DNA of 64,000 bases from Nitrosopumilales archaeon. GTDB lineage: Archaea; Thermoproteota; Nitrososphaeria; Nitrososphaerales; Nitrososphaeraceae. The stretch covers positions 1-64,000 of the forward strand of contig JBIQJB010000011.1 in the NCBI GenBank assembly GCA_044507735.1, written 5' to 3'. How positions within the stretch are numbered: the stretch's first letter is position 1; every line of letters starts with the position of its first letter. Positions 1 through 64,000 of the stretch are shown one piece after another. The notes below the pieces were generated by a model. The model did no database searches and had not been told where the DNA came from. It worked only from the letters and a program-made list of their open reading frames with translations. The translations under genes were made by a program, and so were the position numbers.

Positions 1-1100
1 TGCACTGATACGTGCTTGCTTTCGGCACTTGTCATCTCTATTCCGCTGTTGCCGAGGATCTGTCGCTTTATCTCCAGCGTCCACTTGTTCTTGATGTACC
101 TCGCCGGCTGCTTTGAATTCAGGGTCCAGCGGACCTTTTTCCGCAGCGCAAATTCCGGCAGGTACCCAGAGTCGTGCTCGATGCTGGAGTGCCTCAGGCA
201 GTAGGGGTTCCACTTTTTTGTTTTCAGAAGGTATTCCAGCTTTTGCCGCTCGCTTTCGTCCTTGACAAGCCCGCCCTTGAGCACCGCCTTGATCCTTTCC
301 CGCAGCTGCATCATCATGAACCAGATGCGATCTGGAGTCAGAGGCTTGCCGGTGTTCAGGTCGCAGATGAGCCGGGCGTCCGGAACGTCTTTGAGCGGGT
401 GGAGGTTGAGCCAGTCCCGCACGTAGGGAAACGAGGCTGTCAGCAGGATGGGGCCGCTGCCAGTCTTGCCGTACGGTATCTCGCCCTCGCCGTAGTTCTC
501 CTTCAAGCGTACGTTCTTGATGCGCAGGTTTGTCACCTCGTGGTTGCGCGCGTTGAGGTCCCACATGAGCATGATCGCCGCCTTGTTGCGCTGCTGCGGC
601 TCGTACTTGACGACGGTCAGCAGCTCTTCAAGCTCCCAGACTTCTGTGGCGGAGTATGGGCTGGCCCGCCAGCTTTTCTTGGGCTTTAGCTGGACAAAGC
701 CCGGGGTCTTCCATTCAGAAACAGGCAGGCGCTTCATCTCGTCGCTGGCGTTCCTGTAGTTGTGCACCCAGCGATAGAACAGCTTGATCCTGTTGAGGTA
801 ATCGTTCCATGTCGTGATCCACTTGCCCTCTGGGTCTTCGTCGCTGGTCTTCTCCTTTGTAGCAAGGAACTTTAGGACAAGCTCTTTCTTGTTGACGTCG
901 AGAAGCGTCATTTCGGGCTCGTTTGCCCTTAGCCACCGTGCGAAATTCATTATGGCCTTGGGGTTGTTCTTTTGATGGGCTTCTGAGGACTGGTTATCCT
1001 TCATCCACAGGTAGAACTCCTGGATAAGCGATCCGTTAGCAGCATCTTCCTTCTGGAGTTCGTCCAGACCTTTGAGGATAGTAGCCAGCGTTGCGGGCAT
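1..1100 (-). CDS. Tyrosine recombinase/integrase of a neighbouring element (3' end runs off the window)
   Basis: Not in the ORF track. Manual translation from ATG at 1100 gives MPATLATILKGLDELQKED...KWITTWNDYLNRIKLFYRW...WDLNARNHEVT...WNPYCLRHSSI...ARYIK, colinear with the integrase at 35610-36977. Confidence 0.9.
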   Translation of the reverse strand, partial: MPATLATILKGLDELQKEDAANGSLIQEFYLWMKDNQSSEAHQKNNPKAIMNFARWLRANEPEMTLLDVNKKELVLKFLATKEKTSDEDPEGKWITTWNDYLNRIKLFYRWVHNYRNASDEMKRLPVSEWKTPGFVQLKPKKSWRASPYSATEVWELEELLTVVKYEPQQRNKAAIMLMWDLNARNHEVTNLRIKNVRLKENYGEGEIPYGKTGSGPILLTASFPYVRDWLNLHPLKDVPDARLICDLNTGKPLTPDRIWFMMMQLRERIKAVLKGGLVKDESERQKLEYLLKTKKWNPYCLRHSSIEHDSGYLPEFALRKKVRWTLNSKQPARYIKNKWTLEIKRQILGNSGIEMTSAESKHVSV

Positions 1101-1145
1101 CCTATAACTTGTATAAAAACATCATGCATTTGAACCCTATTTTTA

Positions 1146-1164
1146 GTGGGGCCAGTGGGATTTG
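1146..1164 (+). repeat. Left attachment site (19-bp copy of the tRNA-Pro 3' end)
   Basis: GTGGGGCCAGTGGGATTTG is identical to 37095-37113 within the tRNA-Pro gene. Confidence 0.9.
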
Positions 1165-1440
1165 GTGTTGTCATAGTGGTGGGTTCAAGTCCCCAAGCTT
1201 TATAGTTTTTGATAATATTAGAGTGGAGGATGGTGGGGATTTGAATCCGAAATTCTTGCGCGTGGGTTCAATTTTCCCATAAGCGTAAGAAAGTATCCGG
1301 AGCTTTAAAGTTTATGATGCAAGATGTGCTGGACTCGAATTTGAACTCTACTTCGTTTTGATGGTTCTTCATTTCTCTCCGACTTGAAATTAGTAGGAGT
1401 ACAACAAAGATTAGGGTTGTGGCATTTGAGCGGTCAGGGA

Positions 1441-2541
1441 CTACTTAACTGTTATAGTCCCGACCTTGTTTGGATGAAGCGTGCAATAATATTGATATTC
1501 ACCGGGTTCTGTAAATACAAAATCGAATGTCTCATCCGGAGCCATGACTCCACCAAAGAAATCGCCTAGTCCTGATGGCTCCTTTGTTGCTGTATGAACA
1601 AAATCATCTTCATTTTTCCAGATGACTCTGTCTCCAACGTTTATCTCAAGATTTGCCGGCTCATATGTTGCGTCACTTTCTAGGTCGGGGTCATTACCTT
1701 GTATTTCTACTTCATGCTCTTCCATAGTATTTCTATTGTCATCATCTTCTTCTTCGCTACTGTCAGCTTGGCCCGATTCCTGTTCTTCTTCTTGTGGCGG
1801 CATCACTTCAGGGAGTGATGCCGAACCGGACGAGCTTGGACGACCGGAGTCAGCTATTTGTACAGCTTTGGATATTTCAAATGTATCGCCCGAGACACTA
1901 TCCTCTATTATGTAAGTAATCACATAGTCTCCTTCTGGAAAGGGGGACTCCTGAGTTAACGTTAATTCGAAAAACAATTCCGTATTCATTCTATGAGACG
2001 TAATGTCTCCCGCCGGCACATCAGGAATTCTCTGTAATTCGTTTCCTTGGTCGTCGGAAATAATATAGTCGGCAGTCATTGCCATATGGTAGAGGGTTTC
2101 TCCCTGCTCTGAAAGGACGGGCTCATGTGCAAAACCGACGATTTCCACATACAGGATTATCGGCTCCCCGGGAGCAAATACATTGTCTGATTCATGTTCT
2201 TCGAACACCCCATATCCAAGTGCCGTGCCGGGTTCAATGAAGGTGTTAAAAGTCGCATTAAATGCGGTGTTATTCCACGCAAGCAAATACGCTTGTCTGG
2301 CTTCTTCAAGACTGAGTATGCCAGAAGAATTATTATTATCTGCTGAAGAAGAGAGTGGCGATTGTAATTGGCCCTGCCCCTGCACTCCTTGAGGTGCTAC
2401 AGAAGTAGTAGATTGTTGCGCAAGCGTTGGAACAAGAACAATCGGTGAAGAAGCAATGACGACTGCAGTTATGGTAAAAAAGATCCCAAATGTTATTTTT
2501 CTATGACGTGCATCAACACTAAACATTGCATTACACAGCAT
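1441..2541 (-). CDS. Secreted/membrane-anchored protein with C-terminal cupredoxin (plastocyanin-like) domain
   Basis: N-terminal hydrophobic segment and acidic linker. C-terminus has YEPANLEINVGDRVIWKN..VHTAT...PGEYQYYCTLHPNKVG. Confidence 0.8.
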   Translation of the reverse strand: MLCNAMFSVDARHRKITFGIFFTITAVVIASSPIVLVPTLAQQSTTSVAPQGVQGQGQLQSPLSSSADNNNSSGILSLEEARQAYLLAWNNTAFNATFNTFIEPGTALGYGVFEEHESDNVFAPGEPIILYVEIVGFAHEPVLSEQGETLYHMAMTADYIISDDQGNELQRIPDVPAGDITSHRMNTELFFELTLTQESPFPEGDYVITYIIEDSVSGDTFEISKAVQIADSGRPSSSGSASLPEVMPPQEEEQESGQADSSEEEDDDNRNTMEEHEVEIQGNDPDLESDATYEPANLEINVGDRVIWKNEDDFVHTATKEPSGLGDFFGGVMAPDETFDFVFTEPGEYQYYCTLHPNKVGTITVK

Positions 2542-2742
2542 GACAAGAAATAAAAATAAAGTAAAACATCATTCGGAATTATCCTCTTACAGCGTGACCT
2601 TCAGCTTTATACAAGAATTATTTTCATATTGCAATCCACTCATTGATGATTTAGTCGATCGAAAATCGATTGAGTTCAAGTGGCTATCCTGCATTCATTT
2701 TTTGACCCTTTAATCAGCCAAAGGAAATTGCTGTCTTACAGC

Positions 2743-2904
2743 CTACTGTTTGCGCACTGCTGCAACGTCTTCTCCCTCTTTAGGTATTACGTGAATAACC
2801 CAAGGGAACCGCTTGCCATTCAAGATCTGTTTTACGCATTTCTCAAACTCATCGCCATGAGGTGGAAGGTCTGGAAAGCGCGCGTGTGCCAGCTCGTGCG
2901 CCAT
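2743..2904 (-). pseudogene. C-terminal fragment of an HExxH zinc metallopeptidase-like gene
   Basis: Manual translation MAHELAHARFPDLPPHGDEFEKCVKQIL (HExxH..H..F pattern). An in-frame stop lies just upstream. Confidence 0.5.
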
Positions 2905-2921
2905 GGTCTCATAACGACCGC

Positions 2922-3375
2922 AGGATAGAGACTAGGAGGCATGACACGCCTGCATATTTTGCCAAGTTTCAGCAGGAAATACTGGCAATAATGGCTCAGG
3001 GCAATAATATCAAAGAAGTCCGGGCGCTGATGCCTAAAGTGAAAGAGACTTTTGAGGGATACAAGCTGCAGCTAAAGGAATGCAGAGTTCCGCTTGTTGA
3101 CCTCCTCTTTACAAAAATGCTGTCCAAGGATTCTAATGCGTATTCTGCAAACACCGCTCAAAACTTGCGCGATCTATCAGCTAGAGGATGAAGGAAAATC
3201 TATGAAGACAGGCCAGATAATACAATATATCATAGCAGACCACTGCAGAAGAAAGGCAATCCCGATTGAGCTTATAGATGACAAGACGACTTATGACTCA
3301 AAAAGGTATATTGAATTGCTGGCTCAGACTAGTAACTCTGTAACAGAGCCTTTTGGGCTAGTGATCTCAACATGA
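2922..3375 (+). pseudogene. Frameshifted C-terminal fragment of a family-B DNA polymerase (PolB2-like)
   Basis: RIETRRHDTP...FQQEIL...LLFTKMLSKDSNAY continues in another frame as GQIIQYII...YDSKRYIELL. This resembles the PolB thumb region; catalytic motifs are absent. Confidence 0.65.
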
Positions 3376-3400
3376 TGCAATGATGTGTGATTGTACTGGT

Positions 3401-4533
3401 TCAGCCAGTCTTCCAGACTCTTCCGCAGCATGTACAGATTTCGGACGCAGTCGAGTTGGTTTTACACCAGCTATCATACCAGAGTAACTTCTGTCTGTCT
3501 CGCTGGATAGCCTCTAATTCATGATTAAATTTTCCCAATCTTAATTCGTGCTCCTTTCGTTTCCTTTCTCCAATACATTCTTCTTCCAAATCTGATTCAT
3601 TGGCTAGAACCATATGCCTGCTGAATGCTTCATTGAATTCATATAGCGTGACCTAATTGCCTGTTCCGTTCTTATCCAGACAATCCTGTTGCGGCTCACA
3701 TTCGATTTGCGACAGAAGATCAGATTCTTTAGCATTCCAGTAGCGCTCAAGCTCATCATATTTCTAACTTCGATAACTAAGATAGGACCAAAAAGTTCTT
3801 TCACTATTATCAGTGCTTTTCTGAAATATTGAGAATATTCAACAAAATCAGGCAGGCCGTCATTCCTTGCCCTAAGCCTGAGACCGATTAGCTTCAATAT
3901 GATGCTTTCCATAGCACAGCGGTTTATTAGGGGAGATGGAGATTGATCGGAAAGGTTTTTACCGATAAAACTCATTGCGAGGGATTCGTATGAATCGAGA
4001 TTTTGGTCCAAACGTCTTGCTAACATCCTTACGTCACCTTGTGAAATATTCCCAAATCGATGTTCAGGAGGAACGTCTACTTCAATAATTCTAGGTGCGA
4101 GATGAAACTTCTGTGATTCTCTTTTTTCTTTGATTGATGTTACTTGCTGTACTATCCAAGATAAACTAAAATCTACTTGGTGCACGCAGTATTCGTAAAC
4201 AGGATAACCAGAATTTGCCAATGCTCTTCTGCGAAGTCTGTCCATGACTGCTTGATGGGGATTCTTGTGTAATGGACCCAGAATTTCAACGATAAAATCA
4301 TTGGCTATTAAGAAATCAGGGATGAAGAATGTGCAACTTGATAGCCAAAATTCCGGTTCAAGAACGAATTCCACGCCTTTACCTTATAATGCTTGTGCAA
4401 GTCTTATGGCTGTAAAGGATGATTAAGACTTTAGAAAATTTGGCTTGATGTATGAGGGATTATTATGACCGCATATTCTGCAGTATTTTTCCTCCTGCCT
4501 TAAACTATTGTTGTCGCAATCACTGCATCTCAT
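3401..4533 (-). pseudogene. Zn-ribbon plus DUF559/Vsr-like endonuclease domain protein, disrupted
   Basis: ATG at 4533 gives MRCSDC...YCRICGH, in frame with ORF 3604-4374 but with two intervening stops. The ORF has IPDFLI..FIVEILGPLH...DRLRRRAL..SGY. ORF 3401-3613 is a probable frameshifted tail. Confidence 0.55.
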
Positions 4534-4645
4534 TAGAGAGTGTACTTTACGATGGTAGTCAATTATTTGAACTTTTGAAAAACCTTCACAAGTTCATTCC
4601 CGCTTCTCAAAATTAGAAAGGCCGTCTTCACTTGGCATTTTCTAA

Positions 4646-5806
4646 CTAGTTCTTATCATGTACCGTGTGCTCTCTAGAATCTTGCTTTTCAGCCGCCGCT
4701 CTTGAAAGATGATAATCAAGCGACCCAATGTTACTCTTTAGGGACTCCTCGAACTCCTTCAATGCCAGTGCAGGCGATCTATCCTTGCATTTTTCCTCAG
4801 CGTATCTTTCAGTGACTTCTTTTTCAAGAGTCCTTGCAGAGCGAGCGCCAATTTTTAAGATAAAGGTCATGTCATTTTCTTTATCTAGTGCTTTTTCGGC
4901 CTCCACTATCTTTAGCTGGAGTGCCAATTCATACAATTCTTTTGTGATCCGCTGCACGTCTTCGGCCTGCAATTTTGGCAACTCCTTTTGGGTCATTTGA
5001 ATCAGCTCATGCAGCCAGAACTTTTTTTCTTGTCCTGCATTTGTAAGAATCACCTCTTGTATGATCCGCTCAAAAACTCGCGACAGGATCCTGCATATAT
5101 GCGACGTGGGCGCAATCTTGAATCCCTCTATTTGCCCACGAGACTCTGTCTTTTCAAATAGGCTCCTTCTCAGCTTTTCATCTTTGTGCAGCTGTCCTTT
5201 TCTGATGAGCTTTCCTGTCTGTTCCCCGTCGGCAGAGCCTGTCAAATTGAATAGTTTCAGCGTAAAGCGGAATAGGTCGACAGTCCAGAGACAGACAGGC
5301 TCGTTATTATCCTGCAACGCTTTGCCTACCTCTTCGATGTCTTGTGAAAGGCCACAGATCACGTATTCGATGTCGGAGATTTCGCCCCCAATTTCATCCT
5401 CCAATTCCTTTTTGTGGTCTTGAACATTTTTTATCTGATCTGCAAGGGGCGTCAAGACACTCTTGCGTGCGTCGCCTATCGATGATTTGCATTCAATCAT
5501 GATTGCCCTCTTTGATTCTCTATTATAGATTACAAGGTCAAAGATCTTGTTGCCCTCTTTTTCTCCTCTATACCTGTAGAGCGGATCAACTGTAATGAAG
5601 TGATATCCAGTGGACGTCAGCGGCCCGCTTTCAGAGAATGCAAAAGCACACATGTTTACAATCATGCTATGCACCTGATCCCGCTGGATTTCATTTAGAA
5701 GGGACTTTTTGCACTCTGTGGAGTGTTTTAGAAGAAGGTTATCTAAAATAGTTCGCTGGTCTTTTGCAAGCTTTTCTCGGTATTTGCTGAAATCTTCTGA
5801 GGGCAT
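4646..5806 (-). CDS. Hypothetical protein with PD-(D/E)xK nuclease-like motif
   Basis: 386-aa ORF containing KIFDLVIYN...AIMIECKS. Confidence 0.65.
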   Translation of the reverse strand: MPSEDFSKYREKLAKDQRTILDNLLLKHSTECKKSLLNEIQRDQVHSMIVNMCAFAFSESGPLTSTGYHFITVDPLYRYRGEKEGNKIFDLVIYNRESKRAIMIECKSSIGDARKSVLTPLADQIKNVQDHKKELEDEIGGEISDIEYVICGLSQDIEEVGKALQDNNEPVCLWTVDLFRFTLKLFNLTGSADGEQTGKLIRKGQLHKDEKLRRSLFEKTESRGQIEGFKIAPTSHICRILSRVFERIIQEVILTNAGQEKKFWLHELIQMTQKELPKLQAEDVQRITKELYELALQLKIVEAEKALDKENDMTFILKIGARSARTLEKEVTERYAEEKCKDRSPALALKEFEESLKSNIGSLDYHLSRAAAEKQDSREHTVHDKN

Positions 5807-5823
5807 GGGTGCAACATTCCATC

Positions 5824-6975
5824 CTAGGGAATAGTACTTGCTCTAATCTCTGCTTTGAGGTCCAGTCGCTCAGTTATCATCTTGTAGAACTGCATCATTG
5901 AATCAAAGTTAGTGTCTTTCCTTGGGCTTAGAGTTATCTTCTCCGAGTTGCCGGTTATATTAAATCCAATATTCTTGTTCCTGTCAACTATGGTCCCGCT
6001 TAGGTGGATGCTGCCAGGCATCAGCAGCATGTCGAATATCTCAAAGTTGAAATCCTCTCCTGACATGTTATCAACCAGTCTTTCTACTTCGCTGAAGTCA
6101 ATTTCACGGCTGAATACAATGTCTACGGGAATTACCTTCGGTAGCTTCACCTCTTTTTTGCCCATATTGACAGGGATAAATTCGATCTTTGCCTTTTCGA
6201 TAAGCGCCTTTGTCTCTAGAACTTTGGCCAATACCTCGTTGATTATGTTAAAGAGAAAGTCAAGGTCGCCATGAGCGAACGCGAACCTTCCCATGTTTGT
6301 AATCCTGAATTTGCAGACATTTAGTATGTTGAATAGGATTGAGGTCGGTAGAACGCCATACGCTTTGCTTAGCTCGTCTAGCGTGAATCTTCCGTCATCT
6401 GCCATGTACTTGAAGTATCGTTCTTCATAATTCGGTCTAATGACGTCCTCTCCGTTCATTTTGTATCGATGAGCATGGAATTCGCTTATGATAGAGTCTG
6501 GATTTTTGCTTTGAATCTCTCTGCGGATCTTGTCAAATGTTATAGGATGGATCCATAGCGGAAATATGCCATTTGTATGGTTGACAAATCTGTCCATTGT
6601 TCTACCCGCTTCTTCCAGTGTGTCAGTGGTAAAGCATAGCAGCAGGCCTCTTTTGCGGTTAAAGTGGCAGTAGTATGTGGAGGTTGCTGTTGAAGTTTGT
6701 GCTGATGCGGTTTCAGTGTCGCTTGATTCTTCTTCTCTTGGCTTGGACTCTGAATCAGACGATGACGACCGTTCTATTCTTACCTCTACTATCTCGCCTA
6801 GCTCGGTAACATTGAAAGTCGGAAATCTCTTCATAGAGTCAAATAATCTTTCAGGCGTCAGGTTGGAGACATATGCAAGGATGCGGATCTCTTCGTTTGT
6901 GTTTCTATGGTGTACTTTAACCAAGTCCAAGAAACTCTCAAATGTGTGCTTTCCGGCCAATCCTTGAAGCGGCAT
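5824..6975 (-). CDS. Hypothetical protein, likely co-transcribed with 4646-5806
   Basis: 383-aa ORF with a 17-bp gap to the downstream gene and an AT-rich TATA-like region upstream. No recognisable motif. Confidence 0.75.
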   Translation of the reverse strand: MPLQGLAGKHTFESFLDLVKVHHRNTNEEIRILAYVSNLTPERLFDSMKRFPTFNVTELGEIVEVRIERSSSSDSESKPREEESSDTETASAQTSTATSTYYCHFNRKRGLLLCFTTDTLEEAGRTMDRFVNHTNGIFPLWIHPITFDKIRREIQSKNPDSIISEFHAHRYKMNGEDVIRPNYEERYFKYMADDGRFTLDELSKAYGVLPTSILFNILNVCKFRITNMGRFAFAHGDLDFLFNIINEVLAKVLETKALIEKAKIEFIPVNMGKKEVKLPKVIPVDIVFSREIDFSEVERLVDNMSGEDFNFEIFDMLLMPGSIHLSGTIVDRNKNIGFNITGNSEKITLSPRKDTNFDSMMQFYKMITERLDLKAEIRASTIP

Positions 6976-7163
6976 ATCTCTATATAGTATCTCTTATCTG
7001 GAATAGGTTATATTTTAATACGACGAAAATTAGCTATTAATTTCTACTATTTTACGCATGTTTTTTAGCTGCTTTGCCTCGGTTTCAAATAATTTGTACG
7101 CTAATCGTCGTTGTTTGATAGTAGCGGCCAAACTAATAAGCAAGCACCCATTACCATTGGTGC

Positions 7164-8665
7164 TTGACCAAGGACACCAGAATAACCTTCTATGGCGGCA
7201 TCCACGAGATAGGTGGCAACAAGTTCTTGGTCGAGGACAAGGGCACTCGTGTATTTCTTGACTTTGGAATGCAAATGGGCAAGGTAAACGACTATTTTTC
7301 AGAGTTTTTGAAGCCGAGGTCGCACAACGGCATGGGTGACCTGTTTGAGTTTGGACTGTTGCCCAAGCTACCGGGTTTATACAGACAGGATTACGCCAAG
7401 CATATGGGCTTTGACGGAAAGGAAGAGACTGCTTTTGACGCGCTGGTATTGACCCATGCCCACGTAAACCACGCTGCATACATCCATTATCTGCGGCCAG
7501 ACATTCCTGTTTACTGCTCAGAAGCTACAAAATTGATATTGCAAGGGATACAGGATACAGGCGGCAAAGAGGATTATCTGACATTCAAGCACAATTTCCG
7601 GATTTATGAAAACAAAAAGGGCGAGATGAGCCGCGGCAAGGAGAGGATTATCAGGAGCCAAGAATGATTTCCGTATTTGAAAATGCAAAAAAGTTTACCC
7701 TTGATTCTATAGAGGTCGAGCCATTGGCAGTGGATCATTCGTTGCCCGGCGTTACAGGGGTCATTCTGCATACATCAAACGGCTCTATTGGCTATACTGC
7801 CGACATCCGATATCACGGAAGAAGGGCTGGCGATACAGAGCGCTTTGTAGAGCGATGCGGCAATTCTGACATTGACGTTCTTTTATGCGAGGGAACCAGG
7901 GTTGAGGAGACGTTTTCCGCCACAGAGTTTAGCGTAGAGCAGGACGTCAAGACAATAGTGAACAAGACAAAGGGCCTTGTCGTATGCACATACCCAACTC
8001 GCGATCTGGATAGGCTGCTGTCATTTTACAATGCTGCAAAAGAGTCTGAAAGAGATCTAGTCATTGACCTAAAGCAAGCCTACCTCTTGAAGTTGTTTCG
8101 AACATCTGACCAATGGAAGAATGTCTTTCCAAAGCCGGATGACAAGCGAATCAAGATATACCTGCCAAGAAAGTCATGGGGCCTAGTTGGAAGAGACGAC
8201 ATTAACAGCTACTGGACTGAAAAGCAGCTGCTGCAGGATTACGACGTTTGGGAAAGAGAATTTGTTGACTATGGCAATGCTGTCAACTATCGTGACGTTT
8301 CGAGCAAGCAAAAGAATTACATCTTTTACTGCAGCGACTATCAATTGCAGCAACTAATCGACATAAGGCCGATAGAAGGTTCAAGTTACATCAGATCGCA
8401 GACAGAGCCCTTTGACGACGAAATGGAGCTTAAAGAAGAACGAGTGAAAAGATGGATTGAACATTTCGGATTGATTACAAGCGAAAAGGATTGGACTCAT
8501 ACCCATGTGTCAGGCCACGGCTCCGGCGACCAAATAAAGAAGGTTATCGAAGGCGCGAATCCGAGAACCGTCGTTCCTATTCATACTGAGCACTCTGAAT
8601 ATCATAAAAAGTGGTATGAGTCTGTGAAGGAGGTCGGACTAAACGAATCTTTAAAGCTGGGTTAA
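7164..8665 (+). pseudogene. MBL-fold beta-CASP (RNase J-like) hydrolase split by a frameshift near 7640
   Basis: GGIHEIGGN, LDFG and THAHVNH are in ORF1; VDHS, ADIRYHG, CEGT, HVSGH and PIHTEH are in ORF2. Adding one G at AAGGAG gives a continuous KGEDYQEPRMIS. Confidence 0.7.
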
Positions 8666-8860
8666 GGTAACAGAGCTTTGCCTGATCTTCCTGTTGTTGG
8701 TCAGCTGTTCCGCTAGTCAATCTTCCGAACGTTCAATGTGCATTGTATCTGGTTTTTCGGGATTGTAATTTAGCTTATGGTAAGATGTGACTTATGGATC
8801 GGTAACCCAGATTAAATAGCTAGAAAAATATTATAAATATCTCTGCTAGATGTTCCTATC

Positions 8861-11800
8861 GTGGAGGATTCCCTTCTTGCAGGTTTTGGTGGGACAGATT
8901 CGATCAGGTTTGACCGAGGTTTTTGGTTCAAATCTATTAAACTCCTAGGTTACCCTGTTTCCCAATCCGATCTTGATATAGAGTCATTGAAACAACAAAG
9001 AGTACTATCAGATTTCTTGCCGGAGAAAGCTTGGCTGATCTACAAGAACGACTATATCGAGATAGCCGTCTTGGAATTTAGAACACGTGAACAAGCACTA
9101 TCTCGGGCAAAAACAGTCAAGATCGCTAGAGCGTGGAAAAGAGGCCGCCTGATAAGGCCGATTCTGATACTTACGGATGGTTCATCATCTTTTCTGGCGA
9201 TAATCCCGGGGTCGGATATGTCTGGTTCTGGAGAGGTTAGAATTCTCCATTTAGAGGATCGACTTTACCGCACTGACAGAGAAGTTCTTGCTACACTTGT
9301 TTATCCACAAGGAGGTACACTGGAGCAAAAACATGAAACCTTGCTAAGAGGCTATGACAATGAATTTCTTCCATATCAGCGTGTTCGTGACGAGTTCTTC
9401 GATCAGTATAGAAATCTATATTCCAAGATAGAGAAGATAGTACACCCGGTTCTTAAGACACATAGCTCAGCCTATGCCCAGAGGTTTCTCGGCAGGCTTA
9501 TGTTCTTATATTTCCTTCAAAGAAAAAGCTGGCTTAAGAACGATAAAAGGTACGTCGCAAACATTCGCGATTTTCGCGAATTGAATAAAGTCTTCTATCT
9601 GGGTTTAAACCAAGGTCATGACGGTCTACCTTTCCTAAATGGTTCACTCTTTGACAAAGAGGATTACATGACCAAAGAGACAGAGAATAAACTGGCTCAG
9701 AAGATGGATTCGCTTTTCTACGATGTAAGAACATTTTTTGATGGCTACAATTTTACTGTAGATGAAGGCGCTCCACTCGAAGTTGAGGTCAGTCTAGATC
9801 CCGCTCTTATAGGTACTGTTTTCGAAAATATGCTGCCTGAATATGAACGAGGTTCAAAAGGTACATTTTATACACCGCTCGAAGAATCAGCCTTCATATG
9901 TAAACGCGCGATTGCTGCACACCTTGGTTTTAGGGACGAGGTATCTGTCGATGGAAGATCTTTTGTCGATGGCATAGACAGGCTAGTAGAACAATTAAGC
10001 AAGAGCAAGAATGAAGCCGACATCAGGAAGTATAAAGAAAGATTACTGGCTATGAAGATATTAGATCCTGCAGTAGGCTCGGGGGGCTTTCTTCTTGTTG
10101 CAATGCAGGTGGTAATAGACATTGTTCAACGACTAGATGCGATTGTAGGCTGGCGTACTGACGTTGAAGACTATAAGAAAAGAATCTTGCCCAACCTCTA
10201 TGGTTTTGATATAGAGCCCGAAGCAATTGAAATCGCGAGGTTACGGCTGTGGCTTTCTCTGATTATCGACCAAAAAAGTCCGGAACCTTTGCCGAACCTT
10301 GATATGAATATAGTAGAGATCAAAGATTCTTTACTTAAACCCAACCCACAAAGAACACTCGACCCCAAAGTCGAACTATTGAGGGAGAGGCATGAGGCAT
10401 TGCGGGATAAATATATCCATGAACATGACGCTAGAAAGAAGAAGCTCTTAAAAGATGAAATGATAAAAACTGGAGAGGAACTTGCCAAGAAAACAGCTTC
10501 CGATCCAAATTCAATCGAGGCTTTCATAGGATCTAAGATTGACATTTTGGTGATGAACCCTCCTTACGTAAGACAGGAAAAAATAGACAAAAAGAGAAAG
10601 AGCTATTATGTTGCTGTCTATGGGATAGATGCAAAGGCTGATGTCTATGCCTATTTCATACTACGTTCATTTTCCCTTCTTAACCCTAATGGCGTCGCCG
10701 CCTTAATCAGTTCTGAAGCATGGCTTGTTACTGAATATGGTATTGATTTACAAAGGATAATTAAGAATAGATTGATAGGAGTCTATTGTCAGAAGGAGCG
10801 AACCTTTAGTGCGGATGTCAATACAGTAATAAGCGTTTATTCGGGATCCGAATTAGGTGGCGAAGATGCCGTCGATTTTACTTACGTACAAGCATATGGC
10901 TTCGCCAATGTGAAACGACATCATTCTATTCCAAGAAAGGATTTGAAGCCGGGCAAGTGGTTTTATCTACGCGTATCACATGAAATACTTTGTGTAATAC
11001 TTCCAAAGTTACCTCACAAGATGCGTAATTTCGCCCATGTTAAATTTGGAATTAAGACTGGTGCTAATGATTTCTTTCATCTTAAGGATATGAGTCATCT
11101 TTACGAAACTGACTACATAGCTGACCCGAAGAGGTTCACTGATTGGGGTATTAGAGCCAAAACACGAAGAGAATTGGAAACAAGTGAACTGATTTATGTC
11201 GAGAACGAAGGGGGAAAAAGATTTGTGATAGATAGGAAGGACACACTTGCGATTCTTAGGACACCTAAGAAATTGAAAGCCCATCAAATTAGAGATACGG
11301 ATGGACTATGTTTGTACACCTTAAAACCCGGAAAGTACACTGATCGTTACATTCACTGGGGCGAAAAACAAACGTTCAAAATTGACGAAAAGACAGTAGT
11401 TGGATACAATAATACCGCAAGTTGCATGGGTCGGAGTCCTTGGTACAAGCTTGCTGATATTGATCCCACGCATGTTTTTCTGCTTAAGTCACTCGACGAG
11501 CACATTATACCATATTCGAAAGAACCCGCTATTTCCAGCGATCGATTCTATCCTGTCTACCATAAGCGGATAAAGCAGGTATGGAAATATCTTGCTTCGA
11601 CACTTTTCTTCCTTACTGTTGAAATGTACGGACGAAGACAGCTTAAAGGTGTGCTAGACATGATGGTAGAAGACTATAAAGAAATTATTGTTCCTGACCT
11701 TGACAAAATTGACATTGATTTTGATGCAACCTCAATATTGAGGAGGGAAGTATTGTCATATCATGAAGAGGTAAAGCAGGAAGATAGACGACTTTTAGAT

Positions 11801-11950
11801 ATTGCAGTCTTGAAGGCTTTGGGTTTTGGAGAGGATGAAGCAGGGAGGTTCGTCAAGCAATTACATGAGGCCTTCGTGGACGCAGCGGAAGACAGGTTGA
11901 CAAAGATAAGCAATCGAAGAGCTGCAAATCAAGGAGATGATGATAATTAG
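8861..11950 (+). CDS. N6-adenine DNA methyltransferase, Eco57I/type IIG-like
   Basis: RLMFLYFLQRK, PFLNGSLF, GTFYTP, motif I ILDPAVGSGGF, motif IV MNPPY, and a C-terminal TRD-like region. Confidence 0.88.
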   Translation: MEDSLLAGFGGTDSIRFDRGFWFKSIKLLGYPVSQSDLDIESLKQQRVLSDFLPEKAWLIYKNDYIEIAVLEFRTREQALSRAKTVKIARAWKRGRLIRPILILTDGSSSFLAIIPGSDMSGSGEVRILHLEDRLYRTDREVLATLVYPQGGTLEQKHETLLRGYDNEFLPYQRVRDEFFDQYRNLYSKIEKIVHPVLKTHSSAYAQRFLGRLMFLYFLQRKSWLKNDKRYVANIRDFRELNKVFYLGLNQGHDGLPFLNGSLFDKEDYMTKETENKLAQKMDSLFYDVRTFFDGYNFTVDEGAPLEVEVSLDPALIGTVFENMLPEYERGSKGTFYTPLEESAFICKRAIAAHLGFRDEVSVDGRSFVDGIDRLVEQLSKSKNEADIRKYKERLLAMKILDPAVGSGGFLLVAMQVVIDIVQRLDAIVGWRTDVEDYKKRILPNLYGFDIEPEAIEIARLRLWLSLIIDQKSPEPLPNLDMNIVEIKDSLLKPNPQRTLDPKVELLRERHEALRDKYIHEHDARKKKLLKDEMIKTGEELAKKTASDPNSIEAFIGSKIDILVMNPPYVRQEKIDKKRKSYYVAVYGIDAKADVYAYFILRSFSLLNPNGVAALISSEAWLVTEYGIDLQRIIKNRLIGVYCQKERTFSADVNTVISVYSGSELGGEDAVDFTYVQAYGFANVKRHHSIPRKDLKPGKWFYLRVSHEILCVILPKLPHKMRNFAHVKFGIKTGANDFFHLKDMSHLYETDYIADPKRFTDWGIRAKTRRELETSELIYVENEGGKRFVIDRKDTLAILRTPKKLKAHQIRDTDGLCLYTLKPGKYTDRYIHWGEKQTFKIDEKTVVGYNNTASCMGRSPWYKLADIDPTHVFLLKSLDEHIIPYSKEPAISSDRFYPVYHKRIKQVWKYLASTLFFLTVEMYGRRQLKGVLDMMVEDYKEIIVPDLDKIDIDFDATSILRREVLSYHEEVKQEDRRLLDIAVLKALGFGEDEAGRFVKQLHEAFVDAAEDRLTKISNRRAANQGDDDN

Positions 11951-14900
11951 ATGACCAAAATTATTGATAATTCAAAGGAAACTCTTGCCTCCGCATTGGA
12001 GAAAGAGTTTCCGGAAATAACAGATATAGCGATTGCATCAGCTTACTTCAACGTTCGCGGTTTCGGTGCCCTAAGTAAAGCACTTGATGATAAACCTCTT
12101 AAACTTGTACTAGGGAAGGAACCAAGCGACAGTATCAAATGGGAGGATGAAGTTCTGAGGGAGTTGGAGCAAAATGAGGATGACGCAAACTACTTTGAGC
12201 TTTTGCAAAATGCTATCAGCTATTTCAAGAGCGATAAAAGACAGATTCGTACGCTTCAAGGGGAATTCTTGCATGGCAAAGCATACATCGGTGTGCACCC
12301 CTCATTTGAAAATGTCAAGAGAGGAGTAGGTGTCGTCGGATCAAGCAACTTTACACGAGGAGGTCTTCGCTATAATAAAGAATTGAATATGCTAAATACG
12401 GATAGAGAAGTTGTTCAGGAACTTGTATCGTGGTTTTCTGACCTATGGAAAAACTCCGCTGATTACAAGTCAGCTTTTATGGAAATGTTGGAAAAATACG
12501 TCACTACAGCTAGTCCTTATGAGGTGGTGGCCAAGGCATTATATGAAACATACAAGTCAATCATGGATAGGCCTGATGATAGTCAGTACATTAAGAGTCT
12601 ATCAGCTCATCAAGTTCTTTCTGTTCGAGAAGCTTCATTAAAACTAAAACAGTATGGTGGCGTAGTAATAGCCGATTCTACAGGACTAGGAAAGACTAGG
12701 GTAATGATACAATTAGTTCATGATGCTATACGCGAAGGCAGAAATCCTCTGCTAATTGCGCCAAAGAGCGTTCTTAATACAACGTGGGACGATGAAATGA
12801 ATAAGCTGCACATCCATATCAATAGCATTAACACCGAAATGCTATCTGCCAATCCTGATATTTTGACTAGGGAGTATTCAAGTCACGACTTTATCGTAAT
12901 AGACGAGGCACACCTTTTCAGGAGCCCTTCTTCGAATAGATATGTCGCCCTTCGAGACCTCATTTTGAAAAATAAAGCGCAGGTAGTCTTGGCAACGGCC
13001 ACTCCAGTAAACACGAGTCTAATGGACCTTTACTCACTTTTTTCATTTTATCTCACTGAAGAAAGTATCATAGATCTGCATGGCATGACTCTACGCAATT
13101 ACTTTATTTCAAACCAGAAAAAATGGCTTGCAGGCTCTACCATTGACATGGATTCAGTGCTACGAAGATTCATCGTGAGAGTTTCTAGGGATCTAGCTAA
13201 GGCACTTGATATTGATAATAAATTGAAATTTCCACAGAGAAAACTTGACGAGGATGCATGCAATAGGTATGAATTTAAGATCGATTTCACAAAGATAGAC
13301 GATATCCTAAGTTCGATGGAATTCCCCTATTACGACCTTTCGGTTGAGCGGCTTTCTGAGCTCAAGCTTCCTGATGGTAGTCCCTTACCAAAGGAGCTTG
13401 AAGAGAGAAAACAGGACTTATTGAAGCAACTTGTCAAGACCGTGATAATAATTAACTTATTCAAGCGTCTGGAGAGTAGCATTGAGGCGTTTACTTCCAC
13501 TGCCAATAGCCTAAAGGAGTATATCCTATTAGCAATAGAGTATGCAAAGGATAAGCAATACTTTATTCCTCCAAAATTAAGACTTGATTCTCTACTGCAA
13601 GAAGAACAACTTCCGACTCCGGAAGAACTTTTCTCAAAACCCAAATACAAATCGATGAAAGACAGATGTAAATTTTCAAGTGTAGAAACGCAACAATTCA
13701 TAATGGAATGCAAGAATGACCTACAGAAATTAAATGACCTTCTTGCAATTCTACCAAAATCAGATCGAAAGTACGAACAGTTTGAGCGAAGAGTTTCGGC
13801 GCTTTCTGAGAAAATGGGTGACACGAACAACGGTATAGTAATCTTCAGCCAATATGCGGCCACAGCCGAGTACATTTACAGAAGATTAGCCAGCCGTTTT
13901 AAGAAGAATAGAGTCATGCTAGTGACTGGCGAAATATGCTTTAACTCAGATGGGGAAAAAGTTGACAAGGTGCGTGTGGTCAGAGAATTCCAAAAAAATG
14001 GAGGTTTGCTAGTAAGCACAGATGTTTTAAGCGAAGGACAGAATTTGCAGAATGCACAATTTGTTGCCAATTATGACTTCCCTTGGAATCCCGTCGTACT
14101 AATCCAAAGGATCGGCAGGATTGATAGGATAGGTTCACCGTATGATGATGTATTTGTGATAAATGTTCTCCCTAAGAACGGGAAACCTGATGACCGGTCC
14201 TCTCTTGAATATTTCTTGGGCCTAATGGATAGGCTCTTTAGACGACTTGAGGCCATTAGAAGCACTATCGGCCTTGATGCAACAACTTTGGGAGAGCAAG
14301 CGAGTCCAAAGGATTTCAATATTCAGGCTGCCCTTGCTAGAAATGATATGTCGCAGCTAAATATACTTGCAAAAGAACTCGAACAATTTACATCTGACCC
14401 TCGCGATATGCTTGCAAGGATGATCAATGAAATGGGGTTGGACTGGCTAAAAACTCTCCCATTAGGAATTGGTGCATTCAAGAAATCAACCAAAGACGGC
14501 ATCTTCGCACTTTTTACCGACGGAACACAATTCTATTGGCGATTGGAACTTTTTGACAAAGGAGAGGTCATGCACTCTGCCAATGATATTGTAGAAATGC
14601 TTCTCGATGGTGAAAATAATAACAAAGGCAACAAGATAGATTACACGAAACTTATTCCGATGCTAGTAGAGTCAAAAAGTAATCTTAGAAGTGAGTTAGA
14701 TACAGCTCGGAAGCGGCAAATCACTTCAGAGGGAGTTCCACCGACAAATAGAACCATTCAAGCGATATACACAAAACTTGCCCAAAGCCCAGAAGGGGGA
14801 GAGAAATTGGCTGTTCGATTCAGGAACCAAGCGAGATGTGCCAATGTCGTTAAAGCACTGGAGCAGGCAATGAAATCTGGAAACCTTGTTGAGGCTGCAA

Positions 14901-14995
14901 AAAAGATTCTTACTGACAGCATTCCTCCCCAAGATAAGCTGCCTGAAGAAGTAAAACTAAAAAGAATTTGTTGGTGTTTGCTACAGAAGGAATAG
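11951..14995 (+). CDS. PLD-nuclease / SNF2-like superfamily 2 helicase fusion
   Basis: HGKAY...GSSNFTRGGL..NKELN (PLD), ADSTGLGKT, DEAH, TATP, STDVLSEGQNLQ, QRIGRIDR. ATG directly follows the MTase stop. Confidence 0.88.
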   Translation: MTKIIDNSKETLASALEKEFPEITDIAIASAYFNVRGFGALSKALDDKPLKLVLGKEPSDSIKWEDEVLRELEQNEDDANYFELLQNAISYFKSDKRQIRTLQGEFLHGKAYIGVHPSFENVKRGVGVVGSSNFTRGGLRYNKELNMLNTDREVVQELVSWFSDLWKNSADYKSAFMEMLEKYVTTASPYEVVAKALYETYKSIMDRPDDSQYIKSLSAHQVLSVREASLKLKQYGGVVIADSTGLGKTRVMIQLVHDAIREGRNPLLIAPKSVLNTTWDDEMNKLHIHINSINTEMLSANPDILTREYSSHDFIVIDEAHLFRSPSSNRYVALRDLILKNKAQVVLATATPVNTSLMDLYSLFSFYLTEESIIDLHGMTLRNYFISNQKKWLAGSTIDMDSVLRRFIVRVSRDLAKALDIDNKLKFPQRKLDEDACNRYEFKIDFTKIDDILSSMEFPYYDLSVERLSELKLPDGSPLPKELEERKQDLLKQLVKTVIIINLFKRLESSIEAFTSTANSLKEYILLAIEYAKDKQYFIPPKLRLDSLLQEEQLPTPEELFSKPKYKSMKDRCKFSSVETQQFIMECKNDLQKLNDLLAILPKSDRKYEQFERRVSALSEKMGDTNNGIVIFSQYAATAEYIYRRLASRFKKNRVMLVTGEICFNSDGEKVDKVRVVREFQKNGGLLVSTDVLSEGQNLQNAQFVANYDFPWNPVVLIQRIGRIDRIGSPYDDVFVINVLPKNGKPDDRSSLEYFLGLMDRLFRRLEAIRSTIGLDATTLGEQASPKDFNIQAALARNDMSQLNILAKELEQFTSDPRDMLARMINEMGLDWLKTLPLGIGAFKKSTKDGIFALFTDGTQFYWRLELFDKGEVMHSANDIVEMLLDGENNNKGNKIDYTKLIPMLVESKSNLRSELDTARKRQITSEGVPPTNRTIQAIYTKLAQSPEGGEKLAVRFRNQARCANVVKALEQAMKSGNLVEAAKKILTDSIPPQDKLPEEVKLKRICWCLLQKE

Positions 14996-15034
14996 TTAGA
15001 CGTAAAGGAAAACCCAACTAATACTGTGTGCAAT

Positions 15035-15553
15035 TCAGTCAGAAAAAGCCCAAACTAAGGTGGTCTTCCACTTGGCATCGGCTTTTTTCAGTAGCTCCAA
15101 AAATAAGTCCTTTCGTATGACCTTTCTCCCAACATTCAACATGATATTTGCCGGTAACGTGATCCCGTTATCCCAGTCATTTATCACAAATGTTTTGTCG
15201 AAGCTAAATCTATATGTCCAGAGATGGCGACCAAAAAACAATTCATCTGGCCAAAGTAGCTGCTCGCTCTTGAATTTGCTTCGAATTTTAGCAAATCCAA
15301 TTACTTTTTGAATAGGATGAGTCAGTTAGAATGCCAATCCATCTTGACGAGCATAGGTGTTCCAACTCCCTCTTGCTTTCTCAGCGAAACCTCAGGTTTT
15401 ATGGACTAGGGATGTGATCCAGATATCTCTGTCACCAACGAGAATGTAATACCTACGGAGCGATTCCACTAGCTTATTGGTAGAACGTGGATTATTTAAC
15501 GTGACTTTTGCTCGGAGATACAAATCCAATGCACACGCCTGCTCAATAAGCAT
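15035..15553 (-). pseudogene. EVE-domain-like protein with two nonsense mutations
   Basis: Manual translation YYILVGDRDIW..KT*GF..RGSWN..DGLAF*LTHPIQKVIGFAKI...LWPDE..WTYRF. The stops at 15392-15394 and 15326-15328 fall where W and Y are expected. Confidence 0.6.
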
Positions 15554-15680
15554 GGTCTCTACAGATAACTAAAACGATCCATTAGGCGAGCATCATTTAA
15601 TATACTCTGGAGCGCCAAGAAAATTCATGCACTGACCACCGCAACGTAATTTAACAAGTGCAATTAGCCTAATCAGGGAT

Positions 15681-16463
15681 ATGGCTAAGGAAGAAGTTCA
15701 ACTTCAATTTTCAGCTACCACTAGAACAGCAGATCTCTGGAAGTCCATCTCTTCGGCAATAATGACAATTGTCGATGAAGCACATTTCGAAGCTAACAAA
15801 GAGGGGCTCCAGTTCAGGTCAATGGACCCTTCCCACATTGCCTTGATAGACATTACCTGTCCTGCAGTTGCATTCGCTGATTTCAAATGTGATTCTCCAA
15901 TTAAATTCGGATTTCGGGTGGATGACTTTGCGAAGATAGTGAAGCGTGCAGGTCCTAATGATTCCGTGGAGTTGAGTATTCAAGACAGTATGTTAAACAT
16001 AAAGACATCAGGCGGCTATACTAGAAACTACAAACTCAGACTGATTGAAAGTAACAGCGGATCTTCAACTCCTCTACCAAAACTTTCATTTGATAGCAGA
16101 TTGGTCATGGCACCGTCAATTCTTGACAGAATTCTAAGTGATATTGCTGTTGTATCCGACAAGATTACCATTGAGACGACAGAAAACAGACAACTCTTGT
16201 GCACCACAAGGGGAGATTCTGGAGAAGCGATAGTTACTTTGGATGACAAGAGCGGAATAGAAAACCTGAATGAAATATCGGTAACCAAGCCTAGTAAGGC
16301 TACTTATGGTTCAGAGTTTATGACCAAGCTGATAAAGGCGATAGGAGCGTCGTCAGAGACAGTGACGGCAGAATTTACTACAAAGATGCCTTTAAAGCTC
16401 ACATTTAGTCTTCCAAACGCAGTAAAGATAGAGTTCTTTATGGCGCCAAGAGTTGAAGACTAG
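15681..16463 (+). CDS. pcn: DNA polymerase sliding clamp PCNA (element-encoded)
   Basis: IVDEAHF...GLQFRSMDPSHIALID, PLPKLSF, C-terminal FFMAPRVED; 260 aa. Confidence 0.92.
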   Translation: MAKEEVQLQFSATTRTADLWKSISSAIMTIVDEAHFEANKEGLQFRSMDPSHIALIDITCPAVAFADFKCDSPIKFGFRVDDFAKIVKRAGPNDSVELSIQDSMLNIKTSGGYTRNYKLRLIESNSGSSTPLPKLSFDSRLVMAPSILDRILSDIAVVSDKITIETTENRQLLCTTRGDSGEAIVTLDDKSGIENLNEISVTKPSKATYGSEFMTKLIKAIGASSETVTAEFTTKMPLKLTFSLPNAVKIEFFMAPRVED

Positions 16464-16510
16464 ATGAATCTAGTCTATGGCTTGCATAAAAGCAAACTAG
16501 ATTATTGCAG

Positions 16511-16969
16511 TCAGTAAATCTCTACGATTAGTGTAGGCTGGATTTGAATTGGCTTTATCCTTCTTGAGTTCGGTCCTTGACTGACTATTTCGTAGATAAG
16601 CCTCCACAAACACTTATCCTCTTCTGAAAGTGTATTGTCAACATCACAGTAGTCCCTGACTCTTGGATCTTTTGATGCGGCTATCTTGATAGCATCAACT
16701 AACGCAATAGGTCTGCCTGCATCTTTGATTGCCTGCGCAATAGAATTGTAAACTGCGCCTTGCTCATCAACTGTGACCAATCTTCGGCCATCACAACTAA
16801 ATTCAGGCTCCCCTGCGCAATTATGGCAGCTAGTTACCCACCTCTTCTTCCGGCCCCGGGCATAGAACACTTCTATCGGAACGATGCTGGATGTATAGCA
16901 GTTGCAGTATTCGCACACTCGACTACTATATGCAGTAGCAAGATCCTTTGTCAGCACTCTGCAAAACAC
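16511..16969 (-). CDS. Small Zn-finger protein downstream of terL (copy A)
   Basis: CEYC...CHNC. A homologue at 25590-25978 occupies the same position. Confidence 0.7.
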   Translation of the reverse strand: MFCRVLTKDLATAYSSRVCEYCNCYTSSIVPIEVFYARGRKKRWVTSCHNCAGEPEFSCDGRRLVTVDEQGAVYNSIAQAIKDAGRPIALVDAIKIAASKDPRVRDYCDVDNTLSEEDKCLWRLIYEIVSQGPNSRRIKPIQIQPTLIVEIY

Positions 16970-16975
16970 TCCTTA

Positions 16976-18425
16976 CTATGTGATTTCATAGTATCTCATC
17001 GCCAGCCTGAATGCGTCAAAGGTGTCATTGTATGATGTGGATGCCTTGTCCAAAACCCCGTCTTGCTCTATTGCAGTCCTCAGAGAAGTTATCAGCTTGT
17101 TAAAGCGTGGATGAATGGCAACAAGCCCTTTTTCCAAGAACATCTTTGTATTGCCAAGCATCTCTTTGTGCTCGGAATTGAACGACACCGGCAGCACCTG
17201 CATCCAATATATCGGGTCGGTGTGATGTTTTTTCAGGTATGTCATTTGCTCTTCATAGTCTGTGCGCTCTCCAAGCGTGCGTTTTAATCCCGTTATTATC
17301 GCCGGATTTGAAGCGTCGATAAAGACCTTATTTACGTCATATTTCATGATGAGCTCCCAAGCTTTGTCCACCATTTCGTTAAAGTCTGGCCGCTCAAACT
17401 CGTCTGCATATATAGAATCTCGATTCTTGCGTTTCCCATCTGAGTCAAGACAAAGGCAAATTTGGAACAGCCAAAGGCAGGGTCAATGCCAAGCGACTTT
17501 GGGATGTTCGGATTGACAACGTCTGGGTCGTATTGCCTGCCAAACATTAGTGCCCGCTCAATGTCTTTTTGGTGGAATACATTTCCAATCTTGCCGATGT
17601 ATTTCAAATCATACTCGCGTTCAAATGACGGCGAGCCCATTGCCTTTTCAATTTCTTCTTTTGTGTAGATCTTGTTGATGCCGTACGTATAGTCGAGGTA
17701 AAGGCGGTTGTAAAGGCAAGACGCATCTGGCTCCTTTTCTATTTCTTCAAACAAGCCTTCAGGAGCATTGGGCGTCGACACCATCACGATATAAGGGTCT
17801 GATTTTGCGATATAGCGCTCGCTTACATCTCTGGCGTCTTGCTGCTGGCCGGGAGGGAAAAAGTCTGCTTCGTCTAGCAATATGAAGGACACGTCTGTGA
17901 GCCCTCGCATTGCATCGAGATGGTGAGAAGGGTATGCTTCAATTTTGACTCCGTTGAGTTCCACTACTGTCTCTTTTGTGCCAAAATGTAGCGTCGGAAA
18001 CAGGTTCTTTATCCTGCCAATCAGCGTTATTGCCAAGTCAATTCTAGGTCCAGTTACAATGCAACCCTTGAGCCTTTGAGCAGGTCGTCTTTCAGGCAAA
18101 GCCAAGCAATGTAACGGAGCATAAACTCAGTAATGCCAAGACCGGTCGCCTTCTTACTCCAGACATATTTTGACTTGCGCAACGCTTGGTAGACATCCCA
18201 TTCGTAATCAAAGAGCGGCAGCTGCCTGCCGTTTTTCTGCGGCAAGCCTATCATATGGTTAAAGCAGCAGTTGCCGCGTGTGGCAATATCAGCCACCTTG
18301 TGGTGTTCGACATTCCAGTACCAAAATGGCTTGCCTCTTAGCCTTTCAAAAAACCTTGTTTGCTGTGGTTGCTGTTCTGCCAGCACTGACACTTGCAGCC
18401 TTTTTCTCAAGTCCCGGAAGGTCAA
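16976..18425 (-). pseudogene. Terminase large subunit, copy A, with two frameshifts
   Basis: Three ORF pieces colinear with intact 25991-27439: a 1-nt deletion near 18065 and an extra AT in a TATAT run near 17410. Confidence 0.85.
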
Positions 18426-19005
18426 TCTGTGCTTTTGTCCCGGACTTTAATGCCCTTTCATCAGCTTTAGCTCTTACGGTTGTTGCTTGCTTGTCAGCGG
18501 CGGAAGACTGTTCTGATAGTCTTCTACCTCCCTCTTCGACAAATCTGACTGCGTCGTCGACCACGGAGCAATTCGTAAGCATGTCCATTGTGGTTGAAGC
18601 GCAGTCTTTAACAAGAGCCAACGCCTGTAGCTTCAACTTGTCATTTGCCGCCTGCTCTGCGATAACCCACGCGTTCCTGCGGACAGCAGTCAACGCCGCC
18701 AGGCATTTTTCAAACTCTAGCGGCAGCTTATCCTCTACATAATGTCTGATGTTGTAACCGGCCTGCTCTCTGAGAAAAGCAAAGTCGCGGCTGACGGTTG
18801 ATTCGTCAACTTGGAGTTTTGCGGCTATCTCCTTCTGGTTGAAACCCTGACTTGAATATTCCAACACCTTGCTTCTTCTCCATTCTATCTGCTGTTGCAC
18901 CTTCCAAGTCATTTCTTGCCTCTCCCAGAAATTGCGATGATGTGCGAGTGCAAACTCGATTGCCGCAAGTCCGTTTCTGTCCGCAATTCGACCTATCTCC
19001 ACCAT
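18346..19005 (-). CDS. HTH protein, putative terminase small subunit (copy A)
   Basis: EWRRSKVLEYSSQGFNQKEIAAKLQVDESTVSRD HTH, directly upstream of and overlapping terL. Confidence 0.65.
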   Translation of the reverse strand: MVEIGRIADRNGLAAIEFALAHHRNFWERQEMTWKVQQQIEWRRSKVLEYSSQGFNQKEIAAKLQVDESTVSRDFAFLREQAGYNIRHYVEDKLPLEFEKCLAALTAVRRNAWVIAEQAANDKLKLQALALVKDCASTTMDMLTNCSVVDDAVRFVEEGGRRLSEQSSAADKQATTVRAKADERALKSGTKAQIDLPGLEKKAASVSAGRTATTANKVF

Positions 19006-19190
19006 ATAATTGGCCGATCTGAGCTTTCAAGTTATCGCCAATATTCTTGATGGTCTCTTCTTTGAGCATCTCTAGCAGGAGGGGTTCGATCATGAACAGG
19101 TTATAATTGACCCTGTCAGGCTACACTCCCCTGATTCATCGAAATGCAGAGATCATATCAGAGACCTGCATGATATAGCGAAATTTTTTT

Positions 19191-19733
19191 CTACCGCTCT
19201 TCAAACTCGATATGGACGGTGTTAGCTGTAATATTGGATCTAATAACAACTTGTCCAAACTGGGTAAGTATGTATTTGTAGATTTCAGATAGATATATCG
19301 ACCATTTCCTGCCCAGATCATGCTGAATTACATAGGAATGCTTTCCCAAGTTGGCTTTATGCTTGTACGAGTATCCAGATACTTTTAGCCATGTCGTAAT
19401 TACATTCATAGCGGACTCTAGACTGTACTCGTTTCGCAAAAGCAGAACAAAGTCCTCCGATTCGGTCTCGGCAACATATTTGGCGATATCGGCTATCTCT
19501 TCATCTGATACCTTGTTCAAAAGCTTCACCAACGCCCCCTTTCTTACAGTGATAAAACCTGCTTTGGCAGCATTTGTATGCCAATCCAGATGCTGCCTAA
19601 AAATCTGGGAAGCCAAGGTATTGGTGCTGATCTGCTTGTCGCTTGCTTCACGCTTCAGAGCATCCAGTACATCTCTTTCAAGCCTGAGAGTAATCCCGTC
19701 GGTCTGAGCCCTTGTACGCCTCGATTTCGACAA
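19191..19733 (-). CDS. Ribbon-helix-helix DNA-binding protein
   Basis: N-terminal ITLRLERDVLDALKREA..KQISTNTLASQIF RHH pattern. Confidence 0.75.
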   Translation of the reverse strand: MSKSRRTRAQTDGITLRLERDVLDALKREASDKQISTNTLASQIFRQHLDWHTNAAKAGFITVRKGALVKLLNKVSDEEIADIAKYVAETESEDFVLLLRNEYSLESAMNVITTWLKVSGYSYKHKANLGKHSYVIQHDLGRKWSIYLSEIYKYILTQFGQVVIRSNITANTVHIEFEER

Positions 19734-19889
19734 TTGTATCGCCTTTAGGTGAGCTTCTCAATGATGTTTCTTATATAAGATATTCGGAGTTTGTGCTGCT
19801 TACACATTTGAATACATTGCACTCAACCAATTGCAGCATGACATCTTCTAGTATCTTAATACGGGGAAATTATATAGTACTTCCTTCGG

Positions 19890-22577
19890 ATGGGGACGAG
19901 GCAAAACAAGATGAAATTGCCGAGAATGCAAACAGATTTGACCAAAGTAACCGCCGCATTGTTTGCCGCTGTATTGATGTTGCTTGCAGCGCCCCTGACT
20001 ATGATTCAGAGCACGGGCCAGGCTGCATCAGCAACCACAGGCAGCGGGCAGCAGGGTATTTTGGTTGAAACTACGGAAAGCATCAGCGCATCTATCACGA
20101 CCCCCGCTCAGGACCTATTTGGCGACACGGTGCTGTTGAACCAGATAATAACGTGGCATCCAAACGGGACAACAACACTGACCGACGATCTGGGGAGAAG
20201 CTTTTCTTTTGGAGTCGACACCTCTGACGGCTCGTTCAAGCTTCTCCATGACGGCCCGGTAGTTGTGCAGAGAATCACAGGAAACGGCCTTTCATATGAT
20301 ATCAAATGGACCCCTGTCGTAAACGAAGATGGACTTGTTGAAAAATACAAATTTACAATAGTGGGCCAGAGCGAAAAGGGTCACAAGATAAAGCTGCCAG
20401 TCAAGACAGACATGAAAGGCTTGTCTGAAAGGGGCAACAGGCTGCTCGCTTCAGGCGACCCTAACATTGTAAACGCAACGGGAGGTGATGCTGGCGGGCT
20501 TGGTATTGACTGGTCCGATGCAATTGCAGCAGGATACAAGATGAGATTTGATCGAAATGCACGCGCAATTACAGTCGATGTGGGCAAATCTTTCGATGTA
20601 GACCCGACCACGGTTGACACCCTTTCAACTACTCTATCGCCAGCTACCACCGACTATTTCGAGGGTGAGAAGAGGATGGTCAACGTGGCAGGGACTGTGT
20701 ATGTATTCTATTATGATGGAGCAAATATCGCCTACAAATATTCAACAAATGGAGGACATACTTGGTCATCGAAGCTCAGCTCAACCTCAGGAGCGCTGAA
20801 CGGCGATAGCCACCGGTGGACGGTCGTGAATACCAAAGTTGGCAGCACAGATTACGTAACTCTTCTGTACTTCAAGCTGAACGGCGCAAACACTGATTTC
20901 TATGCAAAGCGCGGGACCACAAGTGGAGGAAGCATAACTTGGAGCGGTGCAACACTTCTGTTCAGCAAGGCAAATAATGCAGGATGTAGCAGCAGCGTAT
21001 GTGCAGCGGCGACGGCTACAACAGACACTAGCGGTGCAGTCTATGCTGCATTTAGATACCTTGCATCAGGACAGTCTAGCTACCAGTACAGTATCCTGAA
21101 ATCCACTGATGGGGGTTTGACATGGACGACCTCCCTTGCCGAGGCAAGCAGCGGATCTTCTACTAGGATATCTATGGCCATGACAAACTTGGCATCAGGA
21201 AGGATTCTGTTCGCTTATGGCAAATATAGCACAAGCGAGCTCACATACAGGACATTCTCAGGTACAACCTGGAGCGCAGAAGCAACCACATCGGGCGCAG
21301 GAATGACTGCCAACACCGTCAAGCAGCTATCTGCAGACAGCGATTCCTCAAATGTCGGCTACATCGCATATCTAGTGAACGCTCCTCCTAGCACAGTCAA
21401 GCTGGCAAAGTGGACCAGTACGGGTAGCTTCTCAGCTTTCGAAACGCCGCCTAGTGGAAGCCTGACGCATTCACTACCCTCTATAAGCATAGCGAGCGAC
21501 AACCACGTTCACATTTACACAATCGCATCAAGCATGATATATGAAACAAGGAAAGTGGCAGGCACTTGGCAAAACCCTATCACAAACTTCGGCACCACGT
21601 TCACATCTCCAAACCAACTGACCGCTGGATTTTCAAGAGCCGCAGCAGTGTGGATTGAAGGGTCAGCGTCGCCTTGGACAATAAGGTACGACCAGCTTAC
21701 ACTGAGCATGGATCCCGGCTTCGGCTGCGGGTACAGAAACTGGGGAGTATCTGACTGGCAAAACAGCAGCCCTCCGTCCCCTGTCTTCGGCAAAGGAACT
21801 GATTGCACAACTGTCCTGAGCACATTAGTGGGAAGAAGCAACTACGTCCAACTTCAAGCAAAGAACGCTGCAGAGGTCACCGAATCTTACGAAACTGCGC
21901 ATCAAGGCTGCTCTCCATGGTATACCTGCGACATTTCGCCGACTCCAACAAACAACCGCCCTGCGTTGTTCTCCAACACCAATTTCCCGGTGAGCACAGA
22001 CCAGACTTGCATCAGCAGTTGCAACCTGCGGGCAGACCTTGAATACAGGCTCCATAACCAGTTCCTGTGGATGGCCGATTCTGTGAGCAAACCGGTAAGC
22101 CCCAACGCACATGGATATGTCTTAACCAACATCTGGTTTGTGGACGTTGCAGCTGGCAAAGTCAATGGCAACTGGAAAAACATCCTTGTAATAGACCTTC
22201 CAAACACTATCGTGAGAAATAACGCAGGCACATGGGTATATGAGAGTCATGCAGTTGGAAGCCAAGATAGTGCACCTTGGTACAACACTACCCCTGACGG
22301 TCGAACTGACTTCCATATAAGCATAGTGATGGGCAGTGGCACGACCAGCGGCACATGGCACGATACAGGAAATGTCCCCTTGTACCAGTACATCAAGACG
22401 GCATTTGACTCGTCATATTCTGGTCCAAATGGCACTCTAATTCCCAAGAACCTACATCCTCAATCTGACTGGAGACTTTTCAACATAGAGGAGGGAGTAT
22501 CTGTACAACCCGGTGACGGCACAGCAGGAAATACATTCAAGGTTGCCTATTCAATGGGTCGGCTATCATATAACTAG
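19890..22577 (+). CDS. Large secreted/surface protein with Asp-box (BNR) repeats
   Basis: Signal-like hydrophobic N-terminus, Ser/Thr/Gly-rich, with YSTNGGHTWS and KSTDGGLTWT Asp-boxes. Confidence 0.75.
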   Translation: MGTRQNKMKLPRMQTDLTKVTAALFAAVLMLLAAPLTMIQSTGQAASATTGSGQQGILVETTESISASITTPAQDLFGDTVLLNQIITWHPNGTTTLTDDLGRSFSFGVDTSDGSFKLLHDGPVVVQRITGNGLSYDIKWTPVVNEDGLVEKYKFTIVGQSEKGHKIKLPVKTDMKGLSERGNRLLASGDPNIVNATGGDAGGLGIDWSDAIAAGYKMRFDRNARAITVDVGKSFDVDPTTVDTLSTTLSPATTDYFEGEKRMVNVAGTVYVFYYDGANIAYKYSTNGGHTWSSKLSSTSGALNGDSHRWTVVNTKVGSTDYVTLLYFKLNGANTDFYAKRGTTSGGSITWSGATLLFSKANNAGCSSSVCAAATATTDTSGAVYAAFRYLASGQSSYQYSILKSTDGGLTWTTSLAEASSGSSTRISMAMTNLASGRILFAYGKYSTSELTYRTFSGTTWSAEATTSGAGMTANTVKQLSADSDSSNVGYIAYLVNAPPSTVKLAKWTSTGSFSAFETPPSGSLTHSLPSISIASDNHVHIYTIASSMIYETRKVAGTWQNPITNFGTTFTSPNQLTAGFSRAAAVWIEGSASPWTIRYDQLTLSMDPGFGCGYRNWGVSDWQNSSPPSPVFGKGTDCTTVLSTLVGRSNYVQLQAKNAAEVTESYETAHQGCSPWYTCDISPTPTNNRPALFSNTNFPVSTDQTCISSCNLRADLEYRLHNQFLWMADSVSKPVSPNAHGYVLTNIWFVDVAAGKVNGNWKNILVIDLPNTIVRNNAGTWVYESHAVGSQDSAPWYNTTPDGRTDFHISIVMGSGTTSGTWHDTGNVPLYQYIKTAFDSSYSGPNGTLIPKNLHPQSDWRLFNIEEGVSVQPGDGTAGNTFKVAYSMGRLSYN

Positions 22578-22672
22578 AGGCGAGATCCAAAACCCTTATT
22601 TTTTCTTCTTCTTTCATAAAAAAAGATTTTATTTGTCGCTCGCACTTTTCAAAATAGTAGCTGAACTAAGAA

Positions 22673-23266
22673 TTGCGTCGCTCCCTGATTGTATCAGTAG
22701 TGGTCGTCCTGGCAGCATCACTAATCTTCGTTGTTGGCTATACAGGGTCCGCAGCGAAGAACCCTAGGACAGGCGCGTGTCCAGTAAAGGATCTGGAAAG
22801 ATTAGATGTGAATTTCAAAATAGGAGTTCCATCGATGTCTGTTTTGCCCCCTGGATACAGTCTACAAGCGGCGATCCAAGAAGATGAGGAAACAGTAAAG
22901 ATGTATTTTTCCGATCACGAACTCTGCCCTTTTCCCAGATTGTTTGAGGGACAGTTGCCACAAAAGACCATTCTGATTTCTGTTTCCCACAGACCGGACA
23001 TTGAAAGCGGTGAAAAATTTTTGCGAGATGCAGTGGCATCCAAGAAAGAGGCAATTCCAGAAATAATGATGTTGGACATCAACGACATTGACGGCTACGG
23101 ATGGGAATCATTTGTGTTTGGGCAGGAAAGCCAGGACACAGACGTGGGGCTCCGACGGTTCCCTAGCACTTTGGAATTTTATAACGAACAAGATAAGACG
23201 GTATATTCAATAACCGGGATAGAGCCCTTGCAAAAACTTGTTGCGATTGCAAAGTCTATTTCGTAA
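22673..23266 (+). CDS. Membrane-anchored hypothetical protein
   Basis: N-terminal TM helix; LPPGYSL...LVAIAKSI pattern of small exported proteins. Confidence 0.65.
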   Translation: MRRSLIVSVVVVLAASLIFVVGYTGSAAKNPRTGACPVKDLERLDVNFKIGVPSMSVLPPGYSLQAAIQEDEETVKMYFSDHELCPFPRLFEGQLPQKTILISVSHRPDIESGEKFLRDAVASKKEAIPEIMMLDINDIDGYGWESFVFGQESQDTDVGLRRFPSTLEFYNEQDKTVYSITGIEPLQKLVAIAKSIS

Positions 23267-23357
23267 TCTTCGCTTATAGATATCCAGTTTATGCTTCCTT
23301 CCATATTATCAGATATTTGTCAGGACTTTAGGTGTTAGTTAGCATTTTCAAATCGTT

Positions 23358-25019
23358 TCATCCTTGCGACTGCATGATCACAAAATACTCGTTCTCGAAT
23401 GCCAGTTTGTAATACTGACCGAGCATACTTTCCCTTTCCTTCCAATAGCTCACTGGCTTGATGGCATCAGAATCAGGAGCTTTTGACATGACTATCCAAT
23501 CAGCGTATACCCAAGGCTCATAGTATGATTTCTTCCATGTGCTTGATTCTATTATTGAATCATAGTTGCGTAACGGTATTCCACTTGCCACCATGACCCT
23601 GTGTTCCTGCGCAGAGCCTGTAATTATCATTATCATCCCATTTCCATCATACAGCTCTGCAAGTCTTTCGCCTGCCTCAACTGCTGCGGGAGCCTGTTTG
23701 TAGAAGAAGCCACTGGCTGCATCGGCGACAGTTACGACAACAGATAGCGCTGCAATTATTAACTGAACTGCAAATAATGTTGCAATTGCTACAGTTGCTA
23801 TCCGTCGACTTCTGAAATTAATGTAAAGTCTAAGGACAAACGCTACCGCCAGCAAGATCAAAATGGGGGCCAACATTATGACAAAACGCGAGTTAAACCA
23901 AAACGTCATTTCCCCTATTCCGACAATCAAGCTCAGTATGGTGAAAAGCGGAGGAACCAGAAGGAATGCATAAATAAGATCTCTTGCACGCCTGTGTCCG
24001 TTCGTTCTTCTATGTATGAAATAGCCGGCGGCCGCTGAAATCATCAAGGCTGGACCATAAGCATAGAACGACGTAGCACCGTAAATAAAAAATGCATTGG
24101 CAGGTTGGAGAAACAAGCTCTCTCTGAACGGCCTATCAAGCGCCTGAGACGCAGCCGAATAATATTGGGCATTGGCAAATTCAAAGGGATCACCGTACAG
24201 CGAGGCGTTATATCCAAGCCAGATTATGATACCGGAGAGCGAGAGAAGTGATAACAAGATAGCCTCTATCTTGTTCCGCAGAGTCATAGAACTTGGGTTG
24301 ACATTGAGTTTTCGGTCTCCGAACTCCTTTGTGGGCTTCACCACCAAAACGGCCATAAGAGGTATGACAAACATAGGCAGAAACCATGCTTCGTATCTGC
24401 TCAATGTAGCAACAGTTATTGAGATTGAACATAGCAAAAGGTACAGTCTGTTGAACTTGCCTGACTGGCGGTATTCGCTATACCATTTTTGGAGATAATA
24501 CGCAGATGCAACAAAGAATAGCATGAACGGCGCTTCAGTCATTGCTGTTATCCCAAGGTAAATTATGCTTGGATTTACTGCGTATAGCAAGGCTCCCGCA
24601 AAAGCAATCATCGAGATGTTGATTCCTCTAGCTTGGGCTGCTTTCTGCCACTGGTTGACGATGATTTTGTACATTAGTGCGGATGTGGTTGCGACGCTTG
24701 GAAGGCTGATTGCTAGGCCTGCAAAGCCGCTTGAAAAGAGCTCGTCGATAAGTGTAAATGGATTTAACAAAAAGTGAGGTAGCGGAAGCCAGACTGTGCC
24801 CATCTGCTGCCATCCGGGATTTTCGCTCCAGTCAACTAGCTTGCGAGCTAGCACCATGTGGGATGCCGCATCGCCATAATATATCAAGAAATGCCTGTCA
24901 ACATTGTATAGATAGAACGCGACAGAAAGCCCGATTGCAAAAACTGAAATCATCAAAATCGCCAGATATTTCCGATGCTTCACCGAAAGGATAGCATCTG
25001 GCTGCAAACGCGTCTTCAT
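23358..25019 (-). CDS. Integral-membrane glycosyltransferase (GT-C, ArnT/PMT-like)
   Basis: YYGDAASH, VWLPLPH, MTEAPF and LSRYEAW motifs with many TM helices. Confidence 0.78.
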   Translation of the reverse strand: MKTRLQPDAILSVKHRKYLAILMISVFAIGLSVAFYLYNVDRHFLIYYGDAASHMVLARKLVDWSENPGWQQMGTVWLPLPHFLLNPFTLIDELFSSGFAGLAISLPSVATTSALMYKIIVNQWQKAAQARGINISMIAFAGALLYAVNPSIIYLGITAMTEAPFMLFFVASAYYLQKWYSEYRQSGKFNRLYLLLCSISITVATLSRYEAWFLPMFVIPLMAVLVVKPTKEFGDRKLNVNPSSMTLRNKIEAILLSLLSLSGIIIWLGYNASLYGDPFEFANAQYYSAASQALDRPFRESLFLQPANAFFIYGATSFYAYGPALMISAAAGYFIHRRTNGHRRARDLIYAFLLVPPLFTILSLIVGIGEMTFWFNSRFVIMLAPILILLAVAFVLRLYINFRSRRIATVAIATLFAVQLIIAALSVVVTVADAASGFFYKQAPAAVEAGERLAELYDGNGMIMIITGSAQEHRVMVASGIPLRNYDSIIESSTWKKSYYEPWVYADWIVMSKAPDSDAIKPVSYWKERESMLGQYYKLAFENEYFVIMQSQG

Positions 25020-25291
25020 CGGTGGTATAGATCAAGATTATGTGTTATATAAATCCGAGAATACTCGTGAGATGAGAAAACATTCAAACTGATTCAGCTT
25101 GACGACTCCAAAGCTAACAGACTAGGTAATTCGAGCTTGGAAAAAGGGTTCAGCAGTTTACTATCTTGGTAAAATCTCACGACAAATCTATGCTTCCTCT
25201 GAATCTATGTTTCGACGTTAATTTGCATTAAATTTTTTGATGATCGATAATATTTCTGAAATTATTGGAATTAAACATTCAAGAAAGCAGG

Positions 25292-25590
25292 CTAAACATA
25301 AAAAACATCAGGCGTCTACACAAGGAATTACAAACTCAAACTCATTGAAAGCAGCAGCGGATCCTCAACTCCTCTTCCAAAACTTTCATTTGATAGTAGA
25401 CTGGTTATGGCTCCATCGATTCTTGACAGAATCCTAAGTGATATTGAGGTTGTATCTAACAAGATAACGATTGAGACACCCGGAAACAGACAACTATTGT
25501 GCACTACAATGGGCGATTCCGGTGAAGCTATTGTTTCATTGGATGACGGAAGTGGAATAGAAAACTTGAATGAAATATCAGTTACCAAAC
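25292..25590 (+). pseudogene. Internal remnant of a second PCNA gene
   Basis: Nucleotide and protein similarity to ~15993-16290 (NYKLKLIES..STPLPKLSFDSRLVMAPSILDRILSDI...NLNEISVTK). Both ends are missing. Confidence 0.85.
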
Positions 25591-25978
25591 TGACAATTTC
25601 ATAAATAAGCTTCCACAAACACCTATCTCCTTCTGAAAATGTGTTGTCAACGCCAAAATAGTGCCTGACCTTTGGATATTCCAACGCGGCAATTTTTATG
25701 GCATCAATCAAGGCAATAGGTCTGCCAACATCCTCGATTTGTTTGATTAAATCATAAACTTGTCCCTGCTCGTCAACCGTGACCAACCTACGACTGTCTT
25801 CCTGGAATGCGGGATCAGCAGCGCACTCAGAACAAGCAGTAACCCATCGTTTCTTTCTACCTCTGCAGTAGAACAATTCTATCGGAAACGTGTTTTGGTT
25901 GTAGCGGCCGCAGTATTCACAAATCTTACTGCGGTAAGCTGCATCCAAGTCCCTAATTAGCATTTTGCGCAAAAACAC
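25590..25978 (-). pseudogene. Zn-finger protein copy B, 3'-truncated and reading through into the antisense of the PCNA remnant
   Basis: Homologous to 16511-16969 up to LIYEIVS. The rest of ORF 25328-25978 is antisense PCNA sequence. Confidence 0.7.
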
Positions 25979-25990
25979 CTCTTCTTGCTG

Positions 25991-27439
25991 CTATGCGACC
26001 TCGTAGTATTTCATTGCTAACCTGAATGCGTCAAAAGTATCATTGTAAGAAGTGGATGCCTTGTCTAGCACTCCATTCTGTTCAATTGCCGTTCTAAGTG
26101 AAGTTATCAATTTGTTAAAGCTAGGATGAATGGCAACAAGGCCCTTTTCTAGGAACACCTTGGTATTGCCAAGCATTTCCTTGTGTTCTGAATTGAATGA
26201 TACTGGCACAACCTTCATCCAGTAGACTGGATCGCTGTAATGTTTTTTGATATACGATATTTCCGCTTCATAATCCGTATCCTCACCCAGCACACGCTTT
26301 AGCCCTGTTATTATTGCCGGATTAGCAGCATCGGTAAAGACCTTATCAACATTGTAGTTCGTTACAAGCTGCCAGGCTTTGTCAATCATCTCGTTAAAGT
26401 CAGGGCGTTCAAATTCGTCTGCGTATAGAACCTCCACCCTCTCATTTCGCATCTGTGTTAGAACAAAAGCAAACTTTGAAGAGCCAAATGCCGGATCAAT
26501 GCCAAGCGACTTTGGAGTCTTGGGGTTGACAACGTCGGGATCGTATTGCCTGCCAAATGCAATTGCCCTTTCGATATCTTTTTGATGAAATACATTGCCG
26601 ATCTTGCCAATGTATTTCAGGTTATATTCCCGGTCAAATGATGGAGAGCCCATCGCCTTTTCAATTTCTTCTTTAGTGTAGATCTTGTTTATTCCGTAGG
26701 TATAGTCAAGATATAAGCGGTGGTAAAGGCATTCTTCGTCTGGCTCTTTTTCTATCTGCTCAAATAATCCTTCTGGAGCATTGGGAGTCGATACCATTAC
26801 AATGTAAGGGTCAGACTTTGCAATGTAGCGTTCGCTCACATCCCTAGCATCCTGCTGCTGTCCCGGAGGGAAAAAGTCCGCCTCATCGAGTAATATGAGG
26901 GCGACGTCTGTCAAACCACGCATGGCATCAAGATGGTGTGAAGGATAGGCTTCGATCTTGACGCCATTTAATTCCCCGACTGTTTCCTTTGTGTTAAATG
27001 GCAATGCCGGAAACAGATTCTTTATCCGTCCGATCAAAGTTATCGCCAGATCGATTCGCGGTCCTGTAACAATGCATATTCTGCTACCCTTCAGATTGTC
27101 GTCTTTCAGGCAAAGCCAAGCAATGTAACGGAGCATAAATTCAGTAATTCCAAGGCCAGTCGCCTTTTTGATCCAAAGATACTTTGACTTGCGCAGCGCC
27201 TGATAGACTTCTTTTTCATAATCAAACAGCGGCAGCTCGCTACCATTCTTCTGTGGCAAGCCAATAATATGGTTAAAGCAACAATTGCCGCCAGTTGCAA
27301 TGTCTGTCACTTTATGCCGCTCGACATTCCAGTACCAGAAAGGCTTGCCCCTTAATCTATCAAAAAACCTTGTTTGCTGTTGTTGCTGTTCCGCCAGCGC
27401 TGATGTTCGAATTCTTTTCTGAAGCTCCTTGAATGTCAT
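25991..27439 (-). CDS. Terminase large subunit (intact, copy B)
   Basis: KKATGLGIT (deviant Walker A), LILLDEA (Walker B), VSTPN (motif III), and LGIDPA plus YNDTFDAFR (RNase H-like nuclease). Confidence 0.85.
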   Translation of the reverse strand: MTFKELQKRIRTSALAEQQQQQTRFFDRLRGKPFWYWNVERHKVTDIATGGNCCFNHIIGLPQKNGSELPLFDYEKEVYQALRKSKYLWIKKATGLGITEFMLRYIAWLCLKDDNLKGSRICIVTGPRIDLAITLIGRIKNLFPALPFNTKETVGELNGVKIEAYPSHHLDAMRGLTDVALILLDEADFFPPGQQQDARDVSERYIAKSDPYIVMVSTPNAPEGLFEQIEKEPDEECLYHRLYLDYTYGINKIYTKEEIEKAMGSPSFDREYNLKYIGKIGNVFHQKDIERAIAFGRQYDPDVVNPKTPKSLGIDPAFGSSKFAFVLTQMRNERVEVLYADEFERPDFNEMIDKAWQLVTNYNVDKVFTDAANPAIITGLKRVLGEDTDYEAEISYIKKHYSDPVYWMKVVPVSFNSEHKEMLGNTKVFLEKGLVAIHPSFNKLITSLRTAIEQNGVLDKASTSYNDTFDAFRLAMKYYEVA

Positions 27440-28067
27440 TCCCTTTTTCTACTCGAGAGGGGCGATGCGGATTATCAGACCCAGAATTAAATGCGCTATT
27501 ATCAGCTTTAGCTCTTACTGTTGTTGTCTGTTGCTGAGAGGTCAGTTTTGTAGTAGCAGCCGCAGCCTCTTCTATGAACCGAATAGCCTCGTCTACAATT
27601 GCACTATTTGTCAGAAGTTCCATTGTAGTTGAAGCACATTCTTTTACAAGCGATAGAGCCTGAATTTTTAGTTTGCCATCAGTCGATTGCTGCGCAACTA
27701 TCCACGCATCCCTTCTTACAGCATTCAAAGCAGTTACGCATTTTTCAAATTCTAGAGGCAATCTTTCCTCTATGAAATGCCGGATGTTATTCCGCGCTTG
27801 TTCTCTTAAGAATGCGAGGTCGCGGCTGACTGTTGATTCATCGACCTGCAATTTGGCGGCTATCTCTTTTTGGCTAAAGCCCTGGCTTGCATATTCTAAC
27901 ACCTTGCTTCGTCTCCACTCGAGCTGCAGTTGCAACCTCCAAGTCAAAAATTGCACCGCCACCTTTTTACAAAATCTTGCCCATGTGGATTCCACCACGA
28001 TCTGTCCGTTATTGTCCGCAAAGTATCCTTCTACAGCCAATTTTACGTCATCCTGAGCTATAACCAT
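27360..28067 (-). CDS. HTH protein, putative terminase small subunit (copy B)
   Basis: EWRRSKVLEYASQGFSQKEIAAKLQVDESTVSRD. Start placed at ATG 28067, downstream of the T-tract; overlaps terL. Confidence 0.65.
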   Translation of the reverse strand: MVIAQDDVKLAVEGYFADNNGQIVVESTWARFCKKVAVQFLTWRLQLQLEWRRSKVLEYASQGFSQKEIAAKLQVDESTVSRDLAFLREQARNNIRHFIEERLPLEFEKCVTALNAVRRDAWIVAQQSTDGKLKIQALSLVKECASTTMELLTNSAIVDEAIRFIEEAAAATTKLTSQQQTTTVRAKADNSAFNSGSDNPHRPSRVEKGNDIQGASEKNSNISAGGTATTANKVF

Positions 28068-28096
28068 TTGCAGCCTGCCATCGTATTCATGTTTGG

Positions 28097-28115
28097 AAAA
28101 AAGAAAAAAGGGGGG
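28097..28115 (-). terminator. Archaeal oligo-T terminator-like tract after the putative SSB gene
   Basis: CCCCCCTTTTTTCTTTTTT on the minus strand just after the stop at 28129. Confidence 0.5.
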
Positions 28116-28128
28116 AGTGTCAGCGCCA

Positions 28129-28476
28129 TCATGCTGGCACGAATGTATAGTTTGTGTCAAGACCGGCTCCGCGCCTGCTTGCCTTGATGTTCGTGTATCC
28201 CGCCTTGAGAAGCGCATTCAGGGCCAGAGCCCACTGTAGCGAGAGTGTCAGCACCTTTTGCTGATTGTCAGGAGTTACGACAGTATATTCCACTGCCTTG
28301 CTTTTTCTCCCGTTAATCTCGCGCTCGATAGGCTTGAACTTTGTCTTGTCGAACTTCAGTTGCACGGTTTGACCCGGCTGAATCTTGAGGAATTTCGACT
28401 GGCTTGCGGCTAGCGCTTCTATCTGTGCAAAGGGATCACTTTCTTGCTGTGACCTTGCTTCTGATGTCGTACTCAT
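28129..28476 (-). CDS. Putative single-stranded DNA-binding (OB-fold-like) protein
   Basis: KFLKIQPGQTVQLKF...IKASRRGAGLDTNYTFVP resembles the FLKL..GE / RxGxGxDTxY pattern of viral SSBs. Purine-rich RBS before ATG 28476; lies directly after the polymerase. Confidence 0.55.
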   Translation of the reverse strand: MSTTSEARSQQESDPFAQIEALAASQSKFLKIQPGQTVQLKFDKTKFKPIEREINGRKSKAVEYTVVTPDNQQKVLTLSLQWALALNALLKAGYTNIKASRRGAGLDTNYTFVPA

Positions 28477-28569
28477 TTCCTTTCTCCTCTTTTGTATCTT
28501 GGTTGGCAGCTGTTTGTCAGTCACCAGCCCCGCGACGAGGACGCCGCTGCCATACAGGGCCACTAGTGG

Positions 28570-31500
28570 CTATGCGTGTGCATCTCCCACCTCAACTCCC
28601 TGCTCTCTAGACGCTTTGCCAATGCGCCTGCTTTTTTTCCGAGTGGTACCATGATCAATTTTGAAAATCGATAACGCGATGCTATCTTCAGATCCGTGTC
28701 CCAGGATTACAAGCGGGTCTTTGAGGGTCGCAAACAGTGCCTTCTTGTATTCTGATACGCTAATGTCCTCGGGGTTGACTGGAATCGCATCTTTGTTCCC
28801 GTTAGGCATGGATTTGTAAAAGCAAATGACGTCGCCCTTCTTTGCCCCAACATGAAGGCCAACTCTTTTCTGTATCGTATTAGTTGCATATTCTGCGGGA
28901 TCCTTTGACAACGTCACGCAAATTTTCAGATCATCGGGAGCCACTCGCCTTGACTCCAAGTCATCAATTGCTCGCTTGATGTTAATTGTGGGATCGACCC
29001 CGTCCCGGAAGTCCTGAACAAGTTGGTCAAAGGTGCGCGTCACCCAGCGCGGCCTGTCACTTTTCTTACCCTCCATGCCCTTGACAACAGGCTGGCCGGT
29101 GCTGCTGTCAATGCCGATATAGTGCTTCTTCTTTATGTTGAGGAATTTACGAAATGTCCTTTGGTGTTCAACTTCGACGCCAAGTTCCTGCTGGCACCTA
29201 TCAATGAACCTCTGTAGAGACTCGTCACTCCCAGCAGAAAGGAAGAGAGAGTCTGTATCCCCAGCGCAAGTTTCAAAGCCGTATTCTTTGGCAAGGGTTT
29301 GCATGTGGCGAAGTGTGTACCTGCCGTATGCGGTGACCAACTCAGCCACCCGTTTGTCATAGTATTTGAACCCAGGATAGGCGAAGACTCCATACCCAGC
29401 ATTAATTAAAATCTTGAGCCCTCTGTCCTTGATCTTGTTACCAAGTTTCTTCTGCTTCAATCGCTCTTCACGGTAGCCGCTGAGCTTTGAAGGAAAGGCA
29501 CCTTGTTTTCGTTGGCAGATCCAATATCCTTTGGGATCAATCGTCTCGTCGCCAAGCACAACCTTTGCACTTGGCACGTCTCTGCAGCAGCCACAGTTCA
29601 CAGTGTCAAATGAAATATTGTAAGAGATAGCCACGGTAGGATAAAGGCTGGCGACATCCACTACCCTTACGTTGTCATAATTCCCAAGTCGTGGTTCAAG
29701 TACAAGGCCGCCTTCATATCTTGATCCGTCTGTAAGCTGCAATTCAAAAGCAGGTCTTGTGCATCCCATTTTGTCAAAAACATGAGCCCACCAGTTGGAA
29801 AGCCCGGTATGACATACATGCTCAAAGTCTAGCTCGATTAGCTCTGAAATTGCCTGCATAAGGTCAAGCACCTGCCCATCATTGACTTGCGCCAGCTCGA
29901 GGGCAAGCTGTGCGTCCTGTAAGACGTACTGCTTTTGTGTTGAAACTGACTCTCCTTCTACTGTTGCACCGGTTATCCCCCGGTGTTTTCCTTTTTCCAA
30001 AAGTGCCTGAGCGACGTCTTCCAGCTTGAGTGACCTATACTTGTTCTCAAAAATTGAGGACTTGACAAGCTCTTTATCGAAAATCCTGTAGAGGTCGATG
30101 TGTGTTTTTCCCTTGATAGAAGGGCAAAGGCTTGATGATATGTCGACAGGCGATACAATTCCGTTGGCCACGCATCTTTCATGCAATATGAGTAGGTCTG
30201 ATTCCTGCCCGGTAGTATACCATCCAACCGACAGCATCGGTAGCTGATCGAAGCGGTGCACTATCGCCTGCATTAGTGCCGCTTCAGAGTTACCGAAGTC
30301 GGCAATATGTAGTGCCTCGCTCCAGCCGAGATTATCGACAAAGCCAGCCGCAAAGAGCATTGCACCATTCTTGTCATCTCCCCGCCGCCATTCGAGGTCC
30401 AGCGCGCTTATTCGAATATTCGTTTTTGCTCCAGCGAATGATTTCGTCGAGACTTCGCTCTCACTTTTTGTAATTTCTTCTGTCGGGATACTATGAGTAT
30501 GTGAATGTTGAGCATCTCGGGTTCTTGCCACTTGTTCTTTGTGACCGGTGTTTTGCTGCGCGACGCCAGCCAAAGCATGGTTGCAAACACCACTGCCTGC
30601 TTCGCTGCTGGCGCCATAGCCGCCTTCGATCTTAACCCGGTTGTCCTTACTGTCGCCGGAAGCGTTGTCGCAGGGGGCACGGTCGTCGTGACTGTCGTCT
30701 GTCTTATGAAAATAGTCCTCGGGGTGCGAATAATATCGCTCCACCAGCTGCTCGATGGTCACTTGCCGGCCGTCATGATCAAGTATCGCCACTGAATAGC
30801 CCTTGTCAGAATAATGTCCTGCAGTGCGCCATATTACAGAGATTAGATAATTCTTATCAGGAAATTGTGCATTTTTTCCAAGATGCAGCTTCAAATATTT
30901 TGCATCGTTGTTCGATTCTCCCTTTTCGAACAAGCGAATGTTGCCGGATGACAGAATCGGCCAATATATCTTGGCCTTGCCATTGATCTCGCTATCTTTA
31001 CTGTCGATGTAGCCGATGTTATGCAGTGGGTAGATGTAGCGCTCCAGAAGCTGCTGTGTCGACAGGTCTCTGCCGGTGTATTGCTTTGTCGGCTCTTTTA
31101 GCTGCTCTGTCGTAACTGCAATCCTGCTTTCTTCAATCGTTTGGTTCGTCTTTTTGTTAATCTTGAAGTCAGGGTTTTTCTTTCGTTCATAGGCAGGCAG
31201 GAAGACTTCATGATACCATTCGAGAACGTACGGCTTTGTGCCATCACCGTACTCCATCAGCGATATTGCTTCCCTCAAGTCGTCAAAAATCGCAAACGGC
31301 ACAACTACAACTCCTGCTGCGCGTGTGTCCGACCCGGCAACATCTTGGTGGTTGGCGTCGTCGCCCTCCGGCACTGGAGTAGCCACGAGTTTGGGCCGCC
31401 TGTCCTTGTAAATCACCGGAAGCAACGAAAGATAAGTAAAAAGCCTGTAAGCAGTGGTCATGTCAAACGCCTTTTGCCCCGGAAGGGAGCGCGAAACAAC

Positions 31501-33948
31501 CCCATGGTAAGGAATAAGTACGTTGTTTTTGCCCGGCTCTTGACCCCCGTTAAATTCAAGCAGGGCTTGCTTGAGGGCTTCAATTACCAGCCGGACGGTC
31601 TTTTTTTCAGCATCGCTCACGACTTCGGCCTGATAGGCGACATCGGGCAGGCCGTGCCTGCTCGCTATAAGGTCGATGGCTTCTTGGTATTTTTTCGGGG
31701 CCATTTTTGGATTGGTCGTGATAAACCTACGCTGAATCTCTGGGTATCTTCGGTCGCGGGTAATATCCAGAGCCTGAGCAAAAATCACCGCCGGCCACCC
31801 TCTTAAGACGTTGCTCCGGGTCTCGATGCCATCGTACGTGTCCACGAATTCATATTCGACCTCATACTTGTCATGGGACAGAAGAGGCATCAACTGTGAC
31901 AGCAAAGTAGGGCTGGGTGTATCGAGAAAGAGCAAAATTTTATTTTTAAGGCTTATCATTTTCTTCGCTTGGCTGAACAGTTCAGTGCGCTGGTTCTTTA
32001 GATCCAGTATTTCATTTTCAAGGCCTCTGGCTTGGCCATTCTCGCTGTCAGCATTTCCGGCGTGATTTTTATCCTCCTCGTGACCAGCAGTATTGTCCGC
32101 GACTCTGCTCTGATCTATGCTGTTTTTGCTGCTGCTTGCAGCCCTGCTTACGCCTGCTTTCTTTTTTTCCACCAGTTCATGCAGCCTTTTTGTTTTCTCT
32201 GCTATTGCCCCATTAATCTCGGCTATCTTGGGCATCAACGGTTCGTATTCTTTGGTTTCAGGATTTTTGACTACAAGCACTCCGCGCCTATGGAACAGAG
32301 CCTTGTCTGTCATGCCAACAAGGTGCAGCACATCGTCAGAAGGGAACTTCTCGGCTACCTTGTTGATGACATAGTTTTTGCCTTCACCTGACGGGGCGTT
32401 GATGCACATGTTGAGCGGATTGTTTGTGTATGCACTAAGCATAGCGATGAACAACTGCTTTGCAAGCAGGTCCTCTTGTCGAGCTTCCTTGACGATGCTG
32501 GCAAGGCAGAACTGCACAGGATTGTCCCGCATAGCCGGCGAATTCAGTACCAGCTGCTGGTACTTCGTCATAGCGTCGGCAATCGGTGTCGTTGATGCGC
32601 AATCTTCTGTTGCTGTCGGCGCGGCAGCCCTTGCTACTGCATTTTTTGCAGCCGAATCCGGTTTTGCTGCCTTTGGCTCCGGTGCATATATTATCTTCAT
32701 GATATTGGATACTATTTCATATGCAGCATGCGGATCCCCGTTAACATGGGCAAGGATTTGAACTAAGGCTCCCGTCCCAGCAACAGCCTTGCCCGAGATT
32801 CCATTCTTGTATGTGTTTTGGACTACGGCGAGCCTCTGTTGCTTTTCAAGGTCGTCGGTATAGTCACAGAGTGCCGCCACAATATTCTCTGCGCTTGGCT
32901 GCGAAATGTCACACATGAACAGCGCGCCAGACAAGGGAAAGCAGATCTCATCTCGGTATCCCTGCCTGTAAGATGGGAGAATGTATGACACAATCTTCTC
33001 TTCCTTCTGACGGCTGAGGACTTTGAACCTGCTGCCTGAATTGCTAACAGCACCGTGGTCGCGCTCGTTTTGTCCAGCGCTAGTTCGGCTAGTTCCTGTT
33101 ATGGTTCTGTCGCCAACAGCGGAGCTGTTGACTATTGCGCCATCTCCTGTAAGGGCTCTGATCTCTGTTTTCTTCCTCTCGCTGATAAGATATGGAGCCA
33201 ATATTGTTCCTGCCAGGAACAGATAGAGTCCGTTCAGTGGCACAATCCTATCAGTGCGCCCAATTGCAGAATACGTAAAGCCGGCATCGTCACGATGAGT
33301 TGACGGCGGCAGCGTAAGGGCAGAGCTCGATTTGTTAGTCTTGATTTCAAAGCCATACCCGTGTTCACAGTCGCGGCTGTGTATTGCCGGAAAGAGTTTT
33401 TCCTCCAGCCAGTAAAAATGAAACCCGTATGGTTTTCTTGACTTTGTAACATAGGTAATGCGTCTTAAGGCATCTAAGAGGGAGAATTGTGCCGTTTCAC
33501 CTGATGATGATAGCATTGCAAGAATGTCTGCCGTGACTGAGTCTGGCTTCAAGGAGGCAGATTCAAAGAGCATCCGTGCGAGTTCAGACGACAGTTTAGA
33601 CTTGGGGGCGATGGGGGAAGTGAAGATCTTTGCGACATTCTCGCTGTCGCAGTCAAAGCCGCACAAGTAGTAATGCTTTCCATTGGGTCCAACTAGTCGC
33701 GTGCGACCAAAGATCGTTGCAATGCCCTTGATGGCCGAACCATCCTCGGTCAGTTTGTCAGGGTGTATATCCTCTGGATGCTCATACGAATGCGACCACT
33801 TTGCCACTGGCCTTCCGCCGGCTCCAAGGGCGACAAGCTTGAAACCAATGTCATGCAGCTTGTCAACTGCAGCCTGTGGGATGCGGTCATCATTTGGCTT
33901 GGGTAGCGACCCCACTGCTGTCGTCATGTTCGGTCGGTTAACCTCCAT
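28570..33948 (-). CDS. 1792-aa fusion: Prim-Pol primase + AAA+/P-loop ATPase + 3'-5' exonuclease + family-B DNA polymerase
   Basis: GFDCD, KSRKPYGFHFY, LPPSTH (Prim-Pol); APSGEGKN, LLFLD, IQRRF (ATPase); ALDLEW, YVLQDA (exo); YEGGLVLEP, DVASLYP, KILINAGYG, GDTDS, KKHY, KGME (PolB). Confidence 0.88.
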   Translation of the reverse strand: MEVNRPNMTTAVGSLPKPNDDRIPQAAVDKLHDIGFKLVALGAGGRPVAKWSHSYEHPEDIHPDKLTEDGSAIKGIATIFGRTRLVGPNGKHYYLCGFDCDSENVAKIFTSPIAPKSKLSSELARMLFESASLKPDSVTADILAMLSSSGETAQFSLLDALRRITYVTKSRKPYGFHFYWLEEKLFPAIHSRDCEHGYGFEIKTNKSSSALTLPPSTHRDDAGFTYSAIGRTDRIVPLNGLYLFLAGTILAPYLISERKKTEIRALTGDGAIVNSSAVGDRTITGTSRTSAGQNERDHGAVSNSGSRFKVLSRQKEEKIVSYILPSYRQGYRDEICFPLSGALFMCDISQPSAENIVAALCDYTDDLEKQQRLAVVQNTYKNGISGKAVAGTGALVQILAHVNGDPHAAYEIVSNIMKIIYAPEPKAAKPDSAAKNAVARAAAPTATEDCASTTPIADAMTKYQQLVLNSPAMRDNPVQFCLASIVKEARQEDLLAKQLFIAMLSAYTNNPLNMCINAPSGEGKNYVINKVAEKFPSDDVLHLVGMTDKALFHRRGVLVVKNPETKEYEPLMPKIAEINGAIAEKTKRLHELVEKKKAGVSRAASSSKNSIDQSRVADNTAGHEEDKNHAGNADSENGQARGLENEILDLKNQRTELFSQAKKMISLKNKILLFLDTPSPTLLSQLMPLLSHDKYEVEYEFVDTYDGIETRSNVLRGWPAVIFAQALDITRDRRYPEIQRRFITTNPKMAPKKYQEAIDLIASRHGLPDVAYQAEVVSDAEKKTVRLVIEALKQALLEFNGGQEPGKNNVLIPYHGVVSRSLPGQKAFDMTTAYRLFTYLSLLPVIYKDRRPKLVATPVPEGDDANHQDVAGSDTRAAGVVVVPFAIFDDLREAISLMEYGDGTKPYVLEWYHEVFLPAYERKKNPDFKINKKTNQTIEESRIAVTTEQLKEPTKQYTGRDLSTQQLLERYIYPLHNIGYIDSKDSEINGKAKIYWPILSSGNIRLFEKGESNNDAKYLKLHLGKNAQFPDKNYLISVIWRTAGHYSDKGYSVAILDHDGRQVTIEQLVERYYSHPEDYFHKTDDSHDDRAPCDNASGDSKDNRVKIEGGYGASSEAGSGVCNHALAGVAQQNTGHKEQVARTRDAQHSHTHSIPTEEITKSESEVSTKSFAGAKTNIRISALDLEWRRGDDKNGAMLFAAGFVDNLGWSEALHIADFGNSEAALMQAIVHRFDQLPMLSVGWYTTGQESDLLILHERCVANGIVSPVDISSSLCPSIKGKTHIDLYRIFDKELVKSSIFENKYRSLKLEDVAQALLEKGKHRGITGATVEGESVSTQKQYVLQDAQLALELAQVNDGQVLDLMQAISELIELDFEHVCHTGLSNWWAHVFDKMGCTRPAFELQLTDGSRYEGGLVLEPRLGNYDNVRVVDVASLYPTVAISYNISFDTVNCGCCRDVPSAKVVLGDETIDPKGYWICQRKQGAFPSKLSGYREERLKQKKLGNKIKDRGLKILINAGYGVFAYPGFKYYDKRVAELVTAYGRYTLRHMQTLAKEYGFETCAGDTDSLFLSAGSDESLQRFIDRCQQELGVEVEHQRTFRKFLNIKKKHYIGIDSSTGQPVVKGMEGKKSDRPRWVTRTFDQLVQDFRDGVDPTINIKRAIDDLESRRVAPDDLKICVTLSKDPAEYATNTIQKRVGLHVGAKKGDVICFYKSMPNGNKDAIPVNPEDISVSEYKKALFATLKDPLVILGHGSEDSIALSIFKIDHGTTRKKSRRIGKASREQGVEVGDAHA

Positions 33949-34136
33949 TTCAGTCGCGCAATGTCATCTCTCAACTCGCGCAGTAGTCGCCCTTGCTTTG
34001 TCAGCTCGTCCTGCATTTCATCGACCTGAGCAACAAGCCAATCGATCCGACGGGATTCGTAACGGAGTTTTTCCGGGATGGCGTTTTTTTGGGACTCGTT
34101 CGAATTGAGCTTCTTAGTATCGTCAATCAATGTCAA
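33924..34136 (-). CDS. Small coiled-coil protein
   Basis: TTG start overlaps the upstream stop (TTGA). Heptad-like RRIDWLVAQVDEMQDEL..LLRELRDDIARL. Confidence 0.55.
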   Translation of the reverse strand: MTLIDDTKKLNSNESQKNAIPEKLRYESRRIDWLVAQVDEMQDELTKQGRLLRELRDDIARLKWRLTDRT

Positions 34137-34312
34137 TCTACCCACTCCTCCTTGCCATTGATTGTTGGCGCTTGATGGTCGCACTTCTCACAGGAGCAGA
34201 CTATCCTGTGCCCGGTCAGCTCGTTTACGTATACGCCCGCACAGTTGCCGCAACCCTTTAGGCAGCTAGTGACGACTATATCTGGAAGGCCGGCTTTTGG
34301 CGCGGAATTCAT
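34133..34312 (-). CDS. 59-aa Cys-rich (Zn-finger-like) protein
   Basis: Below the ORF-track cutoff. MNSAPKAGLPDIVVTSCLKGCGNCAGVYVNELTGHRIVCSCEKCDH..., with ATGA overlap to the upstream gene. Confidence 0.6.
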   Translation of the reverse strand: MNSAPKAGLPDIVVTSCLKGCGNCAGVYVNELTGHRIVCSCEKCDHQAPTINGKEEWVD

Positions 34313-34467
34313 TGTCGTTGCCTGTCTCCAAAGGTTGCATCTAACTTGCGTGCCCGGTCAGCCTCTCTGAGCAGCCGCTTGACGATGTCGTCCATGCTGT
34401 CGGCCCACTTGCCATGCGCGGCCAGCTGTTTGTAAGTTGAATCGCTCAACTTGATTAACTTCCCCAA
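34309..34467 (-). CDS. 52-aa ribbon-helix-helix regulator
   Basis: Below the ORF-track cutoff. TTG start, MGKLIKLSDSTYKQLAAHGKWADSMDDIVKRLL, a typical archaeal RHH pattern. Confidence 0.7.
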   Translation of the reverse strand: MGKLIKLSDSTYKQLAAHGKWADSMDDIVKRLLREADRARKLDATFGDRQRQ

Positions 34468-34530
34468 ATCAGTGTACGGATTAAACCTTAATACGAAAAG
34501 ACGTAGTGGTAACTAGTAACCGTACTTACC

Positions 34531-35613
34531 ATGACCCAGTACGACCATGATATCGATGATGCCATTATTTCATACTTGTACAAGAAGGAAAAGGCTAATT
34601 TTTCCCAACTAGTTCAGCATGTCAGCCGCCGCATGCAGAGGCGAATATCAAATAAGGTTCTTAGCAACCACCTCAAGAGGCTAAAGCAGGAGAGGATAAT
34701 CAGAAGAGACGAAGAAAGTGCAGGGGTTGAGAGATTTTCATATCTAACAAAGTTGGCACGGCAGCAGCTCGATTTGGGAATTCCAGTCCGTGTCAAAACC
34801 AAAAGCGAACAGAGAATCGCTGCATTGGATCGAGCGGACATAGAAGACATGGCAGATAACAGAAAGCGGATGTATCAGCTGCTATTTTTTATTGCATCGT
34901 CAGGAGCGGGGCGCCTGAAACCAAGCCCAAAGCCTGAACCGGGAGACATTGGTGTGTATGGTCCTGATGGCAAACTGATGGCATATTCCTACTATGACAT
35001 ACCGGGTGTTGGCGCGTCGGATTTTTCAGTCGAGCCGAGAGAAATTATTGGCCAAGCAGGAGCATTGACACATGTTTCTGACCTTTCACAGTCCGAGGTT
35101 GCAGCCTTGTTTGACATGCTTTTAAAAGAGAATCCGCCGCTGATAAGACCAATAGACGAGGTTGGAGGAGAGACAAGGTATGGAATCGCTGACAGGTTGC
35201 TGTCAGAGTATATCTCAGACTGTTGGACCCTTTTCCCATCGGTGCAATCAAGGCTAGAGGAAACATGGCAATACGTACGCAAGCCTGAGAATGAGGAGGA
35301 GATAGGATGGTATGTCTTTTTTTATGGAAAGAGAAAGGCAAAGAGCTTTTTTGCAAAGGCACAAGAAACCAGAAGGTATTCAAAAGCAGACAGCAAGATA
35401 AGAAAATCTTTCGAAAAGAGCATAAGGGATTGGGATACAGCAATACAGCACCGACTATACGGGTGGCGCGACGAGAAAGGCACGCATCATTCTGGGATAT
35501 ATAAAAAGTACGGAAGAACCATTATGAAAAAGTACAAGTTTCCTGCGCAAGTCTTGCTGGAAATGATATATCCAAAGTTCCTTAAAAAATTGCAGAAAGA
35601 AAAAAGGATCTAG
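34531..35613 (+). CDS. Winged-HTH domain protein, putative element regulator
   Basis: IDDAIISYL..KANFSQL...ISNKVLSNHLKRLKQERII wHTH; divergent from the RHH-led operon. Confidence 0.72.
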   Translation: MTQYDHDIDDAIISYLYKKEKANFSQLVQHVSRRMQRRISNKVLSNHLKRLKQERIIRRDEESAGVERFSYLTKLARQQLDLGIPVRVKTKSEQRIAALDRADIEDMADNRKRMYQLLFFIASSGAGRLKPSPKPEPGDIGVYGPDGKLMAYSYYDIPGVGASDFSVEPREIIGQAGALTHVSDLSQSEVAALFDMLLKENPPLIRPIDEVGGETRYGIADRLLSEYISDCWTLFPSVQSRLEETWQYVRKPENEEEIGWYVFFYGKRKAKSFFAKAQETRRYSKADSKIRKSFEKSIRDWDTAIQHRLYGWRDEKGTHHSGIYKKYGRTIMKKYKFPAQVLLEMIYPKFLKKLQKEKRI

Positions 35614-36977
35614 GATGGCAGAGACTCTGCCACGGGTTTGTAGCACCCTTTTTCGATTAGTTGCCTTGCCATTCTTTTTCTTGTGTCATCATCAGCGTCT
35701 GCCATGATCCCTACCATTGCTTGGAGCATAGCAAATGTCTCTTCCTGCTTCTGTTCTAGCGCACGCATTCTTCCGGTCTCGCCTGCCTTAATTTCTTCAT
35801 ATGCTTGCGCAGTCAATGGGTAGCTGCAGCCTAAGCAGAGTCTCGAATCTATAGTATTGACAAGCTTGCAGCGCGGGCAGCCAAGGACGACAGGCTTGCT
35901 TTGCGCTGACTCGTCTTCGACCAGTATACCATCCCTTATGAGGATCTGCTTCTTGACAGCCTCGCCCATGCGCCTCTTGATATACCTTGAAGCCTGCTTT
36001 GAGTTCATTGACCAGCGCACTTTTCGCTTCAAAGCATAATCTGGCAGCAGGTCGCTATCAAAAGTAATTGCAGAATGCCGGATGCAGTAGGGATTCCATT
36101 TTTTGGTACGCAATAGATACTCGAGCTTTTCTCTTTGATTGAGGTCTGTTATCGATCCTTCCTTTAGCATTCGCTCGATTCTTTGTCGGAGCCGCTTCAT
36201 CATTCCCCACATTGCCTCCGGCCTTACAGCGGTTCCGTCATAGAGGTTGCAAATGAGCCGCGCTTCAGGGTCGTCTTTAAGCGGATGCAAATTCAGCCAG
36301 TCGCGTACAAACGGAAACGAGCAGGTCAGCAGGATAGGTCCGCCGCCGGTTTTTGTGTTGTATGGGATCTCGCCCTCGGCCCAGCGCTCCCTGAGCCTGA
36401 CATTCTTTATCTTGAGCATAGTGACTTCATGGTTTCTGGCATCCAAGTCCCAGAAAAGCGTCAGTGCTGCCTTGTTTCGCGCCTTGGGCTCATACTTGAC
36501 AATGGAGAGCAGCTCATCCCTGTCCCAGATTTCATTTTCAGAGTATGGGCTGAGCCTCTTTGTCCTCTTTTCTCTTATCCTTGCAAAGGGCGGAGTCTCC
36601 CAGTCTGCCATTATTTCAGGGTCTTCGTCGATATCGTCTTTTCCTCTCTGGTTATAGAGCCACCTGTAAAAGAGCTTGATTCGCCGCAGGTAGTGGTTGT
36701 ACGTCGTTATCCACTTCTTTTCCGGGTCTTGCTCAGGAGGCTTGACTTTTGTGTCCAGAAACGCCGCAATCTGGCTTTTTTGCTGGACGTCAAAGAACGT
36801 TGTGTCTGGCCCAAGAAAGTTGGCGTAGGCAATTGCTACCTTGAGGTTGTTGTTTTGGTGTTGCTCCGACGAGCCCCTTGCCTTCATGTAGGCGCGAAAC
36901 TCGTCGATAATTGCCGCATTGGTTTGGTTTGGCACAAGTGCTATCTTTGAGACGGTTGTTGTCAGCTTTGCCGGCAT
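35610..36977 (-). CDS. Tyrosine recombinase/integrase
   Basis: WDLDARNHE (Arg), PYCIRHS, SRYI (Tyr), C-terminal CPRC..CLGC Zn ribbon; adjacent to the tRNA. Confidence 0.92.
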   Translation of the reverse strand: MPAKLTTTVSKIALVPNQTNAAIIDEFRAYMKARGSSEQHQNNNLKVAIAYANFLGPDTTFFDVQQKSQIAAFLDTKVKPPEQDPEKKWITTYNHYLRRIKLFYRWLYNQRGKDDIDEDPEIMADWETPPFARIREKRTKRLSPYSENEIWDRDELLSIVKYEPKARNKAALTLFWDLDARNHEVTMLKIKNVRLRERWAEGEIPYNTKTGGGPILLTCSFPFVRDWLNLHPLKDDPEARLICNLYDGTAVRPEAMWGMMKRLRQRIERMLKEGSITDLNQREKLEYLLRTKKWNPYCIRHSAITFDSDLLPDYALKRKVRWSMNSKQASRYIKRRMGEAVKKQILIRDGILVEDESAQSKPVVLGCPRCKLVNTIDSRLCLGCSYPLTAQAYEEIKAGETGRMRALEQKQEETFAMLQAMVGIMADADDDTRKRMARQLIEKGCYKPVAESLPS

Positions 36978-37092
36978 TGGGTCTCCGCACTCCTCCTGTA
37001 CGTTTGCTTGTTTCGGTAACCAGTTACTGTAGTTTCTTTGTCACGATCAAGCCCAACCAAAGCACAGGTAATAGTAGGTGAACCCATTACAA

Positions 37093-37195
37093 TGGTGGGG
37101 CCAGTGGGATTTGAACCCACGATCTCCAGCGCCCCAGGCTCGTCGGTTGTTTTTTGCAACCTCTGACATCCTAGACCAAGCTAGACTATGGCCCC
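37093..37195 (-). tRNA. tRNA-Pro(GGG) with encoded CCA and a 24-nt intron (37139-37162) at position 30/31
   Basis: Acceptor stem GGGGCCA/TGGCCCC and T-arm GTGGG-TTCAAAT-CCCAC. Removing the intron restores the anticodon arm TCAGC-CTGGGGC-GCTGG. Confidence 0.93.
37095..37113 (+). repeat. Right attachment site within the tRNA-Pro 3' end
   Basis: Identical to 1146-1164. Confidence 0.9.
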
Positions 37196-37492
37196 TCACG
37201 GTTTCACATCAGAAAACCTCTATTAAACCTACAGAATCAATTTTCCCCTGTAAAACTGGACCCAACGTTCTTGTCGAGGATATTAAAGATATACATTTCA
37301 TATCCGTTGAGGCGCAGATGATGTCAACCTTGATGCCGCGGGCAACCAAGGCTGCAAAAGCCATGCGATCCCCGTTACAAGACATGGCGCAAGAACGGCA
37401 GCTGGCGCAGATCTAGAGATCGCGATTCTCTCAGCTTGGCATGTCGTCCGAAATTCGCACGGTCGCAAACAAGAATCATAATCCCACCCTTA

Positions 37493-38326
37493 CTATACCG
37501 CCTTCATACGTTTGAACGAAAGGATCCCGAACACCCCCAACGCAGCGGTATAAGCTACCAGGATCGCAGAATCCAATTCGAAGGAGTTGCTGCCGACTCC
37601 CAGCATCGCGTGTCGCAATGCATCCACTCCGTACGTTGCAGGGTCTACTGTGGTCAGCACACCAAGCCAGCTTGGGAGATTGTCAAGAGGAAAGAGTGCG
37701 CCAGAAAGGAAGAACAGAGGGAACACCACAAAGCTGACTATCATCTGGAACCCCTCAAGGCTGTACATATAACTGCCAAGTGCCAGCCCAAGCGAGGTGA
37801 GACCAAACGACATCAACAATATTATCCCAACCACCTGTGCAAGGGACAACGGGGTGAACGGAATTCCAATTGCGGCTCCGATGGCAAGCAATATGGCGGC
37901 CTGTATCAGAGACGTGGTCATTCCACCCAGAGTCTTTCCAATAAAGACCCCGCTCCGGCTGACTGGCGCAACCATCACGCTCTTTAGAAAGTCAAATTTG
38001 CGATCCCAAATGATGTACGAGCCAAAGAACACAGAGCTGAATATTATCGACATTGCCACAATGCCGGGAAAGATGAACTGCTGGTAGTCAACACCGGGCG
38101 CAGTCACGGGGCTGGTTGCGCCAAGGCCGGATCCGATCACAAAGAGCCACAAAACAGGAGTAAAAGTGGACGCAACAATCCGGCTCTTTTCTCGCAAGAA
38201 GACCTTGAACTCGCGCAGCCACAGTGCATATATTCTTGTCAGCGACTGCTCTATGCTACTACCACTGCCACTAATCGTACTTTGCAAATCTCTCCATGAA
38301 CCCCCCTTCAGCCTGTTCCTTGTCAA
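37493..38326 (-). CDS. ABC-2 type transporter permease (true start probably downstream of 38326)
   Basis: LWLREFKVF, FIFPGIVAM, PLFFLSGALFP, DPATYGVDALR. Confidence 0.9.
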   Translation of the reverse strand: MTRNRLKGGSWRDLQSTISGSGSSIEQSLTRIYALWLREFKVFLREKSRIVASTFTPVLWLFVIGSGLGATSPVTAPGVDYQQFIFPGIVAMSIIFSSVFFGSYIIWDRKFDFLKSVMVAPVSRSGVFIGKTLGGMTTSLIQAAILLAIGAAIGIPFTPLSLAQVVGIILLMSFGLTSLGLALGSYMYSLEGFQMIVSFVVFPLFFLSGALFPLDNLPSWLGVLTTVDPATYGVDALRHAMLGVGSNSFELDSAILVAYTAALGVFGILSFKRMKAV

Positions 38327-39218
38327 TGTTCCTGCCGGTTAACTGTATGAACACGTCATTGAGCGTCGGGCTTGCAAATTCGGCCGACTCGGCCTCGACG
38401 CTCTGCAGCAGCACAGGCAGCGCCTTCCTTGCATCCTTGACCGATAGCACCAAGAAGCCGTCGCTTTGTTCGACCTTTTGCACAAATTCAAACTGCTTGA
38501 TCCTGTCGATGCTGTCCTTTGTCTTGAGCCGGATAATGTCGCCACCAAGTCCGGCCTTCAAGCCGTTCGGAGTATCAAGAGCTACTATCTTTCCCCTATC
38601 AATGATACCTATCCTGTCACACAGCATATCCGCTTCTTCCATGTAATGCGTCGTCAAAATGACCGTAATTTTTTCTTCGTCCACTAATCGCTTGACATAC
38701 TTCCACATGCTTTCCCTGCTTGCAGGGTCCAGCCCGAGTGTTGGCTCATCTAGAAACATCACCTTCGGTTTGTGTAGCAGGCCACGCGCAATTTCAAGGC
38801 GCCGGCGCATGCCACCAGAATAGGTCTTGACTTGGTCGTGCTTGCGCTCGGTAAGTCCCACTAGCTCAAGCACCTCGTCGATCCTGCTCTGCCGCTCATG
38901 CCTAGGCACGCTATACAGCATAGAATGCAAGTGCAGGTTTTCATAGCCCGTGAGCATGTCGTCGCTGCTTGGAGCCTGGAACACAATCCCAATGCTCGCG
39001 CGCACCTTTGCCGGCTGGCTGACGATGTCATAGCCGTTTATGGTTGCAGTGCCGGATGTTGGCTTGAGCAAGGTGGCGAGCATGTGGATGGTTGTAGTCT
39101 TGCCGGCGCCGTTAGAACCCAGTAGTCCGAAAACCTCGTTTTCATGAATGTCCAGCGTCAGATTGTCGACTGCTGTGAGGTTACCGTACTTTTTGACCAG
39201 ATTCTGTATCCGTATCAT
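38271..39218 (-). CDS. ABC transporter ATP-binding protein (DrrA-like)
   Basis: GSNGAGKTT, YSGGMRRRL, FLDEPT, TTHY. Confidence 0.95.
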   Translation of the reverse strand: MIRIQNLVKKYGNLTAVDNLTLDIHENEVFGLLGSNGAGKTTTIHMLATLLKPTSGTATINGYDIVSQPAKVRASIGIVFQAPSSDDMLTGYENLHLHSMLYSVPRHERQSRIDEVLELVGLTERKHDQVKTYSGGMRRRLEIARGLLHKPKVMFLDEPTLGLDPASRESMWKYVKRLVDEEKITVILTTHYMEEADMLCDRIGIIDRGKIVALDTPNGLKAGLGGDIIRLKTKDSIDRIKQFEFVQKVEQSDGFLVLSVKDARKALPVLLQSVEAESAEFASPTLNDVFIQLTGRNIDKEQAEGGFMERFAKYD

Positions 39219-39327
39219 CGGGCGAGTAAGTGATCGCAGTTGTTGGTATTATGCCTTGACATTACACACACACTAAAATGGATAAAAGGAAAAAGAAGAA
39301 AAACGATGATGATCCGCAGTATTACTA

Positions 39328-39474
39328 CTACTTCGCGCCTATCTTGAACATCTTGGTTCCGCAGACGGAGCAGATGCCTTGGGTGGCAGGCTTGCCATTC
39401 TTCATGGTGACCTTTTTCTCGTCTTTCATCATCCTCTTTGCCTTGCACTTGACGCAATACGCTTCTGTTGCCAT
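39328..39474 (-). CDS. 48-aa Zn-ribbon protein (DUF5679-like)
   Basis: Manual translation MATEAYCVKCKAKRMM...MKNGKPATQGICSVCGTKMFKIGAK, followed by TAG TAG TAA. Confidence 0.8.
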   Translation of the reverse strand: MATEAYCVKCKAKRMMKDEKKVTMKNGKPATQGICSVCGTKMFKIGAK

Positions 39475-39516
39475 GGTGCCCGGATGCCGGCGGGGGTAAA
39501 AGAAGCTTTCCTCGTG

Positions 39517-39924
39517 TTACGTTCCGGGGACCAACCAGTCGATGAGAGAGTCTAGCTCCTCGCATCGTATGGTCACCCGTATGGGCCCAAGGGGCGATTC
39601 CTGCTCGTCCTCAACCATGGCAGCTATACCAACTGCTGCGGCCTGCTTGTTTAGGAGAAACCATGTACTATCGCCTGCGCGATTGTCGAGTAGCATCCTT
39701 CTCAGCACCCCCATGGCAGATCTAGATCGCACCTGCTCATATAGCAACGAAAGACACTCGCTTCCGGTCGCATGTCCTATCACCCTGCTACGATACCGGA
39801 ACTCAGGCGAGCAGTTCCCTATGACGTTTTCAAGCGCATTGATCACTTTTTTTGGATCCTCTGAGGGGTTGACAGGAGCCTCTACCTTTACGTCGATTGG
39901 CGACTCGATTGCAGGTTTTCTCAA
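39517..39924 (-). CDS. UPF0201/DUF54 RNA-binding-like protein
   Basis: VNPSEDPKKV..LNKQAA..ESPLGPI. Confidence 0.8.
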   Translation of the reverse strand: MRKPAIESPIDVKVEAPVNPSEDPKKVINALENVIGNCSPEFRYRSRVIGHATGSECLSLLYEQVRSRSAMGVLRRMLLDNRAGDSTWFLLNKQAAAVGIAAMVEDEQESPLGPIRVTIRCEELDSLIDWLVPGT

Positions 39925-40490
39925 TTCCTGTTCGCCTCTTCAAGCCAGACCCTTACAATATCATATGCGTGTTGCTTCAGTTGGTCAAGGGTGAGATCGT
40001 TGTTTGATATCGTTTCGTCTGCGAGCGCGATCGCTTCACTTATTCCCACTGAAAGTTCCCGCTTGTCCCTGCTGGCAAATTCGTCGGTACTCGACGGCGC
40101 GTCGGACCTGCCGCGATCGACAAGGTGCTTGAATCGCGTGTCCTGTGATGCATGAATTGCCAGCAATTTTACATGGCCGGCTTTTTTTAGGACTTCTACT
40201 TCAGGAATGCTGCGAATGCCGTCAATGACGACATTGCCAGAATTTTGATCCCGCTCCAGTTTGCGGAGCACAAGATGCGCGACTGCTCCCGGCCCAAGGT
40301 CCTCTCGCAACTTCAGCATCAGCTTGCCGAGGTTGGCATCGGTCGGCTCCAGGTTCAGCCTGTGTGCCTCTTCTCTGACCGCGTCCCCCATTGTCACCGC
40401 TGTAAAGCCTTTCTCCTTCAGAAAAGAAGCAACAGTAGACTTGCCGGCTCCCGGCATACCGGTGAGACACACAAAGAGCCTCTTTGGCAT
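39921..40490 (-). CDS. UPF0200 P-loop kinase (dephospho-CoA kinase-like)
   Basis: LTGMPGAGKS, MGDAVRE, VIDGIRS, RGRSD; start at MPKR. Confidence 0.85.
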   Translation of the reverse strand: MPKRLFVCLTGMPGAGKSTVASFLKEKGFTAVTMGDAVREEAHRLNLEPTDANLGKLMLKLREDLGPGAVAHLVLRKLERDQNSGNVVIDGIRSIPEVEVLKKAGHVKLLAIHASQDTRFKHLVDRGRSDAPSSTDEFASRDKRELSVGISEAIALADETISNNDLTLDQLKQHAYDIVRVWLEEANRN

Positions 40491-40492
40491 GG

Positions 40493-41353
40493 TTATTCTG
40501 CCGACAGATCCCAGTAGGTAGCGTCCTTGAATTCTTCCTTTGGCTTGCCGAGTGCCTTCCACTCTTTAAATGACTTGGGGTAAAGCTTTACGTTCTGGAA
40601 CCCTGCCAGCCGGAGCGCATAGTAGGTAAGACCCGAGAGCGTCCCGACGCTCCCGCAGTACGTGATGATTTCAGAATCGCCAGAAATTCCGCGGTTTTCA
40701 ATAAAGCGCTTGAGTTCGTCCGCCTTGCGCAGTATGCTGCCGTTAGAGCCCACCATAGTATACGGGATGTTTTTTGCGCCAGGAATATGCTCAGTCAAAA
40801 AGTTCAGCCGCTCGCGCGAGTCGACCAGTATCTTGCGCTCCTGCGACTTGGCAGTCTCGACGTACGAGGCGTCGGCATAGATCTCTTTGTTGATGTTTAG
40901 CGAATGCTTTGATCTTCGGAAAGTGCTAACTCGCTTTTCAGTTTCAAGCCCAAGCTCCTTCCACTGTTTGAACGTCATCTCGAGAAGTGCGGTGTTCCTA
41001 TGGCCAACATACTGGAACGTCCATGCCACCCTTGCTGCCAGTGCGCCAAACGTGTCGTCGTACACAACCACAGGCATGTTGTCGGTAATGCCCAGCTCCT
41101 GCAGGATCTCCACTATCTTTTCCGGCGTGTCGTTTTCAAGCACCCTGGCAAGCGGTAGTGAGACCGCAGTTGGTATGTGCTCTTGCTTGTAGTCGTCTGC
41201 CCTGCGGACATCCACCACCCTCACGGCCTTCTTACGTATCAGCGAGCGCAGAGTATCTGTGTCGCATACTATAGGGAGCTGGACTGCGCCAGCCGATGAT
41301 GTCTTTGTGACAGAGGCCTTCCTTTTCGCAGCCTTGCCGGTCAAGCCGCGCAT
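40493..41353 (-). CDS. Rhodanese-like sulfurtransferase
   Basis: Two rhodanese domains (VVDVR..HIPTA, VVVYDD; HIPGA, ITYCGS). Confidence 0.88.
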   Translation of the reverse strand: MRGLTGKAAKRKASVTKTSSAGAVQLPIVCDTDTLRSLIRKKAVRVVDVRRADDYKQEHIPTAVSLPLARVLENDTPEKIVEILQELGITDNMPVVVYDDTFGALAARVAWTFQYVGHRNTALLEMTFKQWKELGLETEKRVSTFRRSKHSLNINKEIYADASYVETAKSQERKILVDSRERLNFLTEHIPGAKNIPYTMVGSNGSILRKADELKRFIENRGISGDSEIITYCGSVGTLSGLTYYALRLAGFQNVKLYPKSFKEWKALGKPKEEFKDATYWDLSAE

Positions 41354-43179
41354 TCTCCTCTTGCAGTCTTGGCAGAAAACCGAGCGTCACTGCCATAGTC
41401 CATGTACGCATCAGGATCTTTATCTGGCTCCGGCAGCTGAACGGCCTGTGCAATGGCCGCCTTCAAATCTTCAAGGTTCTTTATCGATCCTGACCCCTTC
41501 CCCTTTGTTATGCTGACGACCCACTGGTGAAGGGTCTCGTTTCCAGATTTCTGCTGCTTGTACAGCTCGATTATCTTCAACACTACGTCTATCACGCGCT
41601 TTGCCGGCACTCGCATTACAGCCCTGCCAAGCTCGCCATGCTCGCCGGCACTTCCGCCAAGAAGCATCGTGTAGGTCGGCACCATTGCGCTGTTCATCCT
41701 CGTGGCTCCTCCAAAGAAGCCGATCGTGGCAATCTCGTGCTGTCCGCAAGAGTTGGGGCAGCCGCTTATCTTGATTGTGGCGTCGCGTAGTGAGTCGTCA
41801 GTGTCAAGCCCAAGCTCTAGGAACTTGCGCTGCACCTCCTTGGCAAGCCTGTGCGAGTTTGTTATCGCAAGGTTGCAAGAGGTAGTGCCTGAACATCCAA
41901 CTGCGGACGTGATCGTGAGCGCGCCGGGGTTTGCAAGTCCAGCCGATGCCAGCTTTTCATAGAATTCGCGAAGCTCAGTGCCACGAACATAGCGGATCGC
42001 AAAGTTCTGCTGTGGTGTGTTCCTCGCAACACCTTCTGCAGAATAGTCGCGGATTGCAGACGCAAGCACTCTGAGCTGGCTTGCAGTGATGTCGCCTGCT
42101 CCAAGAGTGACAAACACCGTAAAGTATCCCTCCTGCTTCTGCGGGACGACGTTTGTGTGCAACCACCGTTCATATGCAGGGCTATCCTTCGTAACCTGCT
42201 CGTTAAGCACAGGCAGCCTCGTCATGCGGGGTGCCTTGGGCAGCAGTCTTGTGTCCTCACACGACTTTACATCGAACGACTGCGCAGTAGAGTATGAAGT
42301 CGTCATTTCCACTATCGAGCGCTCCTTCAAGACCATCTTTTGGAACTTTTCCCAGCCAGTCTCGTGCACCAGATAGCGCATTCTGTTCCTTGCCATGTTC
42401 TCTCTGTTGCCATGCCTGTCAAAGAGCCTCACCGCTGCCATGCATGTAGCAAGCACTCGCTCTTCTGGTGTAAAGTCCTCTAGTTGATGGCCGATGAACG
42501 ACGCAGCACCTAATCCGCCGCCTAGATAGACCCTGAAGCCTCTAACTCCATCTCTTAGCTGTGGCACAAGCCCGATGTCTGCGATCCTTACCAAGCCATG
42601 TTGCTCGCAGCATGCAAAGTTGATCTTAAACTTGCGCGGCAGGTTCTGACACATGGGGTTGCGCAGGAAGAATTTGGCTATCGCCATCGCGTATGGAGAA
42701 GCATCAAATGCCTCGTTTGGACACACACCCGCAAAGTGGCTGCACATGACGTTGCGGACAGTGTTGCCACATGCTTCTCTTGTTGTCAGCCCGGCTTCCA
42801 CGAGTCCCCTCATGACCTCGCTGACATCTTCCAGCTGCACCCAGTGGAGCTGAATGTTCTGGCGCGTAGAAACGTGTGCCGAGCCTATCGAAAAGGCCTC
42901 AGAAAGACTTGCGATCTTTTCGATCTGATCTGGGGTAATTTCGCCCCCAGGCACCTTTATCCTAACCATGCTGTAATCCAAGTGAAGGCGCGATCCGTAT
43001 GCCCCGTGTTGGAGGCGGAATCGCCGAAAATCATCCTCCGACATCTTGCCCTGCCTGAAAAGCTTGACCCTTTTTGCAAAGTTCTCGGCTTCCTCCTCCC
43101 GGCCCCACTTCGGGTTGGGCTTTGGCGGAGAAATGCCTTTCTGTCTAGTGTTAACAGTAGCTACCCGGGATTTCTTCAT
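41341..43179 (-). CDS. Ferredoxin-dependent sulfite/nitrite reductase
   Basis: STRQNIQ, CGNTVRN, LPRKFK, and siroheme/Fe-S ligands CSGTTSC and GCPNSC. Confidence 0.92.
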   Translation of the reverse strand: MKKSRVATVNTRQKGISPPKPNPKWGREEEAENFAKRVKLFRQGKMSEDDFRRFRLQHGAYGSRLHLDYSMVRIKVPGGEITPDQIEKIASLSEAFSIGSAHVSTRQNIQLHWVQLEDVSEVMRGLVEAGLTTREACGNTVRNVMCSHFAGVCPNEAFDASPYAMAIAKFFLRNPMCQNLPRKFKINFACCEQHGLVRIADIGLVPQLRDGVRGFRVYLGGGLGAASFIGHQLEDFTPEERVLATCMAAVRLFDRHGNRENMARNRMRYLVHETGWEKFQKMVLKERSIVEMTTSYSTAQSFDVKSCEDTRLLPKAPRMTRLPVLNEQVTKDSPAYERWLHTNVVPQKQEGYFTVFVTLGAGDITASQLRVLASAIRDYSAEGVARNTPQQNFAIRYVRGTELREFYEKLASAGLANPGALTITSAVGCSGTTSCNLAITNSHRLAKEVQRKFLELGLDTDDSLRDATIKISGCPNSCGQHEIATIGFFGGATRMNSAMVPTYTMLLGGSAGEHGELGRAVMRVPAKRVIDVVLKIIELYKQQKSGNETLHQWVVSITKGKGSGSIKNLEDLKAAIAQAVQLPEPDKDPDAYMDYGSDARFSAKTARGECAA

Positions 43180-43323
43180 TATATATGAGTAGAAAGTGTT
43201 ACATCAAATCATATATTTTTTATGGATATGGGAGATATTGGCAGCAATTCTTGGAACAAGCGGCAATATTCAGTATCTACCAAGCAGCGAAGCTTTTTAA
43301 TGCAATCGTACCGCGTTAATGCC

Positions 43324-43830
43324 ATGGCCAAGAAAAGGGCAAAAAAGGCGAGCACTAAGAAGGTCAGCTATCTTCCCAAAGGTTACCATTCAATAACGCC
43401 AGGACTTGCTGTGCGCGATGCGGCTCAAGCGATCGAATTTTACAAGAAGGCGCTTGGTGCGAAAGAGAAATTCCGCATGTCGGGCCCCGACGGCAAGATT
43501 ATGCATGCAGACATCATGGTTGGCAATTCGCACATAATGCTTGGAGAGGAGAATGTCGATATGAATCACCTCTCGCCACTGTCTCTTAACGGATCCCCGG
43601 TAGGCCTGTACGTCTATGTCCGAAATGCAGACAAGGTTTTTGATCAGGCAGTCAAGGTCGGCGCCAAGGCGACGATGCCCGTAACGGACCAGTTCTGGGG
43701 TGACCGTGCAGGTATGATTACAGACCCGTTTGGACACAAATGGTGGATCGCAACCCACAAGCGCAATCCCAGTCGAAAAGAGATGAGTAGGGCCATGGAA
43801 GAAATGGCTGCCCAACAGGCGAAACAATAG
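43324..43830 (+). CDS. VOC/glyoxalase family protein (PhnB-like)
   Basis: AIEFYKKALGA, IMHA, DQFWGDR..DPFGHKW; start placed at MAKKR. Confidence 0.85.
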   Translation: MAKKRAKKASTKKVSYLPKGYHSITPGLAVRDAAQAIEFYKKALGAKEKFRMSGPDGKIMHADIMVGNSHIMLGEENVDMNHLSPLSLNGSPVGLYVYVRNADKVFDQAVKVGAKATMPVTDQFWGDRAGMITDPFGHKWWIATHKRNPSRKEMSRAMEEMAAQQAKQ

Positions 43831-43874
43831 CACAAGCTTAAAATCACCTATCCGCAGGCTTTTTTCACTGACAA

Positions 43875-44621
43875 ATGGGCAAGAGAACACTGGTACGTAG
43901 AAGGGGCCGCGGAGGAAAGCAGTTCAGGGCGGTCACTGTAGGCAAGATTGCGCCCGCAAAGTACCCCAACTTCAAGTTGGAGGATCATCACACTGGCAGG
44001 GTTGTTGACATTATTCATGAAAGAGGACGTGATGCGCCCTTAGCAAAGATTCTATTTGACGATGGAAGGTATTCTTATGTCCCTGCGCCAAATGGCACAA
44101 TTGTAGGCAGCACCATAGAAGTAGGCACAGGCACGGCTGCGAAGACAGGAAACATCATGGCGCTGGAATCAGTCCCAGACGGCACCGTCGTTTGCAACAT
44201 TGAAAGGAACGCAGGTGACGGAGGCAAGCTGATCAAGTCGGCTGGCTCGTCAGCGGTGGTATTTGCCCATGGAACAGAGGGTGTTACAGTTAAATTCCCA
44301 TCAGGCAGGTTCCTCACGCTTAACCAAAAGTGCAGGGCCATGATCGGCTCGGTAGCAGGAGCGGGCAGAAAGGAAAAGCCGTTCCTCAAGGCAGGCACAC
44401 GTGCAAAGTACATGCAGGCTCATGGCAGGCTTTACCCGACGGTCAGAGGCATCGCCCAGGCTGCGGTCTATCACCCGCACGGTGGTGGAAGGCATCAGCA
44501 CATCGGGCGCCAGTCATCAGTAGGCAGGACCACTCCACCGGGTCGCAAGGTAGGCAACATCGCCCCAAGAAAGACAGGCAGGGGCAGGATAAAGGACCCC
44601 AACCAGATGAAGTCTGCCTAA
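43875..44621 (+). CDS. rpl2: 50S ribosomal protein L2
   Basis: MGKR..RRRGRG, HERGRDAPLA, PTVRG..HPHGGG, PPGRKVG. Confidence 0.97.
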   Translation: MGKRTLVRRRGRGGKQFRAVTVGKIAPAKYPNFKLEDHHTGRVVDIIHERGRDAPLAKILFDDGRYSYVPAPNGTIVGSTIEVGTGTAAKTGNIMALESVPDGTVVCNIERNAGDGGKLIKSAGSSAVVFAHGTEGVTVKFPSGRFLTLNQKCRAMIGSVAGAGRKEKPFLKAGTRAKYMQAHGRLYPTVRGIAQAAVYHPHGGGRHQHIGRQSSVGRTTPPGRKVGNIAPRKTGRGRIKDPNQMKSA

Positions 44622-44694
44622 CTCTTTCCCTTTTTGTGGAAAAGACTGCGCGTAACGGCTATATTCTATTCCATATTTTACGGCTTTTAAACAT

Positions 44695-45210
44695 ATGAAA
44701 GCAGAGCAGTTTTCAAGAAATGTCTTGGCGCTGGATCCAGATAACATCAGGTTCGTCGGCGTCATGGAAAGGTCTGGCCATCTCTATGCCAGTGCCACGA
44801 AAAACGGCACCGAGGAATACCTGAAGGGAAGGAATCCTGAGATCAGCCTCGCCCAATCTGTCTACATCGTCGATCTGCGAAAAATGTTCACCCAAGAGCT
44901 CGGAAACCTGACTTCAGTAGCTTACTCGTACGACAAGGTCAAGCTGATCAGCATACCGGTCAAGGAGCATGTGCTTGTTATTTCTGCCGAGCCAAAAGTC
45001 AACACGGACCAGATGGTGGAAAAGGTAGCCAAGTATATCAAGTCGGTTGAAAGCGAGCTCTCGCTTTACCCACCAAGCAACATCATAAATGAGGAGAAGA
45101 AAGAGGCTCTGAGAAATCTGCACCACTCGGGTATTTCTGAAGAGCTTATTGCAGAACAGCTGGATCTTGACGTCAACACAGTCAGGATGCTAATAGCGGA
45201 AATAAAGTGA
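44695..45210 (+). CDS. Hypothetical protein (roadblock-like N-terminus, C-terminal HTH)
   Basis: NIRFVGV..G..Y..VKLISIP; C-terminal ISEELIAEQLDLDVNTV. Confidence 0.7.
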   Translation: MKAEQFSRNVLALDPDNIRFVGVMERSGHLYASATKNGTEEYLKGRNPEISLAQSVYIVDLRKMFTQELGNLTSVAYSYDKVKLISIPVKEHVLVISAEPKVNTDQMVEKVAKYIKSVESELSLYPPSNIINEEKKEALRNLHHSGISEELIAEQLDLDVNTVRMLIAEIK

Positions 45211-45374
45211 ACTCTACCACCAATCAAATTCCATAGTCCCTTCCGTCTTCGTCACAAAGTTCCCGACTACCACCCTAGCGAACAGTTTCTAAGAAAAAAT
45301 GCAAGAGGGTGATTCATTATCCGCTTTCCAAGTCCGACGGAGCCTGCTCTCCACTGTTCTACAAAAAATTGCCG

Positions 45375-45986
45375 TCACCCAATTCCCTTGAATTTCTCGA
45401 GGGACTTCCACATGTACCAGGTGGCGACGCTACAGTATGGCCTCCAAGGGCGTGCAATATCTCGCATAATTTCCGGGGTTGGAAGCTCTTCAAGGCAATA
45501 TGCTTTCTGCATAGCTTTTCTGAGTCCAAGGTCCCCCACAGGCAGGACATCCTCCCTGCCGAGGCAGAATATCAGAAACATTTCCGCTGTCCATCTGCCT
45601 ATGCCCTTCACCTGCACAAGCTGCTCGATCACATCCTCGTCAGGAAATTTAGACAGCTGAGAAAGCTTCAGTCTACCGTCAGAAGCCCTTGCAGCGAGAT
45701 CCTTGAGGTACTCTATTTTTCGTCCGGAAAGGCCGGCAGCGCGCAATTGTGAATCATCTGTGGCCAACAGCTGTGCCGGTCGCGGAAACCTGCCATAGAT
45801 CTTGATGAATCGCTTGTATATCACATCTGCCACGCTGCCGGCAAGCTGCTGATAGATTATCGCTTCCACCAAGGAGCGGAAGGGATCCTTTCGAAGTTTG
45901 ATTTCATAGGCACCGACCGACTCTATTATCGCGGCAAGCCGCGCGTCGGCTGCTGCCAGGTGTTTCAATGCTACGTCCTCAAGCAT
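45375..45986 (-). CDS. DNA-3-methyladenine glycosylase (AlkA family)
   Basis: IIYQQL, GLSGRK, HhH VKGIGRWTAEM, LPVGD, WRPY. Confidence 0.9.
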   Translation of the reverse strand: MLEDVALKHLAAADARLAAIIESVGAYEIKLRKDPFRSLVEAIIYQQLAGSVADVIYKRFIKIYGRFPRPAQLLATDDSQLRAAGLSGRKIEYLKDLAARASDGRLKLSQLSKFPDEDVIEQLVQVKGIGRWTAEMFLIFCLGREDVLPVGDLGLRKAMQKAYCLEELPTPEIMRDIARPWRPYCSVATWYMWKSLEKFKGIG

Positions 45987-45993
45987 TTGGCTC

Positions 45994-46770
45994 TTACACC
46001 GGGAGCGAGTTGAGCACCGCGTCAAAGTTGGACCTTGTCTGGTCGCGTTTGTAGGTCTTGAGCGCCAAGAGCACTTTTTCCCTATCAACCCGTAACGTCT
46101 TTTGCACCATTCCTGCGACAGTTCCGTGCAAGAAAATCGACTGTGCAGCGGCAGTCACGTTGCTTGTCCTCCGGCTTGTGCTTGCGCTTTCAAAGTCAAT
46201 GATATAGGGTTTGCTTGATACTATGACGTGTCTATCGAGTCTGCTCAGTTCTCCATGGTCAAGACCAGCCCTGTCAAGGTCGTAACACTGTTCAAGCACA
46301 GCCTTTGCCATCACGATCAACTTTTCCTCTGTCGCGTCAGCGACCCAGTCCACTATGCTATCACCGTCAATAAATTCCATGGCTACCAGGTTCTTGGTGG
46401 ACCCTTCGAGAGAGGGTCCGACACCAGCAGCATTTGCGATCTTGTGCAAGCGCACTTCATCTTCCATGCTCTTCCTGTCAGCATCTAGCCTCCTAATCTT
46501 TAGCGCGCATGTCTTGTTTCCAACTCTTGCACGGAGCACGATTCCGACCTGACCCTTGCCGGCTACACGCGATCCATTGATTGTTGTCCTTCCGCCAAGC
46601 GCTATAGACGTCACTCCAAGCGACTCCATTTCGGCGATGCGACTGTTGTATTCGCTCTCCAGAAAGCGCGGGTAGCAAATGAGTGGCATCAGTTCTTGTG
46701 CCCTGATGTCCAGCTCATCAGAAAATGAGACGCTCTGTCGAGACAACATCGCTGATAGCCTCCTTTGCAA
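45994..46770 (-). CDS. RIO/Bud32-like Ser/Thr protein kinase
   Basis: GKGQVG, ALKIRR, LDHGEL, IIDFE. Confidence 0.85.
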   Translation of the reverse strand: MQRRLSAMLSRQSVSFSDELDIRAQELMPLICYPRFLESEYNSRIAEMESLGVTSIALGGRTTINGSRVAGKGQVGIVLRARVGNKTCALKIRRLDADRKSMEDEVRLHKIANAAGVGPSLEGSTKNLVAMEFIDGDSIVDWVADATEEKLIVMAKAVLEQCYDLDRAGLDHGELSRLDRHVIVSSKPYIIDFESASTSRRTSNVTAAAQSIFLHGTVAGMVQKTLRVDREKVLLALKTYKRDQTRSNFDAVLNSLPV

Positions 46771-48073
46771 TTCCTCTTATCTTTGTATTCCCGGCATAAA
46801 TTTTGAGTCTGCTTCCAACAATCAAGTCCTTCGGGACTCCGCTGCTCTCTGCATTCCGTAGTAGGGATCTGGTGAACTTGATGGCATCGGTAGCCTTTCT
46901 GTCGACCAGCATGGCCACCCTCATTTCCTTGTCAACCCAGACCATGTGCGACTTTTTCTTGCCTGCAAGAAACCGGGCAACATCCATCCTCCTGAAAATT
47001 TCAGGACCCTTCCTCTTTGTATAAGACGGCAAGGTCATGGACTCTAGCAAGAATGCCAAAGCAGCAGAATTCTTTTCGTCGGTAACGCACGAGCTCCGCA
47101 ATACAATAAAGCCGGCCAGCTGCAGTTGCTTTGCAATCGCACTGGTTCCCCTCTTTAGTTGTCCCCACACAACGTCAGGGCTGCGCTGCCTATGTGAAAA
47201 TTCCGCCACAAGCACATTTGAGTACAGCTTTCTTGCATCAGCGCCGCGTCTGTATCCCTTGAAAAACTTAACCGATGGCCGGGCCAGGAACGACCTTGCT
47301 GCAAGCATGAACCTGCCTACACTCTCGGAGGAAATCGCAGTGCCAAGATTGCGCCTGTTGTCGATTGGATCGATGATGATTACAGTGCTGTTAAAGCCCT
47401 TGATCACGTCTGGATCGCATTCTATGCTGGATACAACTTGCCGCTCCTGCCATTCTGCAGCCGCGCGCAATGTCTCTTCAAACGATCCGTACTTGTGCAC
47501 CAGTACTTCCGAAACATAACCGCTAAAGCCCGAAGTAGAGATTTCAGCTCCATATATCCCCATGGATTTGAGAAACTTTTTCAACAATCTTGCCTGTTTT
47601 CTCTTTTCGTCATCGAAATTCCTGCTAATGAATTCAGTATGGAACGGCGACCTGTCTGCGGCGCTCTGCCACTTGCCCTGTTCGACATCAAAGCATGGCA
47701 CAACGTTTATCCGGACATTTTTTACAAACGCCTCGACGTAAGGGTGGTCGGAATAGCGCAGTCTCGGCCTGTGGGATTTTAACGCCCGCAAACCAACAGA
47801 CGTTCCAAGCTCTTCAAACTTTTCTAGGGACACCGAGGGCTTGACCTTGAAAAAGATGTCAATATCTGCATCGCCTCTAAGCCAAGTGCCCTTTGCAAAA
47901 GACCCACCAAAGGCAACGCTTACAATGTCGCTTATTCCAGAGACGTGCTTCTCCACGAGCTCCTTGGCCTTCTCAGCCACCGAGGCTATCCGGTGCTGTT
48001 CGCTAGACGAAGGCTCACACAGAGGCAGCACCTTTTCTACCACGGCGCTGATGTCAGACATACAGCAGTTCAT
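46718..48073 (-). CDS. cca: Archaeal CCA-adding enzyme
   Basis: GGSFAKGTWL..DADIDIF, YSDHPY, SAADRSPFH, GFSGY, DPID..RNL. Confidence 0.95.
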   Translation of the reverse strand: MNCCMSDISAVVEKVLPLCEPSSSEQHRIASVAEKAKELVEKHVSGISDIVSVAFGGSFAKGTWLRGDADIDIFFKVKPSVSLEKFEELGTSVGLRALKSHRPRLRYSDHPYVEAFVKNVRINVVPCFDVEQGKWQSAADRSPFHTEFISRNFDDEKRKQARLLKKFLKSMGIYGAEISTSGFSGYVSEVLVHKYGSFEETLRAAAEWQERQVVSSIECDPDVIKGFNSTVIIIDPIDNRRNLGTAISSESVGRFMLAARSFLARPSVKFFKGYRRGADARKLYSNVLVAEFSHRQRSPDVVWGQLKRGTSAIAKQLQLAGFIVLRSSCVTDEKNSAALAFLLESMTLPSYTKRKGPEIFRRMDVARFLAGKKKSHMVWVDKEMRVAMLVDRKATDAIKFTRSLLRNAESSGVPKDLIVGSRLKIYAGNTKIRGIAKEAISDVVSTERLIF

Positions 48074-48636
48074 TTCTTGGCTTCTACGGTATAAATGTTC
48101 GAGTAGGTAGGTCCTGAGGGAGAAAGGACGCTCTTTTTGAGGTGTATGCGGTCTATAAAGTCTGAACCAAAAGTCTGGTTTTGATATTTTGCCACAATGT
48201 CGTTTATTGCCAAAGGCCTCCCCTTTGCGCGGAAGATGGTCATGTGTGGTGAAAATGGCTTGTCGGCAGAAAACCCAAGCTCGACCATCTTGTCCACCAC
48301 ATTGTTTGCTAGCGCAGTCAGTTTTTCACCCCCCGCTTGATCTACTCCTACCCAGATCACGCGTGCAGAAGTCGGCCTCGGAAAGGCTCCGACCCCCACA
48401 TAAGTCAGAGAGAAGGGCTCAAAGTGCACTTCGGCCATCTTGTCCCTTATCTTCAAGACATCACTATCACTCTTTTCACCAAGGAAAATGAGAGTAAAGT
48501 GAAAGTTCCGGGTTTCTACCGGCTTTACGTCTCTCGCACTCCACCGCGCAGCGGAGATTATCTCATTTTGCAGCTTCGCTATAGCACCTGATGAAACATC
48601 GACTGCAATAAAGACCCGCATTGTTCTGAGTATCAC
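48070..48636 (-). CDS. thpR: RNA 2',3'-cyclic phosphodiesterase (2H family)
   Basis: MRVFIAV, HFTL and HMTI 2H motifs, GPTY. Confidence 0.92.
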   Translation of the reverse strand: MILRTMRVFIAVDVSSGAIAKLQNEIISAARWSARDVKPVETRNFHFTLIFLGEKSDSDVLKIRDKMAEVHFEPFSLTYVGVGAFPRPTSARVIWVGVDQAGGEKLTALANNVVDKMVELGFSADKPFSPHMTIFRAKGRPLAINDIVAKYQNQTFGSDFIDRIHLKKSVLSPSGPTYSNIYTVEAKK

Positions 48637-48867
48637 AGGGATTGACTATATTATTTGCACGCCCTGTTCCACCTTTTGATTCCCGCTTGGCTCGTTCAGG
48701 CTATCAAGTGTCAGCGGCCAAGTCTCGCACAGAGGCGGGTTGAGGCAGGGGTCGTTGTAGTCGAACTATGGCCCTCCAGGGTCTATGATGCCGCGGCGAT
48801 GTGAAGTGATTAACGCAATTGCCGTTTCATAAAAGGTTTCAAATACACCGACGAATCATGAATTCTG

Positions 48868-49254
48868 TTGGCCGGGGCTGATAGTTTTGCAGTCGAGCAG
48901 GGAAAGGCGCATGAGGTTATAGAGTGGATGAACGCGCATGCCGAAAAGAACAACCAAAAGCTCAAAGCAAAGCTGTCAGGCTATACGATGCAGACTGCCA
49001 GATTTGGAACCTTTGAGATAATTTCATGGAGTGGTGACTGGCCCACAGCGCGCAACTTGATCAAAAAGGCGAGCAGCAAGGTCGGGGCCAAGGTCATAGA
49101 GTCGGGCTACCATGAGAAGAGGGACCTGCTCTCTGCAATGTTTGGGAGCCCCTCGGAATTTGGCAAAGTATATTCAAACGGCAAGCTAGTCGGACAAATA
49201 GAGATGGTCAAAAAGTCCGGCAAGTGGATTTCAAAGGCAGAGAGTTTTGCCTAG
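48868..49254 (+). CDS. Hypothetical protein
   Basis: 128-aa ORF filling the gap, with a TATA-like element upstream. Confidence 0.7.
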   Translation: MAGADSFAVEQGKAHEVIEWMNAHAEKNNQKLKAKLSGYTMQTARFGTFEIISWSGDWPTARNLIKKASSKVGAKVIESGYHEKRDLLSAMFGSPSEFGKVYSNGKLVGQIEMVKKSGKWISKAESFA

Positions 49255-50328
49255 CTACTTTTTGCTCTTGAAGTAAGCCCGCTTCATCTCATCGACCCAA
49301 GCATTCTTTTTCTCGTATATCCGCTTGTGAGCCCTCGGCTTGCACACCGACATCGCGTACGAACACAGCAGCGGGAAATACACCGACGAATCTCCGTAGA
49401 CAATGACATTGCCCTTGTGTGATGTCTTGATCTTGCCCCAGCTCTTCCCCTCCTGCAGGGTCGCGCCAGAGAGGCCGCCAGTGTCAGGTCTCGCATCTGT
49501 CAACTGGATGAGATAGTCCTGACCTCCTTCCTTGATGTTCAGTATCTGATATAGCGCTGGCCCGGTCTGCTGGAAAAAGTTCTTTGGAACTCCACCACCC
49601 AATTCAAGTCCACCCGACCGATCGCTCTTCCACAAAATCGCGGCAGATTCAGCCACGTCGAGAATGACATTTGGAAGGACGCTCTTGCCTTCAAGTAGCA
49701 TAGGAAGCATGTTGAGCCCGATTGAAGAGTCTCCTATCGCAGGCATGTAAACTGGGACTTTGTGCTCATAGGCTTTGACCAAGAAGGACTTTTCTGGATA
49801 CTTGCTGTTTTCCTTGGCAGCCTTGCCCAATGCATATGCGATGTCGGCGGTGGAAGCGTTCGGAGGCACATCTTTTGCTCTCCGAATCTCTTTTTGCACG
49901 ATCAGATCCTGTGCTTGCAGAGTCCCCATCTCCTTGATGTAGACATCATAGATCCTTACGATCTGTTTCTCATACAGAATATCGTCGTCGACATTGAAGT
50001 GCCCCTGTCTCACTGGCAAGTCATAAGCGAAATGGAGGTCGTGGTAGACGTTGGCGCCGGTAGCAACAATCCAATCAATAAAGCCTTTCTCTATCATTCC
50101 TGAAATCGCCCTGCCCAGCCCGATCGGGGTCATTGCCCCTGCAAGAGTCAGGCAAACAGTCGAGTTGGTGTTTATCATATCCTCAAGAATCTCGGCCGCC
50201 TCGGCCAGCCGGCGGGCGTTGTAGCCGGTTGAGCCGTAAAATTTGATCAGGTCTGGGACGGTCATGTTCGCCGAGACTTTCTGAGGGTCGATCTTTCTGC
50301 CGGTAAATGTATGCCTGCTGTCCACCAC
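49255..50328 (-). CDS. Deoxyhypusine-synthase-like protein (possible homospermidine synthase type)
   Basis: LAGAMTP, TGANVYHD, DSSIG, GGGVPKN, GGLSGA..EGKSWGK. Confidence 0.88.
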   Translation of the reverse strand: MVDSRHTFTGRKIDPQKVSANMTVPDLIKFYGSTGYNARRLAEAAEILEDMINTNSTVCLTLAGAMTPIGLGRAISGMIEKGFIDWIVATGANVYHDLHFAYDLPVRQGHFNVDDDILYEKQIVRIYDVYIKEMGTLQAQDLIVQKEIRRAKDVPPNASTADIAYALGKAAKENSKYPEKSFLVKAYEHKVPVYMPAIGDSSIGLNMLPMLLEGKSVLPNVILDVAESAAILWKSDRSGGLELGGGVPKNFFQQTGPALYQILNIKEGGQDYLIQLTDARPDTGGLSGATLQEGKSWGKIKTSHKGNVIVYGDSSVYFPLLCSYAMSVCKPRAHKRIYEKKNAWVDEMKRAYFKSKK

Positions 50329-50360
50329 TTTGCTACAAATATACTTCTATTAAAAATTCA

Positions 50361-50776
50361 CTATCGCCCGCTGACGGGTTGCAAGTCATTTCGTGCATGC
50401 ATCATGATCGAACTGACAGTTGGGATGAAACTGCTCAGCTGGACTCTTCGATGGTGTGTATCATCTCAGATTAACAAATGAAGGGCTAGAAGGTCGGAAC
50501 ATGTATGGTATCAGAGGAAGAATGGGACCGAGCGTTTTTGGTGGGGGTGGGAGCAGCCACCTCGAGTTGGTCCTATAGTTCACCCACTTTGGGACGGTGG
50601 CGGCGATCACCTCATCGAAGATGACATTAGCAGCTGCCAAGCTCAAGCGGGCGTAGAGAAAAGCACACGTCTGAATCTGCTGAGGCGTGTGGCGTAGATA
50701 GCAAGAGCAAGCCGACAGGGAAAGGCAAGACACATCAAGAAAGACTCATTAGTCTAGGCGGCCTGACAGAGGCTGC
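50361..50776 (+). ncRNA. Candidate structured non-coding RNA or long 5' leader
   Basis: No credible ORF. Multiple nested long-range helices whose G-U pairs favour the + strand (see findings). Confidence 0.5.
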
Positions 50777-50777
50777 A

Positions 50778-51746
50778 ATGGCTGGCCGCAGACCGAAGAA
50801 AGGCAAGGAACTTTTGCGCAACCCGGTAAGAGATTACTTGGTTGACCGTAATGACGATTTCAATACCATCTTTTCAAAAATGGCAAGTTCGGGGGGCTTT
50901 GAATCGCGGAATCTCGCCGATGGCGTCGACATCCTGCGAAGGATGATCGATGACAAAGGCTGCACCAAGTTCATGTCATTTGTGGGCGCGCTGATGTCCA
51001 CAGGAGCCAGAGGCATTGTCCGCGACATGGTAAAGAACAAGATGTGCGATGTGATTATCACTACCTGCGGCGCCCTTGATCATGACATCGCAAGAGCCCA
51101 TGACAAATACTATTCTGGCGACTTTAGGATGGACGATGGAATGCTGCTTGACAAGAATATCCATCGCCTGGGCAACGTGCTAGTTCCGATGGGCAACTAT
51201 GGTCCACTCATCGAAGACAAAGTGCAAGAGTATCTGAATAACATGTACAAGGAAGGCAGTCGCAACGTTTCAACGTATGAGATTTGCGACTATATCGGTA
51301 GCAACCTTGACAAGTCGTCATTTCTATACTGGGCCCATAAGAACAAGATCCCCGTGATAGTGCCAGGCATCGTCGATGGCGCTGTGGGGAGCCAGATCTG
51401 GTTCTTTTACCAGCAGCACAGAGACTTTAAGATAGACATCCTGAAGGATCAGAGCAGGCTATCCGATATCGTTTTTGAATCCAAGAAATCCGGTGCATTC
51501 ATGATAGGCGGAGGAATTTCAAAGCATCATACTCTTTGGTGGAACCAGTTCAGAGGCGGGCTTGACTATGCGGTCTATATCACCACTGCGCCCGAATGGG
51601 ACGGAAGCTTGAGTGGCGCACTTGTGGCAGAGGCGATATCTTGGGGCAAGGTGACTGCTAGGGCAAAACAGGTCACCATCCATGGCGAGGCGACTACTCT
51701 TTTGCCGTTCATTTACGCTGCGCTAATCAACAAGGCAAAAGTATAG
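50778..51746 (+). CDS. dys: Deoxyhypusine synthase
   Basis: HRLGN, DGAVGS, GGGISKHH, DGSLSGA..EAISWGK (catalytic Lys). Confidence 0.92.
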   Translation: MAGRRPKKGKELLRNPVRDYLVDRNDDFNTIFSKMASSGGFESRNLADGVDILRRMIDDKGCTKFMSFVGALMSTGARGIVRDMVKNKMCDVIITTCGALDHDIARAHDKYYSGDFRMDDGMLLDKNIHRLGNVLVPMGNYGPLIEDKVQEYLNNMYKEGSRNVSTYEICDYIGSNLDKSSFLYWAHKNKIPVIVPGIVDGAVGSQIWFFYQQHRDFKIDILKDQSRLSDIVFESKKSGAFMIGGGISKHHTLWWNQFRGGLDYAVYITTAPEWDGSLSGALVAEAISWGKVTARAKQVTIHGEATTLLPFIYAALINKAKV

Positions 51747-51834
51747 AGCAGTGATACGCTGCTACTACCGTCGTCGTCGTCGTCGCGACGAGTGCGGATA
51801 TCAAGTATAGCAGAAGAAGAAACTTTGAATCTCT

Positions 51835-52542
51835 CTAAAAGATACCAAGCGCAAAACTTACCGACATTGCAGCCAGTATTACGGCACTCAGTTTTGGAAG
51901 ATACTTTGCATACTTGATAATCCTGTGCTCAACACGCACATAGAGTCTTACAGCCAGCACGGTTATTCCAATAAGCGCAGCGGAAACGGACGTAGCATAA
52001 GCTAGCATCAGAACAAGCGGGTTCACCCCACCAAATGCGAGAGCAAGGATAACAAATTCCTCTTCGTGAGCGAAACCCAAGACCAATGCAAACCCAGCTA
52101 TCGCCGCCAGCGTCGGTACTGACCTCTTTTCATGTACATGCGAATGGACATGGTTGCCTACATCGTCGTGCCAATGCATGTGTTCATGTTCTATCCGGTC
52201 AGGGATGTCATGATGGAGATGACCATGCTGGGATTCCAGATGATCGGTGCCTCGTTCCTTCCAAAAGATGTATGCCAATACGGCCAAGGCTGCAGCTACA
52301 AAATAGTTCAGATAGAGCTCAGGTACGTCCACAAATCTCGTAACTAGGACGTACGCAAGCACGACAACAATGGAAGACAGAAAATGCGCGCCAGCAATTA
52401 TTCCCGAGCTGATGACGCTGCTGCGCAAAGGCGTCTCGCCACGTACAGAATACAACACCGCAACTATCCAGCCGTGCGATGGGTTCAATCCATGTAACAG
52501 ACCAAATGCGATTATGCCTAGCAGGACTGGATCATTCTGCAT
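51835..52542 (-). CDS. Nickel/cobalt transporter (NicO/RcnA-like, His-rich loop)
   Basis: GLLHGLNPSHGW, His-rich loop, GFAHEEE; near the urease genes. Confidence 0.8.
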   Translation of the reverse strand: MQNDPVLLGIIAFGLLHGLNPSHGWIVAVLYSVRGETPLRSSVISSGIIAGAHFLSSIVVVLAYVLVTRFVDVPELYLNYFVAAALAVLAYIFWKERGTDHLESQHGHLHHDIPDRIEHEHMHWHDDVGNHVHSHVHEKRSVPTLAAIAGFALVLGFAHEEEFVILALAFGGVNPLVLMLAYATSVSAALIGITVLAVRLYVRVEHRIIKYAKYLPKLSAVILAAMSVSFALGIF

Positions 52543-52892
52543 ATTTTGAAATTGGCTGCCTCGAATAATTATTAATAATTGTTGTAAGAGAAGAGGATAC
52601 GCGACATATGACAGATCCCTCTAATGGTAACCAAGCCACGCAGATGCAGCTTGTAATGGATGCCAATTCCATAACCCTCCATGCATCCTTGATGCCCGGT
52701 GTACTCACCACGCAAAGATTTGAAGGAACCGACTGTTATCCAAAATTCATTAGCTTCATGAAGCAGACAGCTGCAGAGAAGAAAAGATCTCCCATCATTG
52801 CGGAAATAGTCATTCTTTAGCCGGAAGATTCTGCGGCAGAGCATGGATCCACGGCGACATCCGCAAATGTTTATAATGTTAGACCGTGATAG

Positions 52893-53060
52893 ATGTTTTG
52901 GCCCGAAATGAACGCGTTTGACAAACACCGCAAAGGCGTTACGGCATGGTGTGAGGACTGCGAAAGCGTTTTTGACTCCAAGTGGCTTGCCGACCAGCAC
53001 AAGGAAGAGCATGGACACAATGTCAAGATCACAGAGTTCTTGATAACAGGAAGAAGATAA
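52893..53060 (+). CDS. 55-aa C2H2-type Zn-finger protein
   Basis: Manual translation ...WCEDCESVFDSKWLADQHKEEHGH...; TTTATAA ~20 nt upstream. Confidence 0.6.
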   Translation: MFWPEMNAFDKHRKGVTAWCEDCESVFDSKWLADQHKEEHGHNVKITEFLITGRR

Positions 53061-53086
53061 CGACTGACTATTGGGTGGCGAGAGGA

Positions 53087-53392
53087 TCACTCAGGGATAT
53101 TGTTGCGATGGTGGCTCTCCTCCAATGTATCTTGAATGTCATGCAACCACACATCACCTTTTTCAGTTATGCTCCACAGTTCGCGGTTATCGGATTTGAT
53201 CCATTGCATACCTTGCAAAATCCTGACGAAATGACTAATGAAATTTTCTTCAATCTCCAGATCTGCAGCCAACTTTTCTATACTACAGCTCCTTCTCTCA
53301 AGCCTTTGTAGCAATGCGATGGCCTGCTGCAAAGGAGTATAGCATTCAAATTTAGCAGGATTGACACCTGTGCTAGCAGGTCTGCCAGACAT
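53087..53392 (-). CDS. Small winged-helix-like protein
   Basis: SIEKLAADL..ISHFVRILQGMQWI..WSITEKG. Confidence 0.55.
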   Translation of the reverse strand: MSGRPASTGVNPAKFECYTPLQQAIALLQRLERRSCSIEKLAADLEIEENFISHFVRILQGMQWIKSDNRELWSITEKGDVWLHDIQDTLEESHHRNNIPE

Positions 53393-53649
53393 GACAGAGA
53401 TTTTCTAACTAGGCTTGCCATAAGTACTAAGCGGTATAATCTAGTAGAAAAATTGTACATGTCGACAGGCACAACATCCACATTGGCGAATTGTCATATC
53501 TCTTCATCTCTCTCTTCTGAATAGTCTGCACTAATCCAAAAGACAATCACGAGATGCACAGAAGAATTTTGAATTCCCAATTCAGAGTGTTACAAAAAAA
53601 TCGTCCCCAGTAGATAATAGCGCTCCCCCAAGTGGAGCCTATGCCCAGA

Positions 53650-54651
53650 TCATCCCTTCCTAATTCCGCTGAAAGGCGCGTTTAGCACCACTTTTCTCAC
53701 GGATTTCACCACTTCAAAGATCGCAGATCTCACATCGCTTGCAGTGCTACCCAGCAGCCTCACTATGACCCCGCTGTTATCTGGGAGAATGGATGCGCCT
53801 CCAGCGATGACTCCTGATGTCATTGCCTCGATTTCCTGGCTTATCTTTTCATAAAGTTCAGACACCTTCTCTTTACCCGTAAGAACATATGCGGTTCCAA
53901 AAACATCATGCTTCTCCAATATCCCAAATGCACTCATGCTGCGCTTCTTGGGCTCCAATATCGCAACGTCATAGCACCTCATGCGGCCCTCTTGGTTCTT
54001 GGCGACAGTTTTCATGTAGCAGATATCATAGTCGAAATGTTCGCCTCCTGCCACCCTTCCTGGTGTAACCATCTCGGAATATACCAAGGTGGCATTGTCG
54101 TGAATGTTGAGATTTGCGATCTGGTAGAATCGGGAGCTTCTGTATGGTATTATTTGATCTGGAATGTATTCGAGATAGCAGCCTTGGTCTACAGTGATAT
54201 TTACAATCTGGGTGGCGAAATTTTTCTCCATCCGGTATACCCGGGTGGCACCCTGAGTGGTGAGGTGCGCCATTCCGCCCTTTTTCAGAGCAATATCCAT
54301 CCTGTACCGATCCCCTTGCAGTATGCCGCCTGAGGGTGAGATGATATACATATAGGCCATCGACGGAAGTGCCTCTTCCAGGTACAAAGCGCGCTGAGTG
54401 TAAAGAGGGACTCGAGAGTATTGCTGCTTCACAGTCGTCTTTCCCGATGTTTCGTCTTTTTCCAGCCTCAAGATCAGGCCGCCCAGCTTGCCGGCTTTTC
54501 CCACTTCTAGCTGATCGAGCTTCGAGGCGTATTCAAGTACTTCTGGCGGAACACTCGACGGAAGATAGTACTCGAGCTTGTTTACATCTAGTTCTTCCAA
54601 TGGCTTTTCAGCGTCTAGCAATGGCTTTGGGCTGCGACTCAAACAAAACAT
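53650..54651 (-). CDS. ureD: Urease accessory protein UreD
   Basis: SPSGGILQGD, TTQGATRVY, LEYIPDQIIPY, PGRVA. Confidence 0.92.
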   Translation of the reverse strand: MFCLSRSPKPLLDAEKPLEELDVNKLEYYLPSSVPPEVLEYASKLDQLEVGKAGKLGGLILRLEKDETSGKTTVKQQYSRVPLYTQRALYLEEALPSMAYMYIISPSGGILQGDRYRMDIALKKGGMAHLTTQGATRVYRMEKNFATQIVNITVDQGCYLEYIPDQIIPYRSSRFYQIANLNIHDNATLVYSEMVTPGRVAGGEHFDYDICYMKTVAKNQEGRMRCYDVAILEPKKRSMSAFGILEKHDVFGTAYVLTGKEKVSELYEKISQEIEAMTSGVIAGGASILPDNSGVIVRLLGSTASDVRSAIFEVVKSVRKVVLNAPFSGIRKG

Positions 54652-55264
54652 CCCTGATCAAGTGTTCTGCGACTTTGGATATTCCTTCACCTGTTTTGCA
54701 ATTCACAAATACATGGGGCTTGTTCCCTCTGACAACTTTGGCATCTCTATCCATTACCGACAGGTCAGCTCCGACAAGTGGAGCCAGATCTATCTTGTTG
54801 ATGACCAACAGGTCGCATGTTTCTATTCCAAGACCCCGTTTTCTGGGATACTTGTCGCCACCTGATACATCTATGATATAAATGAAATAATCTGCCAGCG
54901 CAGGGCTAAAGGTAGTAGTGATGTTGTCTCCACCGCTTTCAATCATGATCATGTCAAGATACCCATGCTTCAATTCCATCTCTTCGACGACAGACAGGTT
55001 CATCGAAGGATCCTCTCTCACCGCCGTATGTGGGCAGCCACCTGTAGCAAGCCCTATGACCAAGTCTTCTGGCATAAGGCGCTGCTCCGTAGCAAGGTTC
55101 CTGCGCATCCTATCTGCATCTTCCTTTGAAACTACATCATTTGAAATTATACCAACATTATATCCCTTGGCGGCCAGAACAGGAACTACTTTCTCTATCA
55201 ACATTGTCTTCCCTGAGCCTACAGGACCTCCCACGCCCACTCTCGGAATTCTGGTTTTACTCAA
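54608..55264 (-). CDS. ureG: Urease accessory GTPase UreG
   Basis: GGPVGSGKT, TGGCPH, ESGGDN, NKID. Confidence 0.97.
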   Translation of the reverse strand: MSKTRIPRVGVGGPVGSGKTMLIEKVVPVLAAKGYNVGIISNDVVSKEDADRMRRNLATEQRLMPEDLVIGLATGGCPHTAVREDPSMNLSVVEEMELKHGYLDMIMIESGGDNITTTFSPALADYFIYIIDVSGGDKYPRKRGLGIETCDLLVINKIDLAPLVGADLSVMDRDAKVVRGNKPHVFVNCKTGEGISKVAEHLIRDVLFESQPKAIARR

Positions 55265-55292
55265 CTCGATACCTCCACTAAACTAACCGAGT

Positions 55293-56060
55293 TTAAGTAA
55301 TAAACATTTTACTGCTCATTCTTTCATGTGTCATCTGGATGATATCCAGCTGGGGCGCAAACTGCCAAATTCCTTCCATCGGCCTTTCAATATATGATTC
55401 CACAGTCCTGGAAATGATTGGCTTTAACTCGTCGATTATTTTCTGTCCATCGAAATGCTGCAGCATCCCCAGACGCAGCGCCGCTCCAACAATGCTCACA
55501 GAAAAGGAGTACAGCATCATTATGCATGCCTTGCGTTTTGGGATAGAAAAGACATTTGCAGCTATGGCAAGTGCAACGGGATATGTGCCATGGCCCTTCC
55601 CTTCCTTCAATGCTGCAAGATATCCGCCAAGCACCTTGTTATCCGGTGAGAACGAATGGATGCACCTTAGCATCTGAGTGCCCGATCGCGACGAAGCCTC
55701 ACGTATTTCCTTAACCATTTTCATTGCGTGAATGATATTGTCCACTTCTAGCAACGAATCCAAGTCGCCTTTGGAGGCATAGTCATACGCGTTCCCAAGT
55801 GCAGTGCAGTCTGCAGGACCGATCTGGTGTTCGATAAATACCCCAACCAAGTCGCGAAGCTCGTCTGTACTCATTTTTTTTCTTTCGCTGTAGAATATTG
55901 CTTCCAACCCGCTAGAGGTCGTATACATGCCTGTTGGAAAGAAGGAGTCGGCGAGCTGCATCATTCCAATGTCAGCAATGTCTTCCATTCTTGCCGATCT
56001 TTCTTCGTCTCCCCTTCTTTGCTCAGTGCTCATGTACATCCATCCCCTCGTCAGGTTCAA
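55293..56060 (-). CDS. ureF: Urease accessory protein UreF
   Basis: QLADSFFPTG..SSGLE, AALRL, HERMSSKMFIT. Confidence 0.93.
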   Translation of the reverse strand: MNLTRGWMYMSTEQRRGDEERSARMEDIADIGMMQLADSFFPTGMYTTSSGLEAIFYSERKKMSTDELRDLVGVFIEHQIGPADCTALGNAYDYASKGDLDSLLEVDNIIHAMKMVKEIREASSRSGTQMLRCIHSFSPDNKVLGGYLAALKEGKGHGTYPVALAIAANVFSIPKRKACIMMLYSFSVSIVGAALRLGMLQHFDGQKIIDELKPIISRTVESYIERPMEGIWQFAPQLDIIQMTHERMSSKMFIT

Positions 56061-56550
56061 AAACCATTTTCACGCTTTTTATCTCCAAATGATCTTCAAG
56101 TGGGGAAAAGATCTTTCGGAACATCCCAACTTCAGCTTCATCTTGGATTGGAAAGTAAATAGTTCGTCCTTGCAATTTTAGCGGCCGGTGTAGATTGCCT
56201 ATCGCATGTCCAATCCTTGCAGGGATTTGCACCAGACTATCTTCGCCGTGGTGATCGTGTAAATTCTCTTTCAATGTCAAGGATATGACATTTTCAGGCT
56301 CGAGCTCTACGACTATCATCTGATCGCTTGTACGAAGAATAACATCCCCATGCCGCAGTTTTGTTCCTGATGGCAGCGTCATGGCAATGTCTGTGCCCTT
56401 GCTGGAGGTTTTGCGCATCCTGACGCGCTGCGATTCCATTCTGCTTATCTTCACTGACTCGGTGAGGGATTTTGATAGCATTTCCTTGTATTCTTTCGCA
56501 AGGTTCTCGTCCCTGTAGATGTTGCCAACTATTGAATCGATTGTTATCAT
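56023..56550 (-). CDS. ureE: Urease accessory protein UreE
   Basis: LRHGDV, GHAIGNLH, C-terminal HEH. Confidence 0.92.
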   Translation of the reverse strand: MITIDSIVGNIYRDENLAKEYKEMLSKSLTESVKISRMESQRVRMRKTSSKGTDIAMTLPSGTKLRHGDVILRTSDQMIVVELEPENVISLTLKENLHDHHGEDSLVQIPARIGHAIGNLHRPLKLQGRTIYFPIQDEAEVGMFRKIFSPLEDHLEIKSVKMVFEPDEGMDVHEH

Positions 56551-57023
56551 TTGGATGTCACTCCTTCTTGCTCGAGACTGCGGGGCGAGCTCACCCCCGT
56601 TGTTATTGTGGCTGCAGGTGCTGGCGGCGAAGGGTTCTTCCTCTTCACAGCGTTTATCATTCCTACTAGCCTTTGCGTGTAGTCTACCGGCCCATAGTGC
56701 GCATATGAGGACCTCTGTACGGTTGCGAAGAGGAGCCCGTCATCGTCCATTTTCACGTTAGCGCCTACGGCGAATTTTTCAGCTATGACGCATATTGTAA
56801 CTCTGTGGTCTGGAAAGTCCAAGTTCAGGTGCGAAGCTGGATCGATAAGGCCGGACATTGATTCAATCTTGCCCGCCTTTACAGTAACGTGTCTTATCTT
56901 GGTTGCATCCACCACATTCAATTCTTCGTCAACGTTGCTTTCTTCTACACAATGCCTGATCAACAATTGCAAATCATCTCTTTGTTTCAGATAGCGCCTG
57001 CTGGCTGAGGTCTTCGGCTGCAA
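56547..57023 (-). CDS. Hypothetical protein within the urease operon
   Basis: 158-aa ORF overlapping both neighbours. Confidence 0.7.
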   Translation of the reverse strand: MQPKTSASRRYLKQRDDLQLLIRHCVEESNVDEELNVVDATKIRHVTVKAGKIESMSGLIDPASHLNLDFPDHRVTICVIAEKFAVGANVKMDDDGLLFATVQRSSYAHYGPVDYTQRLVGMINAVKRKNPSPPAPAATITTGVSSPRSLEQEGVTSK

Positions 57024-58530
57024 GGTTCCTGTCTATCCTTAGCACAGATTTTGCAATCTCGCCTGCCGCCTGGAGTGCCATCGTCTTGACCATCAATGGA
57101 TCGATTATGCCCTTCTTCCACATATCGACGGGCTCGCCGGAGTTTATGTCGATTCCAAATCCGGGTGGTGACGCCTTTGCTGCCATGACTTTCTCAAGAC
57201 CATTAAAGCCAGCGTTGGTGAGTATCTGGCGCATTATGCTTTCAAGTGCAGAGGTAACTACCTCAAGCCCCACCTGCTCCAGACCCTTGAGCCTCAGGCT
57301 TTTCACTTTTTCAACCACATGTAATTCAGCAGCGCCTCCGCCCGGAACCACCCCCTTGTTCAAGGCCGCCTCGGCTGCATTGACCCCATCTATTGCCGCT
57401 CTCCAGCGCTCAAGTGATGTTTCCTTGGTTGTTCCTGATACTACTATTGTGACCATGTTGCGCCCCGAGCCACCTTCCAAGTAGATCATGTTGTTGTCCT
57501 CGTCTTCTCTTACGCGCTCTGCTGTGCCGAGGATGTCGTTTCTGTTCAGATCATCCATGACGCGAACAGGTCTAGCCCCGGTGTATCTGGAGAGGTATTC
57601 GATCTCCTCAGTAGAAACCCTCGCTGCAAAGACCCTCTTGGCAACCAGCATATCTTCAACCGCTTGATCCACTTCTGGTGAGGCGATAAGGATCACGTTT
57701 GCTCCTGTAGCAACCATTGCATCCACAATTTCCTTTGACTTCTTGATCCTGTCGTTTTCCATTAGGAGGATCTCTTGGTACTTGTTGTTCTCTTTTATCC
57801 ACGACTCCTTTACTGGCTTTAGATCGAGCTTGGTTATCAGTATCTTTGCACTGTGAACCTCTGTTGGAAGCTCGGGATCAATTTTTGTCCTCTCGAGAAC
57901 TATTCCATTTATTATTTGATCTTCCATGCTTGTCTTGCGGATTACCATTATTGATTTATTGAAATCATATTCTCCATTGTAACGTGCGTTTTCTCCGACC
58001 GTCCGTAATGCAGAAATGACAAGTTCTGCAAGCCTCTTCCCATCAAGCTTTGAAGCCAGAGATGTTCTTACTATTTGCTCAAGCTCAATGTCGGTGATAG
58101 CGATTCGTTTTGCTTCGCTCTCCAACAGCCGGCATGCGTGTCGAACTCCGCTGTCAATGCCCTCGACCACTTTGGTAGGGTGCACTCCTAGCTCCTTTAC
58201 CAGCCTTTTCCCCTCCTTTATCATCTCGGCAGACATCACCACCGCAGTGGTGGTTCCATCGCCAACCAGCTGTTCCTGCCTCTCTGCAATCTCGACTATC
58301 ATCCTCGCCACAGGGTGTATGGCCTTTAGGGAAAGGAGAATGGTAACGCCATCGTTTGACACATGCCTGTTCATCGCCTGGTCTATCAGCAACTTGTCGA
58401 GTCCCTTTGGTCCCAGAGTAGTGCGCACAGTATCAGCAACTGCCATCACAGCGTTAGAATTTGATTCTAGTGCGTTGAGTTCAACATTTTCGGCCACAGG
58501 CCGCCATACTCCGAAATTCGGATTCGACAT
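56974..58530 (-). CDS. Group II chaperonin (thermosome-like) subunit inside the urease operon
   Basis: TTLGPKGLDK, SNDGVTIL, GDGTTT, VPGGGAAE, IIDP, VLRID. Confidence 0.92.
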   Translation of the reverse strand: MSNPNFGVWRPVAENVELNALESNSNAVMAVADTVRTTLGPKGLDKLLIDQAMNRHVSNDGVTILLSLKAIHPVARMIVEIAERQEQLVGDGTTTAVVMSAEMIKEGKRLVKELGVHPTKVVEGIDSGVRHACRLLESEAKRIAITDIELEQIVRTSLASKLDGKRLAELVISALRTVGENARYNGEYDFNKSIMVIRKTSMEDQIINGIVLERTKIDPELPTEVHSAKILITKLDLKPVKESWIKENNKYQEILLMENDRIKKSKEIVDAMVATGANVILIASPEVDQAVEDMLVAKRVFAARVSTEEIEYLSRYTGARPVRVMDDLNRNDILGTAERVREDEDNNMIYLEGGSGRNMVTIVVSGTTKETSLERWRAAIDGVNAAEAALNKGVVPGGGAAELHVVEKVKSLRLKGLEQVGLEVVTSALESIMRQILTNAGFNGLEKVMAAKASPPGFGIDINSGEPVDMWKKGIIDPLMVKTMALQAAGEIAKSVLRIDRNLAAEDLSQQALSETKR

Positions 58531-58638
58531 GGCTATTGAATCAAGCTAGATAAAGATAAAGATTCAAAAGAAGAATAAAAAGGGAAGGAGAGAGCCTGCC
58601 TCCCTGGCAGGTCACACCTTTCACAGGGGAACTCTACG

Positions 58639-60366
58639 CTACGCCATAAAGTATCTCTGCGCAAGCGAGAGTTCTTCTGCGGGGTCTACCGTGGCGATCT
58701 TGCCGTCAAGCTTTACTTCATAGGTCTCCGGATCTATCTCGATCTTTGGTGTCGCATCATTCCACAACATGTCTTTCTTACTGATGTTCCTGCAGTTCTT
58801 CACTGGCAGTACAACCTTTTCCAGTCCTAGTTTCTGTGGAACGCCCAGTTCAATTGAACGTTTGGACATGAACGTGTACGATGTCTTGTGAACCGCCTTA
58901 CCCATGGCTCCAAACATCGGCCTGTAGTATACGGGCTCTGGCGTAGGCAGCGACGCGTTGGGGTCTCCCATTATTGACCACGCTATGAAACCGCCTTTCA
59001 TGACCATCTTGGGTTTTGCTGGGAAGAATGCCATCGGATACATCACAATGTCTGCGTATTTGCCGACCTCGAGCGATCCCAGGTACTCTGACACGCCATG
59101 TGTGATTGCGGGGTTTATGGTCGTCTTCGCAATGTACCTCCTTGCTCTAAAGTTGTCATTGTCTCCTGTTTCCTCTGGCAGCTTGCCGCGCATCTTCTTC
59201 ATCTTGTCTGCAGTCTGCCATGCCCTGATTACCACTTCTCCTATCCTGCCCATCGCCTGGCTGTCAGACGAATACATGCTCAGCACGCCCTCGTCGTGCA
59301 GCACGTCCTCGGCCGCGATGGTCTCAGCCCTGATCCTTGATTCTGCAAATGCTACGTCTTCAGCTACTGCAGGGTTCAGGTGGTGACAGAACATCAGCAT
59401 GTCCAAGTGCTCATCCACAGTATTCTTTGTGAACGGCCTTGTGGGGTTTGTAGAAGATGGCAATGCGAATGTTTCGCCGGCGATCTTCATGATATCTGGC
59501 GCGTGACCTCCGCCTGCGCCCTCTGTGTGATATGTGTGCACCACTCTGCCATCAATTGCGTTTATCGTGTCCTCGACGTACGCACATTCGTTGATAGAGT
59601 CGGTATGGATAGCAAGCTGTGTGTCAGTAAGGTCACAGGCCTTTAGAGACGCATCAAGCACCGCAGCGGTTGTTCCCCAGTCCTCGTGATCTTTAAGACC
59701 ACAGGCTCCAGCTTCAATCTGCTCTATCTGGGTCGCAAGCGACGGGTGAGAATCGTTTCCTTTTCCCAAGAAACCCCAATTCATCGGAGTGTCTTCCACG
59801 GCTTCGAGCATTCTGCTGATGTTGTATACACCAGGAGTGCACGTGGTAGCATTAGTACCGTCTGCCGGCCCAGTTCCACCTCCAATCATGTTGCAAATGC
59901 CGTTGCTGATCCCGTCGATGTACTGCTGCGGAGAAATCATGTGTATGTGTGTGTCAAAGTGACCCGGCGTGCATATTGTGTGTTCTCCAGCAGTTGCTTC
60001 AGTGCAAGCAGAAACAACCATGTTAGGGTTGACTTTGTCCATAGTCAGCGGGTTTCCAGCTTTTCCTATTCCTGCAATCTTGCCGTCCTTGATTCCAATA
60101 TCGGCCTTCACGATACCCAGCACGGGATCCAAAATCACTGCGTTTGTGATCAGAAAGTCAAGGGCGCCATTCTTGTTGGTAACTCCGGGAGTCTGTGCGA
60201 GCCCATCCCTGAGGGTCTTGCCTCCGCCAAAGACACATTCGTCTCCAGGGGTTATCAGATCTTTTTCTATCTGTATGAAGAGATCCGTATCTCCCAGCCT
60301 GACTTTGTCGCCTGTTGTGGGACCGAAGAGGTCCGTGTATTGTTTGCGTGTAAGTTTGAGAACCAT
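58639..60366 (-). CDS. ureC: Urease subunit alpha
   Basis: [42 protein letters not shown]. Confidence 0.98.
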
Positions 60367-60387
60367 TTTCTTTTTTCTCCCCTCCTC

Positions 60388-60756
60388 CTATGCTCCGTTA
60401 AAGCCAAGCTGCCTGGCTTTTTCTACCGCCGCGCGCATCACTATGCTTGAATTCAGACCGCCCATTGTCAGTCCATTGAATCCATAGCATATTCTCTTGC
60501 CACCGATTTCGCATAGCTCTACCTCCTTGGTGTCTCCTGGCTCAAACCTGACAGAAGTTCCTGCAGGAATGTTTAGCCTGTATCCGAATGCCTTTTCCCT
60601 GGGAAAGTCCAAGGCCCTATTTACCTCGAAAAAGTGGGTGTGCGAGCCTATCTGACATGGTCTGTCCCCTTTGTTACTTACCGTGATCTTGATAGTCTTC
60701 CTGTTGCCGTTGCAAAGAACGGGGTCCTGTGACAGAACATATTCTCCGGGGATCAT
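60388..60756 (-). CDS. ureB: Urease subunit beta
   Basis: MIPGE, GDRPCQIGSH, RLNIPAGTSVRFEPG. Confidence 0.97.
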   Translation of the reverse strand: MIPGEYVLSQDPVLCNGNRKTIKITVSNKGDRPCQIGSHTHFFEVNRALDFPREKAFGYRLNIPAGTSVRFEPGDTKEVELCEIGGKRICYGFNGLTMGGLNSSIVMRAAVEKARQLGFNGA

Positions 60757-60854
60757 TGGTGTGCTTCTGACCTCCTTTTTTGCAGCCCTATTGGGTTTTT
60801 TTTTGAAACGTTGGTTTTCTTTACCATATTTTTTCCATCATCTCCTCCACATCT

Positions 60855-61157
60855 TTACTGAACGGGATCATGCACCGTGACCAGCTTTGTCCCATCCGGG
60901 AAAGTCGCTTCCACTTGTACTGTATGAATAAGCTCTGGAACTCCAGGCATGACATCGCTCTTCTTCAGAATGGTTCTTGCTGATTGCATGAGTTCAGCCA
61001 CACTTTTGCCTTCTCGGGCGCCTTCAACCACATAGTTTGCAATATATGCTACTGTTTCAGGGTAATTCAGTTTCACTCCTCGCTTTTTTCGCCCTTCTGC
61101 GATCTGGGCAGCCGTCCAGATCCACATCTTCTCCATTTCTCTTGGTGCGAGCATCAT
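60855..61157 (-). CDS. ureA: Urease subunit gamma
   Basis: [19 protein letters not shown]. Confidence 0.97.
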
Positions 61158-61290
61158 TTTTGCATGATACCTCTTTGTTCACAAGGTTGAGCGAACTATT
61201 TTAAATTTAGAAAAATGAACCGATACAATAGCAGAAGTATGCCAGTTTTCTGTTGAAGCAAAATCTGTAGAATCAATATTCAAGAAATTT

Positions 61291-61306
61291 AGCCGACATC
61301 GGCTTA
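61291..61306. promoter_or_regulatory. Palindromic candidate operator upstream of ureA
   Basis: AGCCGA-CA-TCGGCT. The 15-mer 61292-61306 recurs inverted at 63302-63316. Confidence 0.55.
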
Positions 61307-61315
61307 ATTGTAATT

Positions 61316-61942
61316 TCACGTACTCTTGGCTTCGTTTTGAAGTTTGCAGTGTGGAGGGAGCACGACATTAACCCAGAAATGCACCTGCTCATATGTCCCA
61401 TTCTTGTTTACGGGCAGTTTGAAGTCAAATTTGCGACCGTTGGAAGTCTTGATCGCAAGAAAATTAGCTACAATCGCCCGGCCGAACATATTTGCAACTG
61501 CTGTTTCTATGCCCTTTCTGAAAATGATTTCTTCTATTTCAGAATACCAGATCGAAGTAAGATAATTCTCACTTTTCTCCAGCTCGTCTGGAGCAAGCGA
61601 GGCTTGCTTCCTTATTTTTGATGGGTCCAAACTCTTTGCTAGAAGAAGATATGGATATGGGGCAAGGCCCGCAACGTAGCCCATATCGGCAAATTTGGTG
61701 ATGAAACTCTTCCTTGTAACAATGATTCTGTCTGTTGTAAAATCCAGATAGAAATTGCTCGACCAGCCTCCTTTGTTTTCCGAACTGAGTCTGAGAATGA
61801 CTTCCTCCGTCCCATTCTTCTTGCACCAGCTGATGAAGAATTGGATTTTTTCTGAATCAGACTTGTCTTTGAGGTCCCGTTTGGCTTCTTCCAAGAAGTG
61901 TTCGAATATAGCAGGATTCACAACCAGTCTATCGAGCTTCAC
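61316..61942 (-). CDS. Hypothetical protein between the urea transporter and ureA
   Basis: 208-aa ORF with GTG start. Confidence 0.7.
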   Translation of the reverse strand: MKLDRLVVNPAIFEHFLEEAKRDLKDKSDSEKIQFFISWCKKNGTEEVILRLSSENKGGWSSNFYLDFTTDRIIVTRKSFITKFADMGYVAGLAPYPYLLLAKSLDPSKIRKQASLAPDELEKSENYLTSIWYSEIEEIIFRKGIETAVANMFGRAIVANFLAIKTSNGRKFDFKLPVNKNGTYEQVHFWVNVVLPPHCKLQNEAKST

Positions 61943-62040
61943 CTAATTCTGTTTTTTCGCTTCCATCATGGATGGCAAAAGAAGGAGAGGTGAGTGGGTG
62001 GAGAGGGTTGCAGCTGCAGCCCTCTTGTCTGCCCGTGATT

Positions 62041-63159
62041 CTAAGGCCTTGACCATCCTAATCCTGCAGGGATATTCTGGAATCCAGATGTTGCAAGCAA
62101 GAATATCCAGGCAGTGAATACAAATGGTCCTGTGAGTGCAGGCAGACCCCACTGTCCAAAGAACCTCTGCAAGGCAGGCATCAAGAACGAGCAGCCGATC
62201 GTAGCAAACACCGCCATCATGAATGACTGCGGAGTAAGCGGGACAAAGCTAGTAAGCGCGATCATTACCAGAACCTGGTTGAAGCCATGCAGCCCCATCC
62301 GTATCTCGGCAGTAGGCAGCTTTGTCAGGATGCCCATAGCGACACCGATTCCAGACCCCAAGAGGGCCATCAGACCTGCCAGATACATTGGCGAGAACTC
62401 GTCCCACTGGGAAGTGTATGCGTTGGTCCACCAGGGCCTTTCTTGGACTCCGGCTATAAAGGGCGCCAGCTCAAAGGCGAGAGTCAGTCCCACGACCCAG
62501 AACACACCAGTCTTCCAGTTTTCTACGAATGTGACTTGGGATACGCCTTTCAAAGTTGCGATCATGAACTCCTTTGGAGTCCATTTGAAACTATCAGACG
62601 TCATTGGATTTCCGCTGCCGGCTATTAATTCCTCCTTGGGTGGAGGTGCAGGAGCTGGCCAGATGTCGTGACCGAACCTCTTTGTTGCATACATCAAGGC
62701 CCAAGTGGTAAAGATGAACGAAGATGTAAAGCCCGGAATTGCCCATCCTTCCGCCGTACCGCCGAGTACGAACAGATCACCCATCAAGTGTGCAAACGCC
62801 ATCCAGGTAAATGCAGTGATCGCAGCTCCAAACACTGAGATGAAGAACGTCGCCTTGTTTGCTTTGACAAACGGACCTGACCAGAACGCCATACCCGTCA
62901 GTATCGAGTTATATCCAAATAGCCCAAATGTTACAAGCCCGTAATCAGCACCTGCAAGAATTGCGACTCCTGCACCAATCAATCCAGCCAGGACCATCAT
63001 CGCACCGGCCTTTCTTGACGCCAAGAAAACACCTGCAAGAATCAGAATTCCAGTGATCGGCGAGCTGAACAGAGGAACTTCCGCGATGCCGTTGAAGAGA
63101 GTAAAGAAGAAGTCCATCACAGGGTCTCCCGTTGAATAAGTCGGAATGGCCATTAGCAT
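62041..63159 (-). CDS. Urea transporter (UT/Yut family)
   Basis: GLFGYNS, KGVSQV, GLHGFNQ, LPALTGPF; internal duplication typical of the UT family. Confidence 0.92.
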   Translation of the reverse strand: MLMAIPTYSTGDPVMDFFFTLFNGIAEVPLFSSPITGILILAGVFLASRKAGAMMVLAGLIGAGVAILAGADYGLVTFGLFGYNSILTGMAFWSGPFVKANKATFFISVFGAAITAFTWMAFAHLMGDLFVLGGTAEGWAIPGFTSSFIFTTWALMYATKRFGHDIWPAPAPPPKEELIAGSGNPMTSDSFKWTPKEFMIATLKGVSQVTFVENWKTGVFWVVGLTLAFELAPFIAGVQERPWWTNAYTSQWDEFSPMYLAGLMALLGSGIGVAMGILTKLPTAEIRMGLHGFNQVLVMIALTSFVPLTPQSFMMAVFATIGCSFLMPALQRFFGQWGLPALTGPFVFTAWIFLLATSGFQNIPAGLGWSRP

Positions 63160-63301
63160 GTCAATCTATGAAAGTATCGTTTAACAATTTGTAATCGACA
63201 TTGATTTATTAGCAAGCACAGAATTTTTTGCGACTGAGACATTCTTTTAGCCATTCCATTGCTTGATTTGAAGGGTATGTTGTCGCGGACCTATCTTAAA
63301 A

Positions 63302-63316
63302 TAAGCCGATGTCGGC
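63302..63316. promoter_or_regulatory. Palindromic candidate operator upstream of the urea transporter
   Basis: TAAGCCGATGTCGGC is the reverse complement of 61292-61306. Confidence 0.55.
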
Positions 63317-63593
63317 AGAATTAGCTGCAACGGGCCGTCGGTCTGCGGTTCTCTACTATGGCCAGGTCAATGCCTCCTGTTGATCGGCTCATCGTTAGCT
63401 GTATAACGAGTAAAGAGAAAACAAGTCAAAGGATCGATATCGAGGTCTCTTAACCCCATGACAGAGGCTTCGGTCTGATCAATTGACCCGGGATGATGGA
63501 GAGGATTTTTGGTGTTTAGCAGGGTTACATTATTCCGACAGATGCAGGGGCACTAGAAAGCATGGAACAGACTGGCATAGCTGCACTTCTGCT

Positions 63594-64000
63594 TTACTTG
63601 ACCAAAACAACAGGAACGGGTGCAGACGTAAGCACTTTGCTGCTAACATGCCCAATTTTCTCGGCATTGCCCAGACCCGTTACGCCCATTGCTATTAGAT
63701 CTACGCCCAGCTTCTCTGCCATCTCAATTATCTTGGTCGCAGGGTCACCCAGCTTTACCACTCTTTCATATTTTATCGAATGGCCCCTCCTTGGGAGCAG
63801 GATGCTCCTTAGCATTTTCTTTCCCTGCTCCTCCATGGCATCTGCTAGTTCATCATCAATGGATTCGTCGTTTTCGTCCACCCACTCTATCACGTTCAGA
63901 ATGTACACAGTGGTGGGAGTAGCAGCTATTTTCCCTATGCCGCCGTTGACAATTTCTATTGCTGAATTCAGAGCCCTCAATGATTGGATCGACCCATCTA
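63594..64000 (-). CDS. Universal stress protein (5' end beyond the window)
   Basis: DGSIQS at the window edge, GDPATKII..DLIAMG..G..IGHVSSKV..PVPVVLV. Confidence 0.9.
   Translation of the reverse strand, partial: DGSIQSLRALNSAIEIVNGGIGKIAATPTTVYILNVIEWVDENDESIDDELADAMEEQGKKMLRSILLPRRGHSIKYERVVKLGDPATKIIEMAEKLGVDLIAMGVTGLGNAEKIGHVSSKVLTSAPVPVVLVK

What the first reader, a model, noticed from the sequence alone, without database searches (positions are those of the whole stretch)
25991..36977. Capsid-less, terminase-encoding integrative element: candidate archaeal virus satellite
Seen: gene order integrase, divergent wHTH/RHH regulators, small genes, primase-ATPase-PolB, SSB-like, HTH (TerS-like), TerL, Zn-finger. 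No recognisable major capsid, portal, protease or tail gene occurs anywhere between the att sites. Known: bacterial PICIs follow an int/regulator/pri-rep/terS layout and hijack helper-phage capsids. Inference: a PICI-like satellite of head-tail archaeal viruses that brings its own complete terminase and replicase. Alternatively, the TerL is repurposed, for example for resolving replication concatemers.
Basis: partly seen in the sequence, partly recalled or inferred. Interest (0 to 1): 0.85.

Follow-up and report, generated by a model that had tools for sequence, protein, structure and literature searches.

The report
Capsid-less archaeal element carrying a viral terminase
An integrated mobile element in an ammonia-oxidising archaeon carries its own DNA replicase and a complete virus-type DNA-packaging enzyme but no capsid genes, so it may spread by stealing the capsids of a tailed virus, which is not shown here.

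Summary
The genes are real and in the stated order. They are a tyrosine integrase, divergent wHTH and RHH genes, a 1792-aa PrimPol/P-loop/PolB fusion, a TerS-like HTH gene, an intact TerL and a zinc-ribbon gene.

No capsid, portal, protease or tail gene was found by Pfam or PHROGs, either in the element or in the rest of the island.

The stated att sites are not confirmed. The integrase abuts an intron-bearing tRNA-Pro(GGG) at 37093-37195. The only other copy of its 19-nt 3' core lies at 1146-1164, which bounds a 36-kb composite island. This island also holds a decayed second PCNA/Zn/TerL/TerS copy. The TerL-side end of the intact copy is damaged.

TerL relatives occur in 44 of 77 sampled genomes of the family. 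Of 44 TerL-positive genomes tested, 37 lack both portal/capsid marker types. The window's TerL falls in a clade where 11 TerLs in genomic loci sit with integrases and replication genes and without those markers. The same clade also holds real viruses with TerS-TerL-Zn-portal.

A satellite-like role is plausible (about 0.4) but unproven. A relic terminase remains a strong rival. NitKor-E1 (2019) is the published precedent.

The parts
37093..37195 (-). tRNA-Pro(GGG) with a 24-nt intron. This is the integration target; its 3' end faces the integrase, 116 nt away. The 19-nt att core is 37095-37113.
   Evidence: aragorn with intron search. An Rfam tRNA-clan model matches, E 5.1e-10. Default ARAGORN and Rfam at gathering threshold missed it. 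The tRNA is conserved next to the ABC permease gene in relatives.
35610..36977 (-). Tyrosine integrase, 455 aa, with a C-terminal CxxC...CxxC tail.
   Evidence: phrog_216 E 4.6e-4. Conserved R181/K209/R300-H301/W322/Y332. XerA 4a8e E 0.018. Paralogues: 55% identity at window 9-1100, 29% on contig C17, and a decayed copy on C3.
34531..35613 (+). 360-aa protein with an N-terminal winged helix. The rest is of unknown fold.
   Evidence: HxlR E 4.7e-4. Atlas structure rows show a wHTH. Only 9 relatives in the 5.8-billion-cluster search. AF2 model pLDDT 55, mostly helical, not usable.
34309..34467 (-). 52-aa RHH / VapB-like regulator, divergent from the wHTH gene across 63 bp.
   Evidence: PF02697 E 3.6e-5. 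Homologues occur in L050 and L051.
33924..34312 (-). Two small ORFs of 86 and 59 aa, function unknown.
   Evidence: No family match.
33109..33948 (-). PrimPol (archaeo-eukaryotic primase)-like N-terminal domain of the 1792-aa replicase, aa 1-280.
   Evidence: Atlas score 0.97, 30 of 30 hits are PF09250 clusters. Invariant D99xD101 and H177. No Pfam or PDB sequence hit.
30649..32541 (-). Middle P-loop module of the replicase, about aa 470-1100; a presumed helicase/ATPase.
   Evidence: Invariant GEGKN. Stand-alone homologues in 59 of 150 genomes of the family. No named family, so 'ATPase' is inference.
28570..30411 (-). Family B DNA polymerase domain with an exonuclease motif, about aa 1180-1792.
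   Evidence: PF00136 E 1.1e-24. phrog_262 E 2.4e-35. PDB 1s5j E 4.5e-50. Only 2 other full-length fusions in the database, 59-60% identity.
28129..28563 (-). 144-aa ORF (core about aa 42-144) of a small conserved family. Function unknown; the 'SSB-like' label is not verified.
   Evidence: 69 representative relatives at E<=1e-3 and 17 at <=1e-10. No Pfam, PHROG, PADLOC or PDB match.
27360..28217 (-). TerS-like HTH protein. The conserved core starts near aa 93 (about 27360-27941). It overlaps the TerL start by 80 nt.
   Evidence: HTH families at E about 1e-4. Homologues lie directly upstream of TerL in L047 (separated from TerL by an inserted ORF on the other strand), L050, L055 and L061, and share a conserved C-terminal tail.
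25991..27439 (-). Large terminase subunit, 482 aa, intact.
   Evidence: phrog_2 E 1.4e-26. 44.9% identity to Pro-Nvie1 TerL. Conserved K92/G95/G97, D185-E186, S217-T218, D315, D370 and D467/D470.
25328..25978 (-). Zinc-ribbon (CxxC...CxxC) gene. Only 25589-25978 is native. The ORF then runs on into the antisense of the PCNA fragment.
   Evidence: 65% identity to the 152-aa copy at 16511-16969. A 291-bp deletion relative to copy A. No family match.
25266..25588 (+). Internal fragment of an element-borne PCNA gene, lacking about 95 N-terminal and 57 C-terminal codons. It marks a damaged left end.
   Evidence: 83% nt identity to 15967-16288. tblastn 86% identity with 1 TAA inside.
15681..19005 (-). 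Decayed second copy (A): intact PCNA 15681-16463 (+), Zn gene 16511-16969, TerL in three out-of-frame pieces 16976-18425, TerS-like gene 18346-19005.
   Evidence: Synonymous sites are saturated against copy B (pS about 0.75), so this is a separate, older acquisition and not a recent duplication.
1146..1164 (.). The only other copy of the 19-nt tRNA-Pro 3' core, next to a second integrase (3-1100). It is a candidate distal att of a 36-kb composite island, 1165-37094.
   Evidence: 2 exact matches in the window and 0 in 100 shuffles. Several other tRNA 3'-end-like fragments lie at 1128-1350.

Best explanation
Window 25.3-37.1 kb is an integrative, self-replicating mobile element. It is inserted at the 3' end of tRNA-Pro(GGG) by a tyrosine integrase. 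It encodes its own replicase, a single 1792-aa PrimPol / P-loop / PolB fusion. It also carries a head-tail-virus packaging block (TerS-like HTH, intact TerL, zinc-ribbon protein) but no capsid, portal, protease or tail gene.

SHOWN: the gene content, the tRNA junction, the absence of recognisable morphogenesis genes, the spread of the kind, and purifying selection on TerL.

INFERRED, the most likely way it works: after excision and replication, its own TerS recognises a site on the element. Its TerL cuts the DNA and pumps it into procapsids made by a co-infecting tailed virus of the related clade, docking on that virus's portal. On this reading it is a satellite that brings a whole terminase rather than only a TerS.

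This particular copy may be crippled. Its TerL-side end is truncated, and it lies in a 36-kb composite island with an older, decayed sister copy.
For: GENE CONTENT AND tRNA JUNCTION.

NO MORPHOGENESIS GENE FOUND.
- None among the 10 element ORFs.
- None among the 30 further ORF entries scanned on or beside the island, 3 of them beyond the tRNA.
- None in the genome: tblastn of 10 provirus proteins, phrog_267, a portal profile, and 44 virus ORFs.

TerL IS FUNCTIONAL-LOOKING. Walker A-like, Walker B and coupling motifs and three nuclease acidic positions are invariant in 17 sequences. dN/dS is 0.17, 0.04 and 0.06 between copies that both sit in capsid-less loci, and 0.01-0.10 between window copies A and B.

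SPREAD.
- 44 of 77 genomes of the family carry TerL relatives.
- The MCP profile hits 6 of 44 TerL-positive genomes and the second portal profile 1 of 44. That leaves 37 of 44 with neither.

TREE. A split with SH-aLRT 99 and FastTree support 1.0 puts all Pro-Nvie1-type proviruses on one side. The window lies on the other side, together with 10 more TerLs from loci that lack both markers.

NEIGHBOURS. These are integrases, a PriX primase, MCM+PolB and the same P-loop module. In a PHROG screen of 127 neighbouring ORFs, the 25 listed families were integrase, primase, helicase and methylase, with no head or tail family.

RECURRING COMPACT ORDER. TerL - Zn-ribbon - c7 - integrase recurs in 3 genomes of 2 genera: L051, L060 and L061. 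L049 holds the same genes with the Zn gene inverted and only integrase fragments 5 kb further on.

BACKBONE. Outside TerL and the Zn-ribbon gene, plus one TerS-position ORF (L084 with L049), the element loci share only 4 scattered ORF matches with the related viruses, within the 10 kb held on each side.
Against: - No excision, circular form or encapsidation was seen. The public runs are kept only as contigs and show no relevant joint.
- No helper is present in this genome, which is 97% complete.
- No att repeat lies at the TerL-side end. The PCNA gene there is a fragment and the Zn gene has lost its 3' end.
- The sister copy A has a broken TerL, and many TerL hits in relatives carry stop codons, so decay is frequent.
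- Portal-bearing virus contigs are nested among the capsid-less loci. L090/L131 group with L060/L061 at support 1.0. The capsid-less state could therefore have arisen by repeated loss.
- 61 of the 86 PHROG families hit in the neighbour screen were not displayed.
- Four island ORFs (3604-7479) and the 360-aa protein have no assigned fold.
- No capsid-less element of this kind turned up in the IMG/VR scans.
Confidence: 0.4

Rival explanations
1. Relic. The TerS-TerL block is what remains of a tailed provirus that lost its structural genes, or that recombined with an integrative plasmid-like element. It no longer packages anything. This is the reading given for NitKor-E1 in 2019.
For: - The 2019 paper calls the terminase of NitKor-E1 enigmatic and 'likely a relic' (PMC6563490, passages read).
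- Copy A in this window is already decayed.
- Many homologues in relatives are fragments with stop codons.
- The left end of copy B is truncated.
- Virus contigs with a portal are interleaved with capsid-less loci in the tree.
Against: - TerL is intact with all motifs.
- dN/dS is 0.04-0.17 between copies that are both in capsid-less settings.
- The same break point, just after TerL and the Zn-ribbon gene, recurs in several genera with a compact integrase end. Random decay does not predict that.
- 37 of 44 TerL-positive genomes lack both markers.
- Backbone genes are largely unshared with the related viruses.
Confidence: 0.3
2. Repurposed terminase. TerS and TerL are kept for a job other than transfer. 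Candidates are cutting the element's own replication concatemers into unit lengths, or interfering with an infecting virus by cutting its DNA or occupying its portals, which would be a defence role.
For: - The element makes its own PolB replicase.
- The island carries defence-type cargo: a type IIG-like methylase (E 1.8e-41) and an HKD+Snf2 protein (E 3.2e-45).
- TerL is under purifying selection without any capsid partner in the genome.
Against: Nothing here speaks directly for it. As far as I recall, no terminase is known to act outside packaging. The 2019 paper states that terminase had not been found in non-viral elements. The conserved TerS C-terminal tail and the TerS-TerL-Zn order are the same as in the related viruses.
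Confidence: 0.13
3. Complete but unrecognised virus. Capsid proteins of a novel fold or a very divergent sequence are encoded by unassigned ORFs of the 36-kb island.
For: - Portal and protease/scaffold-like proteins of the related virus contigs were invisible to Pfam and PHROGs. The portal was recognised only by fold.
- Unassigned ORFs exist: 3604-4374, 4646-5806, 5824-6975, 7030-7479 and the 360-aa protein.
Against: - Profiles and tblastn built from both local portal/capsid types find nothing in the genome.
- The 11.8-kb core has no ORF of portal size other than TerL and the integrase.
- The unassigned ORFs lie 20 kb away, behind a defence operon and the decayed copy.
Confidence: 0.07

Closest known systems
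NitKor-E1, a cryptic integrated element of Ca. Nitrosopumilus koreensis AR1 (Krupovic et al. 2019, PMC6563490; passages read)
   Same: A thaumarchaeal integrated element with a tyrosine integrase, TerS directly upstream of TerL, and no other tailed-virus gene. Its authors called it enigmatic.
   Different: As described, NitKor-E1 carries VapBC and a PD-(D/E)XK nuclease and no replicase. The window element has a PrimPol/P-loop/PolB fusion, a zinc-ribbon gene and PCNA. Homology of the two TerLs was not tested here. The 2019 paper reports five TerL hits in 20 genomes; here the pattern covers 44 of 77 genomes of one family. The paper's supplementary annotation files could not be opened.
Phage-inducible chromosomal islands (SaPI/PICI) and other bacterial phage satellites (recalled; abstracts of related papers seen in the listing)
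   Same: The layout is integrase, regulators, primase/replicase and packaging gene(s), with no capsid genes. The size is about 12 kb. Defence cargo lies nearby.
   Different: As I recall, classical PICIs carry only a TerS (or a redirecting protein) and use the helper's TerL; this element carries both subunits. It is archaeal, has a PolB replicase, and no helper or induction is known.
Capsid-forming PICIs (abstract of bioRxiv 10.1101/2022.09.08.507074 seen in the listing)
   Same: A satellite that brings its own packaging machinery rather than reprogramming the helper's.
   Different: By that abstract, cf-PICIs encode all proteins needed to make their capsids and to package, and take only tails. 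Here no capsid, portal or protease gene is present.
Nitrososphaera phage Pro-Nvie1 (FR725450.1) and like proviruses
   Same: TerL is 44.9% identical, from the same host family.
   Different: Pro-Nvie1 has an annotated portal, protease/MCP, major tail, tape measure and baseplate genes downstream of TerL. Its TerL type falls in the other clade of the tree.
Archaeal virus satellites pSSVx/pSSVi, haloarchaeal SRCEs, and the putative Asgard satellite NMV2S (preprints 10.1101/2025.02.15.638363 and 10.64898/2026.08.12.739948; passages read)
   Same: A plasmid-like replication backbone joined to an incomplete morphogenetic or packaging module.
   Different: pSSVx/pSSVi and the SRCEs are linked to spindle-shaped viruses and carry an AAA+ ATPase and/or a capsid protein. 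NMV2S is linked to a tailed virus but is described with a helicase-primase, a Cas4-like nuclease and an Arc-like regulator, and no terminase.
Casposons and other PolB-bearing thaumarchaeal elements (PMC6563490)
   Same: An integrated element with its own family B polymerase.
   Different: No Cas1 was found among the ORFs scanned. The PolB resembles primer-dependent archaeal PolB (1s5j) and is fused to a primase. Integration is by a tyrosine recombinase at a tRNA.

Membership tests
Large terminase subunit (TerL) of tailed viruses | Significant match to TerL profiles or to annotated TerL | tested here: met
   phrog_2 E 1.4e-26. Pro-Nvie1 TerL 44.9% identity, E 1e-116. No Pfam hit. PDB sequence and profile searches gave nothing significant.
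Large terminase subunit (TerL) of tailed viruses | ATPase motifs and RNase H-like nuclease acidic residues present | tested here: met
   K92/G95/G97, D185-E186, S217-T218, D315, D370 and D467/D470 are invariant or nearly so in 17 sequences. Assigning these positions to the named motifs rests on recall.
Large terminase subunit (TerL) of tailed viruses | Relatives sit next to portal and capsid genes | tested here: met
   Pro-Nvie1-type loci have TerL, portal and protease/MCP. Virus contigs of the window's own clade have TerL, a Zn gene and a portal; the top 50 listed Foldseek hits are all portals or portal-neck complexes, best E 1e-7.
Tailed provirus (Caudoviricetes) | Portal protein gene | tested here: not met
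   None by Pfam or PHROGs in the element or island. Portal profiles A3 and A9 find nothing in the genome.
Tailed provirus (Caudoviricetes) | HK97-fold major capsid protein gene | tested here: not met
   None by Pfam or PHROGs. phrog_267 and MCP profile A2 find nothing in the genome. tblastn gives none. Folds of the unassigned ORFs were not tested.
Tailed provirus (Caudoviricetes) | Tail genes | tested here: not met
   No tail family among the ORFs scanned.
Phage/virus satellite of PICI type | Integrase and a discrete att-bounded element | tested here: inconclusive
   The integrase and a tRNA-Pro junction are present. No repeat lies at the TerL-side end; the only second core copy is at 1146-1164, 36 kb away.
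Phage/virus satellite of PICI type | Own replication module | tested here: met
   PrimPol-like, P-loop and PolB domains in one ORF.
Phage/virus satellite of PICI type | Packaging gene(s) but no capsid-building genes | tested here: met
   A TerS-like gene and TerL are present. No capsid, portal or protease gene was found by sequence methods.
Phage/virus satellite of PICI type | Induction, excision and encapsidation depend on a helper virus | not testable with these tools
   The runs are held as contigs only and show no excision joint. No helper is in the genome.
Thaumarchaeal cryptic integrated element with terminase (NitKor-E1 kind) | Integrated element with an integrase, TerS upstream of TerL, and no other viral signature gene | tested here: met
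   set against the description read.
Thaumarchaeal cryptic integrated element with terminase (NitKor-E1 kind) | Sequence relationship to NitKor-E1 itself | not tested
   NitKor-E1 was not fetched. Weak TerL-like hits (24-31% identity) occur in genomes of the sister family, but these records are unnamed.
Casposon | Cas1 integrase | tested here: not met
   No Cas1 family among the ORFs scanned with Pfam.

The most novel reading that the evidence does not exclude
These satellites carry a complete terminase block (TerS, TerL, zinc-ribbon protein) on an integrative, self-replicating backbone. They take only procapsids and tails from the helper, and have repeatedly exchanged the terminase block with their helper viruses. 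This would be the first terminase-based satellite strategy in Archaea. It would also be a strategy intermediate between classical PICIs (TerS only) and capsid-forming PICIs.
Probability: 0.35. Interest if true: 0.8.

Novelty: new variant of a known kind. Interest (0 to 1): 0.62.

Why it matters
The 2019 survey of thaumarchaeal mobile elements stated that terminase had not been found in non-viral elements, and left its single case unexplained.

The present data point the other way. Such genes are intact, are under purifying selection, and are wired to integrases and replicases.

If these elements are packaged by tailed viruses, three things follow. They would be a new route of gene transfer in archaea important to the nitrogen cycle. 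They would be a new way for a satellite to hijack a helper, by bringing the whole motor. And they would confound provirus counts that rely on TerL as a hallmark gene.

The 1792-aa PrimPol/P-loop/PolB fusion is also rare. Only two other full-length examples were found in the 5.8-billion-cluster protein database.

Tried and rejected
tRNA AND att SEARCHES.
- Default ARAGORN and Rfam at gathering threshold found no tRNA. The tRNA appeared only with intron search and a looser Rfam threshold.
- Direct-repeat searches around 25 kb versus 37 kb gave only 9-mers.
- No tandem repeats in 15-37.5 kb.
- No att partner was found for the tRNA-Val / Int / TerS / TerL locus L052.

SEQUENCE SEARCHES THAT FOUND LITTLE OR NOTHING.
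- PDB sequence searches with the replicase N-terminus, its middle part and TerL: nothing.
- TerL profile against PDB: only weak hits.
- Profile of the 144-aa family against PDB: nothing significant.
- IMG/VR scan with the single TerL: nothing; the profile scan worked.
- Metagenome scan with the replicase: one partial PolB hit. Genome-collection scan: none.

STRUCTURE AND COMPARISON.
- The fold of the 360-aa protein had pLDDT 55, so no fold search was made with it.
- hhalign of the window's zinc-ribbon protein against the zinc-ribbon family found downstream of TerL elsewhere gave probability 2%. They are positional analogues only.
- Complex prediction of TerL with the TerS-like protein returned no verdict.

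READS.
- No RNA holder was listed.
- Only contigs could be laid and no relevant joint was seen. One contig of run X11 starts exactly at 37095, which is at best a weak hint of a variable junction.

TREE.
- The careful tree search did not finish. The quick IQ-TREE and a FastTree are reported instead.
- Row L041 (unpublished genome G230) was dropped from both trees.
- Viral TerLs over 85% identical were collapsed from 52 to 24 rows.

TOOLS AND FILES NOT AVAILABLE.
- Supplementary files of PMC6563490, which hold the full annotations of all 74 elements, could not be consulted. They may list further terminase-bearing elements.

CONSIDERED AND REJECTED.
- A recent in-situ duplication as the origin of copies A and B. 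Synonymous sites are saturated.
- A casposon. No Cas1 was found.

Full report
1. WHAT IS AT THE SITE

Reading the - strand from 36977 downwards:

- A 455-aa tyrosine recombinase. It matches phrog_216 at E 4.6e-4. R181, K209, R300/H301, W322 and Y332 are invariant in 4 sequences. A profile hits archaeal XerA 4a8e at E 0.018.
- A 360-aa winged-helix protein on the + strand, divergent from a 52-aa RHH/VapB-like gene.
- Two small ORFs.
- A 1792-aa protein.
- A 144-aa ORF.
- A 285-aa HTH protein.
- A 482-aa TerL.
- A CxxC...CxxC protein.

The large protein has three parts:
- A family B polymerase at its C-terminus (PF00136 E 1.1e-24; PDB 1s5j E 4.5e-50).
- A PrimPol-like N-terminus (Atlas score 0.97, 30 of 30 hits PF09250; invariant DxD and H). 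Pfam and PDB sequence searches do not see it.
- A middle part with an invariant P-loop and no named family.

TerL is secure. It matches phrog_2 at E 1.4e-26. It is 44.9% identical to the annotated TerL of Nitrososphaera phage Pro-Nvie1. Its ATPase and nuclease positions are conserved in a 17-sequence alignment.

The 'SSB-like' label for the 144-aa ORF has no support. That ORF does belong to a small conserved family: 69 representative relatives at E<=1e-3 and 17 at <=1e-10.

None of the ten ORFs matches a capsid, portal, protease or tail family.

2. BOUNDARIES

The integrase start lies 116 nt from the 3' end of a tRNA-Pro(GGG) gene at 37093-37195. This tRNA has a 24-nt intron. Default ARAGORN and Rfam at gathering threshold missed it. 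Intron-aware aragorn and a looser Rfam search found it.

This tRNA and the ABC transporter genes beyond it are conserved in the genus. The permease was found in 22 of 25 relatives (three of these genomes are flagged unpublished). The tRNA was seen in 13 of the 14 relatives' stretches beside that gene (L067 and L069-L081; no match in L078, a 1.1-kb stretch). What lies beyond the tRNA differs in every relative. Two relatives carry a repeat of the tRNA 3' part about 12.7 kb away. The site is therefore an integration hot spot.

In the window, the 19-nt 3' core of the tRNA occurs exactly once more, at 1146-1164 (0 matches in 100 shuffles). There it sits next to a second integrase, 55% identical, at the contig end. 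It lies amid several other tRNA 3'-end-like scraps. The repeat-bounded unit is therefore a 36-kb composite island, 1165-37094, and not the 11-kb stretch.

3. A SECOND, DECAYED COPY

Window 15967-18911 is a diverged copy (74-83% nt identity) of 25266-27946. It holds:
- an intact PCNA gene,
- a 152-aa zinc-ribbon gene,
- TerL broken into three frames,
- a TerS-like gene.

The genome has another PCNA elsewhere, 52% identical. The PCNA here therefore looks element-borne.

In the intact copy B, only an internal PCNA fragment remains. A 291-bp deletion has also removed the 3' end of the zinc-ribbon gene. The TerL-side end of copy B is thus damaged.

Synonymous sites between the two copies are saturated (pS about 0.75), while TerL protein identity is 80-90%. 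These are two old, separately acquired relatives, not a recent duplication.

The rest of the island carries:
- a type IIG-like methylase and an HKD+Snf2 protein,
- a cupredoxin protein and a PolB scrap,
- a broken metallo-beta-lactamase-fold gene,
- four unassigned ORFs.

No structural virus family was hit anywhere in it.

4. RELATIVES IN GENOMES

TerL relatives (E<=1e-5) were found in 60 of 401 sampled genomes of the class. By family the counts are 44 of 77 in the window's family, 12 of 224 in a second family and 3 of 10 in a third. Many hits are fragments with stop codons (three of the positive genomes are flagged unpublished and are part of these tallies).

I fetched up to 20 kb around 20 of these hits.

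Four loci, all in the window's genus, are proviruses. Each has TerL, then a 461-575-aa portal-type gene, then a 573-594-aa protein matching major head protein families (phrog_267, E 7e-11 to 6e-6). This is the layout annotated in Pro-Nvie1 as portal and protease/MCP.

A profile of that MCP hits 6 of 44 TerL-positive genomes of the family, all in the window's genus and not the window's own genome.

In the other loci, TerL sits with:
- a TerS-like gene directly upstream,
- tyrosine integrases,
- a PriX primase,
- MCM plus PolB,
- or the same P-loop module as in the window.

L051, L060 and L061 (three genomes of two genera) share the compact order TerL, zinc-ribbon gene, a 222-233-aa unknown (c7), integrase, with the Zn gene inverted in L060. 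L049 has the same genes, but with an inverted Zn gene and only integrase fragments further off. One locus is just tRNA-Val, integrase, TerS, TerL. One locus has two TerS-TerL modules in tandem.

A PHROG screen of 127 neighbouring ORFs listed integrase, primase, helicase and methylase families and no head or tail family. Only 25 of the 86 families hit were displayed.

5. TREE AND THE VIRUS RELATIVES

A quick IQ-TREE of 23 TerLs splits them with SH-aLRT 99 on both sides.
- One side (7 rows) holds all four MCP-linked proviruses.
- The other side (16 rows) holds the window and 10 more TerLs from loci with 9.6-20 kb of context. None of these loci has the portal or MCP.

An IMG/VR scan with the TerL profile gave 57 loci. 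By profile search, most of them carry the Pro-Nvie1-type portal and/or MCP. In a 47-row FastTree these fall in the provirus clade, support 1.0.

Seven long IMG/VR contigs fall in the window's clade. Six of them (L082, L084, L086, L090, L131, L134) share a conserved gene of 506-632 aa downstream of TerL. The seventh, L088, ends soon after TerL. Four of the six also share a protein with weak minor-head (MuF-like) matches (phrog_115, E 2.4e-7 and 6e-4), and three share a protease/scaffold-like protein.

Pfam and PHROGs do not recognise the 506-632-aa gene. An AF2 model of it has mean pLDDT 53, with well-modelled cores. Its Foldseek hits are portals or portal-neck complexes in all 50 top listed ranks, best E 1e-7, including Haloferax tailed virus 1.

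The window's clade therefore includes real tailed viruses. These are interleaved with the capsid-less loci: L090/L131 group with L060/L061 at support 1.0. The subclade of the window, L047 and the two L055 copies holds only capsid-less loci, support 0.91.

A profile of this second portal type hits 1 of 44 TerL-positive genomes, and not the window's. Adding the two marker searches, 37 of 44 TerL-positive genomes have neither marker. These are draft genomes, and only two marker types were tested.

Among the 44 virus ORFs downstream of TerL, only the small zinc-ribbon gene next to TerL clearly recurs in the genomic loci; four other matches are short stretches of unrelated ORFs. None of the 44 has a meaningful match in the window's genome. 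The window's own zinc-ribbon protein is not detectably homologous to that family (hhalign probability 2%). The likeness is positional only.

6. SELECTION

dN/dS for TerL:
- 0.17 and 0.04 between three copies in one genome, all in capsid-less loci,
- 0.06 between the tandem copies of another genome,
- 0.01-0.10 between window copies A and B.

Synonymous saturation makes several of these values rough. All are far below 1.

7. THE REPLICASE

Only two other full-length PrimPol/P-loop/PolB fusions (59-60% identity) were found in the large protein database. The middle module occurs as a stand-alone protein in 59 of 150 genomes of the family. The fusion therefore joins parts that are usually separate in local mobile elements.

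8. READING

What is shown: an integrative, self-replicating element at a tRNA hot spot carries an intact, selected terminase block and no recognisable morphogenesis gene, and this combination is common in its family.

What is inferred: the terminase packages the element's DNA into capsids of a co-infecting tailed virus of the related clade. I put this at about 0.4.

Evidence against, or missing:
- No excision or particle evidence. Only contigs could be laid, and they show no relevant joint.
- No helper in this genome.
- A damaged end and a decayed sister copy.
- Viruses nested among the capsid-less loci, which also fits repeated decay.

The main rival is a relic terminase, at 0.3. That is the published reading of the one precedent, NitKor-E1 (PMC6563490, passages). 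A search for that name finds no later paper.

Other archaeal satellites in print or preprint are the fusellovirus satellites, the haloarchaeal SRCEs and a putative Asgard satellite. None is described with a terminase (passages). A soil nitrifier virus study does not treat capsid-less TerL elements in the passages I saw.

9. VERDICT

- I file the element as a new variant of a known kind. It is a terminase-bearing cryptic integrated element of the NitKor-E1 sort, with a PICI-like layout. It differs in having a complete terminase, a fused primase-polymerase replicase, and a family-wide spread not previously reported in the papers I could search.

Noticed in passing
window 37093-37195 (-): tRNA-Pro(GGG) with a 24-nt intron. 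The default tRNA scan and Rfam's gathering threshold both missed it. Only intron-aware aragorn and a looser Rfam search found it.
   Followed up: yes
window 3-1100 (-) and 1128-1350: A second integrase (55% identical) is cut by the contig start. It is followed by several tRNA 3'-end-like scraps. This suggests repeated integrations at tRNA genes and a further element lying off the contig.
   Followed up: partly
window 8861-14995 (+): Two large genes in an operon: a type IIG-like restriction-methylase (PADLOC E 1.8e-41; also PglX- and DrmMI-like) and an HKD(PLD)+Snf2 helicase (candidate system C3a139, E 3.2e-45; DrmD-like). This is probably defence cargo of the island.
   Followed up: partly
window 15681-16463 (+): An extra, intact PCNA gene. 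It is 52% identical to the PCNA on contig C17 and is linked to the decayed terminase copy. A truncated copy lies at 25266-25588.
   Followed up: partly
window 5824-6975 (-), with 4646-5806, 3604-4374 and 7030-7479: A run of unassigned ORFs. The 383-aa one matches phrog_24372 (unknown function) at E 1.7e-31. No fold was tested.
   Followed up: no
window 7164-8665 (+): A metallo-beta-lactamase / RMMBL-fold gene is split into two overlapping frames (167 and 333 aa). Both match one 498-aa ORF in locus L066, so it is probably broken by a frameshift.
   Followed up: no
window 2862-3191 (+): An isolated 109-aa fragment of a family B DNA polymerase (PF00136 E 2.7e-4). It is not close to the element's PolB.
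   Followed up: no
window 1441-2541 (-); L051 3938-4891; L054 7630-8754: A secreted cupredoxin/plastocyanin-domain protein recurs near terminase-bearing loci in two other genomes.
   Followed up: no
L055 (G399:C315) 2249-7850: Two TerS-TerL modules in tandem, 80% identical at protein level with dN/dS 0.06. An MCM gene and a PolB gene lie 8 kb away.
   Followed up: partly
L052 (G301:C10) 7941-11608: A minimal arrangement of tRNA-Val, integrase, TerS and TerL, with nothing else recognisably mobile. No att partner was found in the 20 kb held.
   Followed up: partly
L086 11504-12013 (+): In one virus contig, the ORF just downstream of TerL has His/Asn-rich motifs that look HNH-like to my eye. This was not tested. 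In the other contigs that position holds a zinc-ribbon protein.
   Followed up: no
window 59911-60215 (+): Rfam match to the 5' ureB small RNA family (44.3 bits, gathering score 40), presumably over a urease gene. It is unrelated to the element.
   Followed up: no

Follow-up and report, generated by a model that had tools for sequence, protein, structure and literature searches.

A single open reading frame in the genome of a soil ammonia-oxidizing archaeon of the Nitrososphaera group probably encodes the replication protein of an integrated element of ~36 kb located in tRNA-Pro(GGG). We consider this protein, P0001, to be a real and selectively maintained fusion of four units, the mechanism of which can be deduced from its parts and which likely originated from an operon. 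The evidence comprises its domain identities, intact catalytic motifs, conserved architecture, genomic setting and split-gene relatives. [quoted passage not shown] The features of the gene in the window (the whole stretch of DNA analyzed, 64,000 nt) are as follows.

28570..33948, minus strand: whole replicase gene, P0001, 1792 aa; a single open frame, with identical contigs from four runs.
33145..33879, minus strand: Prim-Pol (AEP) catalytic domain, aa ~24-268, with D99/D101 (33646-33654), H177 and LPPSTH (213-218).
32674..33021, minus strand: PriCT/PriX-like helical bundle that follows the primase, aa ~310-425.
31219..32541, minus strand: AAA+ ATPase module, MCM-like by its predicted fold, aa ~470-910, with Walker A (518-525), Walker B (672-676), invariant S691/D693, R741 (QRRF) and K753.
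31969-32238, minus strand: coiled-coil insert of the ATPase module, aa 571-660.
30733..31110, minus strand: winged-helix-like region with a small alpha/beta part, at the C-terminal end of the ATPase module, aa ~947-1072, from AF2 secondary structure.
30415-30696, minus strand: low-complexity linker of ~95 aa, aa ~1085-1178, pLDDT <50, rich in S, A, G, D, E and T.
29749..30414, minus strand: 3'-5' exonuclease domain, aa ~1179-1400, with ExoI D1184/E1186, ExoII D1251 and ExoIII Y1341/D1345.
28654..29748, minus strand: polymerase domain (PF00136), aa ~1401-1765, with motif A D1431, motif B K1512..YG1520, motif C D1564/D1566 and KxY K1608/Y1610; it also holds a Cys cluster, C1452/C1454/C1455/C1478.

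The original prediction described one uninterrupted ORF of 1792 aa, and the ORF listing and translation bear this out, with an ATG start and no internal stop. All of the motif coordinates it quoted agree with the positions computed from the translation, which are given here.

33646-33660, minus strand: GFDCD, aa 97-101.
33412-33426, minus strand: GFHFY, aa 175-179.
33295-33312, minus strand: LPPSTH, aa 213-218.
32374-32397, minus strand: APSGEGKN, aa 518-525.
31921-31935, minus strand: LLFLD, aa 672-676.
31723-31734, minus strand: QRRF, aa 739-742.
30391-30405, minus strand: ALDLE (ExoI), aa 1182-1186.
29914-29928, minus strand: YVLQD, aa 1341-1345.
Minus strand, aa 1431-1437: DVASLYP.
Minus strand, aa 1512-1520: KILINAGYG.
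Minus strand, aa 1563-1567: GDTDS.

The 1792-aa frame is not an assembly artefact. In the nearest relatives with a stand-alone PolB, the separate PolB gene shares just 4 nt with the one upstream, and a one-base error could in principle join such a pair, so that the long ORF might be two or three adjacent genes fused by mis-assembly or sequencing error. We find this hardly credible, given that Logan contigs from four runs in three studies are identical across 28400-34100 (0 other letters, 0 gaps), and that two of them, of 32,214 and 10,015 nt, span the entire ORF. The runs are not fully independent, because this DNA may itself derive from several of them. A check for a stop or frameshift in the linker, which had been proposed with the prediction, found neither in any of these contigs. 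In addition, the frame is continuous in two homologues on other contigs (P0003 and P0004, on contigs of 7.7 and 24.6 kb), and the ~95-aa linker is absent from every split operon. No RNA run containing the stretch is listed.

These two homologues are metagenomic and collinear with P0001 over their full length: P0003 (1809 aa) shares 64% identity at 99% coverage, and P0004 (1813 aa) shares 63% at 98%. The folded domains are 59-79% identical, whereas the linkers are 22-28% identical; the P0001 linker is only 28% identical to those of P0003 and P0004, compared with 73-76% in the adjoining PolB. The full-length architecture is thus shared by the two metagenomic proteins, and the fusion occurs in none of 400 other genomes of the class. 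The homologues are not always split into separate genes: eight fused forms were seen, though split forms are commoner. The fusion is rare, and most of the short PolBs of this type (mini-PolBs) are separate genes.

No Pfam, NCBIfam or PHROG model matches residues 1-1200, and whole-protein scans named the PolB part alone. The three-module reading of the original prediction (Prim-Pol, ATPase and PolB) is right. The N-terminal domain of P0001 does fold as an AEP/Prim-Pol: the AEP catalytic fold is present in a model of moderate confidence (mean pLDDT 68, pTM 0.48), and D99 and D101 of the motif I DxD are invariant in 13/13 rows of an alignment of relatives (A3). In the same alignment P214 and S216 are invariant, and H177 and H218 are conserved in ≥90% of rows. 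We take the H177 region to be Motif II (sxH) and the PPSxH-type sequence to be the third motif. The Pfam Prim-Pol family (PF09250) has no match above its curated cut-off in the first 1200 aa of P0001, and matches 3/13 of the aligned relatives (best E 4.7e-7). In P0100, P0102, P0149 and P0153 the same N-terminal domain (aa 23-429) forms a fusion with a genuine MCM helicase, and in P0041, which passes Pfam Prim-Pol, it is joined to the same ATPase module as in P0001. A search of solved-structure sequences with the A3 profile returned only MCM chains, because A3 includes MCM-fused rows, and was uninformative on the primase.

The ATPase module was modelled with high confidence (AF2, pLDDT 83.8), and MCM AAA+ domains make up all nine of its best structural matches, which cover the AAA+ parts of the MCM chains only. 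It is this predicted fold that points to a relationship with MCM. Pfam MCM does not match P0001, comparison of the ATPase family profile with the Prim-Pol-MCM relatives by hhalign gave a probability of 2.9%, and the same profile found no AAA+ or MCM protein among solved-structure sequences, only coiled-coil noise and, in the winged-helix region, a weak match to the MarR winged helix (E 0.013). The winged-helix region is 76-79% identical to P0003 and P0004. The N-terminal OB-fold/Zn domain of MCM is absent, with no MCM_OB match in P0001; such a match is present in 5/13 of the Prim-Pol relatives.

Within the ATPase family alignment, the P-loop GK occurs in 43/43 non-gap rows, Walker B is acidic in 46/46, and R741, a putative arginine finger by its position, is invariant in 46/46. 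Walker A of P0001 ends in GKN (N525), as in 5/43 rows, and Walker B has a single acidic residue (LDTP; D676 followed by T) rather than DE, so ATP hydrolysis may be weak or unusual. The family is large (1618 cluster representatives at E≤1e-3), and relatives of the N-terminal 1180 aa, chiefly of the ATPase module, occur in 36 of the 400 other genomes of the class. A profile scan of genome contigs with alignment A6 gave 27 species-genome loci at which no primase or PolB like those of P0001 lies within 6 kb of the module. Since the module is often alone and mini-PolBs are mostly separate genes, fusion is not required for function.

These properties could also fit an initiator-primase-polymerase that is not a helicase, in which the AAA+ part, like Orc1/Cdc6 or of MoxR/RavA type, would mark or remodel the origin and recruit the host MCM, leaving synthesis to the Prim-Pol and PolB. 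The DNA-encircling N-terminal domain of MCM is missing, the GKN and LDTP motifs are atypical, initiators, too, typically have a winged helix at the C terminus, and a recruiter would be expected to occur, as this module commonly does, in a stand-alone form and often with no polymerase nearby. We think such a protein unlikely in view of the uniformly MCM structural matches, the genuine MCM that takes the place of the module behind the same Prim-Pol in relatives, and the known helicase types (D5/DUF5906 SF3 or MCM) encoded upstream of PolB in split operons. We favour an MCM-like motor.

The PolB part is recognized by profiles. PF00136 matches aa 1406-1691 with 87.5 bits against a cut-off of 23 (E 1.1e-24, Pfam), and the exonuclease and polymerase motif residues given above, including Y1519 and G1520 of motif B, are invariant in 7/7 rows of alignment A1, which consists of seven fusion-protein rows. 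The best solved relative is Dpo1 (PolB1) of Sulfolobus solfataricus (1s5j; E 6.2e-42), of which residues 278-830 align with aa 1246-1758. Dpo1 begins with an N-terminal domain, of ~200 or more residues, that has no counterpart in P0001: NCBIfam PolB1 profiles matched only from profile positions 272-349 on, and the linker leads straight into ExoI. Stand-alone relatives have a similar form, starting ≤60 aa from ExoI in 76/109 rows. By its sequence, this part is a short family B polymerase without the usual N-terminal domain, and it would be proofreading. A predicted complex of the PolB tail (aa 1725-1792) with the PCNA of the element scored 0.02 against a mark of 0.34 and gave no answer on binding. 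The tail contains a sequence, ALSIFK (aa 1758-1763), that is only loosely PIP-like.

The gene lies in an element of ~35.97 kb including both repeats, integrated in tRNA-Pro(GGG) and bounded by 19-nt direct repeats. The tRNA gene was missed by default ARAGORN and by Rfam at the gathering threshold.

37093..37195, minus strand: tRNA-Pro(GGG) with a 24-nt intron, its 3' end being the integration site (ARAGORN with intron option).
37095..37113, no strand: tRNA-proximal att repeat, 19 nt, exact direct repeat of family D11.
1146..1164, no strand: distal att repeat, 19 nt, family D11, 100% identity.
35610..36977, minus strand: integrase-like gene adjoining the tRNA, 455 aa, 53% identical (E 3e-139) to the partial ORF 3-1100.
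34531..35613, plus strand: winged-helix protein between integrase and replicase, 360 aa, with weak Pfam matches to HxlR (E 4.7e-4) and MCM4_WHD (E 2.2e-3).
15681..16463, plus strand: element PCNA, 260 aa (Pfam PCNA_N, E 4.3e-17; PCNA_C, E 6e-14).
25991..27439, minus strand: terminase-large-subunit-like gene, 482 aa, three genes downstream of the replicase (PHROG phrog_2, E 1.4e-26).

The 455-aa integrase-like ORF itself has no Pfam match; the partial ORF 3-1100 has a weak one to Phage_integrase (E 5e-4). The genome encodes a second PCNA, 52% identical to that of the element, on a different contig (C17). Neither Pfam nor the solved-structure sequences gave a match to the terminase-like ORF. Two other ORFs gave leads only: one of 895 aa resembles a beta-propeller (Atlas structure rows, TM ~0.4), and one of 383 aa matched hypothetical families only. 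For many thaumarchaeal integrated elements, no replication protein could be named (Krupovic 2019).

The element shows signs of decay, in that a second terminase-like copy is frameshifted and a PCNA fragment contains a stop codon, and no virion genes (capsid, portal) were recognized in it by Pfam and PHROG scans. Combined with the change of Ser/Thr to Asn in Walker A, this raises the question of whether the element is defective and its fusion protein is decaying or has been partly inactivated, with at least the ATPase dead and nothing replicated by the protein. We judge this very improbable. GKN is common to P0003 and P0004, and as these are so diverged from P0001 it represents a conserved state, not a recent lesion. 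The 5.4-kb frame and all other catalytic motifs are intact, and the folded domains are conserved far above the linkers, which argues for a maintained fusion.

Split-gene relatives suggest how the fusion arose. At five metagenome loci, a gene of 648-1073 aa overlaps the start of the mini-PolB by 4 nt. The gene upstream of the mini-PolB carries Prim-Pol (E 5e-24) at one locus (L024) and Prim-Pol, D5_N and DUF5906 at another (L058), and MCM genes lie upstream of PolB at a third (L031). In a FastTree phylogeny of 109 PolB parts, the clade of P0001, P0003 and P0004 (support 100) nests among stand-alone mini-PolBs, and the distribution of 8 fused and 76 stand-alone rows requires at least five changes of state. 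The fusion probably formed from a translationally coupled operon in which a primase-helicase gene preceded that of a mini-PolB, as is common in related elements; this PolB family has probably been joined to upstream replication genes several separate times. The metagenome scan gave mini-PolB loci and no further full fusions because its search patterns fell in the PolB part: 36/37 loci with P0001 segments at E≤1e-5 are PolB-only, and the other (L050) is a 2.1-kb fragment with an ATPase-end piece and a PolB piece. IMG/VR contained no close relative, only two contigs with 25-27% relatives of the ATPase module, and a second pattern set found nothing there.

From these parts we infer every enzymatic activity of P0001, as well as its oligomeric state, polarity, origin binding and use of PCNA. 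The winged-helix and helical parts would locate the origin of the element, and the AAA+ module would oligomerize, probably as a ring like MCM, and open or unwind the DNA. The Prim-Pol would then synthesize a primer de novo, to be extended by the tethered PolB with 3'-5' proofreading, and the PCNA of the element possibly contributes processivity. P0001 could in this way act as the self-priming, self-unwinding replicase that had been proposed. We advance more tentatively, as somewhat doubtful, the idea of a minimal archaeal replisome in one chain, in which each motor of an MCM-like ring carries a primase and a leashed PolB, and host primase, MCM and PolB are dispensable; the motor would found a large, unnamed helicase family of Nitrososphaerales mobile elements, and the mini-PolB would be a portable cassette fused at least five times to three helicase types.

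If active, P0001 would be the first archaeal one-chain primase-helicase-polymerase and the first such enzyme built on an MCM-like rather than an SF3 motor, and the all-in-one replicase solution of phage 1706 would have arisen independently from unrelated parts. Its architecture suggests a function by association both for a large unannotated ATPase family of soil ammonia oxidizers and for a short PolB family without the N-terminal domain. It also makes the element a replication-competent candidate among thaumarchaeal integrated elements, and the protein a candidate for a mesophilic one-protein system of DNA replication in vitro.

Several known systems share parts of this design. The ATPase of pRN1 ORF904 is an SF3 helicase, and that protein has no PolB, whereas the P0001 ATPase has a predicted MCM-like fold and an attached PolB. 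Apicoplast Prex is a PolA-based all-in-one replicase. Like P0001, Prex and Pas55 of phiAsp2 have helicase, primase and polymerase in one chain, but all three modules come from other families; Pas55 is described as SF3, DnaG and PolA (PMC4889955). Prim-Pol-MCM fusions, such as the MCM of a Bacillus cereus prophage as reported in PMC5862659 and P0100 and P0102, have the same Prim-Pol and helical domain (29-31% identity, A3) ahead of an MCM-fold helicase. However, these have genuine MCM domains (Pfam MCM, MCM_OB, MCM_lid) and lack a polymerase, whereas the P0001 module has no MCM profile match and no OB domain. Another of the closest known systems is the MCM-like helicase Cch from staphylococcal SCCmec (DUF927; 5dgk). 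Casposons have Cas1 beside PolB, whereas the present element has tRNA-derived direct repeats and a tyrosine-integrase-like gene; Pfam found no Cas1 in 26 element ORFs of ≥120 aa, a scan that left out 7164-7667, 18054-18425 and 18278-18742. Protein-primed PolB elements encode a pPolB with TPR1/TPR2 inserts, whereas the best relatives of the P0001 PolB are primer-dependent PolB1 enzymes.

The closest parallel is GP55 of Lactococcus phage 1706. That no Prim-Pol/ATPase/PolB triple fusion characterized in archaea was known had been overstated as a mark of novelty, since helicase-primase-PolB fusions are in print and GP55 was characterized in 2025. The gp55 protein was described in 2016 (Kazlauskas 2016, PMC4889955), its type was named the HelPrimPolB group in 2020 (Kazlauskas 2020, PMC7544198), and helicase, primase, polymerase and exonuclease activities were reported in one chain (Zhang 2025, PMC12205980), which is a precedent that such a fusion works. 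We found no description of an archaeal MCM-like version in the literature searched, and the supplementary tables of PMC7544198, PMC6563490 and PMC12205980 may already list this PolB group or similar proteins. A tblastn search of 50,697 phage records matched 322, all at <60% identity; the best 20 of the 322 have ≤25% identity, in the PolB part only, and Lactococcus is not among the ten, of 17, organism names listed for the matches. GP55/HelPrimPolB, as described, and P0001 both combine an AEP and its helical accessory domain with a helicase-type ATPase and a C-terminal exonuclease-proficient PolB, and both belong to a mobile genome. They differ in order and helicase class, the 1317-aa GP55 being described as an SF3 helicase followed by a PriS-like AEP, aHD and PolB. 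GP55 is further reported to be mainly a dimer, to belong to phages of bacteria and to have a PolB in an EpsilonN-like clade, whereas the P0001 PolB is closest to archaeal Dpo1/PolB1. P0001 is a fusion of a kind already known, composed of non-orthologous modules, in another order and in an archaeal host.

P0001, the replicase under study, combines a Prim-Pol domain, an MCM-like AAA+ module, a winged-helix region and a PolB predicted to be exonuclease-proficient, with catalytic positions intact and with the modules joined in conserved order by poorly conserved linkers. It is encoded on the minus strand at 28570-33948 in a single open frame that starts with ATG and runs for 1792 codons. All motifs quoted in the original prediction lie where it had placed them, their positions being recomputed here from the P0001 translation:

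33646-33660, minus strand: GFDCD
33412-33426, minus strand: GFHFY
33295-33312, minus strand: LPPSTH
32374-32397, minus strand: APSGEGKN
31921-31935, minus strand: LLFLD
31723-31734, minus strand: QRRF
30391-30405, minus strand: ALDLE
downstream of ALDLE, minus strand: YVLQD, DVASLYP, KILINAGYG and GDTDS

Per-run Logan contigs (4 runs, 3 studies) show 0 differing letters and 0 gaps over 28400-34100, including the linker where a stop or frameshift had been considered, and two of them span the whole gene. Eight runs holding the stretch, including three of the four compared, are possible sources of the assembly, so this identity mainly excludes a MAG-specific join. Collinearity is the stronger argument for a real frame: P0003 (1809 aa) and P0004 (1813 aa), from other contigs in the public collection, share the full-length architecture and align with P0001 over 98-99% of its length at 63-64% identity. 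Identity to these two is 59-79% in the folded parts and 22-28% in the three linkers, as expected of a multidomain protein with selection acting on every domain.

No profile in the libraries scanned matched the first 1200 residues. When 1.84 billion cluster representatives were searched in full with HMMER for relatives of aa 1-1180, those of aa ~9-440 occurred in two other settings. In one (P0100, P0102, P0149 and P0153), the domain is fused to genuine MCM helicases with Pfam MCM, MCM_OB and MCM_lid matches; in the other (P0041), it is fused to the same middle module as in P0001 and passes Pfam Prim-Pol (E 4.7e-7). D99 and D101 of the DxD motif, P214 and S216 are invariant in the 13-row N-terminal alignment, and H177 and H218 are kept in at least 90% of its rows. 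The N-terminal third is thereby a predicted primase-polymerase.

Residues ~470-1100 matched 1618 cluster representatives at E<=1e-3 and 974 at 1e-10 (HMMER), most of them stand-alone proteins of about 550-840 aa without a Pfam domain. An AlphaFold2 model of this module, built with 46 relatives aligned, is confident (pLDDT 83.8, pTM 0.81), and it includes a coiled-coil insert of ~90 residues (aa 571-660); toward the C-terminus, a region of the module gives a weak winged-helix signal. Because Foldseek ranks only MCM2-7 and archaeal MCM chains at the top (E from 4e-6), the module is assigned to the MCM class; the AAA+ ATPase of the original prediction thus stands, with a class other than SF3. The ATPases of pRN1 and NrS-1, to which it had been compared, are of SF3 type, unlike this MCM-like module. 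The kinship is invisible in sequence: hhalign against the Prim-Pol-MCM relatives gave a probability of 2.9%, and the family profile matched no AAA+ chain among solved-structure sequences.

G523 and K524 are present in all 43 non-gap rows of the 46-row module alignment, and the Walker B acidic residue (D676), S691, D693, P719, R741 and K753 in all 46. R741 lies within QRRF, flagged as Arg-finger-like in the original prediction, and by position would correspond to the arginine finger of MCM SRFD. The Walker A Ser/Thr is replaced by Asn in P0001, as in 5 of the 43 rows (P0003 and P0004 included), and Walker B reads LDTP rather than DE, both of which weaken the call of a helicase. The MCM OB/Zn domain is absent, judging from the profile scan and the extent of the structural matches. 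After MCM, the structural matches are RavA (15.1), BchI (14.1), ComM (12.6), BrxL (11.7) and the SCCmec helicase Cch (10.2). RavA and BchI score almost as well as MCM, the Walker motifs deviate from the canonical form and the N-terminal domain of MCM is lacking; for these reasons we retain as the main rival a role of the module in initiation or remodelling in place of a helicase function, which we regard as unlikely given that MCM chains head the structural matches. We favor the reading that the middle third is an AAA+ motor with a modeled MCM-like fold, a member of a large unnamed family.

By homology, the C-terminal third is a short PolB of the proofreading kind. Its Pfam hit is PF00136, covering aa 1406-1691 with 87.5 bits (cut-off 23); in the NCBIfam archaeal PolB1 profiles, which align to aa 1210-1747, the match begins only at profile positions 272-349. 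Among solved structures, Sulfolobus Dpo1 is the best relative (E 6.2e-42; P0001 aa 1246-1758 against Dpo1 278-830). Invariant in seven aligned fusion proteins are exonuclease residues D1184 and E1186 (ExoI), D1251 (ExoII) and Y1341 and D1345 (ExoIII), and polymerase residues D1431 (motif A), K1512, Y1519 and G1520 (motif B), D1564 and D1566 (motif C) and K1608 and Y1610 (KxY). Between motifs A and B, C1452, C1454, C1455 and C1478 (29512-29598, minus strand; aa 1452-1478) are also invariant in these seven proteins and may form a metal site or disulfide cluster, C1454 not being constant in a second alignment. The PolB N-terminal domain is missing, and a low-complexity linker (aa ~1085-1178, pLDDT below 50) abuts the ExoI strand. 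This absence is a family trait, as 76 of 109 near-complete PolB parts start within 60 residues of ExoI. Shorter PolB relatives number 295 among 8000 candidates scored, most being 510-660 aa long and 50-64% identical; two further PolB genes on other contigs of the source genome share 29-30% identity with the P0001 PolB. Two relatives of this mini-PolB, P0175 and P0209 (824 and 832 aa), carry an additional Dam-type methylase domain (PF02086), so the polymerase cassette fuses to other partners too.

Homologues are not always split into separate genes, the outcome that the original prediction had set against a fusion. Besides P0003 and P0004, fused forms include P0005 (1451 aa) and P0036 (1402 aa), in which PolB is attached to the same ATPase module with no Prim-Pol, and P0006 (1590 aa), in which it is attached to a Pfam-positive Prim-Pol and a central region of another kind; P0007 and P0008 are related to P0006. 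Split forms are commoner. At five metagenome loci the mini-PolB start codon lies in a 4-nt overlap with an upstream gene of 648-1073 aa. In L024 Prim-Pol (E 5e-24) is found in the upstream gene, and PolB shares 63% identity with its P0001 counterpart; in L058 the upstream gene combines Prim-Pol, a CHC2 zinc finger, D5_N and DUF5906, and in L031 MCM genes lie upstream of mini-PolB. Tyrosine integrases also occur in L024 and L025. In the split-operon locus L026, Pfam gave no match for the upstream gene (648 aa), and the gene directly after mini-PolB (4281-5300, plus strand) has a Pfam PriX domain (E 1.8e-9). On the 2.1-kb contig L050, a stretch similar to the terminus of the ATPase module (P0001 aa ~1067-1129) precedes a PolB-like piece (aa ~1622-1657) by only ~180 nt; deletion has probably reduced a fusion gene to a remnant here.

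In a FastTree phylogeny of 109 PolB parts and 3 outgroup rows, from which 19 partial rows were dropped, P0001, P0003 and P0004 form a clade (support 100) nested in a seven-row clade (support 100) with stand-alone P0163, P0164, P0165 and P0167. P0005 and P0036 fall far off, and P0006, P0007 and P0008 in three different sub-clades. The fused or stand-alone state (8 rows fused, 76 stand-alone, 25 unlabelled) needs at least five changes, a count that is indicative only because long branches were flagged in this quick tree. Among 400 other genomes of the class, 36 match P0001 aa 1-1180 at E<=1e-10, mostly in the ATPase module, and none holds the long fused frame; the P0001-type fusion is thus rare. 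In 5 of these 36 genomes the contig holding the ATPase gene gave no mini-PolB match, and no P0001-like primase or PolB occurs within 6 kb of the module at 27 species-genome loci. By MAG label, nearly all 27 are in Nitrososphaerales-type genomes, with one in Conexivisphaerales and one in Elusimicrobia; the last (L087), 27% identical, is the sole bacterial record among them.

Contig C43, whose first 64 kb make up the window, belongs to a 2.33-Mb genome (55 contigs, 97% complete), and the replicase lies in an element of ~36 kb (about 1146-37113) with these features:

1146-1164 and 37095-37113: exact 19-nt direct repeat (att), from a repeat search
37093-37195, minus strand: tRNA-Pro(GGG) with a 24-nt intron, from ARAGORN with introns allowed
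35610-36977: 455-aa integrase-like gene adjoining the tRNA, 53% identical to ORF 3-1100
34531-35613: winged-helix protein
25991-28217, minus strand: HTH gene, then terminase-large-subunit-like gene (phrog_2, E 1.4e-26), a short distance downstream from the replicase
15681-16463, plus strand: PCNA; contig C17 carries a second PCNA with 52% identity to it
8861-14995, plus strand: Eco57I/MmeI-family methylase (1029 aa), then PLD-nuclease and SNF2/helicase protein (1014 aa)
within the element: beta-CASP-like hydrolase; cupredoxin-domain protein

The right-hand repeat is the 3' end of the tRNA-Pro(GGG) gene, which is the integration target; this tRNA escaped ARAGORN run with default settings as well as Rfam at gathering threshold. 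Partial ORF 3-1100, just outside the distal repeat, is truncated by the contig end and weakly matches Phage_integrase; as a second integrase-like gene, it suggests that another element, extending past the contig end, is integrated in tandem at this tRNA. None of the 26 element ORFs scanned was recognized as a capsid, portal, Cas1 or conjugation gene, which points to a cryptic integrated element or defective provirus and agrees with the earlier separation from casposons. The HTH protein could be a small-terminase analogue, and the methylase and PLD-SNF2 pair, which lies in the half with low GC (40-43%), resembles a restriction or defense module. A paralogous block of ~2.8 kb occurs twice at 70-84% identity: the copy at 16001-18830 has an intact PCNA, a terminase-like gene split in two frames (16976-17374, 17344-18105) and an HTH gene, and that at 25301-27865 has a PCNA fragment with a stop (25296-25595), an intact terminase-like gene and an HTH gene. 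Housekeeping genes begin at about 37.4 kb; outside the element, an Rfam match to 5_ureB_sRNA (59911-60215, plus strand; 44.3 bits against a gathering score of 40) may be a chance or coding-sequence match.

We propose that the AAA+ module would oligomerize and then open or unwind the origin of the element, that Prim-Pol and the helical bundle would make a primer, and that PolB, on its flexible tether of ~95 residues, would take over this primer and proofread, possibly clamped by the PCNA of the element. The closest precedent is GP55, the replicase of Lactococcus phage 1706.

The original prediction's premise that such triple fusions were not known was mistaken. An SF3 helicase, AEP and PolB are combined in gp55 of phage 1706 and in Rhodococcus phages, and SF3, DnaG and PolA in phiAsp2 (Kazlauskas 2016, PMC4889955); the HelPrimPolB group was named within the EpsilonN-like PolB clade (Kazlauskas 2020, PMC7544198), and helicase, primase, polymerase and exonuclease activities were demonstrated for the single chain of GP55 (Zhang 2025, PMC12205980). 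Helicase-pPolB fusions are known in polinton-like viruses. Sections of Krupovic 2019 catalogue thaumarchaeal integrated elements with primpol-S3H, MCM and PolB genes and do not mention a P0001-type fusion there. Open-access full texts, supplements aside, yielded no description of a Prim-Pol/MCM-like/PolB fusion or of its ATPase family, which is not proof of absence. With phage triple fusions already published, the concept is known, and the archaeal version differs in its parts. Notable in P0001 are the MCM-like motor, the large unnamed ATPase family behind it and the repeated fusions of a PolB lacking its N-terminal domain. P0001 is convergent with GP55, from which it differs in domain order, helicase class (MCM-like as opposed to SF3), primase subtype and PolB lineage.
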